A stretch of DNA of 64,000 nucleotides from Candidatus Latescibacterota bacterium. Lineage in GTDB: Bacteria > Latescibacterota > UBA2968. Shown here in pieces: positions 1-64,000 of this stretch. The stretch spans positions 2,368,001 through 2,432,000 of the forward strand of contig OZ242311.1 in NCBI GenBank assembly GCA_965207885.1. The letters run 5' to 3'. The notes under the pieces are model-generated. The model searched no databases. It was not told the origin of the DNA and worked only from the letters and a program-made list of their open reading frames with translations. Every line of letters starts with the position of its first letter. Position 1 is the first letter of the stretch. The translations under genes were made by a program, and so were the position numbers.

Positions 1-49
1 CGTTCGTTCACAAGAGAAATACATTCAGGATTCAGGAGGGCAACCGACT

Positions 50-265
50 ATGCCAAAGGGACCAAACGGAGAAAAGCGCCCTGGCGATGTCGTATCTTGT
101 GCTGTAACAGTAGCACGTATTGCAACCGGTGAAATAGAAGATACGAAATACAAACAGCCAGGCAAACGAAAAGGAGGGGTCGCAGGTGGGCGTGCCCGTG
201 CAAAAGCACTCTCGCCAAAGCGACGCAAAGAAATAGCGAAAAAAGCTGCCGCCGCAAGGTGGTAG
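50..265 (+). CDS. small basic protein (KGG...LSPKRRKEIAKKAAAARW), a family often seen next to this IS1-like transposase group; putative nucleic-acid binding
   Basis: 71 aa, K/R-rich; SD GGAGG upstream; followed by a terminator. Confidence 0.8.
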   Translation: MPKGPNGEKRPGDVVSCAVTVARIATGEIEDTKYKQPGKRKGGVAGGRARAKALSPKRRKEIAKKAAAARW

Positions 266-281
266 CTATCAGAGCAAGGAA

Positions 282-313
282 TAAGCCGAGGTCTATACGA
301 TCTCGGCTTTTTT
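282..313 (+). terminator. rho-independent terminator
   Basis: AAGCCGAG-loop-CTCGGCTT followed by a T run. Confidence 0.8.
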
Positions 314-335
314 GTTTTCAAAAACCACTCTATCC

Positions 336-364
336 TTGACAATGGCTTTTTGCAGTGGTACATT
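336..364 (+). promoter_or_regulatory. sigma70-like promoter
   Basis: TTGACA-N17-TACATT. Confidence 0.65.
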
Positions 365-370
365 TCTTAT

Positions 371-515
371 GCTTCAGATTAGTCACACTCAGTAGAGGCC
401 CCGCTTGGTCGGGTAGCCTGCTGAATAGAATAGCCAAATTGTGGAGCGGATTAGCTACCCGTCCCCGGTGAATAGGTAGGGCCCTCCTCGCATCTCTCTG
501 CGTGAGTGTGACTAC
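371..515 (+). ncRNA. candidate structured non-coding RNA (long rod with internal loops)
   Basis: Nested inverted repeats: TAGTCACACTCA 380-391/503-514; GTAGAG 392-397/CTCTGC 496-501; GGCCC 397-401/479-483; CGGGTAGC 410-417/454-461; CTGCT 418-422/AGCGG 445-449. Begins just after a promoter. Confidence 0.5.
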
Positions 516-559
516 TACCCGGCATCCTTGCGCAATCTTTTCCACACACATTCATACAC

Positions 560-662
560 AAAAAAGAGCCGGAAGACTCTGGCGGAGCCTCCCGGCAAAG
601 GCAGACACGCGAACCACCCGTTGAAAGTTTATCGCTGCATCCACCTGATTCGTAAATGAGTG
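560..662 (-). ncRNA. candidate small antisense RNA
   Basis: Minus-strand TTGACA-N17-TACTTT (697-669) and terminator hairpin 568-596 with a U tract (A run 560-565); no ORF. Confidence 0.45.
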
Positions 663-744
663 GATTTCAAAGTAAGTAAAAACCTGCTTTGTGTCAATTC
701 TGTTACAGGTGGATGTGGCGACTCACCACACAGAGGAGGTTTAA

Positions 745-1377
745 ATGTATAGGTTCATTCTTGCTGTTTTGTCGGTACTTGTGTACTCTGCTGGCTCGCC
801 AATGCTCGCTACTGAGCGGCCTTATTTACGGACTGATAGCGGCCAAGCCCGTCAGTTGCGCTATTCGGAGATCTATGCAACGGCCTGGTACGGAACAGAG
901 GGCACCATTAACCTTCATATAATAATGTCATGGACTCCTAGCAATTCCATGACCTTCGTGAAATGGTTAGTAGTCAACGATACGGCTCGGGATCTGTATT
1001 CTGTGACCATTGGAGACAGGGAGTACGAGTGTTCTAATGGAAATGTGATAACCGTCAAGGGGAATTGGTGGACTGATCCCTTGGAGGGCAGAAGGGTAGA
1101 TGACACCGTGGTCATTGGAGGCAGGGAGTACGAATTGCCGCGGGGGTGGATGCGGCGTGTTGGTGGGACCAACCCCGACATCATACTCCACAAGAAGTCT
1201 CCGCGCGGCCAGAAGGAGTGTCCGCGCATCACAAGCATCCGCCTGAAGGGAGACCCTAAATCTCTTGTTAAATACCTCATCAACAAAGGTGACAAAGATG
1301 TGCATGGCTGGGGAGAGGGCGGGCGAGTTGAGGTTTACCGGAAGGTATCCCGTCGCTGGAAATTGGAGATTAAATAG
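745..1377 (+). CDS. secreted hypothetical protein (IS cargo)
   Basis: 210 aa; SD GGAGGT; signal-peptide-like N-terminus MYRFILAVLSVLVYSAG. Confidence 0.75.
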   Translation: MYRFILAVLSVLVYSAGSPMLATERPYLRTDSGQARQLRYSEIYATAWYGTEGTINLHIIMSWTPSNSMTFVKWLVVNDTARDLYSVTIGDREYECSNGNVITVKGNWWTDPLEGRRVDDTVVIGGREYELPRGWMRRVGGTNPDIILHKKSPRGQKECPRITSIRLKGDPKSLVKYLINKGDKDVHGWGEGGRVEVYRKVSRRWKLEIK

Positions 1378-1395
1378 GCCACATAGCTTTAGTCG

Positions 1396-1581
1396 CTATC
1401 GCGGGATCTGATAATCCTCAATGACCGTGATTTCCTCCAAGGTGACGCCTGGTGCTGGTCTGATGGTTTTTACCAATATCTGACGCTTCTTCTGCTGTTC
1501 GGCCCGATTCTGCCTTTCAGGGCAGATTCTGGTGCATAGCACATAATAGCCAAGATACGGGCATTGCTGACACTTTACCAT
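1396..1581 (-). CDS. small Cys-rich hypothetical protein (CxxC...CxxxC, possible Zn binding)
   Basis: 61 aa; SD GAGGAG 9 nt upstream; own promoter at 1769-1741. Confidence 0.6.
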   Translation of the reverse strand: MVKCQQCPYLGYYVLCTRICPERQNRAEQQKKRQILVKTIRPAPGVTLEEITVIEDYQIPR

Positions 1582-1607
1582 GACAGAGGTCTCCTCTAAC
1601 TAAAGAC

Positions 1608-1636
1608 TTGACCTCAGTACACAAATTTAGTATAAT
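1608..1636 (+). promoter_or_regulatory. near-consensus sigma70 promoter (antisense RNA)
   Basis: TTGACC-N17-TATAAT. Confidence 0.7.
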
Positions 1637-1642
1637 CTAAGT

Positions 1643-1691
1643 GTCTGGTGCCAAGGCATTCTTTTGGGGCGTGCTCATAACACGCCCTTTT
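1643..1691 (+). ncRNA. candidate ~50-nt cis-antisense RNA
   Basis: Lies between promoter 1608-1636 and terminator GGGCGTG-CTCATAA-CACGCCC-TTTT; complementary to the 5' UTR of ORF 1396-1581. Confidence 0.55.
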
Positions 1692-1740
1692 CCTTGCCCA
1701 CCTCATTTTCGGCAGGCTCGTTGCGCTCTGCAACTATTCA

Positions 1741-1769
1741 ATATTAACCGTTTTTCCCCACCCTGTCAA
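1741..1769 (-). promoter_or_regulatory. sigma70-like promoter for the 61-aa ORF
   Basis: Minus strand TTGACA-N17-TAATAT. Confidence 0.55.
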
Positions 1770-1797
1770 CCATTCCCACTTAGTTTGACATAAATGC

Positions 1798-1826
1798 TTG
1801 ACAAACAGCACCTTAATCGCTAAATT
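1798..1826 (+). promoter_or_regulatory. transposase promoter (probably leaderless mRNA)
   Basis: TTGACA-N17-TAAATT with the ATG 6 nt after the -10 and no SD. Confidence 0.6.
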
Positions 1827-1832
1827 TAAGGT

Positions 1833-2672
1833 ATGAATAAGTTAAGCAAAAACAAGCGGATACAGATACTTGCGATGTTGTGTGAGGGCATGTCGATGCG
1901 GTCGGTAAGCCGTGTTGTCGGGTGTTCTATCAACTCCGTATTGAAGTTGTTGGTAGATGCAGGACAGGTGTGTGCGTTTTACCATGATGAGCATGTGCGC
2001 GGTATAGAAGCAGCCCATATCCAGTGTGATGAGATATGGGCTTTTTGTTATTGTAAGCAGAAAACGGTAGAAAACGGGAATGTGGATCAATACGGTGCGG
2101 GTGATGTGTGGACGTGGACGGCATTAGAGCGAGACACAAAGTTGATCATTGCCTATGAGGTCGGAGATCGGTCTGCTGTGACCGCAATGGAGTTTATATC
2201 GAATCTCCGTGCGAGATTGGTGACCCGGGTACAATTGACGACGGATGGCCTGAGGGCGTATCTCGAAGCGGTCGAGGGCGCGTTTGGTGATGATATAGAC
2301 TTTGCCCAATTGGTGAAGATTTACGATACTGAGACGAACCAGTTGAAACGTGTGGTGATTGGAAACCCTGTTGAGAGCGATATTTCAACATCCCACGTTG
2401 AGCGTCAGAATCTCAATATGCGAATGGGGATGCGCCGGTTTACGCGACTGACGAATGCGTTTTCAAAGAAGTTGGAAAACCACATTCACATGCTGAGTCT
2501 CTACTTTCTGTATTACAATTTCGTGCGGATGCATTTGACGTTGGAGACAACGCCAGCAGTCGCGGCAGGGTTGGCAGACGAAGCCTACACAATGGGCTGG
2601 ATCGTTGACCTGGTGGATGCTCACGCACCCAAACCCAATCGACCAAAAACGTACCGCAAAATTTCAAACTGA
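1833..2672 (+). CDS. IS1-family DDE transposase (single ORF, N-terminal HTH)
   Basis: HTH (GMSMRSVSRVVGCSINSV), QCDE...TTDG...HVER catalytic triad, MRRFTRLTNAFSKK motif. Confidence 0.9.
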   Translation: MNKLSKNKRIQILAMLCEGMSMRSVSRVVGCSINSVLKLLVDAGQVCAFYHDEHVRGIEAAHIQCDEIWAFCYCKQKTVENGNVDQYGAGDVWTWTALERDTKLIIAYEVGDRSAVTAMEFISNLRARLVTRVQLTTDGLRAYLEAVEGAFGDDIDFAQLVKIYDTETNQLKRVVIGNPVESDISTSHVERQNLNMRMGMRRFTRLTNAFSKKLENHIHMLSLYFLYYNFVRMHLTLETTPAVAAGLADEAYTMGWIVDLVDAHAPKPNRPKTYRKISN

Positions 2673-2681
2673 GACACTACC
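2661..2681 (-). repeat. right terminal inverted repeat of the IS
   Basis: GGTAGTGTCTCAGTTTGAAAT on the minus strand; overlaps the transposase stop. Confidence 0.75.
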
Positions 2682-4191
2682 TATTTTTGACATGCTGAAC
2701 ATACCAGTTTTTGTGGATGCGATCCCACCAGTAGATGTATTTGGACTCGGGTGAAAGGGTGGGACGCGTCTGCATTTTGGTGAGTACGCGCATTGCTTCA
2801 CCGGTTTTTATGTCGATCAAATAGCTGTCGTAATAAGCCGGCGAATCCCACGAAATGAGTTGTCGATAGGGGAGAATCGAATAGCCTATCGCGACATCGG
2901 CATTGCCCTCGCTTCCCAGACGAATATTGGGAATGGTTTCTGTGGCGAGTTGAACGATTTTGCCATTGTTGAGGTGAAAGACGGCGCGATATGTGCGTTC
3001 GCGTTCCTCTTTGGCATCTTTGAGTTGCATGGGTTGGAGATAGGGGTCTTTCCAGTTCCAGATATCGACTGCGACTTTTTCGTCGTCGGGCGTGTCGTCC
3101 TCTGCTTCCACTTCTGGTCTGGAGGCGGTGCCAAAAAAGAGGCGCTTGCCATTTTTGGAAAAGGAGAGGTTGGCGTGTTCGCTGACCCACCAGTTTGGGG
3201 GTATGCCCTTAGTTCCAGATCGGGCGATTTCTTTTGCCTTATTGCGCGAGCCAACGGGCCAGTAATAGAGGGCGTATTCCTGTTGCTCTGCGTTAAAGCT
3301 GTCGCGGTTGGCAATAAATGCGAGATGGAGACTGGATTCGTCGGTGGTGATTTTTTTGTAATCGCCCGCGCCCGTGAGTATGGCTGTGGTGTCGCCCGTG
3401 CTGGTGCGAATGGCGTAGATGCCATCGGCTGTGCTGTCTTTGTTGGCGGCGACAAAAATGAGATACGAACCGCTTTCTGTGAAGGCGTAGGAGATTACGT
3501 GGTTATATCGCGTTTCAGCACTGGTCTGGAGGTTGCGGAGAACGAGTGTGGTGCCTTCGGCTTTTTTGCGTTTTTTCTTTTTGGGATCTTTCGGTTCTTC
3601 TTTTTTGGCTTCTTCAGGTCCTGGCTTTTGCTCGGGCTGTTTTTCGGGTTTGGATGTTTGCTCTTCCTTTTTTTCAGGTTCGGGTGCTTTTTTCTTTTTT
3701 TTCACAGTACTGTCTTTTTTGGCGATTTCTTTTTCCAGCAAATAAGCGACCCATCCTCCGTTTTCTTTGGGTAGTTTGAAGGATTTGACGCGGGTGGCTT
3801 TAAAGATATCTCCCGTGGCGAGGGTGATGATGCCAAGTGAGTCTTTGGGCGATTCTTCGGGTTTTTTCTTGTCGCGTTTTGCCTGTTGTACCGAGTCTTT
3901 GAAGGCTTTGATGAGGGTGACGATATAACGCGAATCTCTGGTGAATCGAATGGCTTCTCCGCGCGGTATCGCATAGGAGCGGTCACCTGTGAGGCTTGCG
4001 ATGCGGAGTTCGGTGTCTTTTTCGTCCGGGCCGATAGAGAGAAAAGCCCATTGTCCGTTGTCGGAAATATTGCTGGCATGCGTGCGATTCCATATGTCGT
4101 ACACATCGTGATCCAGCGGCTTTTTCTGCTGGGCAAAGACGAGTGGAGATATACTCAAGAGTACAGATAGCAGGTATGTAGATAGACGCAT
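2677..4191 (-). pseudogene. S9-family (prolyl oligopeptidase/DPP-like) peptidase, N-terminal half, truncated by the IS
   Basis: Signal peptide, KKPLDHDVYDIW and VDIWNWKDPYLQPMQ propeller-region motifs; no GxSxG catalytic domain; the stop TAG is supplied by the IS end. Confidence 0.8.
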
Positions 4192-4305
4192 AGGTGATCT
4201 CTCAGAAGTAGGTCAAATTTTGGGCGGATCGTTTTGGTCAATATAAGTAGATATACAGCGGTGGGCAAAAGTAAAAGACGCACTGGTGAATCTACAAGAA
4301 GACAC

Positions 4306-4334
4306 TTGCAAAAATGTCGCTTTTAAGCTACATT
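4306..4334 (+). promoter_or_regulatory. TA operon promoter with overlapping operator palindrome
   Basis: TTGCAA-N17-TACATT; palindrome AATGTcGCT-ttta-AGCtACATT; ATG at 4341 near the predicted +1. Confidence 0.6.
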
Positions 4335-4340
4335 CAGTAT

Positions 4341-4675
4341 ATGCAGGAAGCAATCCCCCGACAGATTGAGGAATATATCACTGCTGAAGGCCGAGTCCCC
4401 TTCAGCCAATGGCTCAAGAGTCTGAATGATCGAAAGGCTCACGAATTAGAGTTCGCTTGGACCGCCTCAGCATGGGTAACCTCGGCGATTGTCGCTCCCT
4501 GGGCGGTAGCCTCTATGAACTTCGACTCGACTATGGACCTGGTTACCGCGTCTATTTTGGTGAAGTCCGAGAACGGGTTATTCTACTTTTGGCTGGCGGT
4601 ACTAAAAAATCTCAACAAAGAGATATCGCTCAGGCCAGAAACTTTTGGGCTGACTTCAGGAGGCGAGAGTTATGA
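4341..4675 (+). pseudogene. RelE/HigB-like addiction-module killer protein, frameshifted
   Basis: MQEAIPRQIEEYITAEGRVPFSQWLKSLNDRKA in one frame continues as RIRVRLDRLSMGNLGD...ELRLDYGPGYRVYF in another; shift at ~4440. Confidence 0.8.
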
Positions 4676-4977
4676 GCAAGACATCAAGACCATATAAGCC
4701 GGAACTGCTTAAAGCACTTCAAGACCCTATAGAAGCCGCAGAATATTTGAACGCGGCTCTGGAAGAAGATATGAATGAGTTATTTCTGTTAGCACTCCGA
4801 AATGTTGCAGAAGCTTATGGTATGACTCGGCTCGCTGAGGATGCACAGTTGAACCGTGAATCTATGTATCGCATGTTATCAGAGAAGGGCAATCCGCAGT
4901 TTACCAGCCTGATTTCCATCCTGAGGCAACTTGGCTTGAAACTCTCTGTTCAAGCAAAGGAATCAGTCCCTGTGTAG
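4672..4977 (+). CDS. addiction-module antidote protein (HTH antitoxin)
   Basis: EAAEYLNAALE...GMTRLAEDAQLNRESMYRMLSEKGNP; ATGA overlap with the toxin gene. Confidence 0.9.
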   Translation: MSKTSRPYKPELLKALQDPIEAAEYLNAALEEDMNELFLLALRNVAEAYGMTRLAEDAQLNRESMYRMLSEKGNPQFTSLISILRQLGLKLSVQAKESVPV

Positions 4978-5004
4978 CCCGCTTATCAATCTCCTCATAA
5001 AACA

Positions 5005-5034
5005 TAAAAGCCGACACATAAACGTCGGCTTTTA
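5005..5034. terminator. bidirectional terminator
   Basis: TAAAAGCCGAC-loop-GTCGGCTTTTA between convergent genes. Confidence 0.8.
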
Positions 5035-5059
5035 CTTTTTTGGTCCTTTTGGCGGACAC

Positions 5060-5548
5060 TCAGAAATTTGATTCTACGTGATATTCGGCAGAGTATTCTT
5101 TTAAGTTCTTTTTGATTTGCTGAAATTGCGTGTATGAACATGTGCCCGCTGGAATTTCAATGGGATGTGTGGGTTGGGCTTTCGGAATGATTTCCACGCC
5201 GTTGATTTTGAGGTGCATCGTCTGGATTTCATCCCAGGATATTTTTTTAGCCTGCCCGCGTCGTTTGGCTTTAATTTCCAGGCCTTCATTGCTGAATACT
5301 ACATAAGATCGTCCATATTTTTTGCTGAGATAGAGTTCAACGAGCATCACAGTGATTAGCGCAACACCGCAGAATATCTGAATTATGCCGCCTATCCACT
5401 TTGTGGAACCATATATGTGAGAAAGTGCTTGCCAGCCCTGGTAGATACTGCTGATTGCGAACAAACAGAATGCTGATATCCACACACCCCACAGGCCCTT
5501 CATTCGGCGGGGGTCTTCTACGTCAAAGTAAATTGTAAAAGTATCCAT
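5060..5548 (-). CDS. hypothetical membrane protein (2 TM plus a PH-like C-terminus)
   Basis: Two hydrophobic segments followed by an ISWDEI motif; SD GGAG. Confidence 0.7.
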   Translation of the reverse strand: MDTFTIYFDVEDPRRMKGLWGVWISAFCLFAISSIYQGWQALSHIYGSTKWIGGIIQIFCGVALITVMLVELYLSKKYGRSYVVFSNEGLEIKAKRRGQAKKISWDEIQTMHLKINGVEIIPKAQPTHPIEIPAGTCSYTQFQQIKKNLKEYSAEYHVESNF

Positions 5549-5577
5549 GCATCATTCTCCAAAGTTTTGCCTGTGAC

Positions 5578-5835
5578 TTATCTCTCAGTCTCATCCTTTG
5601 AAACCTCACCCTGATCATCCTCTGAAATATGGCGGATTTCTCCAGCGCGTTGCTGTACAACTTCTTGTGCTGCGCGTTTTTTGTCCTCGTTGAGCATGAG
5701 GTCTGTTGCGCCGAGCATTGTGGTAGCCGATCCGCCTGCACCTTTGCGACTGCCTTTCACAAGCGCGTAAATTGCATAGCCGATGACGAGAATTAGAATA
5801 AGTGTAAGGATGGCGACACCTATGAGATGTTCCAT
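5578..5835 (-). CDS. small single-pass membrane protein
   Basis: 85 aa, N-terminal TM; abuts the natB stop. Confidence 0.7.
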   Translation of the reverse strand: MEHLIGVAILTLILILVIGYAIYALVKGSRKGAGGSATTMLGATDLMLNEDKKRAAQEVVQQRAGEIRHISEDDQGEVSKDETER

Positions 5836-7032
5836 TTAAGTCTCCCGAAAGATCGTGCTTTCGCGTTCAAACCATCTGGCGCAGCCGTAGAGGCTGAGGG
5901 CTGCAAGGGCGATGAGTGAGGCATAGACTTCGAACAATAGGGGCAGTTTGATGGTTCCCGCGAAAATTTCTTTGGAGGCAAGCGAGACATTTAAGACCGG
6001 TATGAGCGATGTGATGGCATTGAGTTCGATGCCGGGTAAGAGGCCGATAAATACGGGAATAATAATGATGATGTTGAGGGGCGCCATAATGCTCTGCGCT
6101 TCTTTGAAAGATTTGGCAAAGATGGAGACAGACATTAAAGCGGCGGCAAAAAAGATGGTTAAGGGCAGGCACAGAGAAAGGACCAGGAGGATGGACGATA
6201 TTTCGAACATGCCCTGTAGCGCGTCGAGGATTCTTGCGACAATTTCTCGTTGTAACATAACGGCTATAAAAAAACCGATAAAACTGTTGGCGATTGACGC
6301 AAATCCCGATAGGACAATCACACCACATTTGCCCAGCAAGATCTGAATTTTGCTGACGGGAGCGACGAGCAGTGTTTCGAGGGTGGCGCGTTCTTTTTCT
6401 CCCGCACCCAGATCAAGGGCTGGATACATACAACCCATAAAACACATTAAGACAAAAATATAAGGCAAAAAACCGCCCACGCTTTTTCCGATTCTTTCCC
6501 GTTGAGAAGCAATGTCGTGGCGTCTGACCTGCACGGGATCCACAATTGTGCGGTCGAGGGCAAGCCGTTGAAATCGGTCATTGACGATCTGGTTTTCGTA
6601 GTCTCGAATTAGACTTGTCAGGCGATTGCGGGATGCGTCCATATCTCTGGAGGATTTGAAATAGAGATGGATTTGACCGCGTTGTAAGTCGGTGATTTGG
6701 GCATCGAATTGCTCGTCAACGCGAATGGCTGCATCTATGCTGTCTGATCGGATGAGCTGAGGGATTATGTCTTCTGTGATGTCTTCTCGAATCTTCAGGT
6801 CGTCGCGCTTGAGCAGGGTTTCGCGGAATGCCTCTGCATTGCCATTGGTGATCAGAGCAACTTCAAGTGTTTTGGTTCTGACTTTTTGGGCCTGACGAGT
6901 AGTAAAAACGGCTGCAATTGTGAATAACAGCGGGAATAACAGCATTGGTATGATAAACATCATCATCATCGAACGCCGGTCGCGCGTGATGTCCTTAAAT
7001 TCTTTTTTGAAGATGGTGAGGATTGTTTTCAT
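5836..7032 (-). CDS. natB: ABC-2 type permease, NatB-like
   Basis: IFKKEFKDITRDRR, AGEKERATLETLLVAP. Confidence 0.85.
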   Translation of the reverse strand: MKTILTIFKKEFKDITRDRRSMMMMFIIPMLLFPLLFTIAAVFTTRQAQKVRTKTLEVALITNGNAEAFRETLLKRDDLKIREDITEDIIPQLIRSDSIDAAIRVDEQFDAQITDLQRGQIHLYFKSSRDMDASRNRLTSLIRDYENQIVNDRFQRLALDRTIVDPVQVRRHDIASQRERIGKSVGGFLPYIFVLMCFMGCMYPALDLGAGEKERATLETLLVAPVSKIQILLGKCGVIVLSGFASIANSFIGFFIAVMLQREIVARILDALQGMFEISSILLVLSLCLPLTIFFAAALMSVSIFAKSFKEAQSIMAPLNIIIIIPVFIGLLPGIELNAITSLIPVLNVSLASKEIFAGTIKLPLLFEVYASLIALAALSLYGCARWFERESTIFRET

Positions 7033-7078
7033 GGGGACCTCTTATTGGTCGGTCAAATAAGTTTCGTGCCTAAATCCA

Positions 7079-7153
7079 CTGGACGCCTGCTTAAGGCCTG
7101 CAGGCGTGACGAACGGTAGGTGTCATTGCGGCATGGTGTTAGCCGCAATCCAG
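7079..7153. repeat. inverted pair of REP-like palindromes
   Basis: Two GTCA-stem-loop-TCCAG units in opposite orientation: 7079-7110 (minus) and 7122-7153 (plus). Confidence 0.6.
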
Positions 7154-7181
7154 AGGTTTTGGGTGGTTGGGCTGGGTTCGT

Positions 7182-7949
7182 CTATTCGTTTTCAACGATG
7201 CGAATAAATTCGTCTTCCAGCGTGGGGGTTTGCATCTGGTTTTGAAAGTCTTCTAAGGTGCCGTTAAACTGCAATTGGCCTTTGTGAATGATGGCGAGGT
7301 CGTCGCTGAGCAGGCTGACTTCACCCATGCGGTGCGTGGAAAAGATGACGGTTTTTCCCGCGTCCCGGCAGTCGCGGATGAGGTGTACGATATTGCGCGA
7401 GGTGACGACATCGAGACCGTCGGTGGGTTCGTCGAATACAATGACATCGGGGTCGTGTATGATCGTGCGTACAATGGAGACTTTTTGTTTCATGCCCGTG
7501 GAGAGTTTGCCAATGCGGCGGTTTGCAAAGGCTTCCATGTCGAGGAGGGCAAAGAGGTGGTCGCGCCGCGTGTTGTAATCGGCGCTGTTCATGCCGTGCA
7601 GGTCGGCAAAGTAGCGCACCATTTCATTGGGTGTCAGGCGATCGTACAAGCCCGTGTTGCCGGTGAGAAAGCCGAGGTTTTCGCGTACGGCTTGACTTTG
7701 TGTTACAGTGTCGTATTCCGCGACAGATATGCTGCCCGAAGTGGGTTTAAGCATGGTGGCAATCATGCGCAATGCGGTGGTTTTTCCCGCGCCATTGGGA
7801 CCCAATAGCGCGAAGACGCGACCCGGCTGACAGGTAAAGCTGATGTCGCACACCGCGTCAATAGTGTTGCCCTGAAAACCATCTCCCATTTCGCGCTTTT
7901 GCTGCCGCGACAATTTGAAGGTTTTGACAATATTTTTTGCGATAACCAT
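7182..7949 (-). CDS. natA: ABC transporter ATP-binding protein, NatA-like
   Basis: GPNGAGKTT, LSTGMKQK, VFDEPT. Confidence 0.85.
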   Translation of the reverse strand: MVIAKNIVKTFKLSRQQKREMGDGFQGNTIDAVCDISFTCQPGRVFALLGPNGAGKTTALRMIATMLKPTSGSISVAEYDTVTQSQAVRENLGFLTGNTGLYDRLTPNEMVRYFADLHGMNSADYNTRRDHLFALLDMEAFANRRIGKLSTGMKQKVSIVRTIIHDPDVIVFDEPTDGLDVVTSRNIVHLIRDCRDAGKTVIFSTHRMGEVSLLSDDLAIIHKGQLQFNGTLEDFQNQMQTPTLEDEFIRIVENE

Positions 7950-8179
7950 AATGCACTCCGCGATTGCGGGTTGAATAGCGTATAGTCAGAAATCTCCCAT
8001 TACTTTTTTATATTAGTGATAGAGTTACCCAATTTTGTTTCAAAATGCAAGAGGACATTTTTTAGAAGGATAAAAATTTTACATATCGCTTAAGGCAGAG
8101 GGGCTGAGGGAGTATTTGACTTTGCTCTTCAGACTTTGCACCTTGCACTCGACTTTTTACGCGATTCCAAGGAAAAGAT

Positions 8180-9400
8180 ATGGACCAACGCGTTCTAAAC
8201 AGCCCTGTTGAGGTTGCAGATCGCATTGAGAGTCTGGATGTGTTGCGCGGCTTTGCCGTGCTTGGCATTCTGGTCATGAATATCCAGTCATTTGCAATGC
8301 CTGGGGCGGCGTACCTGAATCCGACGGCTTACGGCGATCTCAATGGTATCAACTTTTTTACCTGGCTGGTTAGCTACCTGCTCGTTGATCAGAAGTTTAT
8401 GTCAATCTTTTCAATGCTCTTTGGCGCTGGGATCTGCCTATTTGCCGATCGCGCCGAGGCTCGCAGTGGTCGCTCCGCTGGCTTGCACTACCGCCGCACA
8501 TTTTATCTGCTCGTCTTCGGCCTTGTGCATGCCTATTTTTTGTGGTCGGGCGATATATTGGTTGCCTACGCGCTTTGCGGCTCCGTCATCTTTCTTTTTA
8601 AAAATCGTTCGCCGCGCCTGCTGGTGGTCATCGGCCTCGTTGTTTTTGCAGTGGCGAGTGTGCTGTCCATCGGAATAGGTCTGACAACAGAGTTTATTCC
8701 CGAAAAAGATGTGGCGGATATCACCGCGACGTGGGCACCGGATGCGGTCAAAATTGATGCGGAGTTGCTCGCTTATTGCAGCGGATGGTTCACACTGCAG
8801 GCACAACGAACCAGCGATACACTGGGAATGCACACGACGGTCCTGCCAATTGAAGTGTTTTGGCAATCCGCAGGTATCATGCTGTTGGGCATGGCCCTCT
8901 ACCGCTGGCACATCCTGAGCGCGGCCCGCAATGACCAATTCTACTGCTGCCTCGCGCTCATCGGGTTCGGTGTGGGCGTGCCGATTGTTGCTGCTGGAGC
9001 CTGGTGGAATTTTGCGGCCGGATGGAACTGGGAGCGTTCGATGTTCCTTGGGTCGCAGTTCAACTACTGGGGTAGCCTCTCTATGGCATTTGGATACGTG
9101 GGCATTGTGATGTTGGCGGTTCGGCGCGAATGGTTCTCCGCGTTACAGATGCGCCTGGCAGCAGCCGGGCGAATGGCGTTTACCGATTACATCGCTCAGA
9201 CGCTGATTTGTACGACTATTTTTTATGGGCATGGATTTGGGCTTTTCGGGCGGGTTGACCGCTGGCAACAGGCCATAGTCGTCATCGCTGTATGGGGCCT
9301 CCAACTCTGGTGGTCGCCGTTGCTGATGAGACGCTTTCGATATGGTCCGTTGGAATGGAGTTGGCGGGCACTGACCTACTGGCGGATCCCAGGACAATAG
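8180..9400 (+). CDS. DUF418 (YeiB-like) membrane protein
   Basis: RIESLDVLRGFAVLGIL, GRMAFTDY, GPLEWSWR. Confidence 0.9.
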   Translation: MDQRVLNSPVEVADRIESLDVLRGFAVLGILVMNIQSFAMPGAAYLNPTAYGDLNGINFFTWLVSYLLVDQKFMSIFSMLFGAGICLFADRAEARSGRSAGLHYRRTFYLLVFGLVHAYFLWSGDILVAYALCGSVIFLFKNRSPRLLVVIGLVVFAVASVLSIGIGLTTEFIPEKDVADITATWAPDAVKIDAELLAYCSGWFTLQAQRTSDTLGMHTTVLPIEVFWQSAGIMLLGMALYRWHILSAARNDQFYCCLALIGFGVGVPIVAAGAWWNFAAGWNWERSMFLGSQFNYWGSLSMAFGYVGIVMLAVRREWFSALQMRLAAAGRMAFTDYIAQTLICTTIFYGHGFGLFGRVDRWQQAIVVIAVWGLQLWWSPLLMRRFRYGPLEWSWRALTYWRIPGQ

Positions 9401-9436
9401 CGCGAATTTTGCTTCACACGATTCAAAGGAGAAGAT

Positions 9437-10678
9437 ATGGATAAACTCAAACTCGCTCTAATTGGTTGTGGCGGTATGGGGACGCGCCATTTGTATGGGT
9501 TGCGCGAACTGGCGAAGACGCCGTTTAATAATATTGAATTGTGCGCTTTGTGCGATCTCAATCGGGATAACGCAGAATTGGCCGCGCGAGAGGCCGAGCA
9601 GTTGCTCGGTTCAAGACCTCCCGTATTTACATCCATAGAAGAGATGGCGCAAGCGATTCCCGATTTGATGGCTGTCGATGTGGTCACCGATCCGTCGGTG
9701 CATCACACGGTGGTGTGTGAGGCTCTGGACCTGGGATTGCACGTGCTGGTTGAAAAACCTATGGCGATTTCTGTCAAAGCATGCCATGCTATGAATGAGG
9801 CGGCGGAGCGCAACGGGCGAAAACTGTCGGTTGCTGAAAATTATCGGCGCGATCCTTCGGCAAGGCTGACGCGCCATTTGTTGGATACCGGGCGGATCGG
9901 AACGCCTTATATGGCGACGCTCCACGCCTTGCGCGGCGGCAATGAAATTTTTATTACGCCCTGGCGGCATTTGAAAGACCGCGGGGGACCGTTGATTGAT
10001 ATGGGAGTGCATTATGCGGATCTGATTCGGTATCAACTCGGCGATGTGGTCGAGGTGTATGGCGATACGCGTCTGGTGGAGCCGGTGCGAAAAAAACAAC
10101 AGTCCATTGGCGATCGGTATGAATTTTATCAGCAGCGTTTTCGCGCGATGCCCAACGAAGTTCCCGCTACGGCAGAAGATACGGCGATGGCGATGATGAA
10201 GATGGAAAGCGGCGTGATGGTGAGTTTTATTGTGGGCATTGGGGGGCACGGCGCATGCCGCAGTCAGTTGATTTTGGGCGATAAAGGGTGTTTGCAGAGC
10301 TATGGCAGCCGCGGGAGTCAGGCGATATGGCAATCGGCAGATGGGGAGGTGAGAGATCAGAATGCGATTCTGAGTGCTGTTGACGATTTTGAATTGCATC
10401 CTCTCTTAGGTCATTTTTTTCCCACCAAAAACAGCGTGGGCGATCAGGCAGTGGATTGGAAATTGATCGCTTATGAACAATACGAACTCGCCTGTGCTGT
10501 CCTGAATGATGACCCGATTGAGGTCGATGGCCTTGAGGGAATGAAGGATGTTGCGGCAATTTATGCGATTTGCGAGTCTGCTCGCGCAGGTCGCACTGTG
10601 ACGGCCGCAGAGATCGAAAGCGGCGAGTTGTATGAATATCAAGCAGAGATCGATGCGGCGTTGAACATCAACACTTAA
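9437..10678 (+). CDS. Gfo/Idh/MocA oxidoreductase
   Basis: IGCGGMG, EKP, GGPLIDMGVH. Confidence 0.9.
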   Translation: MDKLKLALIGCGGMGTRHLYGLRELAKTPFNNIELCALCDLNRDNAELAAREAEQLLGSRPPVFTSIEEMAQAIPDLMAVDVVTDPSVHHTVVCEALDLGLHVLVEKPMAISVKACHAMNEAAERNGRKLSVAENYRRDPSARLTRHLLDTGRIGTPYMATLHALRGGNEIFITPWRHLKDRGGPLIDMGVHYADLIRYQLGDVVEVYGDTRLVEPVRKKQQSIGDRYEFYQQRFRAMPNEVPATAEDTAMAMMKMESGVMVSFIVGIGGHGACRSQLILGDKGCLQSYGSRGSQAIWQSADGEVRDQNAILSAVDDFELHPLLGHFFPTKNSVGDQAVDWKLIAYEQYELACAVLNDDPIEVDGLEGMKDVAAIYAICESARAGRTVTAAEIESGELYEYQAEIDAALNINT

Positions 10679-10694
10679 AATGGAGGAAAGACAG

Positions 10695-11057
10695 ATGGTG
10701 ATTCGCAATTGGCAAGATGCCACGCCCACAGTGGGCCATGAAACGGCGTTGATCTGGTCGATTTTCAGGCAGAAGGGGTCTGCTGGTTTGAGCGAGGAAG
10801 AAGCACCGATGTTGGCAGCATCGGGATTTACCCTGCACATGATGCAGAGCCGCAAGGCGGGCGATTACCACATGCACGATGACAAAGAACAGATTTATTA
10901 TTTTACGCGCGGCCATGGCAAGATGAAGATCGATGACGAGATTTATCCCGTGGAGCCGGGCGATGCCGTACATTTACCGCCTTATACGTATCACCAGTTG
11001 ATCAATGACAGCGACGATTGGATTGAACACATCCTGGTGACTGTGCCGGTGGGTTAA
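10695..11057 (+). CDS. cupin domain protein
   Basis: HMHDDKEQIYY...PGDAVHLPPYTYH; start chosen from SD GGAGG. Confidence 0.85.
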   Translation: MVIRNWQDATPTVGHETALIWSIFRQKGSAGLSEEEAPMLAASGFTLHMMQSRKAGDYHMHDDKEQIYYFTRGHGKMKIDDEIYPVEPGDAVHLPPYTYHQLINDSDDWIEHILVTVPVG

Positions 11058-12076
11058 GGGTACAGGACGTATTTTAATCCCTCCTGTCGCTCTGCGCCAT
11101 CAAATGCTTGTTCCCAATTTTCGAGTGGCAGCCTGTGGGATATGTATGCCGAGGGATCTATTGTTTTGGCGATGACCATTTCGAGGGCGCGTTGCCAGCT
11201 GGGCCAGTTCTGGGCAATAGAACTGTTTATGGAGAGCTGTTTGTAGATGATTTTGCCCCAATTCACTTCAACGGGGTGTTCGACCAGTGCCACCTGTGTG
11301 AATGTGCCGAGGGGACGCACGGCGTCGAGGCATTGATCGATGGAGGCAGCAGCACCAGCACATTCGATGACAATATCGGCACCGTCGCTGTTGAGCGAGC
11401 GGATATATTCGGATATATTTTCGCGCGTGACATCCACGGTGTGTTCTGCGCTTTTGGCCATAGCGAGGCGATGGGCGTCGCGGTCTGTTCCGCAGACAAT
11501 AACGCGCCCGCCTGCGAGTCTGGCGAGGTCGGCACACATCAGGCCAATGGGACCGGGACCAGAAACGAGTACCAGGTCGCCGGGTACGATTTTTGTGTGA
11601 AAAAGAACGGCTTTGATGCAGCAGGCGAGGGGTTCAACAAGCGCGGCGGTGTCATAGGAGACGGATTCGGGAAGCGGGAAGGCGAGGTTTTGGGGAATGA
11701 CGCAGTATTCGGCAAATCCGCCGTCGCGCATGCTGCCAACAGATTTGCGCTGGGGGCAAAAGAAAAATTCGCTTGCTCGACAATAGCGACAGTGCCCACA
11801 CGCGCCACTGGCTGTGGGAAGGACCGTGACGTGGTCGCCTGTTTTGATGCGGGTGACATTGGCGCCGACTTTGACGACTTCACCTGAAAGTTCATGGCAA
11901 AGCGTGACAGGTGGGCGAGAGCCATAACCGCCGTGGCGAATGTGGAGATCGGTGCCGCAGAGTCCGCCGCGCTGAACGGCGATTTTAATGTCGTCGGGAT
12001 GTTCGATATCCGGTTCTGGTATGTCGCATAAGGCGATGTGTCCAGGACCGGGTTTTAGTTTGCGTACAGCGCGCAT
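11054..12076 (-). CDS. Zn-dependent alcohol/polyol dehydrogenase (MDR family)
   Basis: CGTDLH, CHE (GHE variant), CGHCRYC...C, GPGPIG. Confidence 0.9.
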   Translation of the reverse strand: MRAVRKLKPGPGHIALCDIPEPDIEHPDDIKIAVQRGGLCGTDLHIRHGGYGSRPPVTLCHELSGEVVKVGANVTRIKTGDHVTVLPTASGACGHCRYCRASEFFFCPQRKSVGSMRDGGFAEYCVIPQNLAFPLPESVSYDTAALVEPLACCIKAVLFHTKIVPGDLVLVSGPGPIGLMCADLARLAGGRVIVCGTDRDAHRLAMAKSAEHTVDVTRENISEYIRSLNSDGADIVIECAGAAASIDQCLDAVRPLGTFTQVALVEHPVEVNWGKIIYKQLSINSSIAQNWPSWQRALEMVIAKTIDPSAYISHRLPLENWEQAFDGAERQEGLKYVLYP

Positions 12077-12202
12077 GGTATTTGGTCAGTTCAAAGGATA
12101 TGTATTTGGGGCGTTTACTTTGCTATTATGCACAATCTTTACATGGTAGGCAATCACTGTTTGTGTGGAGGAGACATCGGATGCGGTGCCAGGGCGACTT
12201 CT

Positions 12203-14125
12203 CTATACCCGATCCACCCAGATCGGAGACGACCAGCCCATCTCGCCATCGGTCTGGATTACGCGGATGTAGTAATGGGTATTCGCCTCAAGCACCGTGG
12301 TGTCCCGCCACTGCAAACGATAGATATCCTGTCTATCCCGGTGGGGAGGCGTTCCAGTCTCAACGACCTTTCCGTTCTGCACGACCTCAACGCGATCGAT
12401 CGCGTCTGTACCCCGGATGTAGGCATAGATCTCTCTCGACACCTCCTCATTGACCTGCAGAATGCTCCCCATAGGCTGATCGTTGATCGTAAAATCCAGG
12501 ATAATGCGAGCGCCCGTAGTGCCGTAACAGCGACGGCTTTTGAGCGCATCGAAGAGCGCCTCCCGTGTCAGCTCTGGCGCCCAGACCGCTGCAAGTCCTC
12601 CTGGAAAAGGCGTATGGGCCTGTCGGTCGTGCTGATAGCTCCGTCCCGGCATGCCCACATGGTTGTCGCTGCTGGCGATCATACCCAGTCGGTAACCCCG
12701 TCTCAGTGCTTCCCATGCCCCAGCCCCCGGCGTCACCCCCTTGTCCCACCGGTCCATTGAGGGATTTTCAGATTGTCCCCAGCACGAATAGATCTCCATT
12801 AAAGGTTCCAGGTCCGGATCGTGAAGTGACCAATCTGTCCACGTCTTGACGTGATGCGGGATCAACATCACATCCCTGCGTCCTCGATAGTACTCGTACA
12901 GAAAATCGGGCATATAGCTGAACGTCCCGGCATCCTGAGGCGGCTCAACCGCAACGTCCCGAAAATACACATTCCGATGGCCCACTGGAGAGCCAGCCTC
13001 ATAGGACTTGAACGTTACAAATTCTCCCGGTCGATAATACTCAATGGCCTTCTGCTGGAGAAGCTCCCAGCCCACGCCTGTAATCGCGCCCTGATCAGTA
13101 ATGGACACAAAATCGAGCAGCGATACATCCCGGGCGTACTGATACACATCGTCCGGCGTGCCGCAGGAAATGCCCTTGGACCAGCCCGGTTGGCGGGCGT
13201 CCTTTTTTTGCGAGTGCATCACGTGATATTCACTCTGGGCGTGCAGGTCCCCCCAGAAAAGCTGCAAATTGTCCTCATCCGAGTGAATGCACGGATTGGA
13301 AGTCCCCCAGATCTGTTCTCCCCCCGAATCGGTCAGCGTCACCCTCTCAAAAATGGCTCCCGAATTTTCCAGTTCCACTTTAACCGGCTGCAATCCGGAA
13401 AATCGGACATTGCCCACCCGGCGCCAGTGCTCGTCGCGCAGGATCAGGGACCTGGGCAGATCGCCGTTCGGACGGCAGTGACAGGCATCTGTCAGAGCAA
13501 TCCGCACCGGGGGTACGGGTCCCGTAATCAAAGACGGGACTACTACATTGGCCCGTGCAGGAGCGCCTGACACCACGTCCAGTTCAACCGGCGCGCCTTT
13601 GGGGCGCATCCAATTCCCATCGCCCGAGTCCACATATACCGAAATCGTCAGTTCGTCTTCCGGAAAGGTCTGAACCCTTACACCGCGTCTCACAAACCGA
13701 GGGTCACCGTAAGTCAACACTATCTGGTCTCCTCCGGCCAGAGGCCCATCCTCTACCGTCGCCGTGATCCACCATCGCCAATAAGCCTCTGCAGGGTCTT
13801 CATCGGGAATCAGCATGCGCTCCATCGTCTCGAGGTGCAGCACAGCGTCTCCCTGGGTGACTATCTCTGCTGTCGTGTTGACCGCATAAAAGGGTGCGTA
13901 CTTTCGATCTTTTCCCCGCACCAGTTCGTCCCAGTATCGGAGTTGGGGCACCACGACAGGCTCCCACCCGGTATTGGGCATCCCAACACGCAACCGCGCA
14001 CCTTCAGCCAGGCCGTCCTCGCCTGTTGTAAACGTTAACGTCAAGGTCACATATGAGCCGGTGACAAAGGGACCCTCTGGTGAAAGCGTCACCTGACCAG
14101 TTGCGTCGTCCTGAGAAAAAATCAT
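12203..14125 (-). CDS. DUF3604/PHP-like metallohydrolase
   Basis: FWGDLHAQS, SITD, IPHH, SSDNH, RRCYGTTG, GWSSPIW; start moved to ATG 14125 by SD. Confidence 0.75.
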   Translation of the reverse strand: MIFSQDDATGQVTLSPEGPFVTGSYVTLTLTFTTGEDGLAEGARLRVGMPNTGWEPVVVPQLRYWDELVRGKDRKYAPFYAVNTTAEIVTQGDAVLHLETMERMLIPDEDPAEAYWRWWITATVEDGPLAGGDQIVLTYGDPRFVRRGVRVQTFPEDELTISVYVDSGDGNWMRPKGAPVELDVVSGAPARANVVVPSLITGPVPPVRIALTDACHCRPNGDLPRSLILRDEHWRRVGNVRFSGLQPVKVELENSGAIFERVTLTDSGGEQIWGTSNPCIHSDEDNLQLFWGDLHAQSEYHVMHSQKKDARQPGWSKGISCGTPDDVYQYARDVSLLDFVSITDQGAITGVGWELLQQKAIEYYRPGEFVTFKSYEAGSPVGHRNVYFRDVAVEPPQDAGTFSYMPDFLYEYYRGRRDVMLIPHHVKTWTDWSLHDPDLEPLMEIYSCWGQSENPSMDRWDKGVTPGAGAWEALRRGYRLGMIASSDNHVGMPGRSYQHDRQAHTPFPGGLAAVWAPELTREALFDALKSRRCYGTTGARIILDFTINDQPMGSILQVNEEVSREIYAYIRGTDAIDRVEVVQNGKVVETGTPPHRDRQDIYRLQWRDTTVLEANTHYYIRVIQTDGEMGWSSPIWVDRV

Positions 14126-14193
14126 ACCCGCCACCTCGTTTAAGTCCGGCTATTGATCGCTCATTGATTGACGATCTCAACGGATATTACCTG

Positions 14194-15360
14194 TCACGGA
14201 TAAACCACATATTGAGATAGGGCATCTTCGTCCATCTCAATTCCCAGCCCCGACCCCTCAGGCAGGCGGAAATGGCCCTCCTCACACACGATGGGTCGTT
14301 TCAAAAACTGGTTGGAAAGACCGAGCATCAGCGGTTGATACTCCTGGAAAATCAAATTCGGAATGGCCAATGCCACATGGATTGAAGCCGCGATACTGGG
14401 CGGCAGACAGATCCCTGCATGCAGCGCAATGGGGATATTGAATGTTTCGGCCAGATCGGCAATTTTCCTGGTTTCCGTAATTCCGCAACGCCCCACATCG
14501 GGCTGTGCGATATCCAGCCCCCGCGCCTGAAACCAGTTGAGAAATTGGTACCGCGTTGTCTCGGTCTCTCCGGCCGCAACGAACATATCCAGTTCCCGGG
14601 CAATCTCCGCGTGGCCCTCGATATCTTCCGGGCTGGTCGGCGTTTCAAACCAGAACACCCCCAGGCGCTCCAGGTACCGTCCCAATTGCAGGGCCGTCGG
14701 TGTGTCATAATTCCACAGTGCATCCACCATCAGTCGGACATTTGGCCCCACAGCATCTCGAATTCCCTCGACGTGTTTTAAATCTCTTTCAATTCCGAAG
14801 CCCAAAAACATCTTGAGCGCCCGGAAACCCTCCGATATATGCCCGCGTGCCGTCTCTGCCATTTCCTCAATTGAGTTTCCCCGCACCCCCGAAACATAAA
14901 CCGGTACTCGATCCCGAAAAGCCCCGCCGAGAAGTTCTACTACCGGCGCACCCAGCTTCTGCCCCTGGATATCCCACAGGGCGGAATCTACTGCCGCAAG
15001 GCCGTGTACCATAAACCCGGAGTAGTGTCCCCGCAGGTTCATCGCGTGATACATCTCGTGTTTCAATACTCCCCACTCGGCCGGGTCTCTTCCGATCAGA
15101 ATCGGCCTTAGCACCTTGTCGATTACCATCGCCGTCACCTCCGGGCCGATTGGTGCCTGTCCCTCTCCCCACCCCACAATGCCACTGTCGGTCTCCACTT
15201 TGACCAGCGTCGTCTCGGTCTGGCGGGAATAGAGTCCGCGCCATCCCGGCTGCACATCGTAGGTCCGCTCCTTCGTCCGCTCTTCTTCCACTCCCTTTCC
15301 GCCAAAGGTATCTTCCCGGGGAATTTTAATCGCCATCGGCTTGATATCGGTAATTTTCAT
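14194..15360 (-). CDS. mandelate racemase/enolase superfamily, probable acid-sugar dehydratase
   Basis: GIVGWGE, ALWDIQG, MVDA/WFETP/AGE metal ligands, QPD, LH. Confidence 0.9.
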   Translation of the reverse strand: MKITDIKPMAIKIPREDTFGGKGVEEERTKERTYDVQPGWRGLYSRQTETTLVKVETDSGIVGWGEGQAPIGPEVTAMVIDKVLRPILIGRDPAEWGVLKHEMYHAMNLRGHYSGFMVHGLAAVDSALWDIQGQKLGAPVVELLGGAFRDRVPVYVSGVRGNSIEEMAETARGHISEGFRALKMFLGFGIERDLKHVEGIRDAVGPNVRLMVDALWNYDTPTALQLGRYLERLGVFWFETPTSPEDIEGHAEIARELDMFVAAGETETTRYQFLNWFQARGLDIAQPDVGRCGITETRKIADLAETFNIPIALHAGICLPPSIAASIHVALAIPNLIFQEYQPLMLGLSNQFLKRPIVCEEGHFRLPEGSGLGIEMDEDALSQYVVYP

Positions 15361-15371
15361 CTTTTTATCCC

Positions 15372-17090
15372 TTATGGGTCCGTCTGTTCAGTCACAGTCC
15401 AAACCTGGTTGACGGGTATATTTTTCAGTACCTGTACCGTTCCGCTGGGCCACCGAATCATCAGGGTATCCACTGTTGAACGACTGCCTATCCCGAAGTG
15501 AACCCGGAGATCGTTCTGAGAGAGATAGCTTGATCCGCTCCGCACCTCCTTCACCTGCCTCAACCTCCCGGAGACCACCCTTACTTTGGCGCCGATTCCA
15601 TCCCGGTTGCTCACCGTCCCCACAGTTCGGACTGTCAGATAGTTGTTCTGATTTCCCCCGTCGTTGCGCAGCAGGTCCGCCCGCTCGTTGGAGTTGAGGA
15701 CAAACAGATCGACATCCCCGTCGTTGTCATAATCCCCAAACGCCGTTCCACGACTGGCTTTCACAAGGCGCATCCCATCTCCGGACTTCAGGGAAGTGTC
15801 GGCGAACGTCCCATCCCCGTTATTGTGAAAAAGGAGATTGCGCTGTGGATAAGAGGTTGATCCGTCCAGCTTTTCGATGTTGTCCTGCACGTGACCGTTG
15901 GCCGCGAAAAGGTCGCTGTACCCGTCGTTGTTATAGTCGAAAAAACCGACCCCCCATCCGAGGTAAGGTCGGGTGACTCTGCCCGTACCGGAGGCAAACG
16001 ACACATCGGTGAATGTCCCATCCCCGTTGTTGCGGTAGAGGGTATAAGTCTCATGCTGGAAATTGGTCACAATCAGATCCATCCACCCGTCGTTGTCGTA
16101 ATCGCCAGCATCCACGCCCATGCCTCCCTCCTCCTGGCCGTTCTCGTTGTAACCGACCCCGGAGATCAATCCCACATCGGTGAATGTCCCGTCTCCATTG
16201 TTCCGATAGAGGAAATTCCCAACCATATCGTTAGCCACATACAGATCGGGATCTCCATCGTCGTCGTAGTCTGTGACGACTACGCCCAGGCTTTTCCCTT
16301 CGGTATTGGCTACACCGGCTGCATCGGCTACATCGGTGAATGTCCCATCCCCGTTGTTTCGATAGAGTCGGTCGGGCGCACCATTGAAGTTGTGCGGATG
16401 GGGATATGTCTTCAGATCCGAGGCACCGGTGCCCTGATAATCGACGATATAGGGGATCAGATCAATTCGCGGATCGTCCAGAGAGTAATCGAGGTAGTTG
16501 GCCACGTAGAGGTCCAGATTCCCGTCGTTATCGTAGTCCAGAAACGAGCACCCCGATCCCCAGTGGCTGTCGCCCACGGCGGCGGCGTCCGTCACGTCGG
16601 TGAACGTCCCATCCCCGTTGTTTCGATAGAGGATGTTGGAACCGTAGTTGGTGACATAGAGGTCCAGGTCCCCGTCGTTGTCATAGTCGCCGGTAGCACA
16701 TCCCGTTCCGTATCCCGTGTCGCCCACGGCGGCGGCGTCCGTCACATCGGTGAATGTTCCATCTCCATTGTTCCGATAAAGCCTGTTCGTCGGCGTCTCA
16801 TTTCCTACAAACTCCGGAAGTGGGGCACCATTGACAGCATACAGGTCCAGGTCGCCATCGCCATCGCAGTCAAAAAAAGCGCAGCCTGCCCCCATCGTCT
16901 CTACAAAGTACTTTTGCCCACTCCCTCCGTGGACGTGGTAGAATTCGACCCCCGCCTGAACCGTGATATCTACAAATAGAACGCCCTGTGCATCGCCTGG
17001 ATCCCGTTTTGGACCACAGGTCAGGCCAAATAACGCGACGAGAACCATGAAACGGGTTGTCCACACTCGCGCAGAGTGAAACCAGAACAT
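15372..17090 (-). CDS. CRTAC1-like FG-GAP repeat protein with ASPIC/UnbV domain
   Basis: Repeated DYDNDGDLDLYV / LYRNNGDGTFTDV; SNRDGIGA...HFGIG...IRWPSG. Confidence 0.9.
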   Translation of the reverse strand: MFWFHSARVWTTRFMVLVALFGLTCGPKRDPGDAQGVLFVDITVQAGVEFYHVHGGSGQKYFVETMGAGCAFFDCDGDGDLDLYAVNGAPLPEFVGNETPTNRLYRNNGDGTFTDVTDAAAVGDTGYGTGCATGDYDNDGDLDLYVTNYGSNILYRNNGDGTFTDVTDAAAVGDSHWGSGCSFLDYDNDGNLDLYVANYLDYSLDDPRIDLIPYIVDYQGTGASDLKTYPHPHNFNGAPDRLYRNNGDGTFTDVADAAGVANTEGKSLGVVVTDYDDDGDPDLYVANDMVGNFLYRNNGDGTFTDVGLISGVGYNENGQEEGGMGVDAGDYDNDGWMDLIVTNFQHETYTLYRNNGDGTFTDVSFASGTGRVTRPYLGWGVGFFDYNNDGYSDLFAANGHVQDNIEKLDGSTSYPQRNLLFHNNGDGTFADTSLKSGDGMRLVKASRGTAFGDYDNDGDVDLFVLNSNERADLLRNDGGNQNNYLTVRTVGTVSNRDGIGAKVRVVSGRLRQVKEVRSGSSYLSQNDLRVHFGIGSRSTVDTLMIRWPSGTVQVLKNIPVNQVWTVTEQTDP

Positions 17091-17146
17091 CCTGAACGAT
17101 CCTTTCTATCCACCTTGCAGGTCCCAACACATCTGTAACGCCACCT

Positions 17147-18490
17147 TTAGGGCGCTTTGCGTGCGATCTCTTCTGCCTCTTCCAAATTTCTTTTCGTTTC
17201 GGGATCGGTCGGATCAATCGCAAGCGCCGCCTTCCAGGCCGCCACTGCTTCCAGCAATCGCCCTTGCGCTGCATAGATGACCCCGAGGTTGTTATGGGCC
17301 TTCAACAGATGGGGATCCAGGGCAATCGCCCGTTGATATTCGGCCATCGCCTTATCCAGCACACCCTGTTGCTGATGTACCGCACCCAACTCAACATGCG
17401 CTGGCGCAAACTCGGCGTCCAGCCCGATCGCCTTCTGGAACGCTGTTTTGGCCTCTCGATACATGCCTTGCTGTGCATAGACCAGGCCCAGATTGTGATG
17501 TGCATCTACCGAAACCGAGTCCAGCGCAATCGCCCGTTGAAATACCGTTTCAGCCTCTCGATACATGCCTTGCTGTGCATAGACCAGGCCCAGATTGTGA
17601 TGTGCATCTACCGAAACCGAGTCCAGCGCAATCGCCCGTTGAAACACCCTGGCAGCCCGCTCAAACCTTTCGTAGCGTGCGTGAATCACTCCCAACTCAA
17701 CGTAAACAGAAGGATCATTGGGACTTTGTCGAAGGACGGCTTCCGCCTGTTCTATCTCTTCCAGATACGCATACAGCCGTTTGAATATCTCCAACTCCCG
17801 CTCTCCCTCGTCGGTTTTTCCCTGTCTCATGTAGGCCATACCCAAACCGTAGTGGGACTTCGCGTGTTCCGGATCGATCTTCAGAGTCCGTTCGTACGCC
17901 TGAATGGCCTCCGGATACTTGCGCTGTTTTGAGTACGCGTTTCCCAACGCGTAGTGGGCATCTCGATAGTCGGGATCGCGCTGTATCGCCTTCTTGTATT
18001 TCGCTATGGCCCGGGCATACTCCTTTCCTTCCATGTAGATTTCCCCCAGATTGTAATATACCTGGGTCAGATCCGGGTTGATCGCGACCACCTTTTCATA
18101 GGCTCGAATTGCCTCCGTGTACTCGCCCTGCTGTGCAAGAACCCGGCCGAGGTTATAGTAGGCCTCCACAAAATCTGGTCGCAGAGCGATTACCTTGCGG
18201 AAGGCCTCCACCGCCTCATCGTATTTGCCATGGGATGTGTGAACAAGACCCAAACCAAAGTAGGGCATCGGAGAATCCGAGTCCAATTCGACTGCTTTTT
18301 GGAAGACCTCCATTGCCTTGTCGCGGTCACCCTGGTTTAAGTGAACCATCCCTAAATGAAACCTTATCTCCCCCCTGGACATGCCCTTCTCCTTTTCGGG
18401 ATACGGCCAGAAGTAGATGATAAGCCCGATCAACAGGAGGAGTACAGCGTATATCCAACCTCTTTTCCATTTTTTTAAGCCGGCATTCAC
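17147..18490 (-). CDS. membrane-anchored TPR protein
   Basis: N-terminal TM and about 11 TPR repeats. Confidence 0.9.
   Translation of the reverse strand: MNAGLKKWKRGWIYAVLLLLIGLIIYFWPYPEKEKGMSRGEIRFHLGMVHLNQGDRDKAMEVFQKAVELDSDSPMPYFGLGLVHTSHGKYDEAVEAFRKVIALRPDFVEAYYNLGRVLAQQGEYTEAIRAYEKVVAINPDLTQVYYNLGEIYMEGKEYARAIAKYKKAIQRDPDYRDAHYALGNAYSKQRKYPEAIQAYERTLKIDPEHAKSHYGLGMAYMRQGKTDEGERELEIFKRLYAYLEEIEQAEAVLRQSPNDPSVYVELGVIHARYERFERAARVFQRAIALDSVSVDAHHNLGLVYAQQGMYREAETVFQRAIALDSVSVDAHHNLGLVYAQQGMYREAKTAFQKAIGLDAEFAPAHVELGAVHQQQGVLDKAMAEYQRAIALDPHLLKAHNNLGVIYAAQGRLLEAVAAWKAALAIDPTDPETKRNLEEAEEIARKAP
17451..17644. repeat. tandem duplication, 102-bp period (one TPR unit)
   Basis: 17451-17542 is identical to 17553-17644. 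Confidence 0.9.
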
Positions 18491-20769
18491 AATTCCTCTC
18501 CTTCCGTCACCGTGAGGACCTGATTTACCTGGAGATTCTCAAATCGTTGAACCACACCGCTCGGCCATCGAATCTCCAGAAGGTCCACGCGCTTGTTGGA
18601 CCCCAACCCGAACTCCAGCGGAAGGCTATTCGTAGATCCGAAGCCGCATCCCCCGCTGACCTCTGCGTACAATAATAGTGACCCCGCACGCACGGTCACC
18701 GCCGCCCCGATTCCATCCCGGTTGCTCCGAGTTCCAACCGTTTTAACCACCAGCCAGGTGTTGGAATTCCCTTCGTTGCGGTATAAGCGATTCACCCATT
18801 GATCCCCTATGAACGCCCCCCCAACAGGGACGTAAATATCCAAATCACCGTCACTATCATAATCTGCAAGGGTCACACCATGCCCCTTTCCGACCTGTTC
18901 GACGACGGCGGTGGAAGCGGTCACATCTGTAAAGGTCCCATCCCCATTGTTGTGGTAAAGGGCATCGGGTTCTAACCGCCCCATCTCCGGGCCCCCGTTG
19001 GCCAGATAGAGGTCCTGATATCCATCCTGGTCAATATCGCCAAAGTTGGCCCCCATCGATCCGAAAGCTTTGTTTAGCCCCGCCTGGATGGTCACATCAG
19101 TGAAGGTGCCATCTCCATTGTTGCGGTAGAGCACAGGCGTGCTATAATAAGTGTCCGGACCTGTTTCTCCGTCAACCTGACTCTGGATATAATCGGTAAA
19201 ATCGGCCATAGATGAAAAGAAAAGGTCGAGATCCGCATCGTTGTCATAGTCCAAAAAGAATGTCACAAACCCTTTCCGCCTTGAGGCGACTCCGGCCCGC
19301 TCGCTCACATCCGTAAAGGTCCCATCCCCATTGTTGTGATAAAGGACATTGGATTCCGTATGATTGACGACATACAGATCGAGGTAACCATCTTTATCGT
19401 AATCCCCAAAGGCTGTCCCGATAGCCGATCGGGTGTCTGCAACACCTGCTTGAGCGGCAACATTGGTGAAACTGCCGTCGCCATTATTGTGATAGAGCAC
19501 GTTTGGTGACGCATCTCCGACCACACCGTTGGCGATGTAAAGGTCGAGTACCCCATCATTGTTGTAATCCCCCCAGGCAGCGGCAAAGCCCGACCCGGAA
19601 TCTCCTGCGCCAGCACTCGCCGTCACATCGTCAAAGGTGCCATCCCCATTATTCTGGTAGAGTGAATTCGGCTTCTTACCAAACCAGCCATCCCGGGTTA
19701 CGTAGAGATCCAGATCTCCGTCGTTGTCGTAGTCGGCAAACAGAGACGCGAAACCGCCCGGCATATCGGCCAATCCCGCCTGGACAGCCACATTAGTGAA
19801 GGTGCCATCTCCGTTGTTCCGATAGAGAGCCTGAGGCGCATAATGTCCCAGGGCGAAAATATCCAGGTCTCCGTCGTTGTCGTAGTCTCCCCAGGCGCTA
19901 CCCCGTCCGCCATCCACCTTCGCGACCCCCACCCGGGAAGCGATATCGGTAAACAGGGGGGGAGAAACTCCGAGATCCTCGTGGAAAAGCCTGAGTCTAT
20001 ACCTCTCCTCCAAATCCTCCGGATATCCGCCTTCCCGATCGTAGGCGAGTTTAAGGGCCCATTTGGCCTTCAGGCTGCCCGGCCTGATTTTAAGGGCTTC
20101 TTTCAAATCGGGAATGGCCTTGCGGTAATCCTGGCTTCGGAGATGGGCAATCCCGAGTTGATATTGGGCTTCAAAATGTTGGGGATAATGCGGGATAATT
20201 GATGCGAAGCGCTCTGCGGCTTCAGAAAATTGACCGAGTCTGAGTTCGACGATACCCAGCTGAAAGGAAGCGCCTACATGATCGGGATTCACTTCCAGCA
20301 CCTTCTCAAATTGCCTCTTGGCCTCCTCCAGGTTGGGAAGCATCCCTCCCGCGATCCCCAGGAGGTAGCCAACCTTCATCCGTGCATCCGCAGGGATACT
20401 GTCTGGGTCGGTCAAAAGCACCTGCTGAATCTCCTGTCGAGAGTCGAAGAACCGCCCTTCAGTCGCCAGAACCTCCGCAAGCACCAGGCGGGCTTCGACC
20501 CGGTCCGGCTCAATCTCGATCGCCTGGTGGAGCACATCGGCCGCTCGCCCCAACATCTGCTGCCTCAGATAGATCTCTGCCAGCCGCACGCGGGCATCGT
20601 AGTGGGAGGCGTCGAGTTCCAGACAGCGAAGAAATGCCTGGATCGCCTGCTTGTGCTGGCTCTGATCCACAGATTCGACGCCGCGCCGATAATGCGCCTC
20701 GACCTCCTCCTGATCCGAAGCCAGAGCCCAGACGGGAACCGCGATCAGTAACAACAAGAAAACCCGCAT
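18487..20769 (-). CDS. TPR + FG-GAP/ASPIC-UnbV (CRTAC1-like) secreted protein
   Basis: Signal peptide, N-terminal TPRs, FG-GAP repeats, C-terminal ASPIC/UnbV. Confidence 0.9.
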   Translation of the reverse strand: MRVFLLLLIAVPVWALASDQEEVEAHYRRGVESVDQSQHKQAIQAFLRCLELDASHYDARVRLAEIYLRQQMLGRAADVLHQAIEIEPDRVEARLVLAEVLATEGRFFDSRQEIQQVLLTDPDSIPADARMKVGYLLGIAGGMLPNLEEAKRQFEKVLEVNPDHVGASFQLGIVELRLGQFSEAAERFASIIPHYPQHFEAQYQLGIAHLRSQDYRKAIPDLKEALKIRPGSLKAKWALKLAYDREGGYPEDLEERYRLRLFHEDLGVSPPLFTDIASRVGVAKVDGGRGSAWGDYDNDGDLDIFALGHYAPQALYRNNGDGTFTNVAVQAGLADMPGGFASLFADYDNDGDLDLYVTRDGWFGKKPNSLYQNNGDGTFDDVTASAGAGDSGSGFAAAWGDYNNDGVLDLYIANGVVGDASPNVLYHNNGDGSFTNVAAQAGVADTRSAIGTAFGDYDKDGYLDLYVVNHTESNVLYHNNGDGTFTDVSERAGVASRRKGFVTFFLDYDNDADLDLFFSSMADFTDYIQSQVDGETGPDTYYSTPVLYRNNGDGTFTDVTIQAGLNKAFGSMGANFGDIDQDGYQDLYLANGGPEMGRLEPDALYHNNGDGTFTDVTASTAVVEQVGKGHGVTLADYDSDGDLDIYVPVGGAFIGDQWVNRLYRNEGNSNTWLVVKTVGTRSNRDGIGAAVTVRAGSLLLYAEVSGGCGFGSTNSLPLEFGLGSNKRVDLLEIRWPSGVVQRFENLQVNQVLTVTEGEEL

Positions 20770-20805
20770 TTCCATCCTCCATGTCTATTCAGGTTAAAAC
20801 AGGGT

Positions 20806-21924
20806 TCAGCTATCCCATTCGTTCGAAATCAGGGCTGCTCCCGTCTCTTTGTCGAAAAAGTGTATCTCGGCCAAATCGAACGCCAGGTGAACCGTTTCGC
20901 CGACTGCCGGAATCCAATCCGTATAGATACGGGCGACAAACCGTGTATCTTCCGCCCTCAGGTAGAGATAGGTCTCGTTTCCCATCGGTTCTACCACCTC
21001 AACGCTGGCGCGGATCTCCCCTCGTTCCTGAGGCCCGTAGGGAGCAGACGCCTCGACAATATGTTCCGGTCTGATGCCCAGTACCAGATCCCGGCCGATG
21101 TAGGCTTGCAGACAACCGGTACATCGCTCTGGAATGGGGAAGCAGATGGCATCGCTGGAAAAGGCCACCCCCTTGTTTCGGGTCAGCCTGCCCTCCAGAA
21201 AATTCATTGACGGGCTGCCGATAAAACCGGCCACAAACCGGTTGACCGGATGCCGGTAGAGATCGATAGGGGAACCAATCTGCTGGATCCGTCCCTCTCG
21301 CATCGCTACAATCCGATCCCCCATCGTCATCGCCTCGACCTGATCGTGGGTGACATAGATCATCGTCGCGTCCAGATGCATATGCAGCTTGCTGATCTCT
21401 GTGCGCATCTGGACGCGCAGCCCGGCATCCAGGTTCGACAGCGGCTCGTCGAACAGAAAGACCTTCGGTTTCCGAACGATAGCCCGCCCCACCGCCACGC
21501 GCTGTCGCTGCCCACCCGACAGCGCCTTCGGCTTCCGGCCAAGCAGGTCGCCGATTCCCAGAATATCTGTCGCTTCCCTTACCCGGGCGTCGATCTCCTC
21601 CTTCCGGTATTTCCGCAGCTTCAACCCGAAGGCCATATTCTGGTAAACGGACATGTGGGGGTAGAGGGCGTAATTCTGGAAGACCATGGCAATATCCCGA
21701 TCTTTGGGCAGGAGGTTGTTTGCCAGGACCCCCCCGATATAGATCTCTCCTCTGGTCACTTCCTCCAGACCGGCGATCATCCGGAGGATTGTCGTCTTCC
21801 CGCACCCGGACGGACCCACCAGGACCACAAGCTCTCCATCTTCCACCTGGAGATCGACATCCTCCACTGCCACCACCGCTTTGTCGAATACCTTTCGCAC
21901 ACGCTTCAGAGTCACGCTCGCCAT
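20806..21924 (-). CDS. carbohydrate ABC transporter ATPase (MalK/UgpC-like)
   Basis: GPSGCGKTT, VFQNYALYPH, LSGGQRQR, TOBE domain; start by SD. Confidence 0.93.
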   Translation of the reverse strand: MASVTLKRVRKVFDKAVVAVEDVDLQVEDGELVVLVGPSGCGKTTILRMIAGLEEVTRGEIYIGGVLANNLLPKDRDIAMVFQNYALYPHMSVYQNMAFGLKLRKYRKEEIDARVREATDILGIGDLLGRKPKALSGGQRQRVAVGRAIVRKPKVFLFDEPLSNLDAGLRVQMRTEISKLHMHLDATMIYVTHDQVEAMTMGDRIVAMREGRIQQIGSPIDLYRHPVNRFVAGFIGSPSMNFLEGRLTRNKGVAFSSDAICFPIPERCTGCLQAYIGRDLVLGIRPEHIVEASAPYGPQERGEIRASVEVVEPMGNETYLYLRAEDTRFVARIYTDWIPAVGETVHLAFDLAEIHFFDKETGAALISNEWDS

Positions 21925-21989
21925 CGCTACCTCTTCTTTTTGGTGACACGCATCTCTCTCCTGAGTTTCCGTCCGCCATCCGCTGGCTG

Positions 21990-22829
21990 TCATTCACCTT
22001 TGAGCGAACCGACCATCAGGCCGGAAACAAAATAGCGCAGACCACTGAGGTACAAAAGAAGCATCGGAAAAACGGCCACGAGCAATCCCGCCATCGTCAC
22101 TGGCACATTGACGCCGAATCGATCCCGAAAAACAGTGATCCCCACCATAAGTGTGCGCATATCGTCGGCCTGTAGGAGCACCAGGGAGATGAGCAACTCA
22201 TTCCAGACCCACAACGCGTTGACGATGGCCAAGGTGGCGATCGCCGGAAGGGACAGCGGCAGCACGATTTTGCGCAACAGCAACCCGTGCGAACACCCAT
22301 CAATCAGGGCTGCGTCGAAGATTCCCTGGGGCAGCTGGCTGAAGAAGCCAGTCAAAAAAAACGTGGTATAGGGCAACATAAACCCGCAATACACCGCAAT
22401 GGCCGCCGGATAGGTGTTCACCAGACCGACCTTCACCATAAAGACAAATAGCGGCACGATCATGGCGATGACCGGAACGGCCATCAGCGCCGAGGTCAGC
22501 CGAAAGAGTACGTGCCGGCCCGTGAAAGGGATCCGGGCGAAGGCGTAAGCTGCAAAGCACGAGATACCGAGCGTCAAACCGACCGACGTGATTGTGAGAA
22601 CAGTGCTGTTCAAAATCCACCGTGCAAACTCCGACTGGCCAAAGACAACGGCAAAATTGTTCAGCACAGGCGAAGAGGGTAATCCCACCGGATCCTGGAA
22701 AAACTCCATCTGCTCTTTAAGAGCCGAAACCAACATAAAGTAGAGGGGGACGAGGGCCACGATGCACAGCCCGAGCAGAACAAAGTGGCACACGGCCGAC
22801 CGAATAAATCTTTGGACCATCGCGAGCAT
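21990..22829 (-). CDS. carbohydrate ABC transporter permease
   Basis: DAALIDG EAA loop, WVWNE. Confidence 0.9.
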   Translation of the reverse strand: MLAMVQRFIRSAVCHFVLLGLCIVALVPLYFMLVSALKEQMEFFQDPVGLPSSPVLNNFAVVFGQSEFARWILNSTVLTITSVGLTLGISCFAAYAFARIPFTGRHVLFRLTSALMAVPVIAMIVPLFVFMVKVGLVNTYPAAIAVYCGFMLPYTTFFLTGFFSQLPQGIFDAALIDGCSHGLLLRKIVLPLSLPAIATLAIVNALWVWNELLISLVLLQADDMRTLMVGITVFRDRFGVNVPVTMAGLLVAVFPMLLLYLSGLRYFVSGLMVGSLKGE

Positions 22830-22832
22830 CCT

Positions 22833-23720
22833 CTACTCGAAGATTTCCACCCGGCGCAGCAGGCTGAAAAGGCCGGATAGGCCCACAGCGACGAGCAATA
22901 TCACGACAAACGAACAGGCGGAGGCAACGCCGATCTCGTCGTAGCTGAAAGCCCGCTGATAGATATAAAATTCACTCACGTAGGTGGTGAAGCCGGGCCC
23001 GCCCCGGGTCAGTACAAAGATATAATTGAATACCCAGCTAAACAGCTGAATCATCATAACGCTCGTGTAAAACAGAATCACCGTACTCAGCTGCGGAACC
23101 GTAACGTAATAAAGTGTCTGCCACCAGCCCGCCCCATCAATACGGGCACTTTCGTAGAGTTCGCCCGGAACCTGCATCAGGCGGGCCAGGAAAAGGACGA
23201 TGCCCAACCCCAATTCCCGCCAGACGATCACACCCCCTACGGTAAAAAAAGCGAGATGAGGATCTCCCAGCCAATCCTGGCGCAGTCCACCCAGTCCGGC
23301 GAAATCAAGGACCCTGTTGACCAGACCGCGGTACTGAAGGATGTAACCAAACGCGATGCCGGTAACCACAACCGGTATCATGTACGGGAGAAAGATGAAA
23401 AACCTGTACACCTGCCAGCCCCTGATCCGCTCGTACAGCAGGGACGAAAAAACCAGAGACAGAAAAACGAGAATCGGTATCAGGAAGAACAACCCAACAT
23501 TGTTCCACAACGCCTGCCAGAAAATCGGATCGCCCAGCAAGCGTTGGTAGTTGTCCAGCGCGGTCCACACACCGGTCCCTCTATGCCGCAGGCTGAATTC
23601 GATAACCTTCGCCATAGGGTATGCATACACAAAGGCGAGAATGGCAAGGGCGGGAACGAGAAAGGTGTACCCTGCGCGATTTGCCCACTGTATCATCACA
23701 CGCTGTCTCCTGACCTGCAT
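22833..23720 (-). CDS. carbohydrate ABC transporter permease
   Basis: LYESARIDGA, LTRGGP. Confidence 0.9.
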   Translation of the reverse strand: MQVRRQRVMIQWANRAGYTFLVPALAILAFVYAYPMAKVIEFSLRHRGTGVWTALDNYQRLLGDPIFWQALWNNVGLFFLIPILVFLSLVFSSLLYERIRGWQVYRFFIFLPYMIPVVVTGIAFGYILQYRGLVNRVLDFAGLGGLRQDWLGDPHLAFFTVGGVIVWRELGLGIVLFLARLMQVPGELYESARIDGAGWWQTLYYVTVPQLSTVILFYTSVMMIQLFSWVFNYIFVLTRGGPGFTTYVSEFYIYQRAFSYDEIGVASACSFVVILLVAVGLSGLFSLLRRVEIFE

Positions 23721-23723
23721 ACG

Positions 23724-25109
23724 CTATCTGGCCTCAGAAGCCCAAGTAGCGAGTTCTTCAACCGTATCCACATTCGAATCCCGCCACCGGTTGAGGAATT
23801 CATCCACCTGCTCCGCAGCCCGATCTGCGGACAGTGCTCCGGCGAACAGGGACTGCACCGCCGGGAAAAGATTTTCCCGATCCATCTGCGGCGGCCAGTA
23901 GTTCTGGTAATTCGTCATGCTCTCGCTTCCCATCCACGCGGCAATCGTGCGATCCTGCGGCCACACAAGTCTGCTGCGATCGAAGCGCCTGTCGGGTGGA
24001 ATCGCTCCCGACAGGGCATGCATCCGATCCAGTCGTTCCGGGGTATGAAAGTAACAGAGCAGATCGGCCGCGTCCTCCTTGTAATCCGACCACGAAGTCA
24101 CAAGCAGTTGCTGTGCCGTATTCGGCATCCTACCCGCCAGCCTGCCTTTCCCGAATCTGGGAGGCAGCATGACACCCACGTTCTCCTCTCCCAGCATCTT
24201 GCTGAAGTAGCTCACCTTGGTCTGGCCGGCAACGGCCATCGCCGCCTCTCCAGCCAGAAACAGGTTTTGAGCCTGATAGTATTCCAACGAAGAGACATCC
24301 CGGTTGAAAACGCCCTTTCGAACCATCTCCTCCACGCGGTGCAGCCAGCTTGAATACAGAGGATCGATAAACGGAACCTCGCCGGTAGCGGCCTTGAGAA
24401 TATCGATAGAATTGTCCAATTCCTGCAAAATGAAGAGGCTGCTAAAATTTCCGATACCGCTCAGACCCTTCACACCATATCCCCACGGCACAAAACCGGC
24501 AGCCCGCAGGCGATCTGCTGCCGATAGGAACGCATCCCAGGTGCGAGGTGGATGATCGGGATCCAGGCCCGCCCGGGCAAAAGCCGGCTTGCTGTAAACG
24601 AGCAGGAAGGGAAGCGCATACCAGGGGAGCCCATAGACCTTCCCCCGAAAGGCGGTCTCCCGCAGACTGTCGGGAAAAACAGGCTCCAGATCGTCCTTGC
24701 TCAGCAGGTCGCTGATCGGATGCACATACCCCCGCCAGACGAACTGCATCGTGGATACCCCACCCCACATATACTGAATATCGGGCCCCTGTCGGGCCTG
24801 TCCGGCGGAGGCGAATGACGGGTAGAGCGATTCTGTAGCCTGTAGCACGGTTGCAATCTCAACGCCCGGATGCGCCGCCTTGTATCGGTGAACGGTCTCC
24901 CGCACCCACTGCTGCAGACCCGGTGCCTCCTGTTCGCCCCACCACCAGACGGTGAGATGAACCTCTGGTGCGGCCCGGACGCTGCCGGGCGTCAGCGGGA
25001 TAACCAGAGACAGACCTGCCAGACCGGCAGTTGCTCGGCCGCTCCTTGCAAGGAACTCCCGCCGTGTCACTCCTCCATCACCCACTGGTTCAATCTCCTT
25101 ATAGCTCAT
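23724..25109 (-). CDS. carbohydrate ABC substrate-binding protein, Tat-exported
   Basis: TRREFL twin-arginine signal; GPDI, YGLPW, PPRTWD; start refined from the ORF track. Confidence 0.85.
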   Translation of the reverse strand: MSYKEIEPVGDGGVTRREFLARSGRATAGLAGLSLVIPLTPGSVRAAPEVHLTVWWWGEQEAPGLQQWVRETVHRYKAAHPGVEIATVLQATESLYPSFASAGQARQGPDIQYMWGGVSTMQFVWRGYVHPISDLLSKDDLEPVFPDSLRETAFRGKVYGLPWYALPFLLVYSKPAFARAGLDPDHPPRTWDAFLSAADRLRAAGFVPWGYGVKGLSGIGNFSSLFILQELDNSIDILKAATGEVPFIDPLYSSWLHRVEEMVRKGVFNRDVSSLEYYQAQNLFLAGEAAMAVAGQTKVSYFSKMLGEENVGVMLPPRFGKGRLAGRMPNTAQQLLVTSWSDYKEDAADLLCYFHTPERLDRMHALSGAIPPDRRFDRSRLVWPQDRTIAAWMGSESMTNYQNYWPPQMDRENLFPAVQSLFAGALSADRAAEQVDEFLNRWRDSNVDTVEELATWASEAR

Positions 25110-26337
25110 CCGAGTTCTGGTGTGCAGTCGGTAGTGGTCCAAATCGCTTGACGGCGTCGCTTCTATCCACGATATCCGGCACCTGGACCGGCCTCCCCTC
25201 GTAGATCGACTGCACCGCACAGATTGCTCCAGCGCAGGATCGGGCACTCTCATAGACGTTGCACGGCGGCTGATAGTCTTCCAGGATGGCATTCACCAGA
25301 TCCAGGTCGGCCAGGTACTCCGTGCCGCCGTGGCCCACCCTCCCGGAGATTTCCTCATCCACAATCAGCGGCGGCACTTCGATCTTCACCATCCCGTGTT
25401 CCGACTGCTCCTTTGCAGCCTCGTCCTCCTGTTTGACGGACATTGTGTACATCCACCCATAAACGCCCCTGCTATAATTCGGATCTTCGTCGGCAAAGCA
25501 GCCATAGACACCCGGCCCATCGGGAGGATGGGGCAGACGGCCGGAGGTCTCCAGCGTGCCCTTCGTCCCGTACACGGCGGCATACTCTATCGTGGGCCGC
25601 TTTGGGCCCTTTGAACAGACACATCGGGCAATCGCACCGCTCGCCGTTTTGAAAAGCGCCACTTCGTGATCATACACCTGTCGATAGGGCATATTCTTTT
25701 TGTTCCCGTACCCGAACACCTCGACGAATTGCTCTCCCATCAACCAGTACGCATTATCTATGGCATACAGACCGCCGCCGGCGCTGATCGATCCCTGAGC
25801 CAGTTCTCCCAACCCCCATCGGAAGGTCGGAGAACCATCCTGCCGGATGGTAATTCCCTCAATGTCGTGGACATATTCTGTCTCTACATAGTAGATCTCT
25901 CCAAGCTTTTCTTGTTCGATCAACCGCTTCATATGCACCGTCGGTGCCATCCACCGGAGCTGATTGTCCATCTGGACCTTCAGATTGCGCCTTTCAGACA
26001 TATACACAATCTTCCAGAGCGTCTCCAGGGACTGGTTCTCCATTGGCACCTCAACCATAACGTGCTTCCAGTGGTCCAGTGCCGCCAGGGTGTGCTGCCC
26101 GTGCAGGTGGCAGGGCGTGCAGAGGGCCACCAGGTCCACATCCTTTTCGGCGAGCACATCGGCGTATCGGGTGGTCCACTTGCCAATGCCGTGTTCCTCT
26201 GCCGCGGATCTGGCCCGCTCCTCAACGACATCGCAGACCATCACCACTTCCGTCTGGTCGATGTACTCGTTGAACACCCGAACGTGCGCCCTCCCATGGC
26301 CCATCCCGACCACAGCAACCTTCAATGTCTTTGCCAT
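25099..26337 (-). CDS. Gfo/Idh/MocA oxidoreductase, GH109-like
   Basis: VGMGHG, EVP, GHGG, NVYESA. Confidence 0.85.
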   Translation of the reverse strand: MAKTLKVAVVGMGHGRAHVRVFNEYIDQTEVVMVCDVVEERARSAAEEHGIGKWTTRYADVLAEKDVDLVALCTPCHLHGQHTLAALDHWKHVMVEVPMENQSLETLWKIVYMSERRNLKVQMDNQLRWMAPTVHMKRLIEQEKLGEIYYVETEYVHDIEGITIRQDGSPTFRWGLGELAQGSISAGGGLYAIDNAYWLMGEQFVEVFGYGNKKNMPYRQVYDHEVALFKTASGAIARCVCSKGPKRPTIEYAAVYGTKGTLETSGRLPHPPDGPGVYGCFADEDPNYSRGVYGWMYTMSVKQEDEAAKEQSEHGMVKIEVPPLIVDEEISGRVGHGGTEYLADLDLVNAILEDYQPPCNVYESARSCAGAICAVQSIYEGRPVQVPDIVDRSDAVKRFGPLPTAHQNSDEL

Positions 26338-26390
26338 CGCCTGTTTCTCCTTCTGATCATGATCACCGCTCAAGCGCGTGCTATATGGCT

Positions 26391-28406
26391 TTAGTCTGCG
26401 TGGATATGGTGGCCGCTACCGGGGAACCAGATCGCATCCACGAGAATTGTCAGGGCGACTCCCAGCGCCCAGCCGACCAGGATGCCGATAAAAAACGGTC
26501 TGGACCGCCTGTAGAGCGCCGCGTCTCCGATCTTCATAAAGATCCATTTAAACGCCCAGGCCAGAAAGATGGAAAAGGTCATTCGGTAGCTGAAGTAGGT
26601 AGATGAAATCGCAAATCCAATCGGATGGATCGGCCAGCCCGGAAACCGGTACCGGAGGAACGTCATGACTGCCATAACCCCGGCGCCGATCCAGAAGAAC
26701 TGCAGCTTCTCCCAATCGGTCGGAAATGGCGATTGCATGTACACGACTACGTCGTTGAGGACCTTCGGCGCAGCGGAATTGATCTTCCAGGAGTTAAAGT
26801 TGTAGGCTCCGTGGGCATATCCCAGGTAAAGGGTTCCCCACACCGAGCAGAGCAGAGAAACAAATAGTGCCAGACCGGTGCAGACCAGAATTCCCTTGCG
26901 GGAACGTGCGGCCACATCCGCCACCTTCCCCACATGTGTCAGCACCGGCATGAACAGCCCCGTCCCACGGGCCACTAAAGAGTATGTGAAGGCCAGGGCA
27001 GTCAGGCTGGCCCCCGAGGTTGTCTCGGTCCCCAGTACATACAGCGTGGAATACTGCGCCGTCATGGGTGCTCGCACATAAGCCAGACCGGTCTCGACCA
27101 CGATTCTCGACACTCCAATGTATATGACGAGAGTAGAAACCGTCAACACCAGGGCCATCTTGTAGCTCATCCCTGCGCTGTGCAGCCATAAGAGAATGAA
27201 TACTATACCCAGGATAAATCCAAAAACGGCGGTCCGATAGGACATCATCTCGTCGCTGTCCTCGGTGAGTTGTGCATATCCGAAGGCACTGCGCACCATA
27301 TTCCTCAGGTGGTGCCGCGCCGTCCACAGCACCCAGAACACCATACACCAGAATGCCCCCCAGCACTGCCAGCCGGTGGCCGCACTGTAGGACGACCAGT
27401 ACGCTCCTTCCCCAGCGCTGTAGCCGATGCGGTTGAAGATGGAGGCCTCGACAATAAAGATCAGAAAGAAGAACCAGATGCTGAACAGGACCTCTAAGTT
27501 CGCAAAAAAACCGAACGCCATCGCAAAAAAGTGGATGTTCAGGTTTATACCTGGCGCCCCCGGGTAAAGAACGACGTTTCCCCCACCCAGGGGAATGGGC
27601 GGGAGGCCCGGGACGAGATAGGTCAGGATGTTCCAGCAGACGATCCCGAACGGAATCACTGCCCCGGCCCAGAACAGCTTTCCACGCATAAATTCCGGCT
27701 TGAAGCCAACTGCCCCAGATTTTGTCGCCATCTCGATTCCGACACTCACCAGGGGGTAGCCCAGCTTCTCGTGATGGATCCACTGCCTTCTCAATGCCAC
27801 CACGATGCACGCCGAAACCAGCGTTACCGCCGCGATGAAACAGACCCACCAAAATAGGGGGACCACCCACATTTCCCAGGGAATACGTTCCCCTGTTGGC
27901 AAACCCTCGAAAAACCACGTCATGGCGCCGGTGTGGTCAGATGGGGCCAGCCAGTCAGAGATGTAGTTGTGAAAATATGGCTCCCACCGGTTCTCTGGCG
28001 AGGCAAAGTAGTACGGAGAGGAAATGATCGCCAGCCAAAAGCCCGTCAGTTGCCATGTCGGCAACACGCTTCCGGCCATCACCATCGCCAGGATGATCAG
28101 CAGTTCGAAGGGCGAAAGCGGGCGCACAAAACCCAGACGACCCAGAACGACGTTCAAAATAACCAGGACCAGGAAGCACAGAAAGGCAATCAAAGGAAAA
28201 TGACTCAGGTTGAGATACGAGGAGCGAATCACGTACTCATCATAGGTCAGAAACAGACTGGCGAAGGCCGCGAAGAGAACGCCCAGAATCACCGATCTGG
28301 TTGTAATTCCCTCCTTCTTCGTGGGTGAGGACAGGTGTGCCTCATCTACGGCAGTCGATTCAATCGTCGCCCTGGGGGGAATAAAAACTGGTTCTCGGCT
28401 ATCCAT
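26391..28406 (-). CDS. polytopic membrane protein, DUF6785/DUF6784-type putative peptide (OPT-like) transporter
   Basis: Many TMs; RRQWIHHEKLGYPL, WPIHPIGF, RPFFIGILVG. Confidence 0.7.
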   Translation of the reverse strand: MDSREPVFIPPRATIESTAVDEAHLSSPTKKEGITTRSVILGVLFAAFASLFLTYDEYVIRSSYLNLSHFPLIAFLCFLVLVILNVVLGRLGFVRPLSPFELLIILAMVMAGSVLPTWQLTGFWLAIISSPYYFASPENRWEPYFHNYISDWLAPSDHTGAMTWFFEGLPTGERIPWEMWVVPLFWWVCFIAAVTLVSACIVVALRRQWIHHEKLGYPLVSVGIEMATKSGAVGFKPEFMRGKLFWAGAVIPFGIVCWNILTYLVPGLPPIPLGGGNVVLYPGAPGINLNIHFFAMAFGFFANLEVLFSIWFFFLIFIVEASIFNRIGYSAGEGAYWSSYSAATGWQCWGAFWCMVFWVLWTARHHLRNMVRSAFGYAQLTEDSDEMMSYRTAVFGFILGIVFILLWLHSAGMSYKMALVLTVSTLVIYIGVSRIVVETGLAYVRAPMTAQYSTLYVLGTETTSGASLTALAFTYSLVARGTGLFMPVLTHVGKVADVAARSRKGILVCTGLALFVSLLCSVWGTLYLGYAHGAYNFNSWKINSAAPKVLNDVVVYMQSPFPTDWEKLQFFWIGAGVMAVMTFLRYRFPGWPIHPIGFAISSTYFSYRMTFSIFLAWAFKWIFMKIGDAALYRRSRPFFIGILVGWALGVALTILVDAIWFPGSGHHIHAD

Positions 28407-28455
28407 AACCTATCTGCCCTAATGTCCATTTTTTTTTATCGTGGGCGGTAATAAC

Positions 28456-29115
28456 TCAAACGATAAACTTCAACTCGCTCTCTTTTCCAGCATCCACCTT
28501 AGCAGAGTGTTCCTCAAAATTCAACATATCGAGCAGGCTTACCCCTTCTTCCATCTTTGTGAGCAACAGCCCTTCCTTTTTCTGGATATCCTCGGCAATC
28601 GGAATAGCCTCCGACAATTCAGCGGTGGTTGCCACAACAACACCATCGTCGTCGCCAAAAAGAATATCACCCGGATGCACGATCACGCCTCCACACGAGA
28701 TTGGAATTTGTGTCTCGAATATCTTAGAAGTGGTACCGGCAACGGGATAGATTGAACGGGCATAATACGGAATAGGTAAGGTGCGTATCTTTGCCGTATC
28801 CCGGCAGGGACCGTCGATGACGACGCCAGCCAGTTGCTTGCGCAGGGCCTCAGTTGGAAACAATTCGCCCGTCAGTGCCCTGCGACTGCCCTGGGAATCG
28901 ATGACAAGAACCTCATCCTGCTCGGCGTCACTCAGCGCTTTGATGACCGTAAGAAAGTCTTCGTGGCAGGTCACGGTGTGTGCACGCCCGATGAGCTTGA
29001 GGCCAGTGTTGATTGGACGAATGGCAGGATCGACAGCCCTGAGATCCTTGTTGGCATCACATATGCACGCGGTATCGAGAAGGGACAGACGCCGCTTGAT
29101 CTCTTCAAAATCCAT
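28456..29115 (-). CDS. RraA family / HMG aldolase-like protein
   Basis: GEL, VIDGPCRD, PGDILFGDDDGVV. Confidence 0.88.
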   Translation of the reverse strand: MDFEEIKRRLSLLDTACICDANKDLRAVDPAIRPINTGLKLIGRAHTVTCHEDFLTVIKALSDAEQDEVLVIDSQGSRRALTGELFPTEALRKQLAGVVIDGPCRDTAKIRTLPIPYYARSIYPVAGTTSKIFETQIPISCGGVIVHPGDILFGDDDGVVVATTAELSEAIPIAEDIQKKEGLLLTKMEEGVSLLDMLNFEEHSAKVDAGKESELKFIV

Positions 29116-29144
29116 CAAATTGACCTCCTATTTTATTTTTTTCT

Positions 29145-30038
29145 TTAATTGTCTTCCCATAGATCAAGACCTAATAGTGTTCGTCCCAGGGGAGACAATT
29201 TTGCTGTCAGGCCAAGTTCGTGTTCCTTTTCTTTCCGGAGTTCCCAGCGCTTACCGGTTACTTCGATAACCAGACCCGCCAGGCGATCTCGCCAGGCCTC
29301 AATCCGATGGTCCCGCGCTTCTTCATCTTCTTCTTGAGCGGGATACATAGTGATGTATTGCGCTACTCTCGGAAGATCGGCCGTATTTGGACTGCTTCCA
29401 TGAGGCAACGCACTGTGCCAGATAATGAGATCTCCCGCCCTGCCTGGAATTGACCGCACGCCCAGGCTTTCGATATCCTGCTGCCGGGGGTCGGCATCCG
29501 GCGGCAGGTCCTTCAGCCACGCCTTGATCTTTCGGTGAAAGCCGGGCACACAGGAGAACGCCCCCTGGTTGGGGGCAGTATCCGTTAGATAGAGCACACC
29601 CTGTACCCAAAATTCGATCGGCAAATCCAACGATGTATCCCAATGGAATTTGCCGGAGTATTTCCAGTCGTCCCGTTCCGGTGGATTCATACTGGCTCTA
29701 TCGATGCTAACCCACAGCTTCTTCGTCCCAAAAATCTCGGCGAACGCCCGATAGACGCGGGGATACTGGCGGTTGTTCCAGAGGGTCTGATCCTGGTACA
29801 TTTCGACCATAATACTCGCACGGGGAGGATTCGGGTACCAGCTTTCTGGATGATCGGGACTCATCCTCAGAAAATCCCAGACTTTTTGTTCGGCTGCTTT
29901 GACCTGATCTGGGGGAACGGCATTGGGAATAACAACATAACCGTTCTCTTCCCAAAAGGTTCGGTCTCCTGTGCTTAAGACGGACATTCCCTCAATCTCC
30001 TTCGCTTTGGCGGCCGACGACTCTTCCGCCACAACCAT
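29145..30038 (-). CDS. phytanoyl-CoA dioxygenase (PhyH) family Fe/2OG dioxygenase
   Basis: ENGYVVIPNAV, HWD, VPGFH, AGDLIIWHSALPHG...N...R. Confidence 0.88.
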   Translation of the reverse strand: MVVAEESSAAKAKEIEGMSVLSTGDRTFWEENGYVVIPNAVPPDQVKAAEQKVWDFLRMSPDHPESWYPNPPRASIMVEMYQDQTLWNNRQYPRVYRAFAEIFGTKKLWVSIDRASMNPPERDDWKYSGKFHWDTSLDLPIEFWVQGVLYLTDTAPNQGAFSCVPGFHRKIKAWLKDLPPDADPRQQDIESLGVRSIPGRAGDLIIWHSALPHGSSPNTADLPRVAQYITMYPAQEEDEEARDHRIEAWRDRLAGLVIEVTGKRWELRKEKEHELGLTAKLSPLGRTLLGLDLWEDN

Positions 30039-31411
30039 CAAGCATCTGCAAATTCATACAGAAGCGCAACCGCCGACTTTTCGCATGCCCGCAGGCCCTC
30101 CACTTCGAAATACTCGTTAGGGGCGTGCAATAACCAGCCGTGACCGAGTCCCGACATCACAAAGGGCAGGTTCAACGGGGGCTCGCTGAACAACACCTGC
30201 GGAGCCGTTCCAGGTAATATAGGCACAACTCCAGGCTCGGCGTCTAATCTTCTGAGGGCTCTGACAGCGGCTTGCGCGATATGCTCTTTCGGCGATGTCC
30301 TGGCCGGATCGTATCCGGTCACAAATCTCAGTTCGATGTCGCCATACCCATGCCGGTCCAGGTGGGCGCGTACCTTGTCCAAAATCTCCTGGACAGTCAT
30401 ATCCGGCACCAGCCGGATGTCTATCTTGCACATCGCCGAAGCAGGCACAATCGCCTTGGGGCCGGGCCCAGTGTAGCCGGACAGAAAGCCGTCGATATTC
30501 AGGCCAGGCGCAAAAATCGCTTCTCTGACAAGATCCAGGCCATCAAGCCCTTCACGGAATTCCGTAATACCGTACATCTCCTTGAAGGCGCGGGGCCCCC
30601 AGATATCGATCAGATCGGTGAGCATGCGCTCATCACCCTCAGTGGGAGGCCGTACATTCTCATAAAAACCATCAATCACAATTCGATCGTCGGCCCCGCG
30701 CATAGAATTAAGTGCCCAGATGAGCCGCCACACCGGGCTATTGACCACAGGCCCGACCATGGAATGCGCATCAGTCGGCAGTGTTTTGACCGCCAGTTCA
30801 AAGTAGGCAATGCCTTTGAAACCCAGACTTACCTGCGGATGGCCTTTAACGGTCTCCAATGGGAGATGGTAGTACATCGCATCGGCCGTCTTCAACTCAT
30901 CTGTGTACTGCTCAATAAACTGAGGCAGGTGCCGACTGCCCAATTCCTCCTCACCGTCTATGAGAAAAATGAGGTTGACGGGCACATCACCCGTAACAGC
31001 CTGAATGGAATGGACGGCGTGAATAAAAGCCATCAGCGGTCCCTTGGTGTTTATAGCACCTCGGGCAATGATACGGCCATCCACAATCCTGGCCTCAAAG
31101 GGCGGCGAATCCCAGGCCTCCAGCGGATCTACCGGTTGGACGTCATACATGCCATAGACCAGAAGGGTGCGATCGCTGTTGCTGGACATCAAATGGCCGT
31201 ACACGACGGGATGACCGCCTTTCAGAGGGACCAGCCTCGCGTCTGCACCCAGGTCTCGCAGCATCTCTGCGGTCATTTCGGCACACTTCTGTATCCCCAA
31301 ATTCTCCGTTGAGATGCTGGGTTGGCGAAGATAGCGTTGCGTAGCTGCCAGATGATCGTCGAAATGTTGATCAACATATTCGAAAATCTGTTGAAGTATA
31401 TCCTCTGCCAT
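30038..31411 (-). CDS. M20 family metallopeptidase/amidohydrolase
   Basis: YGMYDVQP, RGAINTKG, GEEELGS, HAPNE. Confidence 0.88.
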   Translation of the reverse strand: MAEDILQQIFEYVDQHFDDHLAATQRYLRQPSISTENLGIQKCAEMTAEMLRDLGADARLVPLKGGHPVVYGHLMSSNSDRTLLVYGMYDVQPVDPLEAWDSPPFEARIVDGRIIARGAINTKGPLMAFIHAVHSIQAVTGDVPVNLIFLIDGEEELGSRHLPQFIEQYTDELKTADAMYYHLPLETVKGHPQVSLGFKGIAYFELAVKTLPTDAHSMVGPVVNSPVWRLIWALNSMRGADDRIVIDGFYENVRPPTEGDERMLTDLIDIWGPRAFKEMYGITEFREGLDGLDLVREAIFAPGLNIDGFLSGYTGPGPKAIVPASAMCKIDIRLVPDMTVQEILDKVRAHLDRHGYGDIELRFVTGYDPARTSPKEHIAQAAVRALRRLDAEPGVVPILPGTAPQVLFSEPPLNLPFVMSGLGHGWLLHAPNEYFEVEGLRACEKSAVALLYEFADA

Positions 31412-31428
31412 TTTTAACGCCCTCTTGA

Positions 31429-32262
31429 TCAAACCTGCGGATACATCTTGTCCTCTAACGCATGCTCTGTCGGCAAGTAATCGCATGTCCCTCGGCCGCC
31501 ATCCACCAGGATAACCTCGCCGGTGATAAAGCGCGCAGATGGGGACGCCAAAAATACAACGATTCCGGCGACATCCTCCGGCTCTCCGATGTGCCCGAGG
31601 GCAACGCGCTCGGCCTGTGCCTTTTCAGCGCCGGGCGTGAGCGCATCGCCCCAAATGTCGGTCCGAATCGCACCGGGTGCCACGGCGTTGACTGTAATCC
31701 CATACTGCCCCAGATCCCGGGCACAACACCGGGTAAAGGCCTCCATCGCACCCTTGGAGGCGCTGTAGGCGGCTCTCGCAATCCAGCCCAGGCGGGCGTT
31801 GAGCGAACTGATATTGATGATCCGTCCACCGTCCCCAACATCGACCATAACCCGAGCCGCGATTTGCGTGCAGAGAAAGCACCCCCGGGCATTCACCGCA
31901 AAAATCCGCTCCCAATCGGCATCGGTTGTATCGAGAACGGATACGGCGACATCTATACCGGCGTTGTTGACCAGAATATCGATACCGCCAAAACGTTGAA
32001 CCGCTGCATGGACCATGGCCTCCACCGCTGTGCGATCCGACACATCGGCCCGGATCGCCATAGCCTGTCCTCCATCCCGCTCAATCTCGATCACAGCACT
32101 TTCGGCCGCCTGAGCATGGGCGGCGTAGTTGACCACCACCGCCGCACCCTGGCGCGCCAGTTCTCGGGAGATCGCCCGGCCGATTCCTCGTCCCCCGCCG
32201 GTCACCACGGCAACGCGATTTTCCATACCTCGAAGAGGGGATGGTTTTGTATCGTTCTCCAT
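31429..32262 (-). CDS. SDR family oxidoreductase
   Basis: TGGGRGIG, NNAG, YSASK. Confidence 0.93.
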   Translation of the reverse strand: MENDTKPSPLRGMENRVAVVTGGGRGIGRAISRELARQGAAVVVNYAAHAQAAESAVIEIERDGGQAMAIRADVSDRTAVEAMVHAAVQRFGGIDILVNNAGIDVAVSVLDTTDADWERIFAVNARGCFLCTQIAARVMVDVGDGGRIINISSLNARLGWIARAAYSASKGAMEAFTRCCARDLGQYGITVNAVAPGAIRTDIWGDALTPGAEKAQAERVALGHIGEPEDVAGIVVFLASPSARFITGEVILVDGGRGTCDYLPTEHALEDKMYPQV

Positions 32263-32301
32263 AATTCCGGCCTCCAGGACAATTTATGAAAAATCGTCAC
32301 C

Positions 32302-33498
32302 TCAAAGTTCCGCACTCGACGCTTCCCCATAGGGCAGTGGATAGAGCGGTTTCATCTCATCGTGTCGATCCGCAATCTGTGGGATAGAGATCGGTCGATG
32401 CGCCGCCTTCGACTCGTTGACCGCGACTGCTCCGGCACATGTGCGCGCCGCTTCATAGACATTGATCTCCGACATACAATCGTTCTCGATCGAGTGGATC
32501 AAGTCCATCCAACTGAAGAACTCCACACCGCCATGCCCTACCTTCCTGACCATATCCTGGGTGATCCACTCCGGTAGTGGAACCGGCGGCACCTCAATCG
32601 GACGCATCTCGTAAGGCCCGGTATAAGGCTTGGGTCCGGCGCCGTCCTCCACCAGACATCCGTAAAGCCCCGTACTGTCCGGGGGCGCAGGCAGATACCC
32701 CGTAGATTCGATCGTGCCCTTCGTACCCCACACCGATTTTGTAATTTCCTTGTAGGGACGCCTCGCTGCCTTTGAACACTGGACCCGTGCAATCGCCCCG
32801 GAGGCCGTCCGAAACAGAGCCACATCGTGGTCGTCCACGTTCCGGCTGGGCAGATTCTTGCGATTGCCGTAGGCAAAAACCTCCGTGAAGTCCTCTCCCA
32901 GAAACCACCGGGCCGTGTCCACAGCATAGATGCCGGCTCCGGCAGACACAGATTCCTGTGCCTTCACCCCGTAGCCCATCCGGAAACCCTCTTTTTTCAT
33001 GAGTCCGCCTCCGCCCTGCTGCCGAATATCCTGTAAATATTCGCAGATCACGTAATAGATTTCCCCCACCTGGCCATCGTCGATCAACTGCTTCATCTTC
33101 ACTGACTCCGGGATCCACCGGTCCGGGCAGTCCATCTGGACCTTCAGATGCTGGCGTTCGGCCATCGTGATAATTTTCCAGAGCCGTTCCATGGACTCGT
33201 TTTCCATCGGCGTCTCAACCATCACATGCTTGCCGGCATCCAGCGCTGCCAGCACCATCTGCCCGTGGATATGACAGGGCGAACAGATACACAGAATGTC
33301 CAGGTCCGTGTCCGAAAGCAAGTCCGCGTAATGCGTGGTTGTCTTGCCTATGTCCAGTTCTTTAGCCGTGTTCTGCAGCCGCTCCTCGTTCACATCACAG
33401 ATCACAGCGCACTCGGTCTGCTCAAGGTATTCGTGGGTTAGACGAACATGGCTTCTTCCGTGACCGAGCCCGACCACACCGACCTTGTAAGTCTTCAT
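32302..33498 (-). CDS. Gfo/Idh/MocA oxidoreductase, GH109-like
   Basis: VGLGHG, ETP, GHGG, INVYEAA. Confidence 0.85.
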   Translation of the reverse strand: MKTYKVGVVGLGHGRSHVRLTHEYLEQTECAVICDVNEERLQNTAKELDIGKTTTHYADLLSDTDLDILCICSPCHIHGQMVLAALDAGKHVMVETPMENESMERLWKIITMAERQHLKVQMDCPDRWIPESVKMKQLIDDGQVGEIYYVICEYLQDIRQQGGGGLMKKEGFRMGYGVKAQESVSAGAGIYAVDTARWFLGEDFTEVFAYGNRKNLPSRNVDDHDVALFRTASGAIARVQCSKAARRPYKEITKSVWGTKGTIESTGYLPAPPDSTGLYGCLVEDGAGPKPYTGPYEMRPIEVPPVPLPEWITQDMVRKVGHGGVEFFSWMDLIHSIENDCMSEINVYEAARTCAGAVAVNESKAAHRPISIPQIADRHDEMKPLYPLPYGEASSAEL

Positions 33499-33632
33499 TT
33501 CCAGCACCCCCACCTTTAAATGAATTCCTCAAAAAAAACTGGCGTCCCTTGGATATCCGTTTAATTCAAGAATACGATCAAGGACCACCAGAAAGAAATG
33601 AGGACAGAAATACGAGAATAGTCCGCAAAATC

Positions 33633-33670
33633 AACGCCGGGGATTTGGATCTCTCCATGCCCCCGGCGTT
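33633..33670 (-). terminator. hairpin downstream of the PorV-family gene
   Basis: AACGCCGGGG...CCCCGGCGTT. Confidence 0.5.
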
Positions 33671-33691
33671 AGGCATACCATTATAGACGCC

Positions 33692-34630
33692 TCAGAACGT
33701 CCCATTCACCGTGAATCTCAAAGGTGCGTTGAAGAATTTGCTATGGGTGTAAGCGATATCTACACTGAGCGATGCGGCACCGAAAGCCCGCTTGAGCCCG
33801 GCACCGACGCTGAAATCCTCGGCGTCGTAATTCCACTTGTATCCCCCCCTCAGTGCCAGTGTATTGGCCAACCAAAGTTCAGCACCCATGTGAACGCGTC
33901 CTTCGTAATCAATCGCAAACACGTTCTCTGCTGAAAGTGTCAGGTAAGTGGGATCTCCCACCTTCCCGATCACCTCCATGGCCCCGGCGATTGTGTAAAC
34001 CACCGGCATAAAAGAGCTCTCTGCGATAACGGTGTTGTCCTGCCCGAAGTTCTTCAGGGTCATCGCCAACCGGAAAGACTGGAAACCAGTGTAGAAAAGC
34101 GTACCGACGCTGGCATCAAAAGTCGTATTCGAATCTTCGAACAGAGACTCTTGAAGGTACCTGAAGTTTGCACCGAAAGAGAGCCTATCGGTGAACTGGT
34201 AGGCATAGGCAACACCGAACGCGATGTCGTCCCCCTCTACCATCTTGCCGGTGCCCATGGGTTCGAAAATAGTCGTCTCCTCAAATGGCTTCGTCCGGAA
34301 CGACACCATGCTGACCCCGAAGACCGAAGCACCTAAACGATAAGCCACGGCACCCGAGTAGAGTTTTGAATCGGCAAACCAGCGATTGTAAGAAAAGGTA
34401 TATGCAGCCCTCTCGATGTGGGTCAGACCAGCCGGATTCCAGAAGATGCTATTGATATCGTTAGAAATGGCCATATACGCAGATCCCATCGCCGCAGGGC
34501 GAGCCGATTGGCCAATCTTCACAAAGTTGAACCCGGTCGTACCCAGTTTCTTGAAGATGGCCTCTGCATCCACGGCCAGAAACGGCCCCATTAGTGCGGC
34601 CAAAGTGGCTATCAACAGACTGCGTCTCAT
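33692..34630 (-). CDS. PorV/PorQ-family (UPF0164-like) outer-membrane beta-barrel
   Basis: Signal peptide, ARPAAMGSA, SIFWNPAGL, LALRGGY, C-terminal F. Confidence 0.8.
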   Translation of the reverse strand: MRRSLLIATLAALMGPFLAVDAEAIFKKLGTTGFNFVKIGQSARPAAMGSAYMAISNDINSIFWNPAGLTHIERAAYTFSYNRWFADSKLYSGAVAYRLGASVFGVSMVSFRTKPFEETTIFEPMGTGKMVEGDDIAFGVAYAYQFTDRLSFGANFRYLQESLFEDSNTTFDASVGTLFYTGFQSFRLAMTLKNFGQDNTVIAESSFMPVVYTIAGAMEVIGKVGDPTYLTLSAENVFAIDYEGRVHMGAELWLANTLALRGGYKWNYDAEDFSVGAGLKRAFGAASLSVDIAYTHSKFFNAPLRFTVNGTF

Positions 34631-34658
34631 TTTTATGCCTCCTTTCATGGTCGCACGG

Positions 34659-36875
34659 TTATTTGACAATCATAAAAGTCCCTGTCTTCTTCTCGCCTTC
34701 GCTCCCCGGCATCAGCGACTCCACCACGAAGAAATACTTCCCCGTCGAGACCTTCGACGCGAAATTCAGTACCACCTGATTCCAACTCGTCTCTCCCCGA
34801 ATCGGGGACCTCGTCCGCACCGGGTTATCGACTACCGCGACCAGATCTCCAGAGACGGTAAAGATCGAGATCTTGCACCTTCTGGGCACATTCACAAACC
34901 GGATCTCTTCGCTACCGCCCGGGTAGCGGTGGATGTCGTCGAGTCTGAACGGGTTGGGTACCACAATCACCGGATCCTCGAAACGGTCTTTCTTATCGGA
35001 AGCCACCACAAATGGTATGCTTTGCAGGTGCGTCCTCGTCTCGGGCGCGCCGTGTCCGCTCTCCAGGGAAGGAATCGCCATCCCTGTACCGTTCCAGTCG
35101 GTGTGCCCAGTGTCGTAGCTTCGGACGGAGTACCAATAACTGAACCCCGCGAGCGAGGAGGCATCCTTGTAGCTGTGTGTGCCAGTCGAGAGGTCCACCA
35201 GAAGCTCCCAGGGGCCCATAGACGTGAGTTCCGACCGGTAGATCCGGTAGCCAGCTACATCCCGCGCCTCGGCGGTCCCCATATAGTCGGGGTCTTCGGC
35301 GGCCTCTGCGTCGGCAGACCAGGACAGCAGGTTGTTCCCGTCCTCGTCGCTTTCCACCGTGAATCTGATGTCGGGTGGCGCGTCAGGGATATCGTAGTTG
35401 TTGGCGTAGGCAAACCGGGCCCGATCCAGGTGCTGAGCCAGTGCCCGTTCGCCGTCGGACACCTGAGCCTGGGCACCCGGCTGCCTGCTCCACCCAAAAA
35501 TGTCCACCGTTTCTCCTGAGCTTGCAAATTCGGCTCCGGTGCCGGCCACCCAGGCCACCACGACCTTAGCTTTGTCGCCGGGTCCCAGATCGTAGGGACC
35601 ATAGGTCTGGGCAAAGCCCATGTTCATAAGCTCTGTGGGATTGTCCTGGGGGTGATTTGGCGAGATGGGGCGCGTCCCCTGCCCGGTCATCTCCAGGTAG
35701 ATCTCTTCGTCGGACATAGGATGCTCCGGCGTATCGATGTCGTCCAGGCTGCGGATTTGCCACCAGAAGGGGAAGGCTGGCTGGTCGGGATTCTTCGGTG
35801 CTACATAGACCTCGTCGTCCTGGGCGAATCCGTCGGTCGGATCGGCGTCTAACAGAGCCAGCCCGATATACTGAAATGCCCGGAGCTGCCCTTCTTTGAG
35901 AAGGCCGGAGTTTCGGACATTGCCCGGGGCCTCGGCCAGCCGGGCGGGCTCTCCCGTGTCATCGGCCTGGTCAAAGGGATAGTCGCCGTCATAGACGTAC
36001 TGGATCTTTTTTCCCCTCAGATCCGCGTGGCCATCGAAATTGGGCGCTTCGCTGTACTTGAACCAGTCGTCCTGCACGCGGGTGCTCACATCCTCCCAGC
36101 CACTGGTCCAGCCCTCCCACATGTGCCCTGCCCGGGAGACTCTGGGCAGATTGAAAAATGAAAGGTAGGTATCGTTCAACTGCTTTGTTCCGGTATTCTC
36201 CAGAATGACCTCTTGAATGATGAAGTCGTCGTAGTCCGGGTAGCCCCACGCCTTGGCCTTTCGAGTCACGACAATCCCGGTTTCGGTGCCCCACTGCGTA
36301 ATCAAGATTTCCTCGGGCTGGGTGTCGTTGGGAATGTACCGATTGTAGTCGAAGTTGTGGATCTCCGTCACATCGTTGACCACCGGCGGTGCTCCCGGCC
36401 AGTAGTTGGCCGTCACTGATCCAGTCGCCGGGGAGACCGTCCGCACTCCCAGGTCTTTCTCCGGACCGGCGGAGGCATCGTAGGTCATCGGCACGATATC
36501 CTCTGTGACGATCCGGGGGTTGGACATCGACACATTGTAGAAGCCGTTCTCGTCCTTTGTCAGCACATAGATGCCCTCTCCCTGGCTGGTGTGAGTCGAA
36601 CGGTCCGCAAAGTCGATGCTCTCCTTAACTCCCCAGTAGTCTTCAAAGTCTCCCTCCAAAATGGGAGCGCCGGGGTACATCAGGCCCGCGTCCCACAGCC
36701 TCGTCCAACTCCTGGTCATGCCCTCGGTCTTACCCTGGATGCCGTTGCTGCGATAGCCCGACCAGAGCAGCCCCCGGGTCAGGTTCCGCATCGGCGCAGC
36801 CTGGGCCCAAAGGCTACACGGCAGGAACAACAGCGACAGCACCACAGGCCAGAGGCCTATTCTCACTATTCGCAT
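34659..36875 (-). CDS. secreted protein with FN3-like region and C-terminal T9SS-CTD/FlgD-like Ig domain
   Basis: Signal peptide; GYRIYRS...YWYSVRSYD; VVPNPF...ISIFTVSGDLV...WN...STGKYFFVV...TFMIVK. Confidence 0.75.
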   Translation of the reverse strand: MRIVRIGLWPVVLSLLFLPCSLWAQAAPMRNLTRGLLWSGYRSNGIQGKTEGMTRSWTRLWDAGLMYPGAPILEGDFEDYWGVKESIDFADRSTHTSQGEGIYVLTKDENGFYNVSMSNPRIVTEDIVPMTYDASAGPEKDLGVRTVSPATGSVTANYWPGAPPVVNDVTEIHNFDYNRYIPNDTQPEEILITQWGTETGIVVTRKAKAWGYPDYDDFIIQEVILENTGTKQLNDTYLSFFNLPRVSRAGHMWEGWTSGWEDVSTRVQDDWFKYSEAPNFDGHADLRGKKIQYVYDGDYPFDQADDTGEPARLAEAPGNVRNSGLLKEGQLRAFQYIGLALLDADPTDGFAQDDEVYVAPKNPDQPAFPFWWQIRSLDDIDTPEHPMSDEEIYLEMTGQGTRPISPNHPQDNPTELMNMGFAQTYGPYDLGPGDKAKVVVAWVAGTGAEFASSGETVDIFGWSRQPGAQAQVSDGERALAQHLDRARFAYANNYDIPDAPPDIRFTVESDEDGNNLLSWSADAEAAEDPDYMGTAEARDVAGYRIYRSELTSMGPWELLVDLSTGTHSYKDASSLAGFSYWYSVRSYDTGHTDWNGTGMAIPSLESGHGAPETRTHLQSIPFVVASDKKDRFEDPVIVVPNPFRLDDIHRYPGGSEEIRFVNVPRRCKISIFTVSGDLVAVVDNPVRTRSPIRGETSWNQVVLNFASKVSTGKYFFVVESLMPGSEGEKKTGTFMIVK

Positions 36876-36969
36876 CTTGAAACCTCCTTGTGATAATAAG
36901 GAGCGCCTGGGATTGAGCCACAGCCTGTGTTCAATCCCAGACCCTGAGATATAAAACAGAGTTGACCTG

Positions 36970-39900
36970 TCAGAAGGATACCATCACCCCCAGTTCGATC
37001 TCCCTTGGAAACCCGGCATATCGACTCAGTTCTCCGGTATCGCCGAACTGTTTGTACTTGCCGCTGTCGGGTCTTGGCCGATCCAGACCGTTTTTCCACC
37101 AGTCCACATCCGGCCTGGGCTGTAGATCGCGCTGGTTAAACAGGTTCCTGACGTTGAAATAGAGTGTAGGGCGCACCTGGTTGCGAAGCTGGAATCGCTT
37201 CACAAAGGCCAGGTCGGTCCGGGTATGCATAGGTCCGAACCACCACTTCGGTGGTTCGCCAGGTAGTGCGAACCGCCTGGCCCTCCCCTCCTGCATCCGA
37301 TAGACCATCGTGACGCTGATGTCGCCCCACACCGGTCCATAGTCCGTCGGCGAGTGATACACAAACACCACCGATCCGAAACCCGGTCGTTCGGTCCCAA
37401 AGGTCCCCTGCGCTGTGTTCCGTCCCCGGGGGTTTACGTTAAACTGTTTGTAGGACCACATGCCTGGCCAATCCTCCATTTCTTTAATCTCGGATTCCTT
37501 CGTTGGGTCGTAGTCCGCCGCGGTGCCATTCTGGATGGCCCGGAGCCGTTCGTTGGCCCGATGGCCGAATTCCTGGATCTCATCGGCGGTCAGCAGCACC
37601 GGTACTTCCGCTCCGGAATCGCTGCTGTTCACCTGCCCGTCGCCGTTGGTGTCCCGGGAGTGCGTCACATAGTAGTTGGATCCGGTGGCGACCCAGTTCG
37701 AGTCGGGCACAAAGTAGGTCCGCCACCACCCGGACTGGCGTGCGGCCGACACCCACTGCTTATTGTACGAAACCAGGAATGAGAACCCGTGGCTGAGATT
37801 CTTCCTCAGCGAGAGTTCGATGCCCCGGACATCCTCATAGGAGTTATTCCTCCAGTCAGCCCCACCGCGCTGGGGAGCCTGCTTCTGCGGGTCCCACCAG
37901 TAGCTATTGCCGTAGAAGAACTGATCCGTCCCACTCTTGTAGAAGACCGTCAGAGAACTGATGTAGTCCCCGACAAAGTTCCAGTCGGTCCCGACCTCGA
38001 AGCTGGTGGTCGTTTCATACTTAATGTGGTTCCAGAATCCGGACCAGTCCCGCGAGTCCGATTGGTTTCCGACCTCTGTCGGGTCGATCTGTCCGTTGTT
38101 GTTGAAATCCGCTGCCCGGGCTCGACTGACCCATCCATACTGAGCGATGTACCATGTGGAGGGCAACTGGCGGAACACGCCAAAGGAGTAGCGGATCGTA
38201 GCTCTGTCGGTGATCGGGTGTGAGACCCCAACCCGGGGGCTCCAGGCCTGCAAGGCCTTGGCATCCACCAGGGGGATGAGCTGTTGGCGCGTCCACGATT
38301 TGGTCATCGGCGCCATCGACCAGAGTCCGTGTTCGCCCTGAGGCACCTGGGTGCCCCAATCCAGTCGGTCATAGCGAGCGCCCACGTTCAGGACCAGCCC
38401 GTGAAACTCCATCTTGTCCTGGATGTACCAGGACGACTGGATAGGTTCCCACGGCGTATCCCTGGTATATGGCTTCCCGGCTACGCGCAGGGCAAAACTC
38501 GTCATACTTCGCCAGCGTTCCCATACGGTCAGCACCTTGTCGAACGCGACCTCGAACCCACTCTTGACGAAGTGACCCTTTGTGATCTGGCTGGAGAAAT
38601 CGAGCTTGAAGTTGACCCGTTCTCGCTTCGTAAGCTGATACTCGGTTCTCGTCGAGGGAGCGGCCGTGAAGTAGCCGTCCGCGTCCCGGCGAATGTCCTC
38701 GGTAAGGCCTTCTCCGTATTGATCTACCGGTACGTTGGTGGTGTCCTGGTTATCTCGGAAAAAGGAAAGCTTCGCCTCGTAAAATGTCTTGGGCGTCAGG
38801 ATGTGGGTCAGCGATACATAGACCAGGTCGTTTTTATACTTGACCTGCCCGGCCCCACTCCCCTCAGGGAGAAAGATGTCGCGGCCCAACTGCCTTCTGG
38901 CGCCTGAGCCTCCCCAGTAGCTTCCTGAACGACCGTAGATGCCCCCCACGCCCACCTTGAACTTTGAACGAGCGATCCCGGTCAGTTTGTAGGAGGTCTC
39001 GATGTTGCCAGGAGAGGCGACCCAACCCGATTTTCGATCCGGGTAGAGGTAGAAGCCGCGCTGTTTGCCCTCTGGAAATATCGCCGCCAACCCCCGATAT
39101 CTGGCCGAGGTAAAAAAGGAGGCATTTTCGACCACCGGTCCAGACAGAGTCCCCTCTATGCGGTGGCCGATCACGCCGGTGTAGTCGATCCGCTCGTGCA
39201 CCCTCCGTCCGGTCACCGGGTCGGTTTCGCCCGTCCAGTTCGAATCGTTCCACTTCATCTTATCTTCATAATAGGGACTGTCATAGACGTTGCTGCCCCA
39301 GTGCTTTTTCCCGGCTGGATTCAACAGGTAATCCAGGTTGCCGTGGAAGTCCCTGCTCCCCTCCTTTGTCACAATGTTGACAACACCCGCCTGGGCGTTG
39401 CCGTACTCGGCCTCCATCCCGCCTGTAACCACGGCGAGTTCCTGAACAGCACTGGAGTTGACGCTCTGAAAATTTCGGCTGGCGTGCGACCGCCGCTCCA
39501 CATTGACTGCAGACATGGGTACTCCATCGACGTAGTAAACCACGTCACTGCTCCCGGAGCCAGATGACGACGTGTCTCCACCCCGGATTGAAGTGTCTCC
39601 GTCCAGACCGACCCCGGCCAGGAGCTCAAGTACCTGTTCGGTGTCCTTGACGATGGGAGCGACCTCCTCGACGTTGGAGTTGTCCAGGATGTATTTGGTG
39701 GTTGTCCTGTCCGGCTCCACTGGGGGCCGCTCAGCAACGACCACGATTGCAGCCATATCCAGGGTGGTCTCCTTCAGGGCAAAATCTACAGTCGTCGTAA
39801 AATCAGCGATGGCCTGGACGTCCGTCTTAGAAATCTGGTCGTAGCCGATCATGGACGCTGTCAGCGTGTAGGTCCCCGGATTCACCAGCAAGATCAAGTA

Positions 39901-40101
39901 GTCCCCATCTGGCCCCGTGGTGGTGCCCTGTGAGGTGCCCTCGATGATCACATTTGCCCCGGGCAACGCCTGGCCGTTGCTGTCAACGATCTGACCTTTA
40001 ATCTTTCCTGTGGTTCCGGCAACCACCTGCTCGGAGGTCGCCGAGAACAGCAGCAGAAAGGCGAGCAACCCTACAATCCAGAAAACACGATCACTCTTCA
40101 T
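36970..40101 (-). CDS. TonB-dependent receptor with N-terminal carboxypeptidase-regulatory-like domain
   Basis: GKIKG...LPGANV, plug TGGMEAEYGNAQAGVVNIVTK, SPRVGVSHPI, C-terminal GVMVSF. Confidence 0.9.
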   Translation of the reverse strand: MKSDRVFWIVGLLAFLLLFSATSEQVVAGTTGKIKGQIVDSNGQALPGANVIIEGTSQGTTTGPDGDYLILLVNPGTYTLTASMIGYDQISKTDVQAIADFTTTVDFALKETTLDMAAIVVVAERPPVEPDRTTTKYILDNSNVEEVAPIVKDTEQVLELLAGVGLDGDTSIRGGDTSSSGSGSSDVVYYVDGVPMSAVNVERRSHASRNFQSVNSSAVQELAVVTGGMEAEYGNAQAGVVNIVTKEGSRDFHGNLDYLLNPAGKKHWGSNVYDSPYYEDKMKWNDSNWTGETDPVTGRRVHERIDYTGVIGHRIEGTLSGPVVENASFFTSARYRGLAAIFPEGKQRGFYLYPDRKSGWVASPGNIETSYKLTGIARSKFKVGVGGIYGRSGSYWGGSGARRQLGRDIFLPEGSGAGQVKYKNDLVYVSLTHILTPKTFYEAKLSFFRDNQDTTNVPVDQYGEGLTEDIRRDADGYFTAAPSTRTEYQLTKRERVNFKLDFSSQITKGHFVKSGFEVAFDKVLTVWERWRSMTSFALRVAGKPYTRDTPWEPIQSSWYIQDKMEFHGLVLNVGARYDRLDWGTQVPQGEHGLWSMAPMTKSWTRQQLIPLVDAKALQAWSPRVGVSHPITDRATIRYSFGVFRQLPSTWYIAQYGWVSRARAADFNNNGQIDPTEVGNQSDSRDWSGFWNHIKYETTTSFEVGTDWNFVGDYISSLTVFYKSGTDQFFYGNSYWWDPQKQAPQRGGADWRNNSYEDVRGIELSLRKNLSHGFSFLVSYNKQWVSAARQSGWWRTYFVPDSNWVATGSNYYVTHSRDTNGDGQVNSSDSGAEVPVLLTADEIQEFGHRANERLRAIQNGTAADYDPTKESEIKEMEDWPGMWSYKQFNVNPRGRNTAQGTFGTERPGFGSVVFVYHSPTDYGPVWGDISVTMVYRMQEGRARRFALPGEPPKWWFGPMHTRTDLAFVKRFQLRNQVRPTLYFNVRNLFNQRDLQPRPDVDWWKNGLDRPRPDSGKYKQFGDTGELSRYAGFPREIELGVMVSF

Positions 40102-40131
40102 ATTCTTCTCCTTTTATTAACAGGTTGCGGA

Positions 40132-40827
40132 TCACATATAAAACTTCACTCCAGCCCCGATGTCGAACAAGTGAAACGGATGGGTCTTTTTCACACCCCA
40201 GTTCAGGAAGGGTCTGAGTTCCCCAACGATCACATTGTAACTCACACGCAGGTCCAGGGCAGCCTTCGGTCCCAGGAAGATCTGCATCCCAGCCCCTCCG
40301 CTTACACCCAGCGCTGTCCGCGTATCGTCGATCGCCTCCAGGAGCAGGGTCTGATCCAGCGTAGCTCCCCCTTGTTCGGGAAAGATGAGCCCGCTCACCT
40401 TAGAATGGTAGTTGTGGAATCCGGCTCCAACGGTAAGATAGGGAACGCTTCCTTCGCCTTCGAACTTCTTATTCTTCAGGGCAAAAAGCCAGTTGACCGT
40501 CAGGCTGTTAAAGGTCATATCGGACTTGGCCTGTGGACTTGTGTAGTCCCTTCCATCCTTGAACCGAAACGTCCGCTCTTCGAGACTGCCGCCCGCAAAC
40601 TTCGAGTAATAGTACTCTACTTCCACGATCCGTGCCGGACTGGTTACAAAGTGCGCAGCAGCCCCAAGCTTGAATCCCTCGGTGTACATATCCCTGAAGT
40701 TAAACAGCGGCGAATAAAGCTCGGCGAACACGCCGAACCCCCCTCTGTGGCCCTCTTCCTGAGCCACAGCAAAAGCCGTGGGCGACAACACCCACAAAAG
40801 AATCCATAAACCCATGATCTTTCTCAT
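40132..40827 (-). CDS. outer-membrane beta-barrel protein (OmpA-like TM domain)
   Basis: Signal peptide, PYLTVGAG, alternating beta strands, GVKFYM terminus. Confidence 0.75.
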   Translation of the reverse strand: MRKIMGLWILLWVLSPTAFAVAQEEGHRGGFGVFAELYSPLFNFRDMYTEGFKLGAAAHFVTSPARIVEVEYYYSKFAGGSLEERTFRFKDGRDYTSPQAKSDMTFNSLTVNWLFALKNKKFEGEGSVPYLTVGAGFHNYHSKVSGLIFPEQGGATLDQTLLLEAIDDTRTALGVSGGAGMQIFLGPKAALDLRVSYNVIVGELRPFLNWGVKKTHPFHLFDIGAGVKFYM

Positions 40828-40876
40828 AAACACCTCCTTGAAGATACGCAGTCATTTTTCGATCAACCCACTCGTC

Positions 40877-41995
40877 TCAGATGATCTCCCTTTCCGGACC
40901 GAGCCGATTGTAAAACTGGGGGATATAGACCTTCCGGCCACCCTCGTTGATCGAGATTAGCGAACTGATTGCCGCAGCGCAGCTCTTTGCCGCTTCGTAA
41001 ACGTTGATAAATGGCAGCCTATCGTCTAAAATCGCATCTACGAAGTCGCGGCAGTTGTGGTACGTACCGCCGCCGTGACCGGTTCTTTTGGCAACTTCGG
41101 CATCCAGTTCGAGCCCTACCAACTCCAAGGGCTCAATCTCTCCGGGAAGCCCACCCTCCTCCTGTGCATGTGCAATACCGAGTACTCCATTACGCCGATC
41201 TCCCTCAACGGCCGCCCTGGTGCCGTATAGCGACTTGTAGAGGTTGCAGCCGGGCCAGGCCATCGCCTTGCAACAGGCAATCTTTACCGTCACCCCACCG
41301 GTCGTCCTGAAAATTGCTGTCTCCCAGTCGTTGACTGTCCGATATGGCGAGTAAATGCGGTTTCCCAATCCGACCACCTCGGTGAAGTCCTGCCCGATGA
41401 TCCAGCGGATGTCGTCGATCGCGTGAATGCCGCCGCCAGAAGAGATACTCTCCTGCGTCGTCGTACCGAACCCGTCCCGCCAGGTCTTTTTCCCATCTCT
41501 TACAAACAGGTACACCAGGCTGTGTGTATATTCAGACTCGGCGTAGCATACCTCGCCGATTGTGCCATCTTTCACCAGCCGCCTCAGGGTGATCGTGCGT
41601 GGATCCCACCGGCTATTCTGCTCCATGGCCAGCTTCAGGCCTGTTCGTTCTACCGCCTTGACGATCTCCATGCACTGGTGCAGCTTGTCGGCATTCTCCA
41701 CCATCGGAATGGTCGTCAGGATGTGCTTTCCCGCCTCCAGGGCCGCCAGACACTCATCTCCGTGGCGAAATCCCGGCGTGCCCGTGCATATGAAGTCCAC
41801 GTCCTGGTCGGCCAGCAGGTCCCCGTAGTCTGTATAGACTCTGGGCACCCCGTATTCCCTGGCGAACTGGTTCGCCTTTTCCTCGTCTATATCGCACACC
41901 GCAGCGACATCCACTTCGTCGATGTAGTCGTGGAATGTCCTCAGATGCGACTCCCCGAATCCAAGCCCCACGATCCCGGCCTTCAAGGTAGCCAT
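40877..41995 (-). CDS. Gfo/Idh/MocA oxidoreductase, GH109-like
   Basis: VGLGFG, TIP (EKP position), GHGG, INVYEAA. Confidence 0.85.
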   Translation of the reverse strand: MATLKAGIVGLGFGESHLRTFHDYIDEVDVAAVCDIDEEKANQFAREYGVPRVYTDYGDLLADQDVDFICTGTPGFRHGDECLAALEAGKHILTTIPMVENADKLHQCMEIVKAVERTGLKLAMEQNSRWDPRTITLRRLVKDGTIGEVCYAESEYTHSLVYLFVRDGKKTWRDGFGTTTQESISSGGGIHAIDDIRWIIGQDFTEVVGLGNRIYSPYRTVNDWETAIFRTTGGVTVKIACCKAMAWPGCNLYKSLYGTRAAVEGDRRNGVLGIAHAQEEGGLPGEIEPLELVGLELDAEVAKRTGHGGGTYHNCRDFVDAILDDRLPFINVYEAAKSCAAAISSLISINEGGRKVYIPQFYNRLGPEREII

Positions 41996-42105
41996 CGATA
42001 CCCTCCGACAGATAACAATCCTAAGTCACGCAAATGGAAACATTGCAACAAATGACCCCCAAGCAATACGATTTCTTTCTAAAACGCACCAACTGTTCTA
42101 TTCAT

Positions 42106-42150
42106 TTAGTGAAACTTCACTAATTTTTATGATTAGTTAAGATTCACTAA
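42106..42150. promoter_or_regulatory. tandem palindromic operator pair
   Basis: TTAGTGAA-AC-TTCACTAA (perfect) and TTAGTTAA-GA-TTCACTAA, 27-bp period. Confidence 0.6.
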
Positions 42151-42192
42151 TTTTTGCTTGACATAAAAATCTATCTTTCTGATATTGAAAGG

Positions 42193-42277
42193 CGCAATGA
42201 GAGAAATTATAATATTTTCTCACATTGCTCTGGCCATTAGCTCCTCCGCGCAAGGTTGGTAGCTAATGGCTTTTTTT
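42193..42277 (+). ncRNA. candidate cis-antisense sRNA opposite the operon
   Basis: TTGACA-N17-GATATT (42158-42186), hairpin 42194-42228, terminator GCCATTAGCT...AGCTAATGGC-T7. Confidence 0.5.
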
Positions 42278-42341
42278 ATGCGCCTTGCGAATAATACGCT
42301 TCAACTCTTTTCTCTTATACCCGATTTCAGATCGACTGGAC

Positions 42342-43034
42342 TTACTGCGTGCGCTTTACCCATTGCCTCATGCCGGTGTCGAAGTGATCCCACACTGCCT
42401 GCCGCATCCCGTTTGGATCACGCGCCTTCAGAGCGAGGAAGATCCGCTCGTGGTTCTGGAAGTGTTCCAGGTCAATGCTCTCCCAATCCCACCACTCGCG
42501 GTGCGCCGTAACGAAAAATTCACTCAGTACTCGTCCAAGAGCCTGAGTCGCCTGGTTCCCCGTTGCTTCGTAGGTCGCAAAGTGAAACGCCCAGTCGTGC
42601 GTATAAAACTCGACAGGACGTTCTAACGCCTCCCGCATCGCTTCCAGGTGTTGCCCCATCACTTCCAGCTGATCTTCAGTTACGCGCTCTATTACCATCT
42701 CCACAATTCCAATATCCACCGCCCGCCGCAATTCGTACATCTCTATAATCGTCTTTTTATTTATGGATGGAACAAAGCTCAGATACTTAAACAAAGCCTG
42801 AGGATCGAACTCTTTGACACTGATCCCATGCTTGGGACGAGCTTCCAGAACGCCTATTGCCTCTAAGATCTTGACCGCTTCTCGAACGGAGGCACGACTC
42901 ACACCAAACGCTTCTGCCATCTCTCGCTCTGTGGCCAACCTGTCTCCGGGCATCAATCCATTCTGCAAAATATGGTTCTTGATTGCACCGATGATCCTCT
43001 TACTCAGATTTTCTTTTTCAATGCTATTAAACAA
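42342..43034 (-). CDS. FadR/GntR-family transcriptional regulator
   Basis: PGDRLATEREMAEAFGVSRASVREA wHTH plus FCD domain; probable TTG start after GGAGA. Confidence 0.9.
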   Translation of the reverse strand: MFNSIEKENLSKRIIGAIKNHILQNGLMPGDRLATEREMAEAFGVSRASVREAVKILEAIGVLEARPKHGISVKEFDPQALFKYLSFVPSINKKTIIEMYELRRAVDIGIVEMVIERVTEDQLEVMGQHLEAMREALERPVEFYTHDWAFHFATYEATGNQATQALGRVLSEFFVTAHREWWDWESIDLEHFQNHERIFLALKARDPNGMRQAVWDHFDTGMRQWVKRTQ

Positions 43035-43103
43035 ATTCCATTCTCCCGGCCTTTCATTGTACAGATATTGGTTTACAAAACCAGCCATATCATTATATGG
43101 TAT

Positions 43104-43154
43104 AATGGTCAGACCATTGGTAAAAATAATACACTTATTCACATCATCTGTCAA
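43104..43154 (-). promoter_or_regulatory. promoter plus FadR-type operator
   Basis: Minus TTGACA-N17-TATTAT (43154-43126); palindrome AATGGTC-A-GACCATT (43104-43118) at +1. Confidence 0.8.
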
Positions 43155-43260
43155 GGATTTTTTGATTCATATAGGCTTCGGGATGAAATGTTTGAGGAGA
43201 AGGTATAAACAGTTGACCTCTTGTGAATTGGTGAACCTTACTCTTTGGAAGGGTCTGGCA

Positions 43261-44937
43261 TCAGGTTGCCGGAATGACGGGAAATACGATGTGAGACGGA
43301 TACTGTCTCGAGTGATGTACGGTCTGACGAGCCGGGCGCATCTCTGTATCGGTGCCGAATTCGTGGCCGGTATTTGGGTTGCGGTCAAAGCGCGGAAAGT
43401 TGGACGACGAAATTTCGACACGGATGCAGTGGCCTTTCCGAAACACGTTGCCGGTGACACTGAGGTCGATTTCGTATTCGTAGATCTGGTTGGGTTCGAG
43501 CAGGGTTGGGTTGGTAAGGCTTTCGCGGTAGCGAGCACGCAAGATGCCGTCGCAGAGGTTTTTGGCGTAACCCGTGGGGGAGACATCTACCAGCTTGGCC
43601 GTCCAGTCGGTGTCCGGGCTGTCGGTGGCGGCGTAGAGCACGGCTTTGATTGGTCCGGTGACTTCCAGGTCGGCTTCCAGGGAAGCCGAGGTGTAACAGA
43701 GCACATCGCTGCGCATCTCGACCGGGCGCTGATCATAGGGCCCCCAGGGCACGATGTGGGGCGAGCAGCAGTTGTTGCCACCCAGGGTCTGGACGGGGTA
43801 CCGAGGGTCGTAGATGAAGTGGTCCGAAGTCTCTCCTTCTGGGAGGGTGGGAGACAGGCTCCCGTCGCCGAGCAGGGTGTTGGCAGTGCCGCGGGAATGG
43901 AGATACCATTTCTGCCACCGGGTGCGTGCCAGGGGCCATTCGTTTTCATTGCGCCATTCGTTGGTGCCCATGATGAAGATACGCAGAGGCGGTTCATCTA
44001 CGATGCCGTTGTCGATGCCTTTGAGCCAGTAGTCGAACCAGCGCAGTTCCAGAGCCTCTAAGTCCACCATTGAGTGGTCGCCGAAGTCGATGTCGCCTGT
44101 TCGGGGAGAGGCGCTCAAGACGTGGGGCCACGGCCCGACGATGAGCTTACTTTGCCGGGCTTCGGGGGTGCGGCCGTGCTGCCGCAGACCGTTGAAGTTG
44201 GTGAAGGTGTTTGCGGCGTAAAGGTCATACCAGCCACCCATGTTGAATGCGGGGACAGCGATGTCACCCCACCGTTTTTCGTCATTGATTTCGTCCCAGT
44301 AATCGTCGTAGGCGGCGTGTTGAATCCAGTCTTTCCAGAAGCCGAGGTTGCGCCCGGCCTGTTCGTCCATTTCTATGAGGGGGAGATAACGAAAGGCTTC
44401 AGTCCAGTTGTGGTATTCGATGCTCTGGGCAGTGCGAGCGGTGGTGCGCATGCCCCAGGTCATGAGGACGTTGAGCTGAAGGGCACCACCGGGATAGACC
44501 AGCCCGCTGAAGTAGTCACAGCAGATGACGCGAGGGGCAAGGCAGGTGAGATACTGGCTTCTGTGCGGTGCGCTTTGCCACTGGACCAGGCCCAGGTACG
44601 AAGCACCGGACATACCAATTTTGCCGTTGCTCCATTCCTGGCGACCGATCCATTCCTGGGTGTCGTAGCCGTCTTTGTCTTCCCGGAAAGGATAGTCATT
44701 GCCCTCCGAGTCCCAGCGACCGCGACAGTCCTGCATCACACAGGCGTAGCCGCAATTGGCCAGCCGCCGGGCTTTTTCGATCATGATATCGGTGTTATTG
44801 CTGTAGGGAGTACGCATCAAGACAGTGGGGAATTTTCCCGCGGCTCTGGGGAGGTAGATATCAGCGGATAGATTAACTCTGTCCCGCATCGGGACTTTTA
44901 CGTCCAGTTGCATATCTACGTCGTAATTGGGTTCCAT
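43261..44937 (-). CDS. CocE/NonD family serine hydrolase (S15-like)
   Basis: MRTPY, DCRGRWDSEG, GASYLG, GGWYD, GPWPH, SSNFPRFDRN. Confidence 0.92.
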   Translation of the reverse strand: MEPNYDVDMQLDVKVPMRDRVNLSADIYLPRAAGKFPTVLMRTPYSNNTDIMIEKARRLANCGYACVMQDCRGRWDSEGNDYPFREDKDGYDTQEWIGRQEWSNGKIGMSGASYLGLVQWQSAPHRSQYLTCLAPRVICCDYFSGLVYPGGALQLNVLMTWGMRTTARTAQSIEYHNWTEAFRYLPLIEMDEQAGRNLGFWKDWIQHAAYDDYWDEINDEKRWGDIAVPAFNMGGWYDLYAANTFTNFNGLRQHGRTPEARQSKLIVGPWPHVLSASPRTGDIDFGDHSMVDLEALELRWFDYWLKGIDNGIVDEPPLRIFIMGTNEWRNENEWPLARTRWQKWYLHSRGTANTLLGDGSLSPTLPEGETSDHFIYDPRYPVQTLGGNNCCSPHIVPWGPYDQRPVEMRSDVLCYTSASLEADLEVTGPIKAVLYAATDSPDTDWTAKLVDVSPTGYAKNLCDGILRARYRESLTNPTLLEPNQIYEYEIDLSVTGNVFRKGHCIRVEISSSNFPRFDRNPNTGHEFGTDTEMRPARQTVHHSRQYPSHIVFPVIPAT

Positions 44938-44968
44938 GGGGGCTCCTTCTGACATGTATCCTTTATTA

Positions 44969-47497
44969 CTAATGCTCGTTCGAGACACGCTTGTTTTTCG
45001 ACCGTCTTCCATAGTGGAAGCCGATCTCGCGTGTGGCCGTCTCACCACTCACCAGGTCCGTGATTGTCACTTCCAGGACGTTGATACCGGGTTTGGTCTT
45101 GCTCAAATCCAGCTCTACATACTCATTTTCACTCGATTCCGATCCGACCTGCTCGTAGGTCACTGAGACCTGAGGTTTCTTGCTCCTGAGGAGGGATCGG
45201 AACCCAGAGGCAACCATTCCGACAATCCCCACCGAACCTTCGGGGCTGAACCGAACCAGATATTGCACCTTGTAGCGGGTCTGACCAAAAGCGTCTTTAT
45301 TCAGGTTGTAGATCTCGAAATAGGCATAGACCTTCTGATCCGATTTGTAGGCACGGGAGGGCATCGGCACCACCCAGATATTGCCCTTCCGAAATCTGTT
45401 GTTCGATCCTTTATCGCCGATGGCGGAAGCGAGCTCAATGTCGCTCATCTGGAGCGTCATCGACCGGTAGTCCTCAATCTCCAGCGACTGTTTATAGACC
45501 CCGACGTGTCCTGCGATCAGGTCCTTGAGGTGAACCTGAAGTTCGTATTTTCCCGGTGGCACCTGGACCTGAAGCACATCGGGGACAAACGTCCCTTTTG
45601 CCCAGTCGGCTTCTCCGGTATTTCGATAGGAAAACGTATCTGTCGTTCGATAGATGTTGGTGTGGCCTTCGTCCGCCAGTGCCAGTGCAGCCTGCACATG
45701 GATCATCGAACCCGTGTCCTTTTCGACGAATTCTAATTGTTTGGGTGAAATGCCGTAATAGACTTCGAGCGTGGTCTGCCCATCGGGGCCTCGGAAGTCG
45801 GCCAGGTCGTAGTAGAAGTGGAGAGCAGAGCCTCGGAGGCTGGGACGGTAATAGTCCGGGGTTGCGACAACAGTCCTTTCAAAGACGAGTTTGGGCGCAT
45901 ATTCGAGCATTCGCGCCGTGTATTTCAACTGTCTTTGCCCGGCAGGTATCGGGGGAATCGGGGCAAAGTCGTAGGTGCGGTTGCCCAGTTCGTCGGTAAA
46001 GGTAAACTCGATGCCGTTCTGGATCTGTGTATAAGTCCAGGTCTCCCAGGGAACTGTATTGACCTCGTTGTCGATCGTGAGGGGCGTATAGCCCTGGAAA
46101 TTGAGCCGAGTCTTTATATCCAGGATATCATCGGAAAGGCTCCCGAGTTCATCTTCTTGTGGAGTGGGAATATTCTGCAACATAAGGCGATCCAGATCCG
46201 AATCCGTCGATCCCGAAAGCGCTTCAACATTCTCATCATCCAGGATGGGATCTCCAACGGCTGTCCCTTCAGCCATCTGACGAGGGTCAACGGTGATGTC
46301 ATCGGACAGAGCGTCACGGCGCGTCCGGACCGGGAAGACCGGTCCGGTAAAAGTCAAATAGTTGGCCTCGGGTCCATACATATCCACCGCCATCCGGGTG
46401 CGCACGGCCTCAACTTCGGCATTCACACTGAGTTGCCTCAGGTCGGACCGCGACCTGAAGTCGGGCTCCCCATAGCGGATATAGACCTCTCCCCGCCGGT
46501 CCCAGGGATGGGGTCCCGCAGCGAAGAAGGTGCGGGCATACCACACCCGGCGGTAGTGCTCGATGATACGCTCGTTGATAGGGGTCAGGATATCGGAATC
46601 CCGACGCATCCAGAACTGCTCCAGATAGGCCTGGCGCTTCGCTGCTTCAGCGATAGCCCGATAATCGTCGAGTTCTTTCCTGGAGGCCACGAGTGAGATA
46701 TCCGTATAGATCTGGCGTTCCCCTTCGTTCAGGTTCTGTAGATAGCGTTCGAAGTACTCCAGGGCTGATTCGAAGCGCTCATGGAAGAAATAGCCCTGGG
46801 CCACCAGGGGCAGGAGCCGGAACTCCTGGGGATTGGCCTCAAGGTAAGGGATGAGGTAGGTGTTAATCTTGTCATATTGCCTGGCCCGCACGCAGGAAAG
46901 CCCGAATGCGTAGAGGCCATCCGGGTCATTGGACTCCAGTTTAACGTATTTTAAATAGTATCCAATCGCCTTTTGGTGATCCCCCCGAAAGTGTTCGTAG
47001 GCCTCTCCGAGAAGCAAGTAGGCCGGGGCGTAAGCCGAATCGATCTTGGCCGCCCGCTTGCCCTCGCCCACAGCACGTCGGAAATTGTAGAAGGCCGCCA
47101 GTCCTTTGCCAGGCATCTTGACGTGGGTCAGCCCCAAACCCACGCGGGCATTGGGGAGGTTGGGATCGAGTTCCCTGGCCGCTGCGAAGGCATCTTTGGC
47201 TACCTCGAAGTCTTCCTTCTTGAGGGCAGCGTAGCCGAGCCGGATCTGAAGGGCGGCGTCTTTCGGGTATGCCTCGGCCAGGCGGGCAAATGTATCAACG
47301 GCCTTGCCCAACTCGTTCGCTCGCATCTGTTGCTCTCCCAGGGCGATCATAGAGTCCCGCTCGGCTTTGGAGAGGACTTGTGGTGCCGCCTCGGACGGTA
47401 GATCCTGGGCAGAGATGGCAAGTGTGAGGATCCAGATTGACGTCCAGGGGACCCAAAAAGAGAAAGTAAAACGCCGAAATCCGACAGAAACTCCCAT
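44969..47497 (-). CDS. TPR + GWxTD-domain protein
   Basis: Signal peptide, TPRs, FWMRRD...EHYRRV...PWDRRGEVYIRYGEPD; start by SD GGAGG. Confidence 0.78.
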   Translation of the reverse strand: MGVSVGFRRFTFSFWVPWTSIWILTLAISAQDLPSEAAPQVLSKAERDSMIALGEQQMRANELGKAVDTFARLAEAYPKDAALQIRLGYAALKKEDFEVAKDAFAAARELDPNLPNARVGLGLTHVKMPGKGLAAFYNFRRAVGEGKRAAKIDSAYAPAYLLLGEAYEHFRGDHQKAIGYYLKYVKLESNDPDGLYAFGLSCVRARQYDKINTYLIPYLEANPQEFRLLPLVAQGYFFHERFESALEYFERYLQNLNEGERQIYTDISLVASRKELDDYRAIAEAAKRQAYLEQFWMRRDSDILTPINERIIEHYRRVWYARTFFAAGPHPWDRRGEVYIRYGEPDFRSRSDLRQLSVNAEVEAVRTRMAVDMYGPEANYLTFTGPVFPVRTRRDALSDDITVDPRQMAEGTAVGDPILDDENVEALSGSTDSDLDRLMLQNIPTPQEDELGSLSDDILDIKTRLNFQGYTPLTIDNEVNTVPWETWTYTQIQNGIEFTFTDELGNRTYDFAPIPPIPAGQRQLKYTARMLEYAPKLVFERTVVATPDYYRPSLRGSALHFYYDLADFRGPDGQTTLEVYYGISPKQLEFVEKDTGSMIHVQAALALADEGHTNIYRTTDTFSYRNTGEADWAKGTFVPDVLQVQVPPGKYELQVHLKDLIAGHVGVYKQSLEIEDYRSMTLQMSDIELASAIGDKGSNNRFRKGNIWVVPMPSRAYKSDQKVYAYFEIYNLNKDAFGQTRYKVQYLVRFSPEGSVGIVGMVASGFRSLLRSKKPQVSVTYEQVGSESSENEYVELDLSKTKPGINVLEVTITDLVSGETATREIGFHYGRRSKNKRVSNEH

Positions 47498-47816
47498 TGT
47501 ACACCTCCACTCTCTACACCGGTGGGATCTTGACTGTGAAGATGGATCCTTTTCCAACTGCCATCATATTTCCAGGGCTTCAGAATAATATAAGGTTTGC
47601 TAACAGGGGAAGTCAAGCGGCAGGTACAATCCGGTCTCGTTATATTGCTGTGTCCTCGTGAAGTCCTGGATGAAAAAACTCCTTTTGAAATTTTTTAAAA
47701 AAAGCTAACTTAAACCAAAGACTGTCAGGCCGGGTTTCCCAGGTACACTCTTGACGCGAAATCTATTCAGTTGGAGACGAGGCCCACCATATAAGTAATC
47801 GTTTAACTGGACATTA

Positions 47817-49013
47817 GTGAATATGCAGAAGCTCACTGTTTCACGAGATGACGAAGTCTATGAGGCTTTTGCCGACATTGCCCGGACGCTGGATGGCATC
47901 CTCGTCTGCACTTACCGCGAGAGCCTGGCTCATGGCCCCTGGCCCTTCTCGCGGATCGTAGTGCGCCACAGCGAGGACGGTGGCTACACCTGGCAGCCCA
48001 GGCAAGTAGTCATTGAGAAGGATGGCGAGAAGGGGGAAGGGCGACTGAACTGTTCCCGCATCACAGTCTGCCGGGATGGAACCCTGTTGCTGATCGTAGA
48101 TTTCTATGCGCCCGGTCGGGACCGGTTGGTGAATCCGGTCGAGAACCTGCTGTTCTGGAGCAGTGATTCGGGCCGGACCTGGGAAGGGCCTGTAGAGACG
48201 GGCATCACCGATGGGATCGTGCCTTCCATCAAGGAGCTCTCCAACGGCGATCTGCTCGTCGGTGTGACCCGTCAGCGTTCTACGGACGGGAGGCTCTCCG
48301 GCCTGAAGGAGGAGCAGACAATCTATCGTTCCGGCGACGGTGGTCGAACCTGGGAGGGACCCTCAGTAGTTCCAGCCCCGCCTTACCTGCGGCTAAACGA
48401 AGGCGATTTTGCCGAACTGGACGATGGCACGGTGGTCTGCTATATGCGTGAAGATGGGGAGCGGTTCACGGGTTGGAAGAGTACTTCGGACGACGGTGGT
48501 CGCACATGGTCTGAAGCCTTTCGCAGCCAGATGCACTCCTGCCTGGGCCGTCCATCGGTCGGCCGGGTTCGGTCTGGCGAGATCGTAGTCACCTACCGCT
48601 TCTGCTCTGCTGTATCCACCAGCCTGGCCCTGTATGTAGAGACTACCGCCGAGGCGGTTCGCCGAGACGATCCGAACCCGAATGATTACGCGACCGACTA
48701 TCGCCAGGCCAGGTTCGCCTTTCTGGACAATGACCGCAGCCTTCATCCCGATAGCGGCTATTCCGGGTGGGTGCAACTCCCCAGCGGCGATCTGTACGTG
48801 GTCAATTACATTACCGATGACGCCCCCCGAGCTTTTATTCGGGGCTACATTGTCTCTCGTCATGATTGGTTTTTGTTTCCGGAAGGCGCTGTGCCGTGGC
48901 TGCACCCATCATCCGCCCAGCCCTATGTGGAGCTGTCCGCCGAGTGGACCCGGAAGCAGCATGAGCGCAACCGGACGCAGGACTGGTCGCGCTATGTGCC
49001 CACACAGAAGTAA
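47817..49013 (+). CDS. BNR/Asp-box beta-propeller, sialidase-like protein
   Basis: Four Asp boxes: SEDGGYTW, SSDSGRTW, SGDGGRTW, SDDGGRTW; DSGY. Confidence 0.82.
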   Translation: MNMQKLTVSRDDEVYEAFADIARTLDGILVCTYRESLAHGPWPFSRIVVRHSEDGGYTWQPRQVVIEKDGEKGEGRLNCSRITVCRDGTLLLIVDFYAPGRDRLVNPVENLLFWSSDSGRTWEGPVETGITDGIVPSIKELSNGDLLVGVTRQRSTDGRLSGLKEEQTIYRSGDGGRTWEGPSVVPAPPYLRLNEGDFAELDDGTVVCYMREDGERFTGWKSTSDDGGRTWSEAFRSQMHSCLGRPSVGRVRSGEIVVTYRFCSAVSTSLALYVETTAEAVRRDDPNPNDYATDYRQARFAFLDNDRSLHPDSGYSGWVQLPSGDLYVVNYITDDAPRAFIRGYIVSRHDWFLFPEGAVPWLHPSSAQPYVELSAEWTRKQHERNRTQDWSRYVPTQK

Positions 49014-49114
49014 GGAATATTGGCACTCGATTTGCCATTATCTATGTTTTGCAATGCAGGTCCCCATCAGTTGCGCTATCTGGCGGGGATTTTCTATACA
49101 TGTGGTGGAGAATA

Positions 49115-51181
49115 ATGATCCGGAATATTCTGCATATAGGAATGGGTGTGGGTGTGGTCTTTTTGGGACTGGTCGCCCTGGTGGAGTTACTGGGGTATGT
49201 GACCTGGTACCTGATGCCCAGGGATGCGGAGTCAATGCAACAGGCGTCTGAGTTTGAGGCGATTATGGGCAGGCTGGTGCAAAGTCCCACAGAGGGAGCT
49301 ATACAGGTTGTGGTGCCAGACCGACATCCTAAGACAGCAAAAGCCGTGCATCGGGTGATGGAATGGCCGGAGAGAAGGGGACGGCAGTTTCGGGAAGCCC
49401 CAATGCTTCAAAAGAGGGTGGCGGTGGGTGAGTTGCCACCAGTTGAGGAACGGCTGCCGGAAAATCCGCTGGTGATCGTGCCGCCCCATCAGAATGGGCC
49501 TTATGGAGGCACCTGGACGCGGTTTGCAACGGGACCGAGAGATATAGGCATCGTGGAGGCGCGATTTGCTTATGAAGGATTGGTGAGATGGGATCCGATG
49601 GGGCAGAAAATTCTTCCCAATCTGGCAACGCACTGGGAGATAGCCGATGGGGGACGAACGTACACATTCTGGCTGCGAAAGGGGGTGCGCTGGTCAGATG
49701 GACATCCCTTTACAGTAGAGGATATTTTCTTCTGGCATGAAAATGTGTTGCGTAACGAGGAACTGACACCGGTGGTGGCGCGGGATTTTCAGCGGGGAGG
49801 CGAGGTGATGGCGATAGAGAAAGTCGATGCGTACACGGTGCGTTTTCGCTTCAAGCGACCCAATGGTCTTTTTTTGAAATTGCTGGCGTGGGGGCGCGGA
49901 TACGAAATGTTGCGGTATCCGGCGCATTATATGGCGCAGTTTCATCCGCGGTATGTGCCGCTGGAGAAATTGGAATCGATGGCGGGGGAACACGGTTTTG
50001 ATTTCTGGCACCAGCTTTTTCAAGACAAGCGGGACTGGCGGAACCCGGATATTCCCAGGCTGTGGCCGTGGGTTGTCGTGGCGCCGCCACCGGCTCGTCC
50101 TTCTGTATTCGAGCGCAATCCCTATTATTGGAAGGTGGATCCAGAGGGGAACCAGCTTCCTTATATTGATCGTATGACTTTTGAGATTTACGACCGCGAG
50201 ACGATCAATCTCAAAGCGATCAACGGGGAGATCGGGATGCAGGGGAGGCACATTCTGATCGAAAATTATTCTTTGTTTATGGAGAATCAGTCGCGTGGAG
50301 GGTACCGGGTGTTGCACTGGATTACTGGAGGGACCGGGGGAGAGTGTGTTGCACTGAATTTGAACCATAAGGATCCGGTGATGCGCGAAATTATATGGGA
50401 CCGTCGGTTCCGCATTGCGCTGTCATATGCGATTGATCGGGAGGCGATTAACGAGGTCGGTGGGTTTGGTATCGGTCAGCCCAGACAACCGGCGCCTTTG
50501 CAGACATCGGTGCATTATTCAGAGGCTTTTGAAAAAGCATATATCGAATATGAGCCGGATAAGGCCAACGCGCTTTTGGACGATATGGGGCTGGTGGAGA
50601 GAGATCGGTCCGGTATGCGATTGCGTCCGGATGGCAAGCCGATCAGGGTGGCAATTGAAACGATGTCGATCAACAATCGGGTGCTGGAATTGGTGGCGAA
50701 TTATTGGACGGCGGTTGGGGTGAAGACGGAGATCAAAGAGGAAGCCCGACAGCTTTATTACGAGCGAAGAAAGGCATTGATACACGATGCGGCAACTGCG
50801 GGGGGTGAGGTTCAGAACCCACTTTTGGAGCCGCGCCTGTTTGTCCCTTATAATGTGGGATCGAGCCATGCGATTGGGTTCACGCATTGGCTTTTGACCA
50901 ATGGAAAACGGGGGGAGACGCCCACGGGAGATATGCGGCGCTGCATTGAACTGTTCTGGCAGATTGAGGAGACACCGGACGAGGCCGAACAAATTCGGCT
51001 ATTTGGAGAGATTATAGAGCTGAATCGGAAAAATCTCTGGGTGATTGGAACAATCGGGAGTATGCCTTCGATTATGCTGGTACACAATACATTTCGGAAT
51101 GTGCCGGAGGTCGCCATGGCATCGTGGTCAGTTCGCACGCCCGCGAATACGGCGGTTGAGTGTTATGCGATTGAGCCATAG
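49115..51181 (+). CDS. ABC substrate-binding protein family 5 (peptide/oligosaccharide)
   Basis: GELPPVEERLPENP, LRKGVRWSDGHPFT, ERNPYYWKVDPEGNQLPYID. Confidence 0.88.
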   Translation: MIRNILHIGMGVGVVFLGLVALVELLGYVTWYLMPRDAESMQQASEFEAIMGRLVQSPTEGAIQVVVPDRHPKTAKAVHRVMEWPERRGRQFREAPMLQKRVAVGELPPVEERLPENPLVIVPPHQNGPYGGTWTRFATGPRDIGIVEARFAYEGLVRWDPMGQKILPNLATHWEIADGGRTYTFWLRKGVRWSDGHPFTVEDIFFWHENVLRNEELTPVVARDFQRGGEVMAIEKVDAYTVRFRFKRPNGLFLKLLAWGRGYEMLRYPAHYMAQFHPRYVPLEKLESMAGEHGFDFWHQLFQDKRDWRNPDIPRLWPWVVVAPPPARPSVFERNPYYWKVDPEGNQLPYIDRMTFEIYDRETINLKAINGEIGMQGRHILIENYSLFMENQSRGGYRVLHWITGGTGGECVALNLNHKDPVMREIIWDRRFRIALSYAIDREAINEVGGFGIGQPRQPAPLQTSVHYSEAFEKAYIEYEPDKANALLDDMGLVERDRSGMRLRPDGKPIRVAIETMSINNRVLELVANYWTAVGVKTEIKEEARQLYYERRKALIHDAATAGGEVQNPLLEPRLFVPYNVGSSHAIGFTHWLLTNGKRGETPTGDMRRCIELFWQIEETPDEAEQIRLFGEIIELNRKNLWVIGTIGSMPSIMLVHNTFRNVPEVAMASWSVRTPANTAVECYAIEP

Positions 51182-51195
51182 CCCGTACAGGGTGA

Positions 51196-52968
51196 TTACT
51201 CTTCCAGTGCCGAAAGTTGAGCGGTTTGTTCAATTTTACCATCGACAATGCCCATGTATCCAATTAGCATTTCGTCAAAACTTTGCTCACCCCAGCGAAC
51301 CGTTGCGGATGGATCGGGGTTGAGTTTGTTTTTTGCCGAGTTGTCAAAGACGGCATGGCTGACTATGCGCGTTCCAGCGGGCAGGTGTTTGGGGGTTGAG
51401 AGGGCGTAGAACCGCTGCCAGTTGAACGTGTAATTTGGCACGGAGAGCAGGGTTTCGCGGGTTCCATCGGGAAAATGTGCCACATAGCGGAAGCCCGCGC
51501 CCCGGAAGTGCATGTGGGGGAAGAGGGTGTAGAGGGTGGCATCCTGTTCAAAGATTTTTACGGATGAATCGCGATGGGCACTCGCATGCGGTGGGATTTT
51601 AATTTTCGGATTGGCGGGACCGACCACGCGGTGTTCGCGCAGGTTTTGTGCGTCGGTGAAATACAACCCGAGTTTGCTTTCATCCACTTCGGGGCGTCCT
51701 GTGGTCGTGTAGTGGATTTGAAACTGGATTCTGCTCCCTTTGGGGAGTAGTTGCGCCGTGCCTTTGGGCAGCATGACACCGTCCATGCCCGGTACATAAG
51801 AGGCAAAGATGCCGTCTAACCACCGGTTCTTTTTGACGGTTTTCATTTTGTGCCCTTTGGGATAGATCACGCGTGCCAGTGCGTGGTGCATGGCGGCGCG
51901 ATTTCCCGGCAGAAATTCGGTGCCGCGCACTCGCACATCGCGGTCTATGGGCACTGTAATTTTGAGATAGCGATAGTCGATAATGCCGGTTGCGGGGATT
52001 TCTTGCCGTTCCAATGCGATGACCAGGTCGGGCTCTCCATAAGCCCATGTTGTGGCTTGTGTCGGGTTTTCGGATAGTGGGTCAGGGCCATCGCCGCGGG
52101 GCGATCCGGCTTCGATCCAGTGAACGAGGGTTTGTTCTTCTTGTTGTGTGAGCGACAGGTCGTTGCTGAATGTGCCTATGTGTGGGTCTGCATGCCAGGG
52201 GGGCATGCGGCGTGTGCGCACGACTTCGCGCATCATTGGAGACCAGCCCGCGACTTCTTTGTGATCGGTCATGTCAAAGGGGGCTATGCCGCCGGTTTGG
52301 TGACAGGTGACGCATTTGTTTCGCAAAATGGGTGCGATCTGCTTGGCATAAGAGATCTGTTTGTGTTGTGCGCGGTTTTTGCCCGGCAGGGCAATCAGGC
52401 AGCCGGGTGATGCAACGGCTTTGACGGCGATTTTTTCACCTTTGAGATGGGTGATGAGTGCATCGGCGAGATAATGGTTGGATGCACTGGGTTTTTGCGC
52501 TTCGTAATTCAGACGATCGTCGATGGGACCCCGGTAGGGGATGTGCCATGTTTTGGGATCGATGACAAGTGCCTCAGCCGTGCGGTGCAGGTCGAGCGAT
52601 TCGGCGACGAGTTGCGTTTCGTCAATGAGGATGGGATAGTCGATGGAGAAGGCGTCGGCTTCCTCGCGTACGCTTTCGCGGTCGTCTTGTAAGTTGGCAT
52701 TGAGCATTAAAAATTGTACGCCTTTAGGCGCGTATTCATCGCGTATTGCGTTGAGGTCGTGCACAGCATTGCGCACAATCGGGCAACCATTACCCTGGAC
52801 GAATAAGACGATGGCAGATGCATCTGAGTACTCGTGGAGTGTGTGGAATTCGCCGTTCTGGTCATAAAGGCCAAAATCGTCAACGACAATATCCACGGAT
52901 TGTGGTGTTTCGGGAATGGCAGAACAGCCGATGAAGAGACAGGATAGGATGTACAATAGGTGTTTCAT
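51196..52968 (-). CDS. lipoprotein: redoxin + c-type cytochrome + copper type II monooxygenase-like domains
   Basis: Lipobox FIGC; GCP redoxin, YRGPIDD; CVTCH; HH, HY, PHMH, DEM. Confidence 0.8.
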   Translation of the reverse strand: MKHLLYILSCLFIGCSAIPETPQSVDIVVDDFGLYDQNGEFHTLHEYSDASAIVLFVQGNGCPIVRNAVHDLNAIRDEYAPKGVQFLMLNANLQDDRESVREEADAFSIDYPILIDETQLVAESLDLHRTAEALVIDPKTWHIPYRGPIDDRLNYEAQKPSASNHYLADALITHLKGEKIAVKAVASPGCLIALPGKNRAQHKQISYAKQIAPILRNKCVTCHQTGGIAPFDMTDHKEVAGWSPMMREVVRTRRMPPWHADPHIGTFSNDLSLTQQEEQTLVHWIEAGSPRGDGPDPLSENPTQATTWAYGEPDLVIALERQEIPATGIIDYRYLKITVPIDRDVRVRGTEFLPGNRAAMHHALARVIYPKGHKMKTVKKNRWLDGIFASYVPGMDGVMLPKGTAQLLPKGSRIQFQIHYTTTGRPEVDESKLGLYFTDAQNLREHRVVGPANPKIKIPPHASAHRDSSVKIFEQDATLYTLFPHMHFRGAGFRYVAHFPDGTRETLLSVPNYTFNWQRFYALSTPKHLPAGTRIVSHAVFDNSAKNKLNPDPSATVRWGEQSFDEMLIGYMGIVDGKIEQTAQLSALEE

Positions 52969-52979
52969 AATATCTCCAT

Positions 52980-53882
52980 TTAAAACTCTCTACTTCGCAA
53001 CAATTCCAGTACGCGCTCGAGGTCGTCATTGCTGTAAAATTCGATTTCGATTTTGCCTTTGGAGCCTCTGCGGCTGATGTTGACCGCTGTGCCAAAATAA
53101 CGCTGGAGATCTTCTTCGAGAAATAGCAAGTTGGGGTCTTTGGGTGGCGTGGATTTTTTGGGCGTGGTGTCTTCTTTGAGTGCTTTGACGAGGGCTTCTG
53201 TGCGGCGAACCGATAATTCCTGTGCAATAATCCGCTGGCATAGGGCAATTTGTTGTTCCGCGTTGTCAAGGCCCAGCAGTGCGCGGGCGTGACCTGCAGA
53301 TATCTGCCCGGCTTGGAGTGCGTCGAGGACTTCTGGTGTCAATGCGAGGAGGCGCAAGGTGTTGGCAATGGTCGAGCGGTCTTTGCCCACATGTTCGGCA
53401 ACTTCTTCCTGTGTTAGAAAACACTCCTCTATGAGCATGCGATAGGCTTTGGCTTCTTCTATGGGGTTGAGATTTTCCCGCTGGATGTTTTCTATCAGCG
53501 AGAGTTCCATCATTTCCTGGTCTGTCCCCACATCCATAACAATCGCAGGTACGACCGCGAGTTCGGCCTGACGCGCTGCGCGGAAACGTCGCTCGCCTGC
53601 GATCAGTTGATAGCCCGAGCCAAAGCGGCGCACAGAAACAGGCTGTATGATGCCTTTTTCGCGGATTGATTGCGCCAATTCTCCCACGGCTTTGGGATCG
53701 AATTCCGTGCGTGGCTGGTGGGGATTAGGTTCAATATCATCAATGGGTATTTCGATGATTTGCCGTTGGGTCTGTCCCGTAGGCGAAGGAGCAATTTCCG
53801 ATGTGATTTTTTCGGCAGGAGCTGTATCTGCACCGGGAATCAGGGCGCCCAATCCCTTGCCGAGGGCATTGCGTTTAGCCAT
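52980..53882 (-). CDS. parB: chromosome partitioning protein ParB/Spo0J
   Basis: [37 protein letters not shown]. Confidence 0.95.
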
Positions 53883-54636
53883 TGATGACCTCCCCGGCTA
53901 AGTTCATGTAATTTTGCGCGCCGGTAGATATAATATCGTAGAGGATGATGGGTTTGCCAAAGCTGGGTGCTTCGCCGAGTTTGACATTGCGAGTGATAAT
54001 CGTGTTATAGACGCGGTCGCCAAAATGCGATTTGGTTTCTTCGGCAACCTGGCGCGCCAGATTGAGACGTCCGTCGTACATTGTGAGCAGTACGCCTTCA
54101 ATGGCGAGATGGGGGTTGAGGTGTTGCTGCACGAGGCGCAGGGTGTTGAGCAATTTGCTCAGGCCCTCGAGCGCGTAGTATTCGCATTGTATGGGAATGA
54201 GCACGGAGTCGGCTGCCGTCAGCGCGTTGAGCGTGAGCAATCCCAGTGAGGGAGGGCAGTCGATGATGATGAAGTCGTAGGTTTCGCGCGCTTGCGAGAG
54301 GGCATTTTTGAGTCGTTGTTCGCGCGAAATGATGGAGACCATTTCCACTTCGGCACCAGTGAGGCGAATGTGAGATGGCGCTATGCTGAGAAAGGGCAGG
54401 TCGCTCTGATAGATGACTTCCATTAAAGGTACGTCTTCGAGGAGTACTTCGTACACACAGGGCGTTTGTTCATCTACCTCAATGCCACATCCGCTGGACG
54501 CGTTGGCCTGTGGGTCTATGTCGAGTAGCAGGGTTTTCTTTTCAGCAGTAGCCAGACACGCAGATAGGTTGACGGCTGTGGTGGTTTTGCCCACGCCGCC
54601 TTTTTGATTGGCTATGGCAATGACCCGTGCAGACAT
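53875..54636 (-). CDS. parA: chromosome partitioning ATPase ParA/Soj
   Basis: [29 protein letters not shown]. Confidence 0.95.
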
Positions 54637-54907
54637 CCAAAACCCCGTAAATTTACATATAAATAAAAATATTCAAGTTCTCGAAATATAGTGTACGCAC
54701 GGGGGAAAATCAAGCACGGGTGTTTGTTTTGCCTTGACATAGGTTGGGAAGTCGCAAATATTTATTTTTTCCCTGGGCCACGTGGATCGCCGCGAAGAGG
54801 GGCGTTGGGAAAACAATGTGTTCTGCCGTTAGTCTGGACACTTTGTTTTAGCTATAGAAGGCAGAAAATGAAAGTATTGCGTTCATACTCGAAAGAAAAA
54901 GTGGTTC

Positions 54908-57283
54908 ATGCGTAATATCGTCTATATATCAATTCTAACCGCTTTGTCACTCGTTTGCCCACTAACGGCCCAGGCAGAGACCAGCTTGAGCGGTACGGTA
55001 ACTGATTCGGACACTGGCGAGCCGTTGGCTGGGGCCGCTATTCGCCTCGTGGGCACCTTGCAGTGGAGATCCACGGACATGAAAGGTCAGTTCGTGTTTT
55101 CAGTTGTGCCTCCGGGTACTTACAAGGTGGAAATCAGCCTGATCGGTTATGTACCCCTCACCGAAACCGTGCAGATGGTCTCTGGCGAGCAAGCTCGCTT
55201 GACCGTTGCTCTGACCCTCAACCCCGTGTATATGAACGAAGTGCTAGTCATGGGCGATCGGCCCTTTTCGGCGGCCTCCTCGCGGGCGGTGCGGCAATTC
55301 GATCTGCGCATCCGGCCCAACCGCACGGCCCATCAGATGCTGCAACTGGCACCTGGCCTTGTCATCGCCCAACACGGCGGCGGCGGAAAAGCCGAGCAGA
55401 TCTTTTTGCGCGGCTTTGATGCGGACCATGGCACCGATGTGGCGATCTCGGTAGATGGGGTCCCCGTGAATATGGTCTCCCACGGACATGGACAAGGCTA
55501 TGCCGACATGCATTTCCTCATTCCCGAAGTCGTTGAGGGGCTGGACGTCAGGAAAGGGCCGTACTTCGCCGCATTTGGCAATTTGGCTACCGCCGGAGCC
55601 GTTGCCTACCACACTCGCAATTATCTTGATGACAATGCCATTCATCTCGAAATCGGCGGGTTTAATACGATCCAATACACCATGCTCTACCAGGTTCCGC
55701 TGGCCGATATCGATCAAAGCATCTATTTCGCCGGCAAGTACTATCGCACCGATGGCCCGGTTGACCAGCCACAGGGTCTGCAGCGACTCAATATTTTCGG
55801 CAAGTACCACAACCAAATCTCTGACCGCTCTACCCTCACTGTGACCGGCAGCGGGTTCAGCTCGGCTTGGGACGCCTCTGGACAGATTCCCCAGCGGGCC
55901 GTAGCGCAGGGCCTCATTGACCGCTGGGGGGTGATTGATGATATGGAGGGCGGCACCACCGGACGCCAAGATTTCCATATCAATTTCCACGCCGAAGGGC
56001 CGGGCATCAGTTCCTTTGATCTACTGGCGTATTTGGTCAACTACCAGTTCAAACTGTTTTCCAATTTTACGTTCTTCCTCGACGATCCCGAGCGCGGCGA
56101 CGGCATCGAACAAACCGATAACCGCCAAGTCGCTGGCATCAACAGCCGCTATACTTTCTATCACAACTTGGGCCCGTACTCGATCCATACGACACTGGGG
56201 GGCGGCCTGCGTGCCGATAATGCGGCCGTGGCGTTGTGGAAAAGCCCCGACCGCCAACGCCTAAACCCTCTGGTTGAGGCCGATGTAATAGAGCGCAACC
56301 TGTTCCTGTGGGGGCAACAGGAGATTGTCCTCACGCCGCGCCTGCAATTGGTGCTGGGGTTGCGCGGCGATTATTTTACCTTCAATGTTGACGACCACCT
56401 CGAAGGGCGTCCCACCGATCTGCCCCATGCCTCGGGCTTTGCCCACGCCGCCATTCTCAGTCCGAAAGCGGCCCTGGTGTATAGTCCCAGTCGCACCTTA
56501 GATCTTTTTGCCAATTTTGGCACCGGATTTCACTCTAACGACGCCCGCAACAACGTTATCGATGCCCGGGCTTCACAGATTCTTCGGACCATGCGGCGCA
56601 ATGGACAAAGCGAGGCTGACATTGCTGCGGAGTTGGCAGGGCGATACATTGATCCGGGACATCTCGAAGAAGGCACCCTGCCCCGGTCTGTGGGGGCCGA
56701 AACAGGTCTTCAGGCTCGGTTGTTCAACCGATTGAATTTGGGAGCGGCACTGTGGTGGATGGACTTGGAAAGCGAATTTGTTTTTGTCGGCGATGCTGGC
56801 ACCACGGAAGCCAGTGGGAAAACCCGGCGGGCGGGACTGGATATGGAAGCCCGTCTCCAAATACACCCCTCGCTGTGGGCGGATATCGATCTCAATCTCG
56901 CTCAAGGTGAGGCTGTAAATGAACCAGAAGGTGCCAACGAGATTCCGCTGGCTCCCAACCTGACCTCTACTGGCGGCTTGACATGGCGTCATCCCACGGG
57001 CCTGGAAGGCAGCTTGCGCTACCGCCATATTGGCAACCGACCTGCCAACGAGGATGGTAGCATCACGGCCACTGGCTATACCGTGGTTGATTTCAATGGC
57101 GTCTATCGCCGAGGGGTCTGGAGGCTCAATTTGGGCGTCGAGAACGTGTTGAATACGACTTGGAGCGAAGCGCAATTCGACACGGAATCGCGCCTACAGG
57201 ATGAAGTAGAACCTGTCTCGGAGATCCACTTCACTCCGGGAAATCCCATCAATATGCGGCTGGGAGTGAGTTTTATGTTTTAG
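54908..57283 (+). CDS. TonB-dependent receptor (His-rich plug; possibly metal uptake)
   Basis: QHGGGGKAEQIFLRGFDADHGTD, HGHGQGYAD, C-terminal HFTPG...SFMF. Confidence 0.88.
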   Translation: MRNIVYISILTALSLVCPLTAQAETSLSGTVTDSDTGEPLAGAAIRLVGTLQWRSTDMKGQFVFSVVPPGTYKVEISLIGYVPLTETVQMVSGEQARLTVALTLNPVYMNEVLVMGDRPFSAASSRAVRQFDLRIRPNRTAHQMLQLAPGLVIAQHGGGGKAEQIFLRGFDADHGTDVAISVDGVPVNMVSHGHGQGYADMHFLIPEVVEGLDVRKGPYFAAFGNLATAGAVAYHTRNYLDDNAIHLEIGGFNTIQYTMLYQVPLADIDQSIYFAGKYYRTDGPVDQPQGLQRLNIFGKYHNQISDRSTLTVTGSGFSSAWDASGQIPQRAVAQGLIDRWGVIDDMEGGTTGRQDFHINFHAEGPGISSFDLLAYLVNYQFKLFSNFTFFLDDPERGDGIEQTDNRQVAGINSRYTFYHNLGPYSIHTTLGGGLRADNAAVALWKSPDRQRLNPLVEADVIERNLFLWGQQEIVLTPRLQLVLGLRGDYFTFNVDDHLEGRPTDLPHASGFAHAAILSPKAALVYSPSRTLDLFANFGTGFHSNDARNNVIDARASQILRTMRRNGQSEADIAAELAGRYIDPGHLEEGTLPRSVGAETGLQARLFNRLNLGAALWWMDLESEFVFVGDAGTTEASGKTRRAGLDMEARLQIHPSLWADIDLNLAQGEAVNEPEGANEIPLAPNLTSTGGLTWRHPTGLEGSLRYRHIGNRPANEDGSITATGYTVVDFNGVYRRGVWRLNLGVENVLNTTWSEAQFDTESRLQDEVEPVSEIHFTPGNPINMRLGVSFMF

Positions 57284-57329
57284 CAATATCTTTGAAAACA
57301 GCAGCGTCGTTTGACGACATACATACACG

Positions 57330-57360
57330 AGTGCCCGCCTCCTCAATGGAAGCGGGCACT
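57330..57360. terminator. hairpin between convergent genes
   Basis: AGTGCCCGC...GCGGGCACT. Confidence 0.6.
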
Positions 57361-57380
57361 GTTGTGTACAAAATTGGCGA

Positions 57381-60026
57381 TTACTCTTCCAGTGCAGCGT
57401 GGGCGGCTGCGAGGCGGGCGATGGGTACGCGGAAGGGTGAGCAGGAGACGTAGTCCATGCCGATGTTGTGGCAGAAGTGTACGGAGGATGGATCGCCGCC
57501 GTGTTCGCCGCAGATACCCACTTTGAGATCGCCGCGGGCGTCGCGTCCGTTTTTGGTGCCGAGTTCGACGAGTTGCCCCACGCCGGTCTGGTCGAGGGTC
57601 TGGAAGGGATCGTTTTCGAGGATGCCCTTTTCGACGTATTCGCCCAGGAATTTGCCGGCGTCATCGCGCGAGTAACCATAGGTCATTTGCGTGAGGTCAT
57701 TGGTGCCAAACGAGAAAAATTCTGCGTGTTCGGCAATTTCGGCAGCGGTGAGGGCAGCGCGGGGAATTTCGATCATGGTGCCGATGAGATACGCGACGCG
57801 CTTGCCGGTTTCACTTTCCACTGCGCGAGCCACGCGGTCTGTCATGATTTTGAGTTCGGTAAATTCTTTGACTGCGCCGACGAGTGGGATCATGATTTCG
57901 GGAACGGCTTTGGATCCCACATTGGCGGCGGCTTCGAGGATGGCACGCACCTGCATTTCGTAAATTTCTGGATAGGTGATGCCCAGCCGGCAGCCGCGGT
58001 GCCCGAGCATGGGATTAAATTCGTTGAGGGATTCGACCTTGTCCTGAATCACGCGCAATGAGGTATCGAGCCGCCTTGCCATTTCCTCTTGCTGGTCGCT
58101 CTCGTGTGGGAGAAACTCGTGCAGGGGGGGATCGAGCAGGCGAACGGTTACGGGCAGCCCTGCCATGGCAATGAAAATGCCTTCAAAGTCGCCGCGCTGG
58201 ATGGGCAATAGTTTTTCGAGGGCACGACGGCGGCCCTGTTCGTCATCGGCGAGAATCATTTCGCGTACGATATTGATGCGGTCGCCTTCGAAGAACATGT
58301 GTTCCGTTCGGCACAGGCCAATGCCTTCGGCACCAAACTCGCGTGCAACAGCCGAATCGTGTGGTGTGTCCGCATTGGTGCGCACATTGAGTGTGCGAAT
58401 CTCGTCGGCCCAGCCCATTAAGGTGGCAAAATCACCCGAAAGTTCGGGTTCCTGTGTGGGGACCTGGCCGAGCATGACTTCGCCCGTAGATCCGTCAATG
58501 GAGACCCAGTCGCCGCCTTTGACAACGGTATCGCCAACGGAGAATTGATTCGCTGTGTAGTCGATGACGAGATCGCCACAACCAGCTACACAGCATTTGC
58601 CCATACCGCGGGCAACCACAGCGGCGTGTGAGGTCATGCCCCCGCGTGCGGTGAGAATGCCCTGTGCGGCGTTCATGCCGCCGATATCTTCGGGCGAGGT
58701 TTCAAGACGCACCAGCAGAACTTGTTCGCCCTGTTCGGCGGCTTCTTCGGCTTCTTCAGCGAGAAAGACGACCTTTCCCGATGCAGCACCCGGTGAAGCG
58801 GGCAATCCCGTAGCCAATACACTGCGTTCAACTGAGGGATCGAAAGTGGGGTGCAGGAGTTGGTCGAGTTGTTCGGGTTCCACGCGCTGTACGGCTTCGC
58901 TCCGGGTGATCAGTCCTTCGTTGACCATGTCAACGGCAATTTTGACGGCGGCAGCCGCAGTGCGTTTGCCACCTCGGGTTTGCAGCATCCAGAGTTTGCT
59001 CTGTTGCACGGTAAATTCGATGTCCTGCATGTCTCGATAGTGCTTTTCAAGTGTTTGATAGATGCCTTCGAGTGTTTGATATGCTTCGGGCTGTCTGCTC
59101 TTCAGGCGTTCTACAGGCTCGGGCGTGCGCACGCCTGCAACCACGTCTTCGCCCTGCGCGTTGGTGAGAAATTCGCCGTAAAAGATGTTTTCACCCGTGG
59201 AGGGGTCGCGCGTAAATGCAACGCCTGTGGCGCAGTCATCGCCCATGTTGCCATAGACCATGGACTGTACGTTGACGGCTGTTCCCCAGTCTCCAGGGAT
59301 ATTTTCCAGACGCCGATAGGTGATGGCGCGATCCGCCTGCCATGAGCCAAATACTGCACCAATACCGCCCCAGAGTTGCTCGATGGGGTCGGTGGGGAAA
59401 TTTTGTCCCGTGCGTGTTTGGACGATGTCTTTGAACATATCGACGAGAGTTTTGAGATCCTCTACGGTCATGTCGAGGTCGTCTTCGATACCGCGCTTTT
59501 CTTTGACTTCCTCAATAGCGGCTTCAAAGGGGTCTATTTCGAGGCCCTCAGGAGTCACGCCCATTACCACATCGCCATAGGTTTGGATGAAGCGGCGATA
59601 AGAGTCCCATCCAAAACGCGGGTTGTTGCTCCTGGCTATGAGACCTTCTGTGATTTCATCGTTGAGACCGAGGTTGAGCACGGTTTCCATCATGCCGGGC
59701 ATGGAGACGCGCGCACCCGAGCGCACGGAGAGAAGCAATGGGTTTGTCGCATCTCCGAATTTGCTGCCCATCACATTTTCGAGTTTGGCAACGTTGTCCA
59801 GGACCTGTTTTTCAAGGGCGTCGGGATATTGTTTGTCGTTATCGTAATAATACGTGCAAACTTCGGTGGTAATGGTAAATCCAGCGGGCACGGGAATGCC
59901 AAGGCCCGACATTTCTGCGAGGTTCGCACCTTTACCACCGAGTAAGTTGCGCATTTCTGCAGAGCCTTCGGCTTTGCCATCGCCAAAGAAATAGACGTAT
60001 TTTTCTTCTTGTTGTGCTGTTGCCAT
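57381..60026 (-). CDS. ppdK: pyruvate, phosphate dikinase
   Basis: LLGGKGANL, GGMTSHAAVVAR, GIGLCRTEHMF, SFGTNDLTQ, CGEHGG. Confidence 0.97.
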   Translation of the reverse strand: MATAQQEEKYVYFFGDGKAEGSAEMRNLLGGKGANLAEMSGLGIPVPAGFTITTEVCTYYYDNDKQYPDALEKQVLDNVAKLENVMGSKFGDATNPLLLSVRSGARVSMPGMMETVLNLGLNDEITEGLIARSNNPRFGWDSYRRFIQTYGDVVMGVTPEGLEIDPFEAAIEEVKEKRGIEDDLDMTVEDLKTLVDMFKDIVQTRTGQNFPTDPIEQLWGGIGAVFGSWQADRAITYRRLENIPGDWGTAVNVQSMVYGNMGDDCATGVAFTRDPSTGENIFYGEFLTNAQGEDVVAGVRTPEPVERLKSRQPEAYQTLEGIYQTLEKHYRDMQDIEFTVQQSKLWMLQTRGGKRTAAAAVKIAVDMVNEGLITRSEAVQRVEPEQLDQLLHPTFDPSVERSVLATGLPASPGAASGKVVFLAEEAEEAAEQGEQVLLVRLETSPEDIGGMNAAQGILTARGGMTSHAAVVARGMGKCCVAGCGDLVIDYTANQFSVGDTVVKGGDWVSIDGSTGEVMLGQVPTQEPELSGDFATLMGWADEIRTLNVRTNADTPHDSAVAREFGAEGIGLCRTEHMFFEGDRINIVREMILADDEQGRRRALEKLLPIQRGDFEGIFIAMAGLPVTVRLLDPPLHEFLPHESDQQEEMARRLDTSLRVIQDKVESLNEFNPMLGHRGCRLGITYPEIYEMQVRAILEAAANVGSKAVPEIMIPLVGAVKEFTELKIMTDRVARAVESETGKRVAYLIGTMIEIPRAALTAAEIAEHAEFFSFGTNDLTQMTYGYSRDDAGKFLGEYVEKGILENDPFQTLDQTGVGQLVELGTKNGRDARGDLKVGICGEHGGDPSSVHFCHNIGMDYVSCSPFRVPIARLAAAHAALEE

Positions 60027-60162
60027 TGCGTCCTCCAAAGGGGTTCAAATCAGGGCACGACAGTGTGCCCCCGGGATATTTGGGCAGGAAAAAATATAAC
60101 AGGGCAAAAAAACGAGCAAGGATTTTGTTGGAATTGAGAAGGATAAGGCGGAGATGGGCTGA

Positions 60163-61401
60163 CTACTCATTACTGGAAGTATCAGGCTGTGAGGTATTGA
60201 TGGTATCGGGCTGTGGAGTATCGATAGTGTCAGACTGTAGGGTATTAATGGTGTCGGGTTGTGGCGTATTGATAGTGTCGGGTTGGAGCGCTTGGAATGA
60301 TTCAATCGATGATTTTACTTGATTGAACTGAGTATTGCTTTCCCAGCCGAGGATGGTTTGCAAAATGCTGCGCCGCCCCACATAGATACGCAAATCAGCG
60401 GTAGATCCAAAACTCAGAGCGATAGGGGTTTGCTTGACTGCGACTTCCAGACCAAAGGTGCGAACATTGCCTTCGATGACGGCATACCCATGAACTTCTG
60501 ATACTTCACCCTGACCGATAAAACCCTCGCGGTCGGTAAAGAGGTTGCTCAATATTTCAACGGGTTGGCCGGGGCGCACCTTCCACGCACTGGTTTCGGC
60601 CATCCAGGCACCGATGACTGTACCTTCGCCTTCTCCTGCGATGATCATGACAACGGCTCCCTGACTGGCCTGCATGCCGGGATAGAGATCCTGGCGGGCC
60701 ACCACGCCATTGACTGGCGCGCGCAGGGTTGCGCGTTCGAGGGCTTCGTGCGCGGCTTCGAGATTGTGTTTTGCCTTGTCCAGAGATGCTTGGGTTTGGC
60801 GCATTGCCGCTTCGGCCTGTTGAATTTCGGCGGGTAGGGGACCGCGTCTCACCAGGTTGAGATTTTCGAGTTCAACTTTTAAGCTGGCTTCAGCCAGGTC
60901 GTAATTGGTTTTGGCGCGTTCGTAGTCTTCCTGACTGAAGAGCCGCTGGCCTTCATAGAGAGCTTGTGCGCGTTTGAGGTCCTGTTGCCGGGCTGTGAGG
61001 TTAATGCGCGCTTGCTCAACACGCGATTCGGCTATTTTGATTTCTTCGGGGGTTGGCTGTGCGCGCAGCAGGGCAAGCCGCGCCTGTGCGGCTTCGAGGT
61101 TGGCCATTTCCCGTTTGATTTCCTGTTCTGCGGTTGCCGCTGCCGCTCTTAAATTGCCGTCGTAGAGTCGGGCGACGGGTTGACCGGCTATGACGGAGTC
61201 GCCGGGTTCTGCGAGGATTTCGTGGATGTCCTGGCTCATGGGCGAGTTGATAAATATTTTATCTCCTGGTTCTACAATGCCTTGAGCCATCACAACATCG
61301 TCAATCTGGATCAGTGCAAGGGCGAGTGCAATGGCACCAATCACACCGAAGACCCAGAGTAGCCATTTGACAATTCTGCCTTTTCGGCGACGGCGCATCA
61401 T
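60163..61401 (-). CDS. HlyD-family membrane fusion protein with C-terminal repeat tail
   Basis: Basic N-terminus plus TM, biotinyl-lipoyl halves (PGDSV..GQPV; LRAPVNGVV), coiled coil. Confidence 0.82.
   Translation of the reverse strand: MMRRRRKGRIVKWLLWVFGVIGAIALALALIQIDDVVMAQGIVEPGDKIFINSPMSQDIHEILAEPGDSVIAGQPVARLYDGNLRAAAATAEQEIKREMANLEAAQARLALLRAQPTPEEIKIAESRVEQARINLTARQQDLKRAQALYEGQRLFSQEDYERAKTNYDLAEASLKVELENLNLVRRGPLPAEIQQAEAAMRQTQASLDKAKHNLEAAHEALERATLRAPVNGVVARQDLYPGMQASQGAVVMIIAGEGEGTVIGAWMAETSAWKVRPGQPVEILSNLFTDREGFIGQGEVSEVHGYAVIEGNVRTFGLEVAVKQTPIALSFGSTADLRIYVGRRSILQTILGWESNTQFNQVKSSIESFQALQPDTINTPQPDTINTLQSDTIDTPQPDTINTSQPDTSSNE
60179..60285. repeat. 24-bp tandem repeat (about 4.5 copies) encoding Q(P/S)DTI(N/D)Tx
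   Basis: Units start at 60179, 60203, 60227, 60251 and 60275. Confidence 0.85.
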
Positions 61402-61478
61402 GGGATTATTTTTTTCCTTTTGCTTGACAGATTTTGGCAGAATGGTATATTTTACAATTCTATACCAAAATCCTGGAT

Positions 61479-61551
61479 GGGCGCGTAGCTCAGGCGGTAG
61501 AGCAACGGCCTTTTAAGCCGTGGGTCGCAGGTTCGAATCCTGCCGCGCTCA
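61479..61551 (+). tRNA. tRNA-Lys (UUU), CCA not encoded
   Basis: GGGCGCG/CGCGCTC acceptor stem, ACGGC-CTTTTAA-GCCGT anticodon arm, GTTCGAATC T loop. Confidence 0.95.
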
Positions 61552-61564
61552 CTATTACAAAACG

Positions 61565-61598
61565 GCCCTGAATCACAATGATTTCAGGGCTTTTTTTG
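61565..61598 (+). terminator. terminator after the tRNA
   Basis: GCCCTGAA...TTCAGGGC followed by a T run. Confidence 0.8.
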
Positions 61599-61706
61599 CG
61601 CCCCTTGCGAGTAAATATAGTAAATAAATCTATTATATTGTTTTTAAAAGGTCAAGAAAGTTATAAATAAAAATTATGATTTGGGACCGCTATATTGCGA
61701 GGTAAC

Positions 61707-61735
61707 TTGACATCACAACGGGTATTAAATATATT
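61707..61735 (+). promoter_or_regulatory. sigma70-like promoter of cysH
   Basis: TTGACA-N17-TATATT. Confidence 0.55.
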
Positions 61736-61762
61736 GTGAATCAACGAACTCAAGAATAGGAG

Positions 61763-62509
61763 ATGTTTGTGCTTACTCGCGAAAAATTGAATGCGCAGTC
61801 CCGGGCATTTGAAACAGCACCTCTGGAAGATATTTTGATCTGGGCATGGGAGACGTTGGGTTCCCGCGTGGCGTTTGGTACTGCTTTTGGTGCCAGCGGC
61901 ATGGTTTTGCTCGATGTGATGCAAAAGGTCGCGCCACAAATTCCCGTATTTACAATTGACACGGGTTTTCTGTTTCCCGAAACTCTGAGTTTGATCGACC
62001 GCGTGGAAGCGCGCTATGGGATTGAGATTGAGCGGGTGCATTCTCGTTTGAGTGTTGAAGAGCAAGCGCGTGATTACGGTGATGAACTCTACAAGCGGGA
62101 TGCCGACCGGTGTTGCTGGTTGCGAAAAGTCGAGCCTTTGCAGCGCAAGTTGGCCCAGTTGAATGGCTGGATTAACAGCCGCCGGCGAGATCAGGGCGAT
62201 ACCCGCAGCCAAATTTCCATTCTGGAATATTATGAGACAGATGGTCGCGCGTTGCTCAAATTGAATCCCATGGCACCGTGGACGCGCAAACAGGTCTGGG
62301 ATTATATTGTCGAACACGATGTGCCCTATAATCCTTTGATGGATCAGGGCTTTGCCACGATAGGGTGCTGGCCCTGCACTAAAGCTGTGGATGCAGATGC
62401 AGACGAACGCGCGGGTCGCTGGGCGGATTCGGACAAGACAGAGTGCGGTATTCACACCTTTTTACAGCCTATTGATGCGGCGGTTAATGCCGTGCCTGTT
62501 GAATCTTGA
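61763..62509 (+). CDS. cysH: APS/PAPS reductase (Fe-S type)
   Basis: IDTGFLFPET, CCWLRKVEPL, GCWPCT, ECGIH. Confidence 0.92.
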   Translation: MFVLTREKLNAQSRAFETAPLEDILIWAWETLGSRVAFGTAFGASGMVLLDVMQKVAPQIPVFTIDTGFLFPETLSLIDRVEARYGIEIERVHSRLSVEEQARDYGDELYKRDADRCCWLRKVEPLQRKLAQLNGWINSRRRDQGDTRSQISILEYYETDGRALLKLNPMAPWTRKQVWDYIVEHDVPYNPLMDQGFATIGCWPCTKAVDADADERAGRWADSDKTECGIHTFLQPIDAAVNAVPVES

Positions 62510-62619
62510 CATAATGTCGAAAATAGTATTATTTGGATGTAATCGCGGCCCTCTCGTGGGGTCGTTTTTGGTTTATGAAAAAGCGTGGCTAATTTCATAA
62601 TAACGGCTAAAGGCCATTT

Positions 62620-63564
62620 ATGCGTAGCAAAAAGCTATCAAAGCGTTCTGGCATCCGACACTCGGTTCTCGATGCGATAGGCAATACGCCGCTGTTGCGT
62701 ATCCGGGAATTGGGTGACAAGATTGAGCCAGGGGTTGAAATCTGGGCGAAGTTGGAGATGTTTAACCCGGGCGGGTCGGTCAAAGATCGCCCCGCGTTGC
62801 AGATGATTGAAGATGCCGAAAAAGCAGGGGTGCTCACGCCGGAGAAAGTGATTCTGGATTCGACTTCGGGCAATACGGGTATTGCGTATGCCATGATCGG
62901 CGCGGCAAAGGGATACCGCGTCGAGTTGGTCATGCCCGAGAGTGTGAGTATTGAGCGGCGATACGTCATTCAGTCTTATGGATCTGATCTGGTGTTGAGC
63001 GACCCTCTCGAAGGCTCAGATGGTGCGATTTTAAAATGTCGGGAAATTTTGGCTTCAAATCCCGATTTGTATTACAAGCCCGATCAATACAATAATCCAT
63101 CCAATTCCAGGGCGCATTATTTGCACACGGCACCGGAAATCTGGTCGCAGACACGGGGCAGGGTGACGCATTTTGTGGCGACGTTGGGCACGAGTGGTAC
63201 TGTAATGGGTACTGGCAGAGGGCTGAAGGCATTTAATCCCGATGTGCAGATTATTGCCGTTGAGCCACCCGAATTTCACGGGATTGAGGGCCTGAAAAAT
63301 ATGGATGTGTCCATTGTGCCCGGCATTTACGATCCGTCGGTGTGGGACCAGAAGATACGGATTGAAACAGAAGATGCGTATGATATTGCGCGGTGGTTGA
63401 CGCGAGATATGGGTTTGCTGGTGGGGCAGTCTTGTGGTGCGGCGATGGCCGCTGCTCTAAAAGTTGCCGAGACTCTGGATGAAGGGGTCATCGTCACATT
63501 GTTTCCCGATAGTGGTGAAAAGTACATGAGTACGCCCCTGTGGCGGCTCGATCCCGCGGGGTAG
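62620..63564 (+). CDS. cysM: PLP-dependent cysteine synthase, CysM-type
   Basis: IGNTPL, NPGGSVKDR, TSGNTG, GTSGT, PDSGEKY. Confidence 0.85.
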   Translation: MRSKKLSKRSGIRHSVLDAIGNTPLLRIRELGDKIEPGVEIWAKLEMFNPGGSVKDRPALQMIEDAEKAGVLTPEKVILDSTSGNTGIAYAMIGAAKGYRVELVMPESVSIERRYVIQSYGSDLVLSDPLEGSDGAILKCREILASNPDLYYKPDQYNNPSNSRAHYLHTAPEIWSQTRGRVTHFVATLGTSGTVMGTGRGLKAFNPDVQIIAVEPPEFHGIEGLKNMDVSIVPGIYDPSVWDQKIRIETEDAYDIARWLTRDMGLLVGQSCGAAMAAALKVAETLDEGVIVTLFPDSGEKYMSTPLWRLDPAG

Positions 63565-63566
63565 AG

Positions 63567-64000
63567 ATGTTTGACAAAGCGATTTGGGACGCCATGTTTG
63601 TCCACGCACAGCGGGAATACCCGGCTGAGTGTTGTGGTATTGTGACCGAAGATACTTCGGGTGTGCAGACGATTCATCCGTGTGAGAATATCCAGGATAA
63701 ATTGCACGCTGCCGATCCCGAAACCCATCCGCGCACTTCCAGGACGGCCTATCGCATGAACGATATGCATGTGATGAAAATTCAATCGGAGGCGGAACAA
63801 GTGGGCGGGCGGATTGTCGCGATCTATCATTCTCATATCGATGTGGATGCTTATTTTTCTCAAGAGGATCAAGATGCGGCGACATTTTTTGGTGAACCAA
63901 CCTATCCGGGCGTGGTTTATCCCATTATTCCAGTAAAAAATGCCCGGGTAGATGTCGGCGGAGAAAAAGTTTTTCAATGGCGTGATTCGTCGTCAAAATT
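63567..64000 (+). CDS. JAMM/MPN+ (Mec-like, M67) metallopeptidase, runs off the window end
   Basis: Own translation: MFDKAIWDAMFVHAQREYPAECCG...AIYHSHIDVDAYFSQED (E...HxH...S..D); absent from the ORF track because it lacks a stop. Confidence 0.88.
   Translation, partial: MFDKAIWDAMFVHAQREYPAECCGIVTEDTSGVQTIHPCENIQDKLHAADPETHPRTSRTAYRMNDMHVMKIQSEAEQVGGRIVAIYHSHIDVDAYFSQEDQDAATFFGEPTYPGVVYPIIPVKNARVDVGGEKVFQWRDSSSK

Follow-up and report, generated by a model that had tools for sequence, protein, structure and literature searches.

We focus here on four adjacent genes on the minus strand of the window, by which we mean the whole 64-kb stretch of DNA that was analysed, and on the genes around them. 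The features are given below in the order of transcription, with X738 denoting the product of the third cassette gene and CTD its C-terminal domain.

44969–47557, minus: TPR and GWxTD-domain protein, 862 aa (Pfam/NCBIfam)
42342–43154, minus: GntR/FCD-family regulator, upstream of the gene string (Pfam GntR and FCD)
40132–40833, minus: cassette gene 1, small OMP barrel, 233 aa, signal peptide
36970–40101, minus: cassette gene 2, TonB-dependent receptor (TBDR), 1043 aa, signal peptide
34659–36875, minus: cassette gene 3, X738, exported protein of an unnamed family, 738 aa
35391–36797, minus: X738 N-terminal domain, residues 27–495, mostly beta (DSSP on the AF2 model)
35106–35387, minus: X738 FN3-like spacer, residues 497–590 (strand pattern of the AF2 model)
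34662–34967, minus: X738 CTD, residues 637–738, 7-strand beta-sandwich, predicted to dock on the PorV-like barrel
33692–34648, minus: cassette gene 4, PorV/PorQ-family barrel, 318 aa from the ATG at 34648
26391–28406, minus: DUF6785+DUF6784 multi-pass membrane protein, 671 aa (Pfam, 374 and 74 bits)

The four open reading frames are contiguous, are separated by 30, 94 and 10 nt in transcription order, and all four products carry signal-peptide-like N-termini, in agreement with an earlier, sequence-only reading that had described four adjacent exported proteins. The start at 40827 given there is an ATG lying two codons within the GTG-started OMP frame; for the PorV-like gene, the longest frame is 33692–34669 (325 aa). 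The small OMP matches Pfam OMP_b-brl at 28.7 bits, exactly the cut-off of that model, and has no real match among PDB sequences; 16/20 of its cassette homologues also match OMP_b-brl. The TBDR consists of a signal peptide, a CarboxypepD_reg domain (residues 34–121; 71 bits), a plug (residues 151–240; 33.1 bits, cut-off 23.9) and a large divergent barrel that has no Pfam match in the window protein. Of 21 cassette TBDRs, all match CarboxypepD_reg and Plug and four match the Pfam barrel model. A PDB profile search with the TBDR gave matches restricted to the plug and N-terminal domains. A conserved stretch, VVVAERP, at about residues 118–126, is presumably TonB-box-like.

A conserved unit of four genes

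The cassette recurs in Latescibacterota, Fidelibacterota (Marinimicrobia), Calditrichota, KSB1 and Gemmatimonadota-labelled MAGs. Scans of 74 related loci with our own HMMs show the order OMP, TBDR, X738, PorV-like on one strand at nearly every locus with room for it. The neighbour counts cover 90 distinct X738 genes, with those having room as denominators: a PorV-like gene lies directly downstream of X738 in 68/86 cases over all phyla, a TBDR directly upstream in 58/81 (61/81 when three ORF-start artefacts are added), and the OMP directly upstream of the TBDR in 49/50 cassettes. Within Latescibacterota the figures are 47/47 for the PorV-like gene, 40/42 for the TBDR (plus two ORF-start artefacts) and 40/40 for the OMP. 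Neither a TBDR nor a PorV-like gene accompanies 16 "satellite" copies of X738 and a few orphans. One genome (OZ244960.1) contributes at least 10 X738 genes. The four proteins have correlated pairwise distances (0.95–0.98 over 52 cassettes, 0.63–0.86 among the paralogues of one genome); to judge by its sequences, the cassette duplicates as a block. The cassette is thus a conserved unit and no chance neighbourhood, and what had been proposed as a triplet is strongly conserved and is really a quartet. That the four genes are mere neighbours without a shared function is scarcely credible: promoter and terminator scans gave nothing above chance, but cassettes from five phylum-level labels and many paralogues share gene order, strand and close spacing.

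The surroundings also recur. Near cassettes we find sulfatases with FGE, heparinase II/III-like, beta-helix, BNR, GHL10, enolase-superfamily and GFO/IDH/MocA proteins, as well as SSF, MFS and DUF6785 membrane proteins and a GntR regulator. This catabolic setting and the multiple copies of the cassette resemble those of PULs. The DUF6785-type family lies near the cassette in 8/9 Latescibacterota loci scanned; the window's 671-aa member has about 10–12 hydrophobic segments and is a candidate inner-membrane permease, and the GntR/FCD protein is, by its position, a candidate local regulator. GWxTD or TPR+GWxTD proteins accompany three other cassettes (L008, L031 and L065), and long TPR proteins two more (L057 and L073). 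Fidelibacterota, Calditrichota and KSB1 loci have genes for canonical Por_Secre_tail proteins within the cassette or next to it; therefore, at least these organisms make T9SS-type cargo. Profile scans detected no T9SS core genes within the window, an HMM of canonical CTDs, built from other phyla only, had no match in the window or in about 45 Latescibacterota loci, and we found no literature linking Latescibacteria to T9SS.

X738 and its C-terminal domain

X738 of the window belongs to no family in Pfam or NCBIfam. Its own family is large, with 5733, 2378 and 295 clusters at 50% identity for E<=1e-3, 1e-10 and 1e-30, respectively, and the named relatives among the matches listed are all annotated "hypothetical protein". 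The signal peptide is of SPI type, with the site ...LWA|QA, and no lipobox is conserved, the regular expression matching one of 33 family members, within the h-region. The lack of a lipobox had also been read from the sequence earlier. The protein is thus not a lipoprotein and therefore needs a route other than lipoprotein export. The AF2 model (pLDDT 85.8, pTM 0.88) consists of the N-terminal domain, the spacer and a terminal sandwich spanning residues 637–736; FN3 structures are among its Foldseek matches, and one distant relative has a weak Pfam fn3 match. The N-terminal beta-sandwich, for which no Pfam family is present in any of the 30 nearest Atlas clusters and which is fairly well conserved among paralogues (mean identity 37.6%, compared with 44.1% for the CTD), is proposed to be the part that faces the substrate.

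It is conceivable, though we consider it unlikely, that X738 is instead an enzyme from a new family, secreted or exposed on the surface, that cleaves for instance glycans or glycoconjugates. Its own PorV-like carrier would then deliver it and the receptor would import the fragments it makes, a role akin to that of SusG and not of SusD. The N-terminal domain is conserved over its whole length and contains the invariant acidic residues E188, D216, D217, D269, D296 and D306 together with a DYDDFIIxE motif. In addition, Foldseek matches X738 best to glycoside hydrolases or phosphorylases, among them GH94 and GH116 (E about 1e-6, TMq 0.21–0.25), and a GH174 fucanase is also among the nearest folds (E about 1e-5). 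On the other hand, TMq over these folds is just 0.20–0.25, the almost all-beta model contains nothing comparable to a helical catalytic domain, and the acidic clusters might just as well bind calcium. Furthermore, searches of Pfam, NCBIfam and PDB sequences with the window protein, 33 close and 65 distant relatives and 29 full-length locus copies returned no match that speaks for an enzyme. X738 is therefore not a recognisable hydrolase.

The tail, on the other hand, has recognisable relatives. Alignment of X738 tails with canonical CTDs by hhalign gives a probability of 96.7% (E 3.3e-10, 63 columns), which supports homology to T9SS type-A CTDs at the level of the family. TIGR04183 matches 21/32 X738 CTDs at E<=0.1, and the Atlas neighbours of the CTD are T9SS sorting-domain clusters. 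The strongest NCBIfam matches are PorZ and PorU, the PorZ model matching 12/32 CTDs at its own CTD (positions 663–757 of 757); in its N-terminal part, X738 resembles neither of them. With Pfam, CHU_C is found in 10/33 and Por_Secre_tail in 2/33 family tails. The earlier description of a T9SS-CTD-like tail thus holds for the family, but the window's own CTD falls below every curated cut-off, with CHU_C as its best Pfam match (E 0.054) and no NCBIfam family at E<=0.1.

Predicted docking on the PorV-like barrel

The gene that follows X738 after 10 nt does encode a PorV-family barrel, as had been stated: it scores 167 bits with the NCBIfam PorV/PorQ family model (NF033709, cut-off 90) and lies below both equivalogs (PorQ 74, cut-off 220; PorV 66, cut-off 250). 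Its AF2 model (pLDDT 84.5) has 14 strands and a helical N-terminal segment, and F. johnsoniae PorV is its closest fold match (8gl6_F and 6h3i_F, TM 0.72). The NCBIfam BamG model gives 15.8 bits only.

We modelled the X738 CTD together with this barrel. The complex reaches an ipSAE of 0.90 in 3/3 runs, the best control scoring 0.00, with a contact agreement of at least 86% and a partner pLDDT of at least 75; the ipSAE mark applied is attained by 116/157 solved complexes and 2/215 mismatched pairs, although this pass may reflect likeness and not binding by this particular copy, because a solved PorV–CTD complex exists (8gl6). The general statement of the sequence-only reading that PorV binds the CTDs of T9SS cargo is correct. 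The contacted barrel residues (90–94, 117–137, 167–174, 207–215, 247–248, 274–277 and 305–306) correspond on the AF2 strand map to the seven extracellular loops, joined by N-terminal residues 35–45. The X738 CTD is thus predicted to sit on the extracellular loops, the interface that the sequence-only reading had suggested looking for between CTD protein and PorV, and in the solved translocon, as described in PMC10994853, substrates bind PorV at such an extracellular-loop site. Conservation of the barrel is only slightly higher at the interface residues (0.435) than in the strands (0.411), which speaks little for the interface.

Two other roles for the barrel have to be weighed against these data. 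First, it could be a channel of the FadL type through which a hydrophobic substrate or product passes, with X738 periplasmic or unrelated to it. FadL/TodX/TbuX-type channels are the next-best folds (TM 0.53–0.62), there is a weak Pfam Toluene_X match, and ceramidase-like, GDPD and esterase genes flank Fidelibacterota cassettes. PorV, however, is clearly the better fold match and the sole PDB sequence match (8.6e-25), the complex model places the CTD on the extracellular loops while controls score zero, and a CTD homologous to a T9SS signal would be useless to a periplasmic X738, all of which makes this role very improbable. Second, the barrel could be a transient shuttle from which X738 is released or linked to LPS, the receptor being merely co-expressed and no stable complex being formed. 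Canonical PorV is described as removing type-A cargo from the translocon (PMC10994853), the CTD of X738 resembles type A, and the satellite copies of X738 lack a barrel of their own. A general shuttle, on the other hand, hardly explains one barrel gene in every Latescibacterota cassette; the barrel is slightly nearer to PorQ than to PorV; and the X738 CTDs match best those of PorZ and PorU, cargos known to keep their CTDs (PMC10202324). We consider transient shuttling rather improbable.

A proposed uptake module and its precedents

We give about an even chance to the reading in which the four genes form one outer-membrane nutrient-uptake module, with X738 tethered by the PorV-like barrel and capturing substrate for the TBDR. 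X738 would be exported by Sec and then cross the outer membrane as T9SS-type cargo. It would be retained at the cell surface in the fashion of PorZ on PorQ, because its uncleaved CTD would rest on the extracellular loops of the barrel encoded by the adjacent gene. Its beta-sandwich, projected on the FN3 spacer, may then capture substrate and present it to the 1043-aa transporter, with which X738 would cooperate and which would import the substrate, probably carbohydrate-derived; the small OMP would be a fourth, constant subunit. Such a role would be similar to that of SusD or an SGBP, built from entirely different parts, and the module would merge two known principles, SusCD-type uptake and PorZ–PorQ-type tethering. 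The earlier view of the CTD protein as a surface lid tethered by its cognate PorV-like barrel is thus partly supported; we found no published description of such a TBDR/CTD-protein/PorV-like module.

The likeness to SusC/SusD (RagA/RagB) lies in a TonB-dependent transporter of about 1000 aa with a CarboxypepD_reg-type domain ahead of the plug, in the gene of an exported partner immediately after it, and in many paralogues per genome amid catabolic enzymes, regulators and inner-membrane transporters. SusD has a helical, TPR-like fold. X738, in contrast, is all-beta, is no lipoprotein and ends in a T9SS-type CTD, and there are two extra constant barrels here, the PorV-like one and the small OMP. 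Unlike SusC, the cassette TBDR fails the SusC/RagA model (TIGR04056, 57.4 bits, cut-off 368).

For a permanently held CTD protein, the closer precedent is, by analogy, PorZ–PorQ or PorU–PorV of the Porphyromonas gingivalis T9SS attachment complex, which was absent from the sequence-only reading: PorU and PorZ are reported to keep their CTDs and to stay on PorV and PorQ, respectively (PMC10202324). The cassette barrel shares the NCBIfam family of PorV and PorQ, and the resemblance of the CTDs to that of PorZ goes together with the predicted docking on barrel loops. The differences are that the N-terminal part of X738 is dissimilar, that the barrel meets neither equivalog cut-off, that the two genes lie together beside that of a TonB receptor, with many copies and in phyla other than Bacteroidota, and that its proposed role is nutrient capture and not cargo processing.

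Type-B cargo and its cognate PorP/SprF-like barrel are encoded by adjacent genes. In SprB–SprF, for example, the surface-held cargo has a dedicated barrel as its carrier or anchor (PMC10994853; PMC10202324), type-B cargo being described as staying on PorP/SprF-like barrels (PMC10202324), and the weak CHU_C matches of X738 members are a further likeness. Unlike SprF, however, the barrel here is of the PorV/PorQ family, with weak PorP/SprF matches in 1/23, and the CTD aligns better with type A. Finally, BamG is described as a 14-strand FadL-family barrel that lies against the larger barrel BamA and, via its extracellular loops, holds the surface protein BamH over it (PMC12578637). We propose this geometry for the PorV-like barrel, which would take the place of BamG, with the TBDR and X738 as its partners. 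BamH, unlike X738, is a lipoprotein and is wedged into BamG by its N-terminus and not by a CTD (PMC12578637).

Conservation and duplication of the four-gene cassette

The cassette comprises genes for a small outer-membrane barrel (OMP), a TonB-dependent receptor (TBDR), an exported protein of 738 residues (X738) and a PorV-like barrel, whose products all have signal-peptide-like N-termini and whose intergenic gaps are 30, 94 and 10 nt.

Genes of the cassette in the window, in transcription order
40132-40833, minus strand: first, small OMP, 233 aa
36970-40101, minus strand: second, TBDR, 1043 aa
34659-36875, minus strand: third, X738, 738 aa
33692-34669, minus strand: last, PorV-like barrel, 325 aa (318 aa from an ATG at 34648, just past the X738 stop)

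These genes are part of an eleven-gene same-strand run from 41995 to 26391, in which neighbouring genes are -58 to 178 nt apart. Consensus scans of 26000-43500 gave 14 promoter matches (9.6±2.9 in shuffled sequence) and 11 terminator matches (14.7±4.5), neither above chance; the idea of an operon thus rests on spacing and strand only. At the protein level, the window is about 97% identical to the Candidatus Latescibacterota MAG chromosome OZ241986.1 (locus L001).

The sequence-only reading had proposed neighbourhood conservation as a check, and the cassette is indeed kept. HMMs from the window proteins were run on 74 related loci carrying X738 relatives; the best 80 of 239 matches were used, so that all locus counts hold for closer relatives. 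Within that set, the order OMP, TBDR, X738, PorV-like barrel is found on one strand almost everywhere. Neighbours were counted for 90 distinct X738 genes of at least 600 aa, again from the best 80 of 239 matches. A PorV-like gene lies directly downstream of X738 in 68/86 cases (Latescibacterota 47/47), and an OMP gene upstream of the TBDR in 49/50 (Latescibacterota 40/40). The TBDR is directly upstream of X738 in 58 of the 81 cases with room for it (Latescibacterota 40/42), or 61/81 when counting L003, L004 and L024, three loci where an ORF extended too far at its start masked this arrangement; both Latescibacterota misses are artefacts of this kind.

Twenty of the 90 X738 genes (best 80 of 239 matches) have no TBDR. 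Sixteen are satellite copies, which lie downstream of a cassette, at a distance of 0.4-4 kb, in Fidelibacterota, Calditrichota, KSB1 and unlabelled loci; the others are one member of a tandem pair located where a contig begins (L029), two orphans (L034, L060) and a copy in L055, a locus containing 167 N. The satellites keep the conserved C-terminal domain (CTD), have no receptor or barrel of their own, follow a full cassette and form, in a quick tree, lineage-specific sister clades of the cassette copies. By analogy, they are reminiscent of the extra surface glycan-binding proteins in polysaccharide utilisation loci (PULs).

Satellite X738 genes (examples, among others)
L048: 12437-14707
L040: 12425-14719
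L028: 9926-12463 and 12663-15161
L035: 9962-12472

The genome OZ244960.1 carries at least 10 X738 genes in nine non-overlapping loci. Across 52 cassettes, the pairwise distances of the four proteins show correlations of 0.95-0.98, and for paralogues within two genomes the range is 0.63-0.86; the cassette thus duplicates as a block, a correlation that speaks to co-inheritance rather than contact. Two near-identical MAGs seem to have interrupted cassette genes: the X738 ORF stops 234 nt short in one (L003, 9770-11983), and the PorV-like gene is split into ORFs of 203 and 127 aa in the other (L018, 12198-13183). These apparent interruptions could be assembly error or real decay. One cassette contig (L052, CAYPWN010000107.1) is binned as a Poseidoniales archaeon, probably a binning error. 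L024, L025, L044 and L058 (CAYRZX01...) are labelled 'Gemmatimonas sp.', and NCBI labels some family members Gemmatimonadota too.

The PorV-like barrel and the X738 tail

The barrel following X738 had been assigned to the PorV family from sequence, and this assignment holds: it scores 167 bits against the PorV/PorQ family model NF033709 (cut-off 90), which is matched by 23/23 cassette barrels. It is, however, neither PorV proper (NF033710, 65.7 bits versus an equivalog cut-off of 250), nor PorQ proper (NF033711, 73.9 versus 220), nor PorV2 (41.4 versus 325), and all 23 homologous barrels behave like the window copy on these models. The AF2 model (pLDDT 84.5) has 14 strands and a helical N-terminal segment. 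Its best folds are the Flavobacterium johnsoniae PorV chains 8gl6_F and 6h3i_F (TM 0.72), ahead of FadL/TodX/TbuX-type channels (TM 0.53-0.62), making it a 14-strand FadL-type barrel closest to PorV, which is also its only PDB sequence match (E 8.6e-25).

X738 had likewise been described as ending in an Ig domain resembling the CTDs of type IX secretion (T9SS) cargo. No curated cut-off supports this for the window copy: in Pfam its tail matches only CHU_C at E 0.054, below the curated cut-off, with no Por_Secre_tail, and it matches nothing in NCBIfam. By these cut-offs it is neither a type-A CTD (PF18962/TIGR04183), for which relatives give sub-threshold matches only (Por_Secre_tail in 2/33 close relatives; TIGR04183 in 21/32 CTDs at E<=0.1, best 7.8e-5), nor a type-B CTD (PF13585, CHU_C), which is sub-threshold in 10/33 close relatives and reaches its cut-off in 1/65 distant ones. 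The PorZ model matches 12/32 X738 CTDs (best 1.7e-8) and the PorU model 7/32. Among full-length proteins, PorZ-model matches occur in 4/29, at 16-31 bits versus a cut-off of 260, and map to model positions 663-757 of 757, PorZ's own CTD; X738 is thus not a PorZ homologue.

What stands is homology at the profile level and the fold. The decisive result is an hhalign comparison of 32 X738 tails (alignment A3) with 16 canonical Por_Secre_tail CTDs drawn from genes in related loci (A4), which gave a probability of 96.7% and an E value of 3.3e-10 over 63 columns; at family level, this is good sequence evidence that the tail is homologous to bona fide type-A CTDs. In Atlas, X738 residues 625-738 have clusters of T9SS sorting domains as neighbours (scores 0.95-0.96). 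In the AF2 model, strands at 637-640, 657-661, 667-673, 678-684, 695-699, 712-720 and 729-736 form a 7-strand Ig-like sandwich at the extreme C-terminus, the fold by which CTDs are defined in PMC10994853 and PMC10202324. Within the 64-kb window there are no genes for the T9SS translocon, motor or processing components (SprA/Sov, GldKLMN/PorKLMN), and nothing in the literature searched links Latescibacter with type IX secretion; PMC11285876 mentions T9SS only as a possibility in further FCB phyla, without naming Latescibacterota.

Modelling of the CTD protein with the barrel, which the sequence-only reading had also suggested, predicts an interface. Barrel residues 31-318 (alignment A2) and X738 residues 625-738 (A1) gave an ipSAE of 0.90 in all three runs versus 0.00 for the best control, at a mark reached by 116/157 solved complexes and 2/215 mismatched pairs, with contacts agreeing to at least 86% and partner pLDDT of at least 75. 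The barrel residues in contact are 90-94, 117-137, 167-174, 207-215, 247-248, 274-277 and 305-306, plus the N-terminal 35-45; apart from the last, they fall in the barrel's seven extracellular connections on the model strand map, the same side on which substrates bind PorV in a trapped translocon (PMC10994853). Since a PorV-CTD complex has already been solved (8gl6), the high score may stem from the predictor having learnt a similar complex, and the predicted model shows likeness rather than binding by this copy.

X738, the receptor and a putative uptake module

X738 belongs to no named family. The window protein matches no Pfam or NCBIfam family, nor does the N-terminal part in 33 close relatives, 65 distant relatives and 29 locus copies; its profile has 0 matches among PDB sequences, an Atlas search with residues 27-496 returned only unnamed clusters (30/30 nearest), and the homologues listed are all annotated 'hypothetical protein'. 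The family nevertheless holds 5733, 2378 and 295 50%-identity clusters at E<=1e-3, 1e-10 and 1e-30 in a profile search. The AF2 model is confident (pLDDT 85.8, pTM 0.88); differences in conservation between its domains are small and decide nothing.

Domains of X738 in the AF2 model
about residues 27-495: large N-terminal domain, mostly beta
about residues 497-590: FN3-like domain, then a linker
residues 637-736: C-terminal sandwich, 7 strands

Two alternative identities bear on this protein. First, Foldseek places GH94 phosphorylases, GH116 and further glycoside hydrolases at the top of its matches (E ~1e-6), which could suggest an enzyme. The TMq values are low (0.21-0.25), the near helix-free model contains nothing like a helical catalytic domain and no sequence family is matched, so that the enzyme assignment was not taken; the model matches are better read as a shared beta-sandwich, and X738 is no recognisable hydrolase. 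Had it been one, this would have counted against the earlier reading, by that reading's own terms. Second, X738 might be a SusD/RagB protein, the lipoprotein partner of SusC in Bacteroidota. The SusD fold is helical; the X738 model is almost all beta and matches no SusD/RagB family in Pfam or NCBIfam. As had been noted from sequence, X738 has no lipobox: signal peptides are SPI-type, and the lipobox regex matches 1/33 family members, there inside the h-region.

The receptor is of the TonB-dependent class (Plug PF07715, 33.1 bits, cut-off 23.9), and CarboxypepD_reg plus Plug are found in 21/21 cassette homologues; a Pfam barrel model matches 4/21, the window copy not among them. In a PDB profile search the plug aligns to FepA, Cir and BtuB, with matches limited to the plug and N-terminal domains. 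Its layout, an N-terminal domain, a conserved VVVAERP stretch (by the consensus, a putative TonB box), a plug and a large barrel, is common to SusC/RagA; yet it fails the cut-off of that subfamily (TIGR04056, 57.4 bits versus 368), matching only over the N-terminal domain, residues 33-123. The small OMP scores 28.7 bits against Pfam OMP_b-brl, exactly at the cut-off, with 16/20 homologues matching; its profile has a single PDB match, a designed lectin over 48 residues, which we treat as noise. Elsewhere in the window, a second TBDR of ordinary size (54908-57283, plus strand, 791 aa) has CarboxypepD_reg, Plug and a Pfam-recognised barrel, and has no X738, PorV-like or OMP neighbours.

Our best reading is that the cassette encodes a four-part uptake module, in which X738 would be tethered at the surface by docking of its CTD on the barrel and would serve the transporter. 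The pairing of TBDR and X738 resembles SusCD, where a receptor has an encoded partner. CTD tethering has precedents in PorZ-PorQ, PorU-PorV and type-B cargo with PorP/SprF-like barrels (PMC10202324), and BamG, a FadL-like barrel, holds the surface protein BamH beside a larger barrel (PMC12578637), as proposed here. Neither the literature searched, in which subscription papers are thinly covered, nor a term search of the Caldithrix genome paper yielded a description of the cassette. Since both principles that it combines are established, we do not rate it as categorically new; it is the combined arrangement that was not found in the literature searched.

A more specific version, which we regard as possible but rather doubtful, is that the cassette is the SusCD equivalent of non-Bacteroidota FCB phyla, with an extracellular lid for capturing substrate that is T9SS cargo instead of a lipoprotein, docked for good by an uncleaved CTD on a private PorQ/PorV-like barrel packed against the transporter, as BamG holds BamH over BamA. 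If so, T9SS would serve the building of nutrient-uptake machines, and in Latescibacterota, Fidelibacterota, Calditrichota, KSB1 and Gemmatimonadota the gene pair of X738 and PorV-like barrel would be the signature of 'PULs'.

It is through SusC/SusD pairs that glycan-utilisation loci are located and investigated. To our knowledge, these pairs are confined to Bacteroidota, and we know of no such marker for the other FCB phyla, which are mostly uncultured and several of which are abundant in oceans, sediments and soils. The module is conserved across at least five non-Bacteroidota FCB lineages, and a genome can carry as many as 10 or more copies; at the module's centre stands an unnamed protein family with thousands of members. 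Should tethering hold, it would be a second way of mounting a partner protein beside a TonB-dependent transporter, would give PorV-like barrels and T9SS signals a part in assembling transporters as well as in secretion, and would make substrate-uptake loci in these phyla recognisable by a practical marker.

Genes around the cassettes

The flanks in the window encode two GFO/IDH/MocA oxidoreductases, an SDR, an M20 peptidase, a PhyH-type dioxygenase, an RraA-like aldolase, a DUF6785/DUF6784 protein, a GntR/FCD regulator, a CocE/NonD hydrolase and a TPR+GWxTD protein, with an ABC sugar transporter further off. In a survey of 127 flanking ORFs around 15 other cassettes, PhyH and GWxTD/TPR proteins recur, together with degradative genes (sulfatases, FGE, heparinase II/III-like, beta-helix, BNR, GHL10, ceramidase-like, GDPD and esterases) and SSF or MFS transporters.

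Of nine Latescibacterota loci scanned, eight encode near the cassette a multi-pass membrane protein with DUF6785+DUF6784 (about 660 aa), whose gene often comes immediately behind that of the PorV-like barrel; the window copy (26391-28406, minus strand) has about 10-12 hydrophobic segments. The protein is absent from the scanned Fidelibacterota, Calditrichota and KSB1 loci, where SSF or MFS transporters take its place, and it may be the system's inner-membrane permease. The terms 'DUF6785', 'DUF6784' and 'GWxTD' are not mentioned in the literature searched. GWxTD proteins, some fused to TPR, and long TPR proteins also recur beside cassettes.

DUF6785+DUF6784 genes in related loci
L008: 14667-16652
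L022: 14022-16004
L030: 13329-15326 and 19914-21935
L031: 15899-17881
L057: 13428-15392 and 19262-21448
L068: 13246-15234 and 18105-20093
L073: 3888-5876
L059: 13444-15468

GWxTD and long TPR proteins
window: 44969-47557, minus strand
L008: 13228-14643
L031: 13408-14895
L065: 3473-5938
L057: 15415-17892
L073: 5873-8362

Upstream of the OMP, or between OMP and TBDR, the loci of Fidelibacterota, Calditrichota and KSB1 encode small proteins that end in a canonical Por_Secre_tail or FlgD_ig tail and whose N-terminal parts match no family. An HMM of these tails found 20 such ORFs in the related loci, none of them in Latescibacterota loci, and none in the window.

Proteins with canonical tails
L048: 2715-3698 and 68-1873
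L040: 1043-2032
L035: 91-1707
L026: 36-1406
L028: 74-1321

Further from the cassette, two FG-GAP/ASPIC(UnbV) proteins, one of them TPR-fused, and a separate TPR protein (15372-20775, minus strand) adjoin the ABC sugar transporter (20806-25292) and an enolase-superfamily enzyme. The window also holds a partial match to an IS1-type transposase (1833-2672, plus strand) and a parA-parB pair (52980-54636, minus strand), and its GC skew reverses near 12 kb and again near 44-48 kb, tracking the switch of coding strand.
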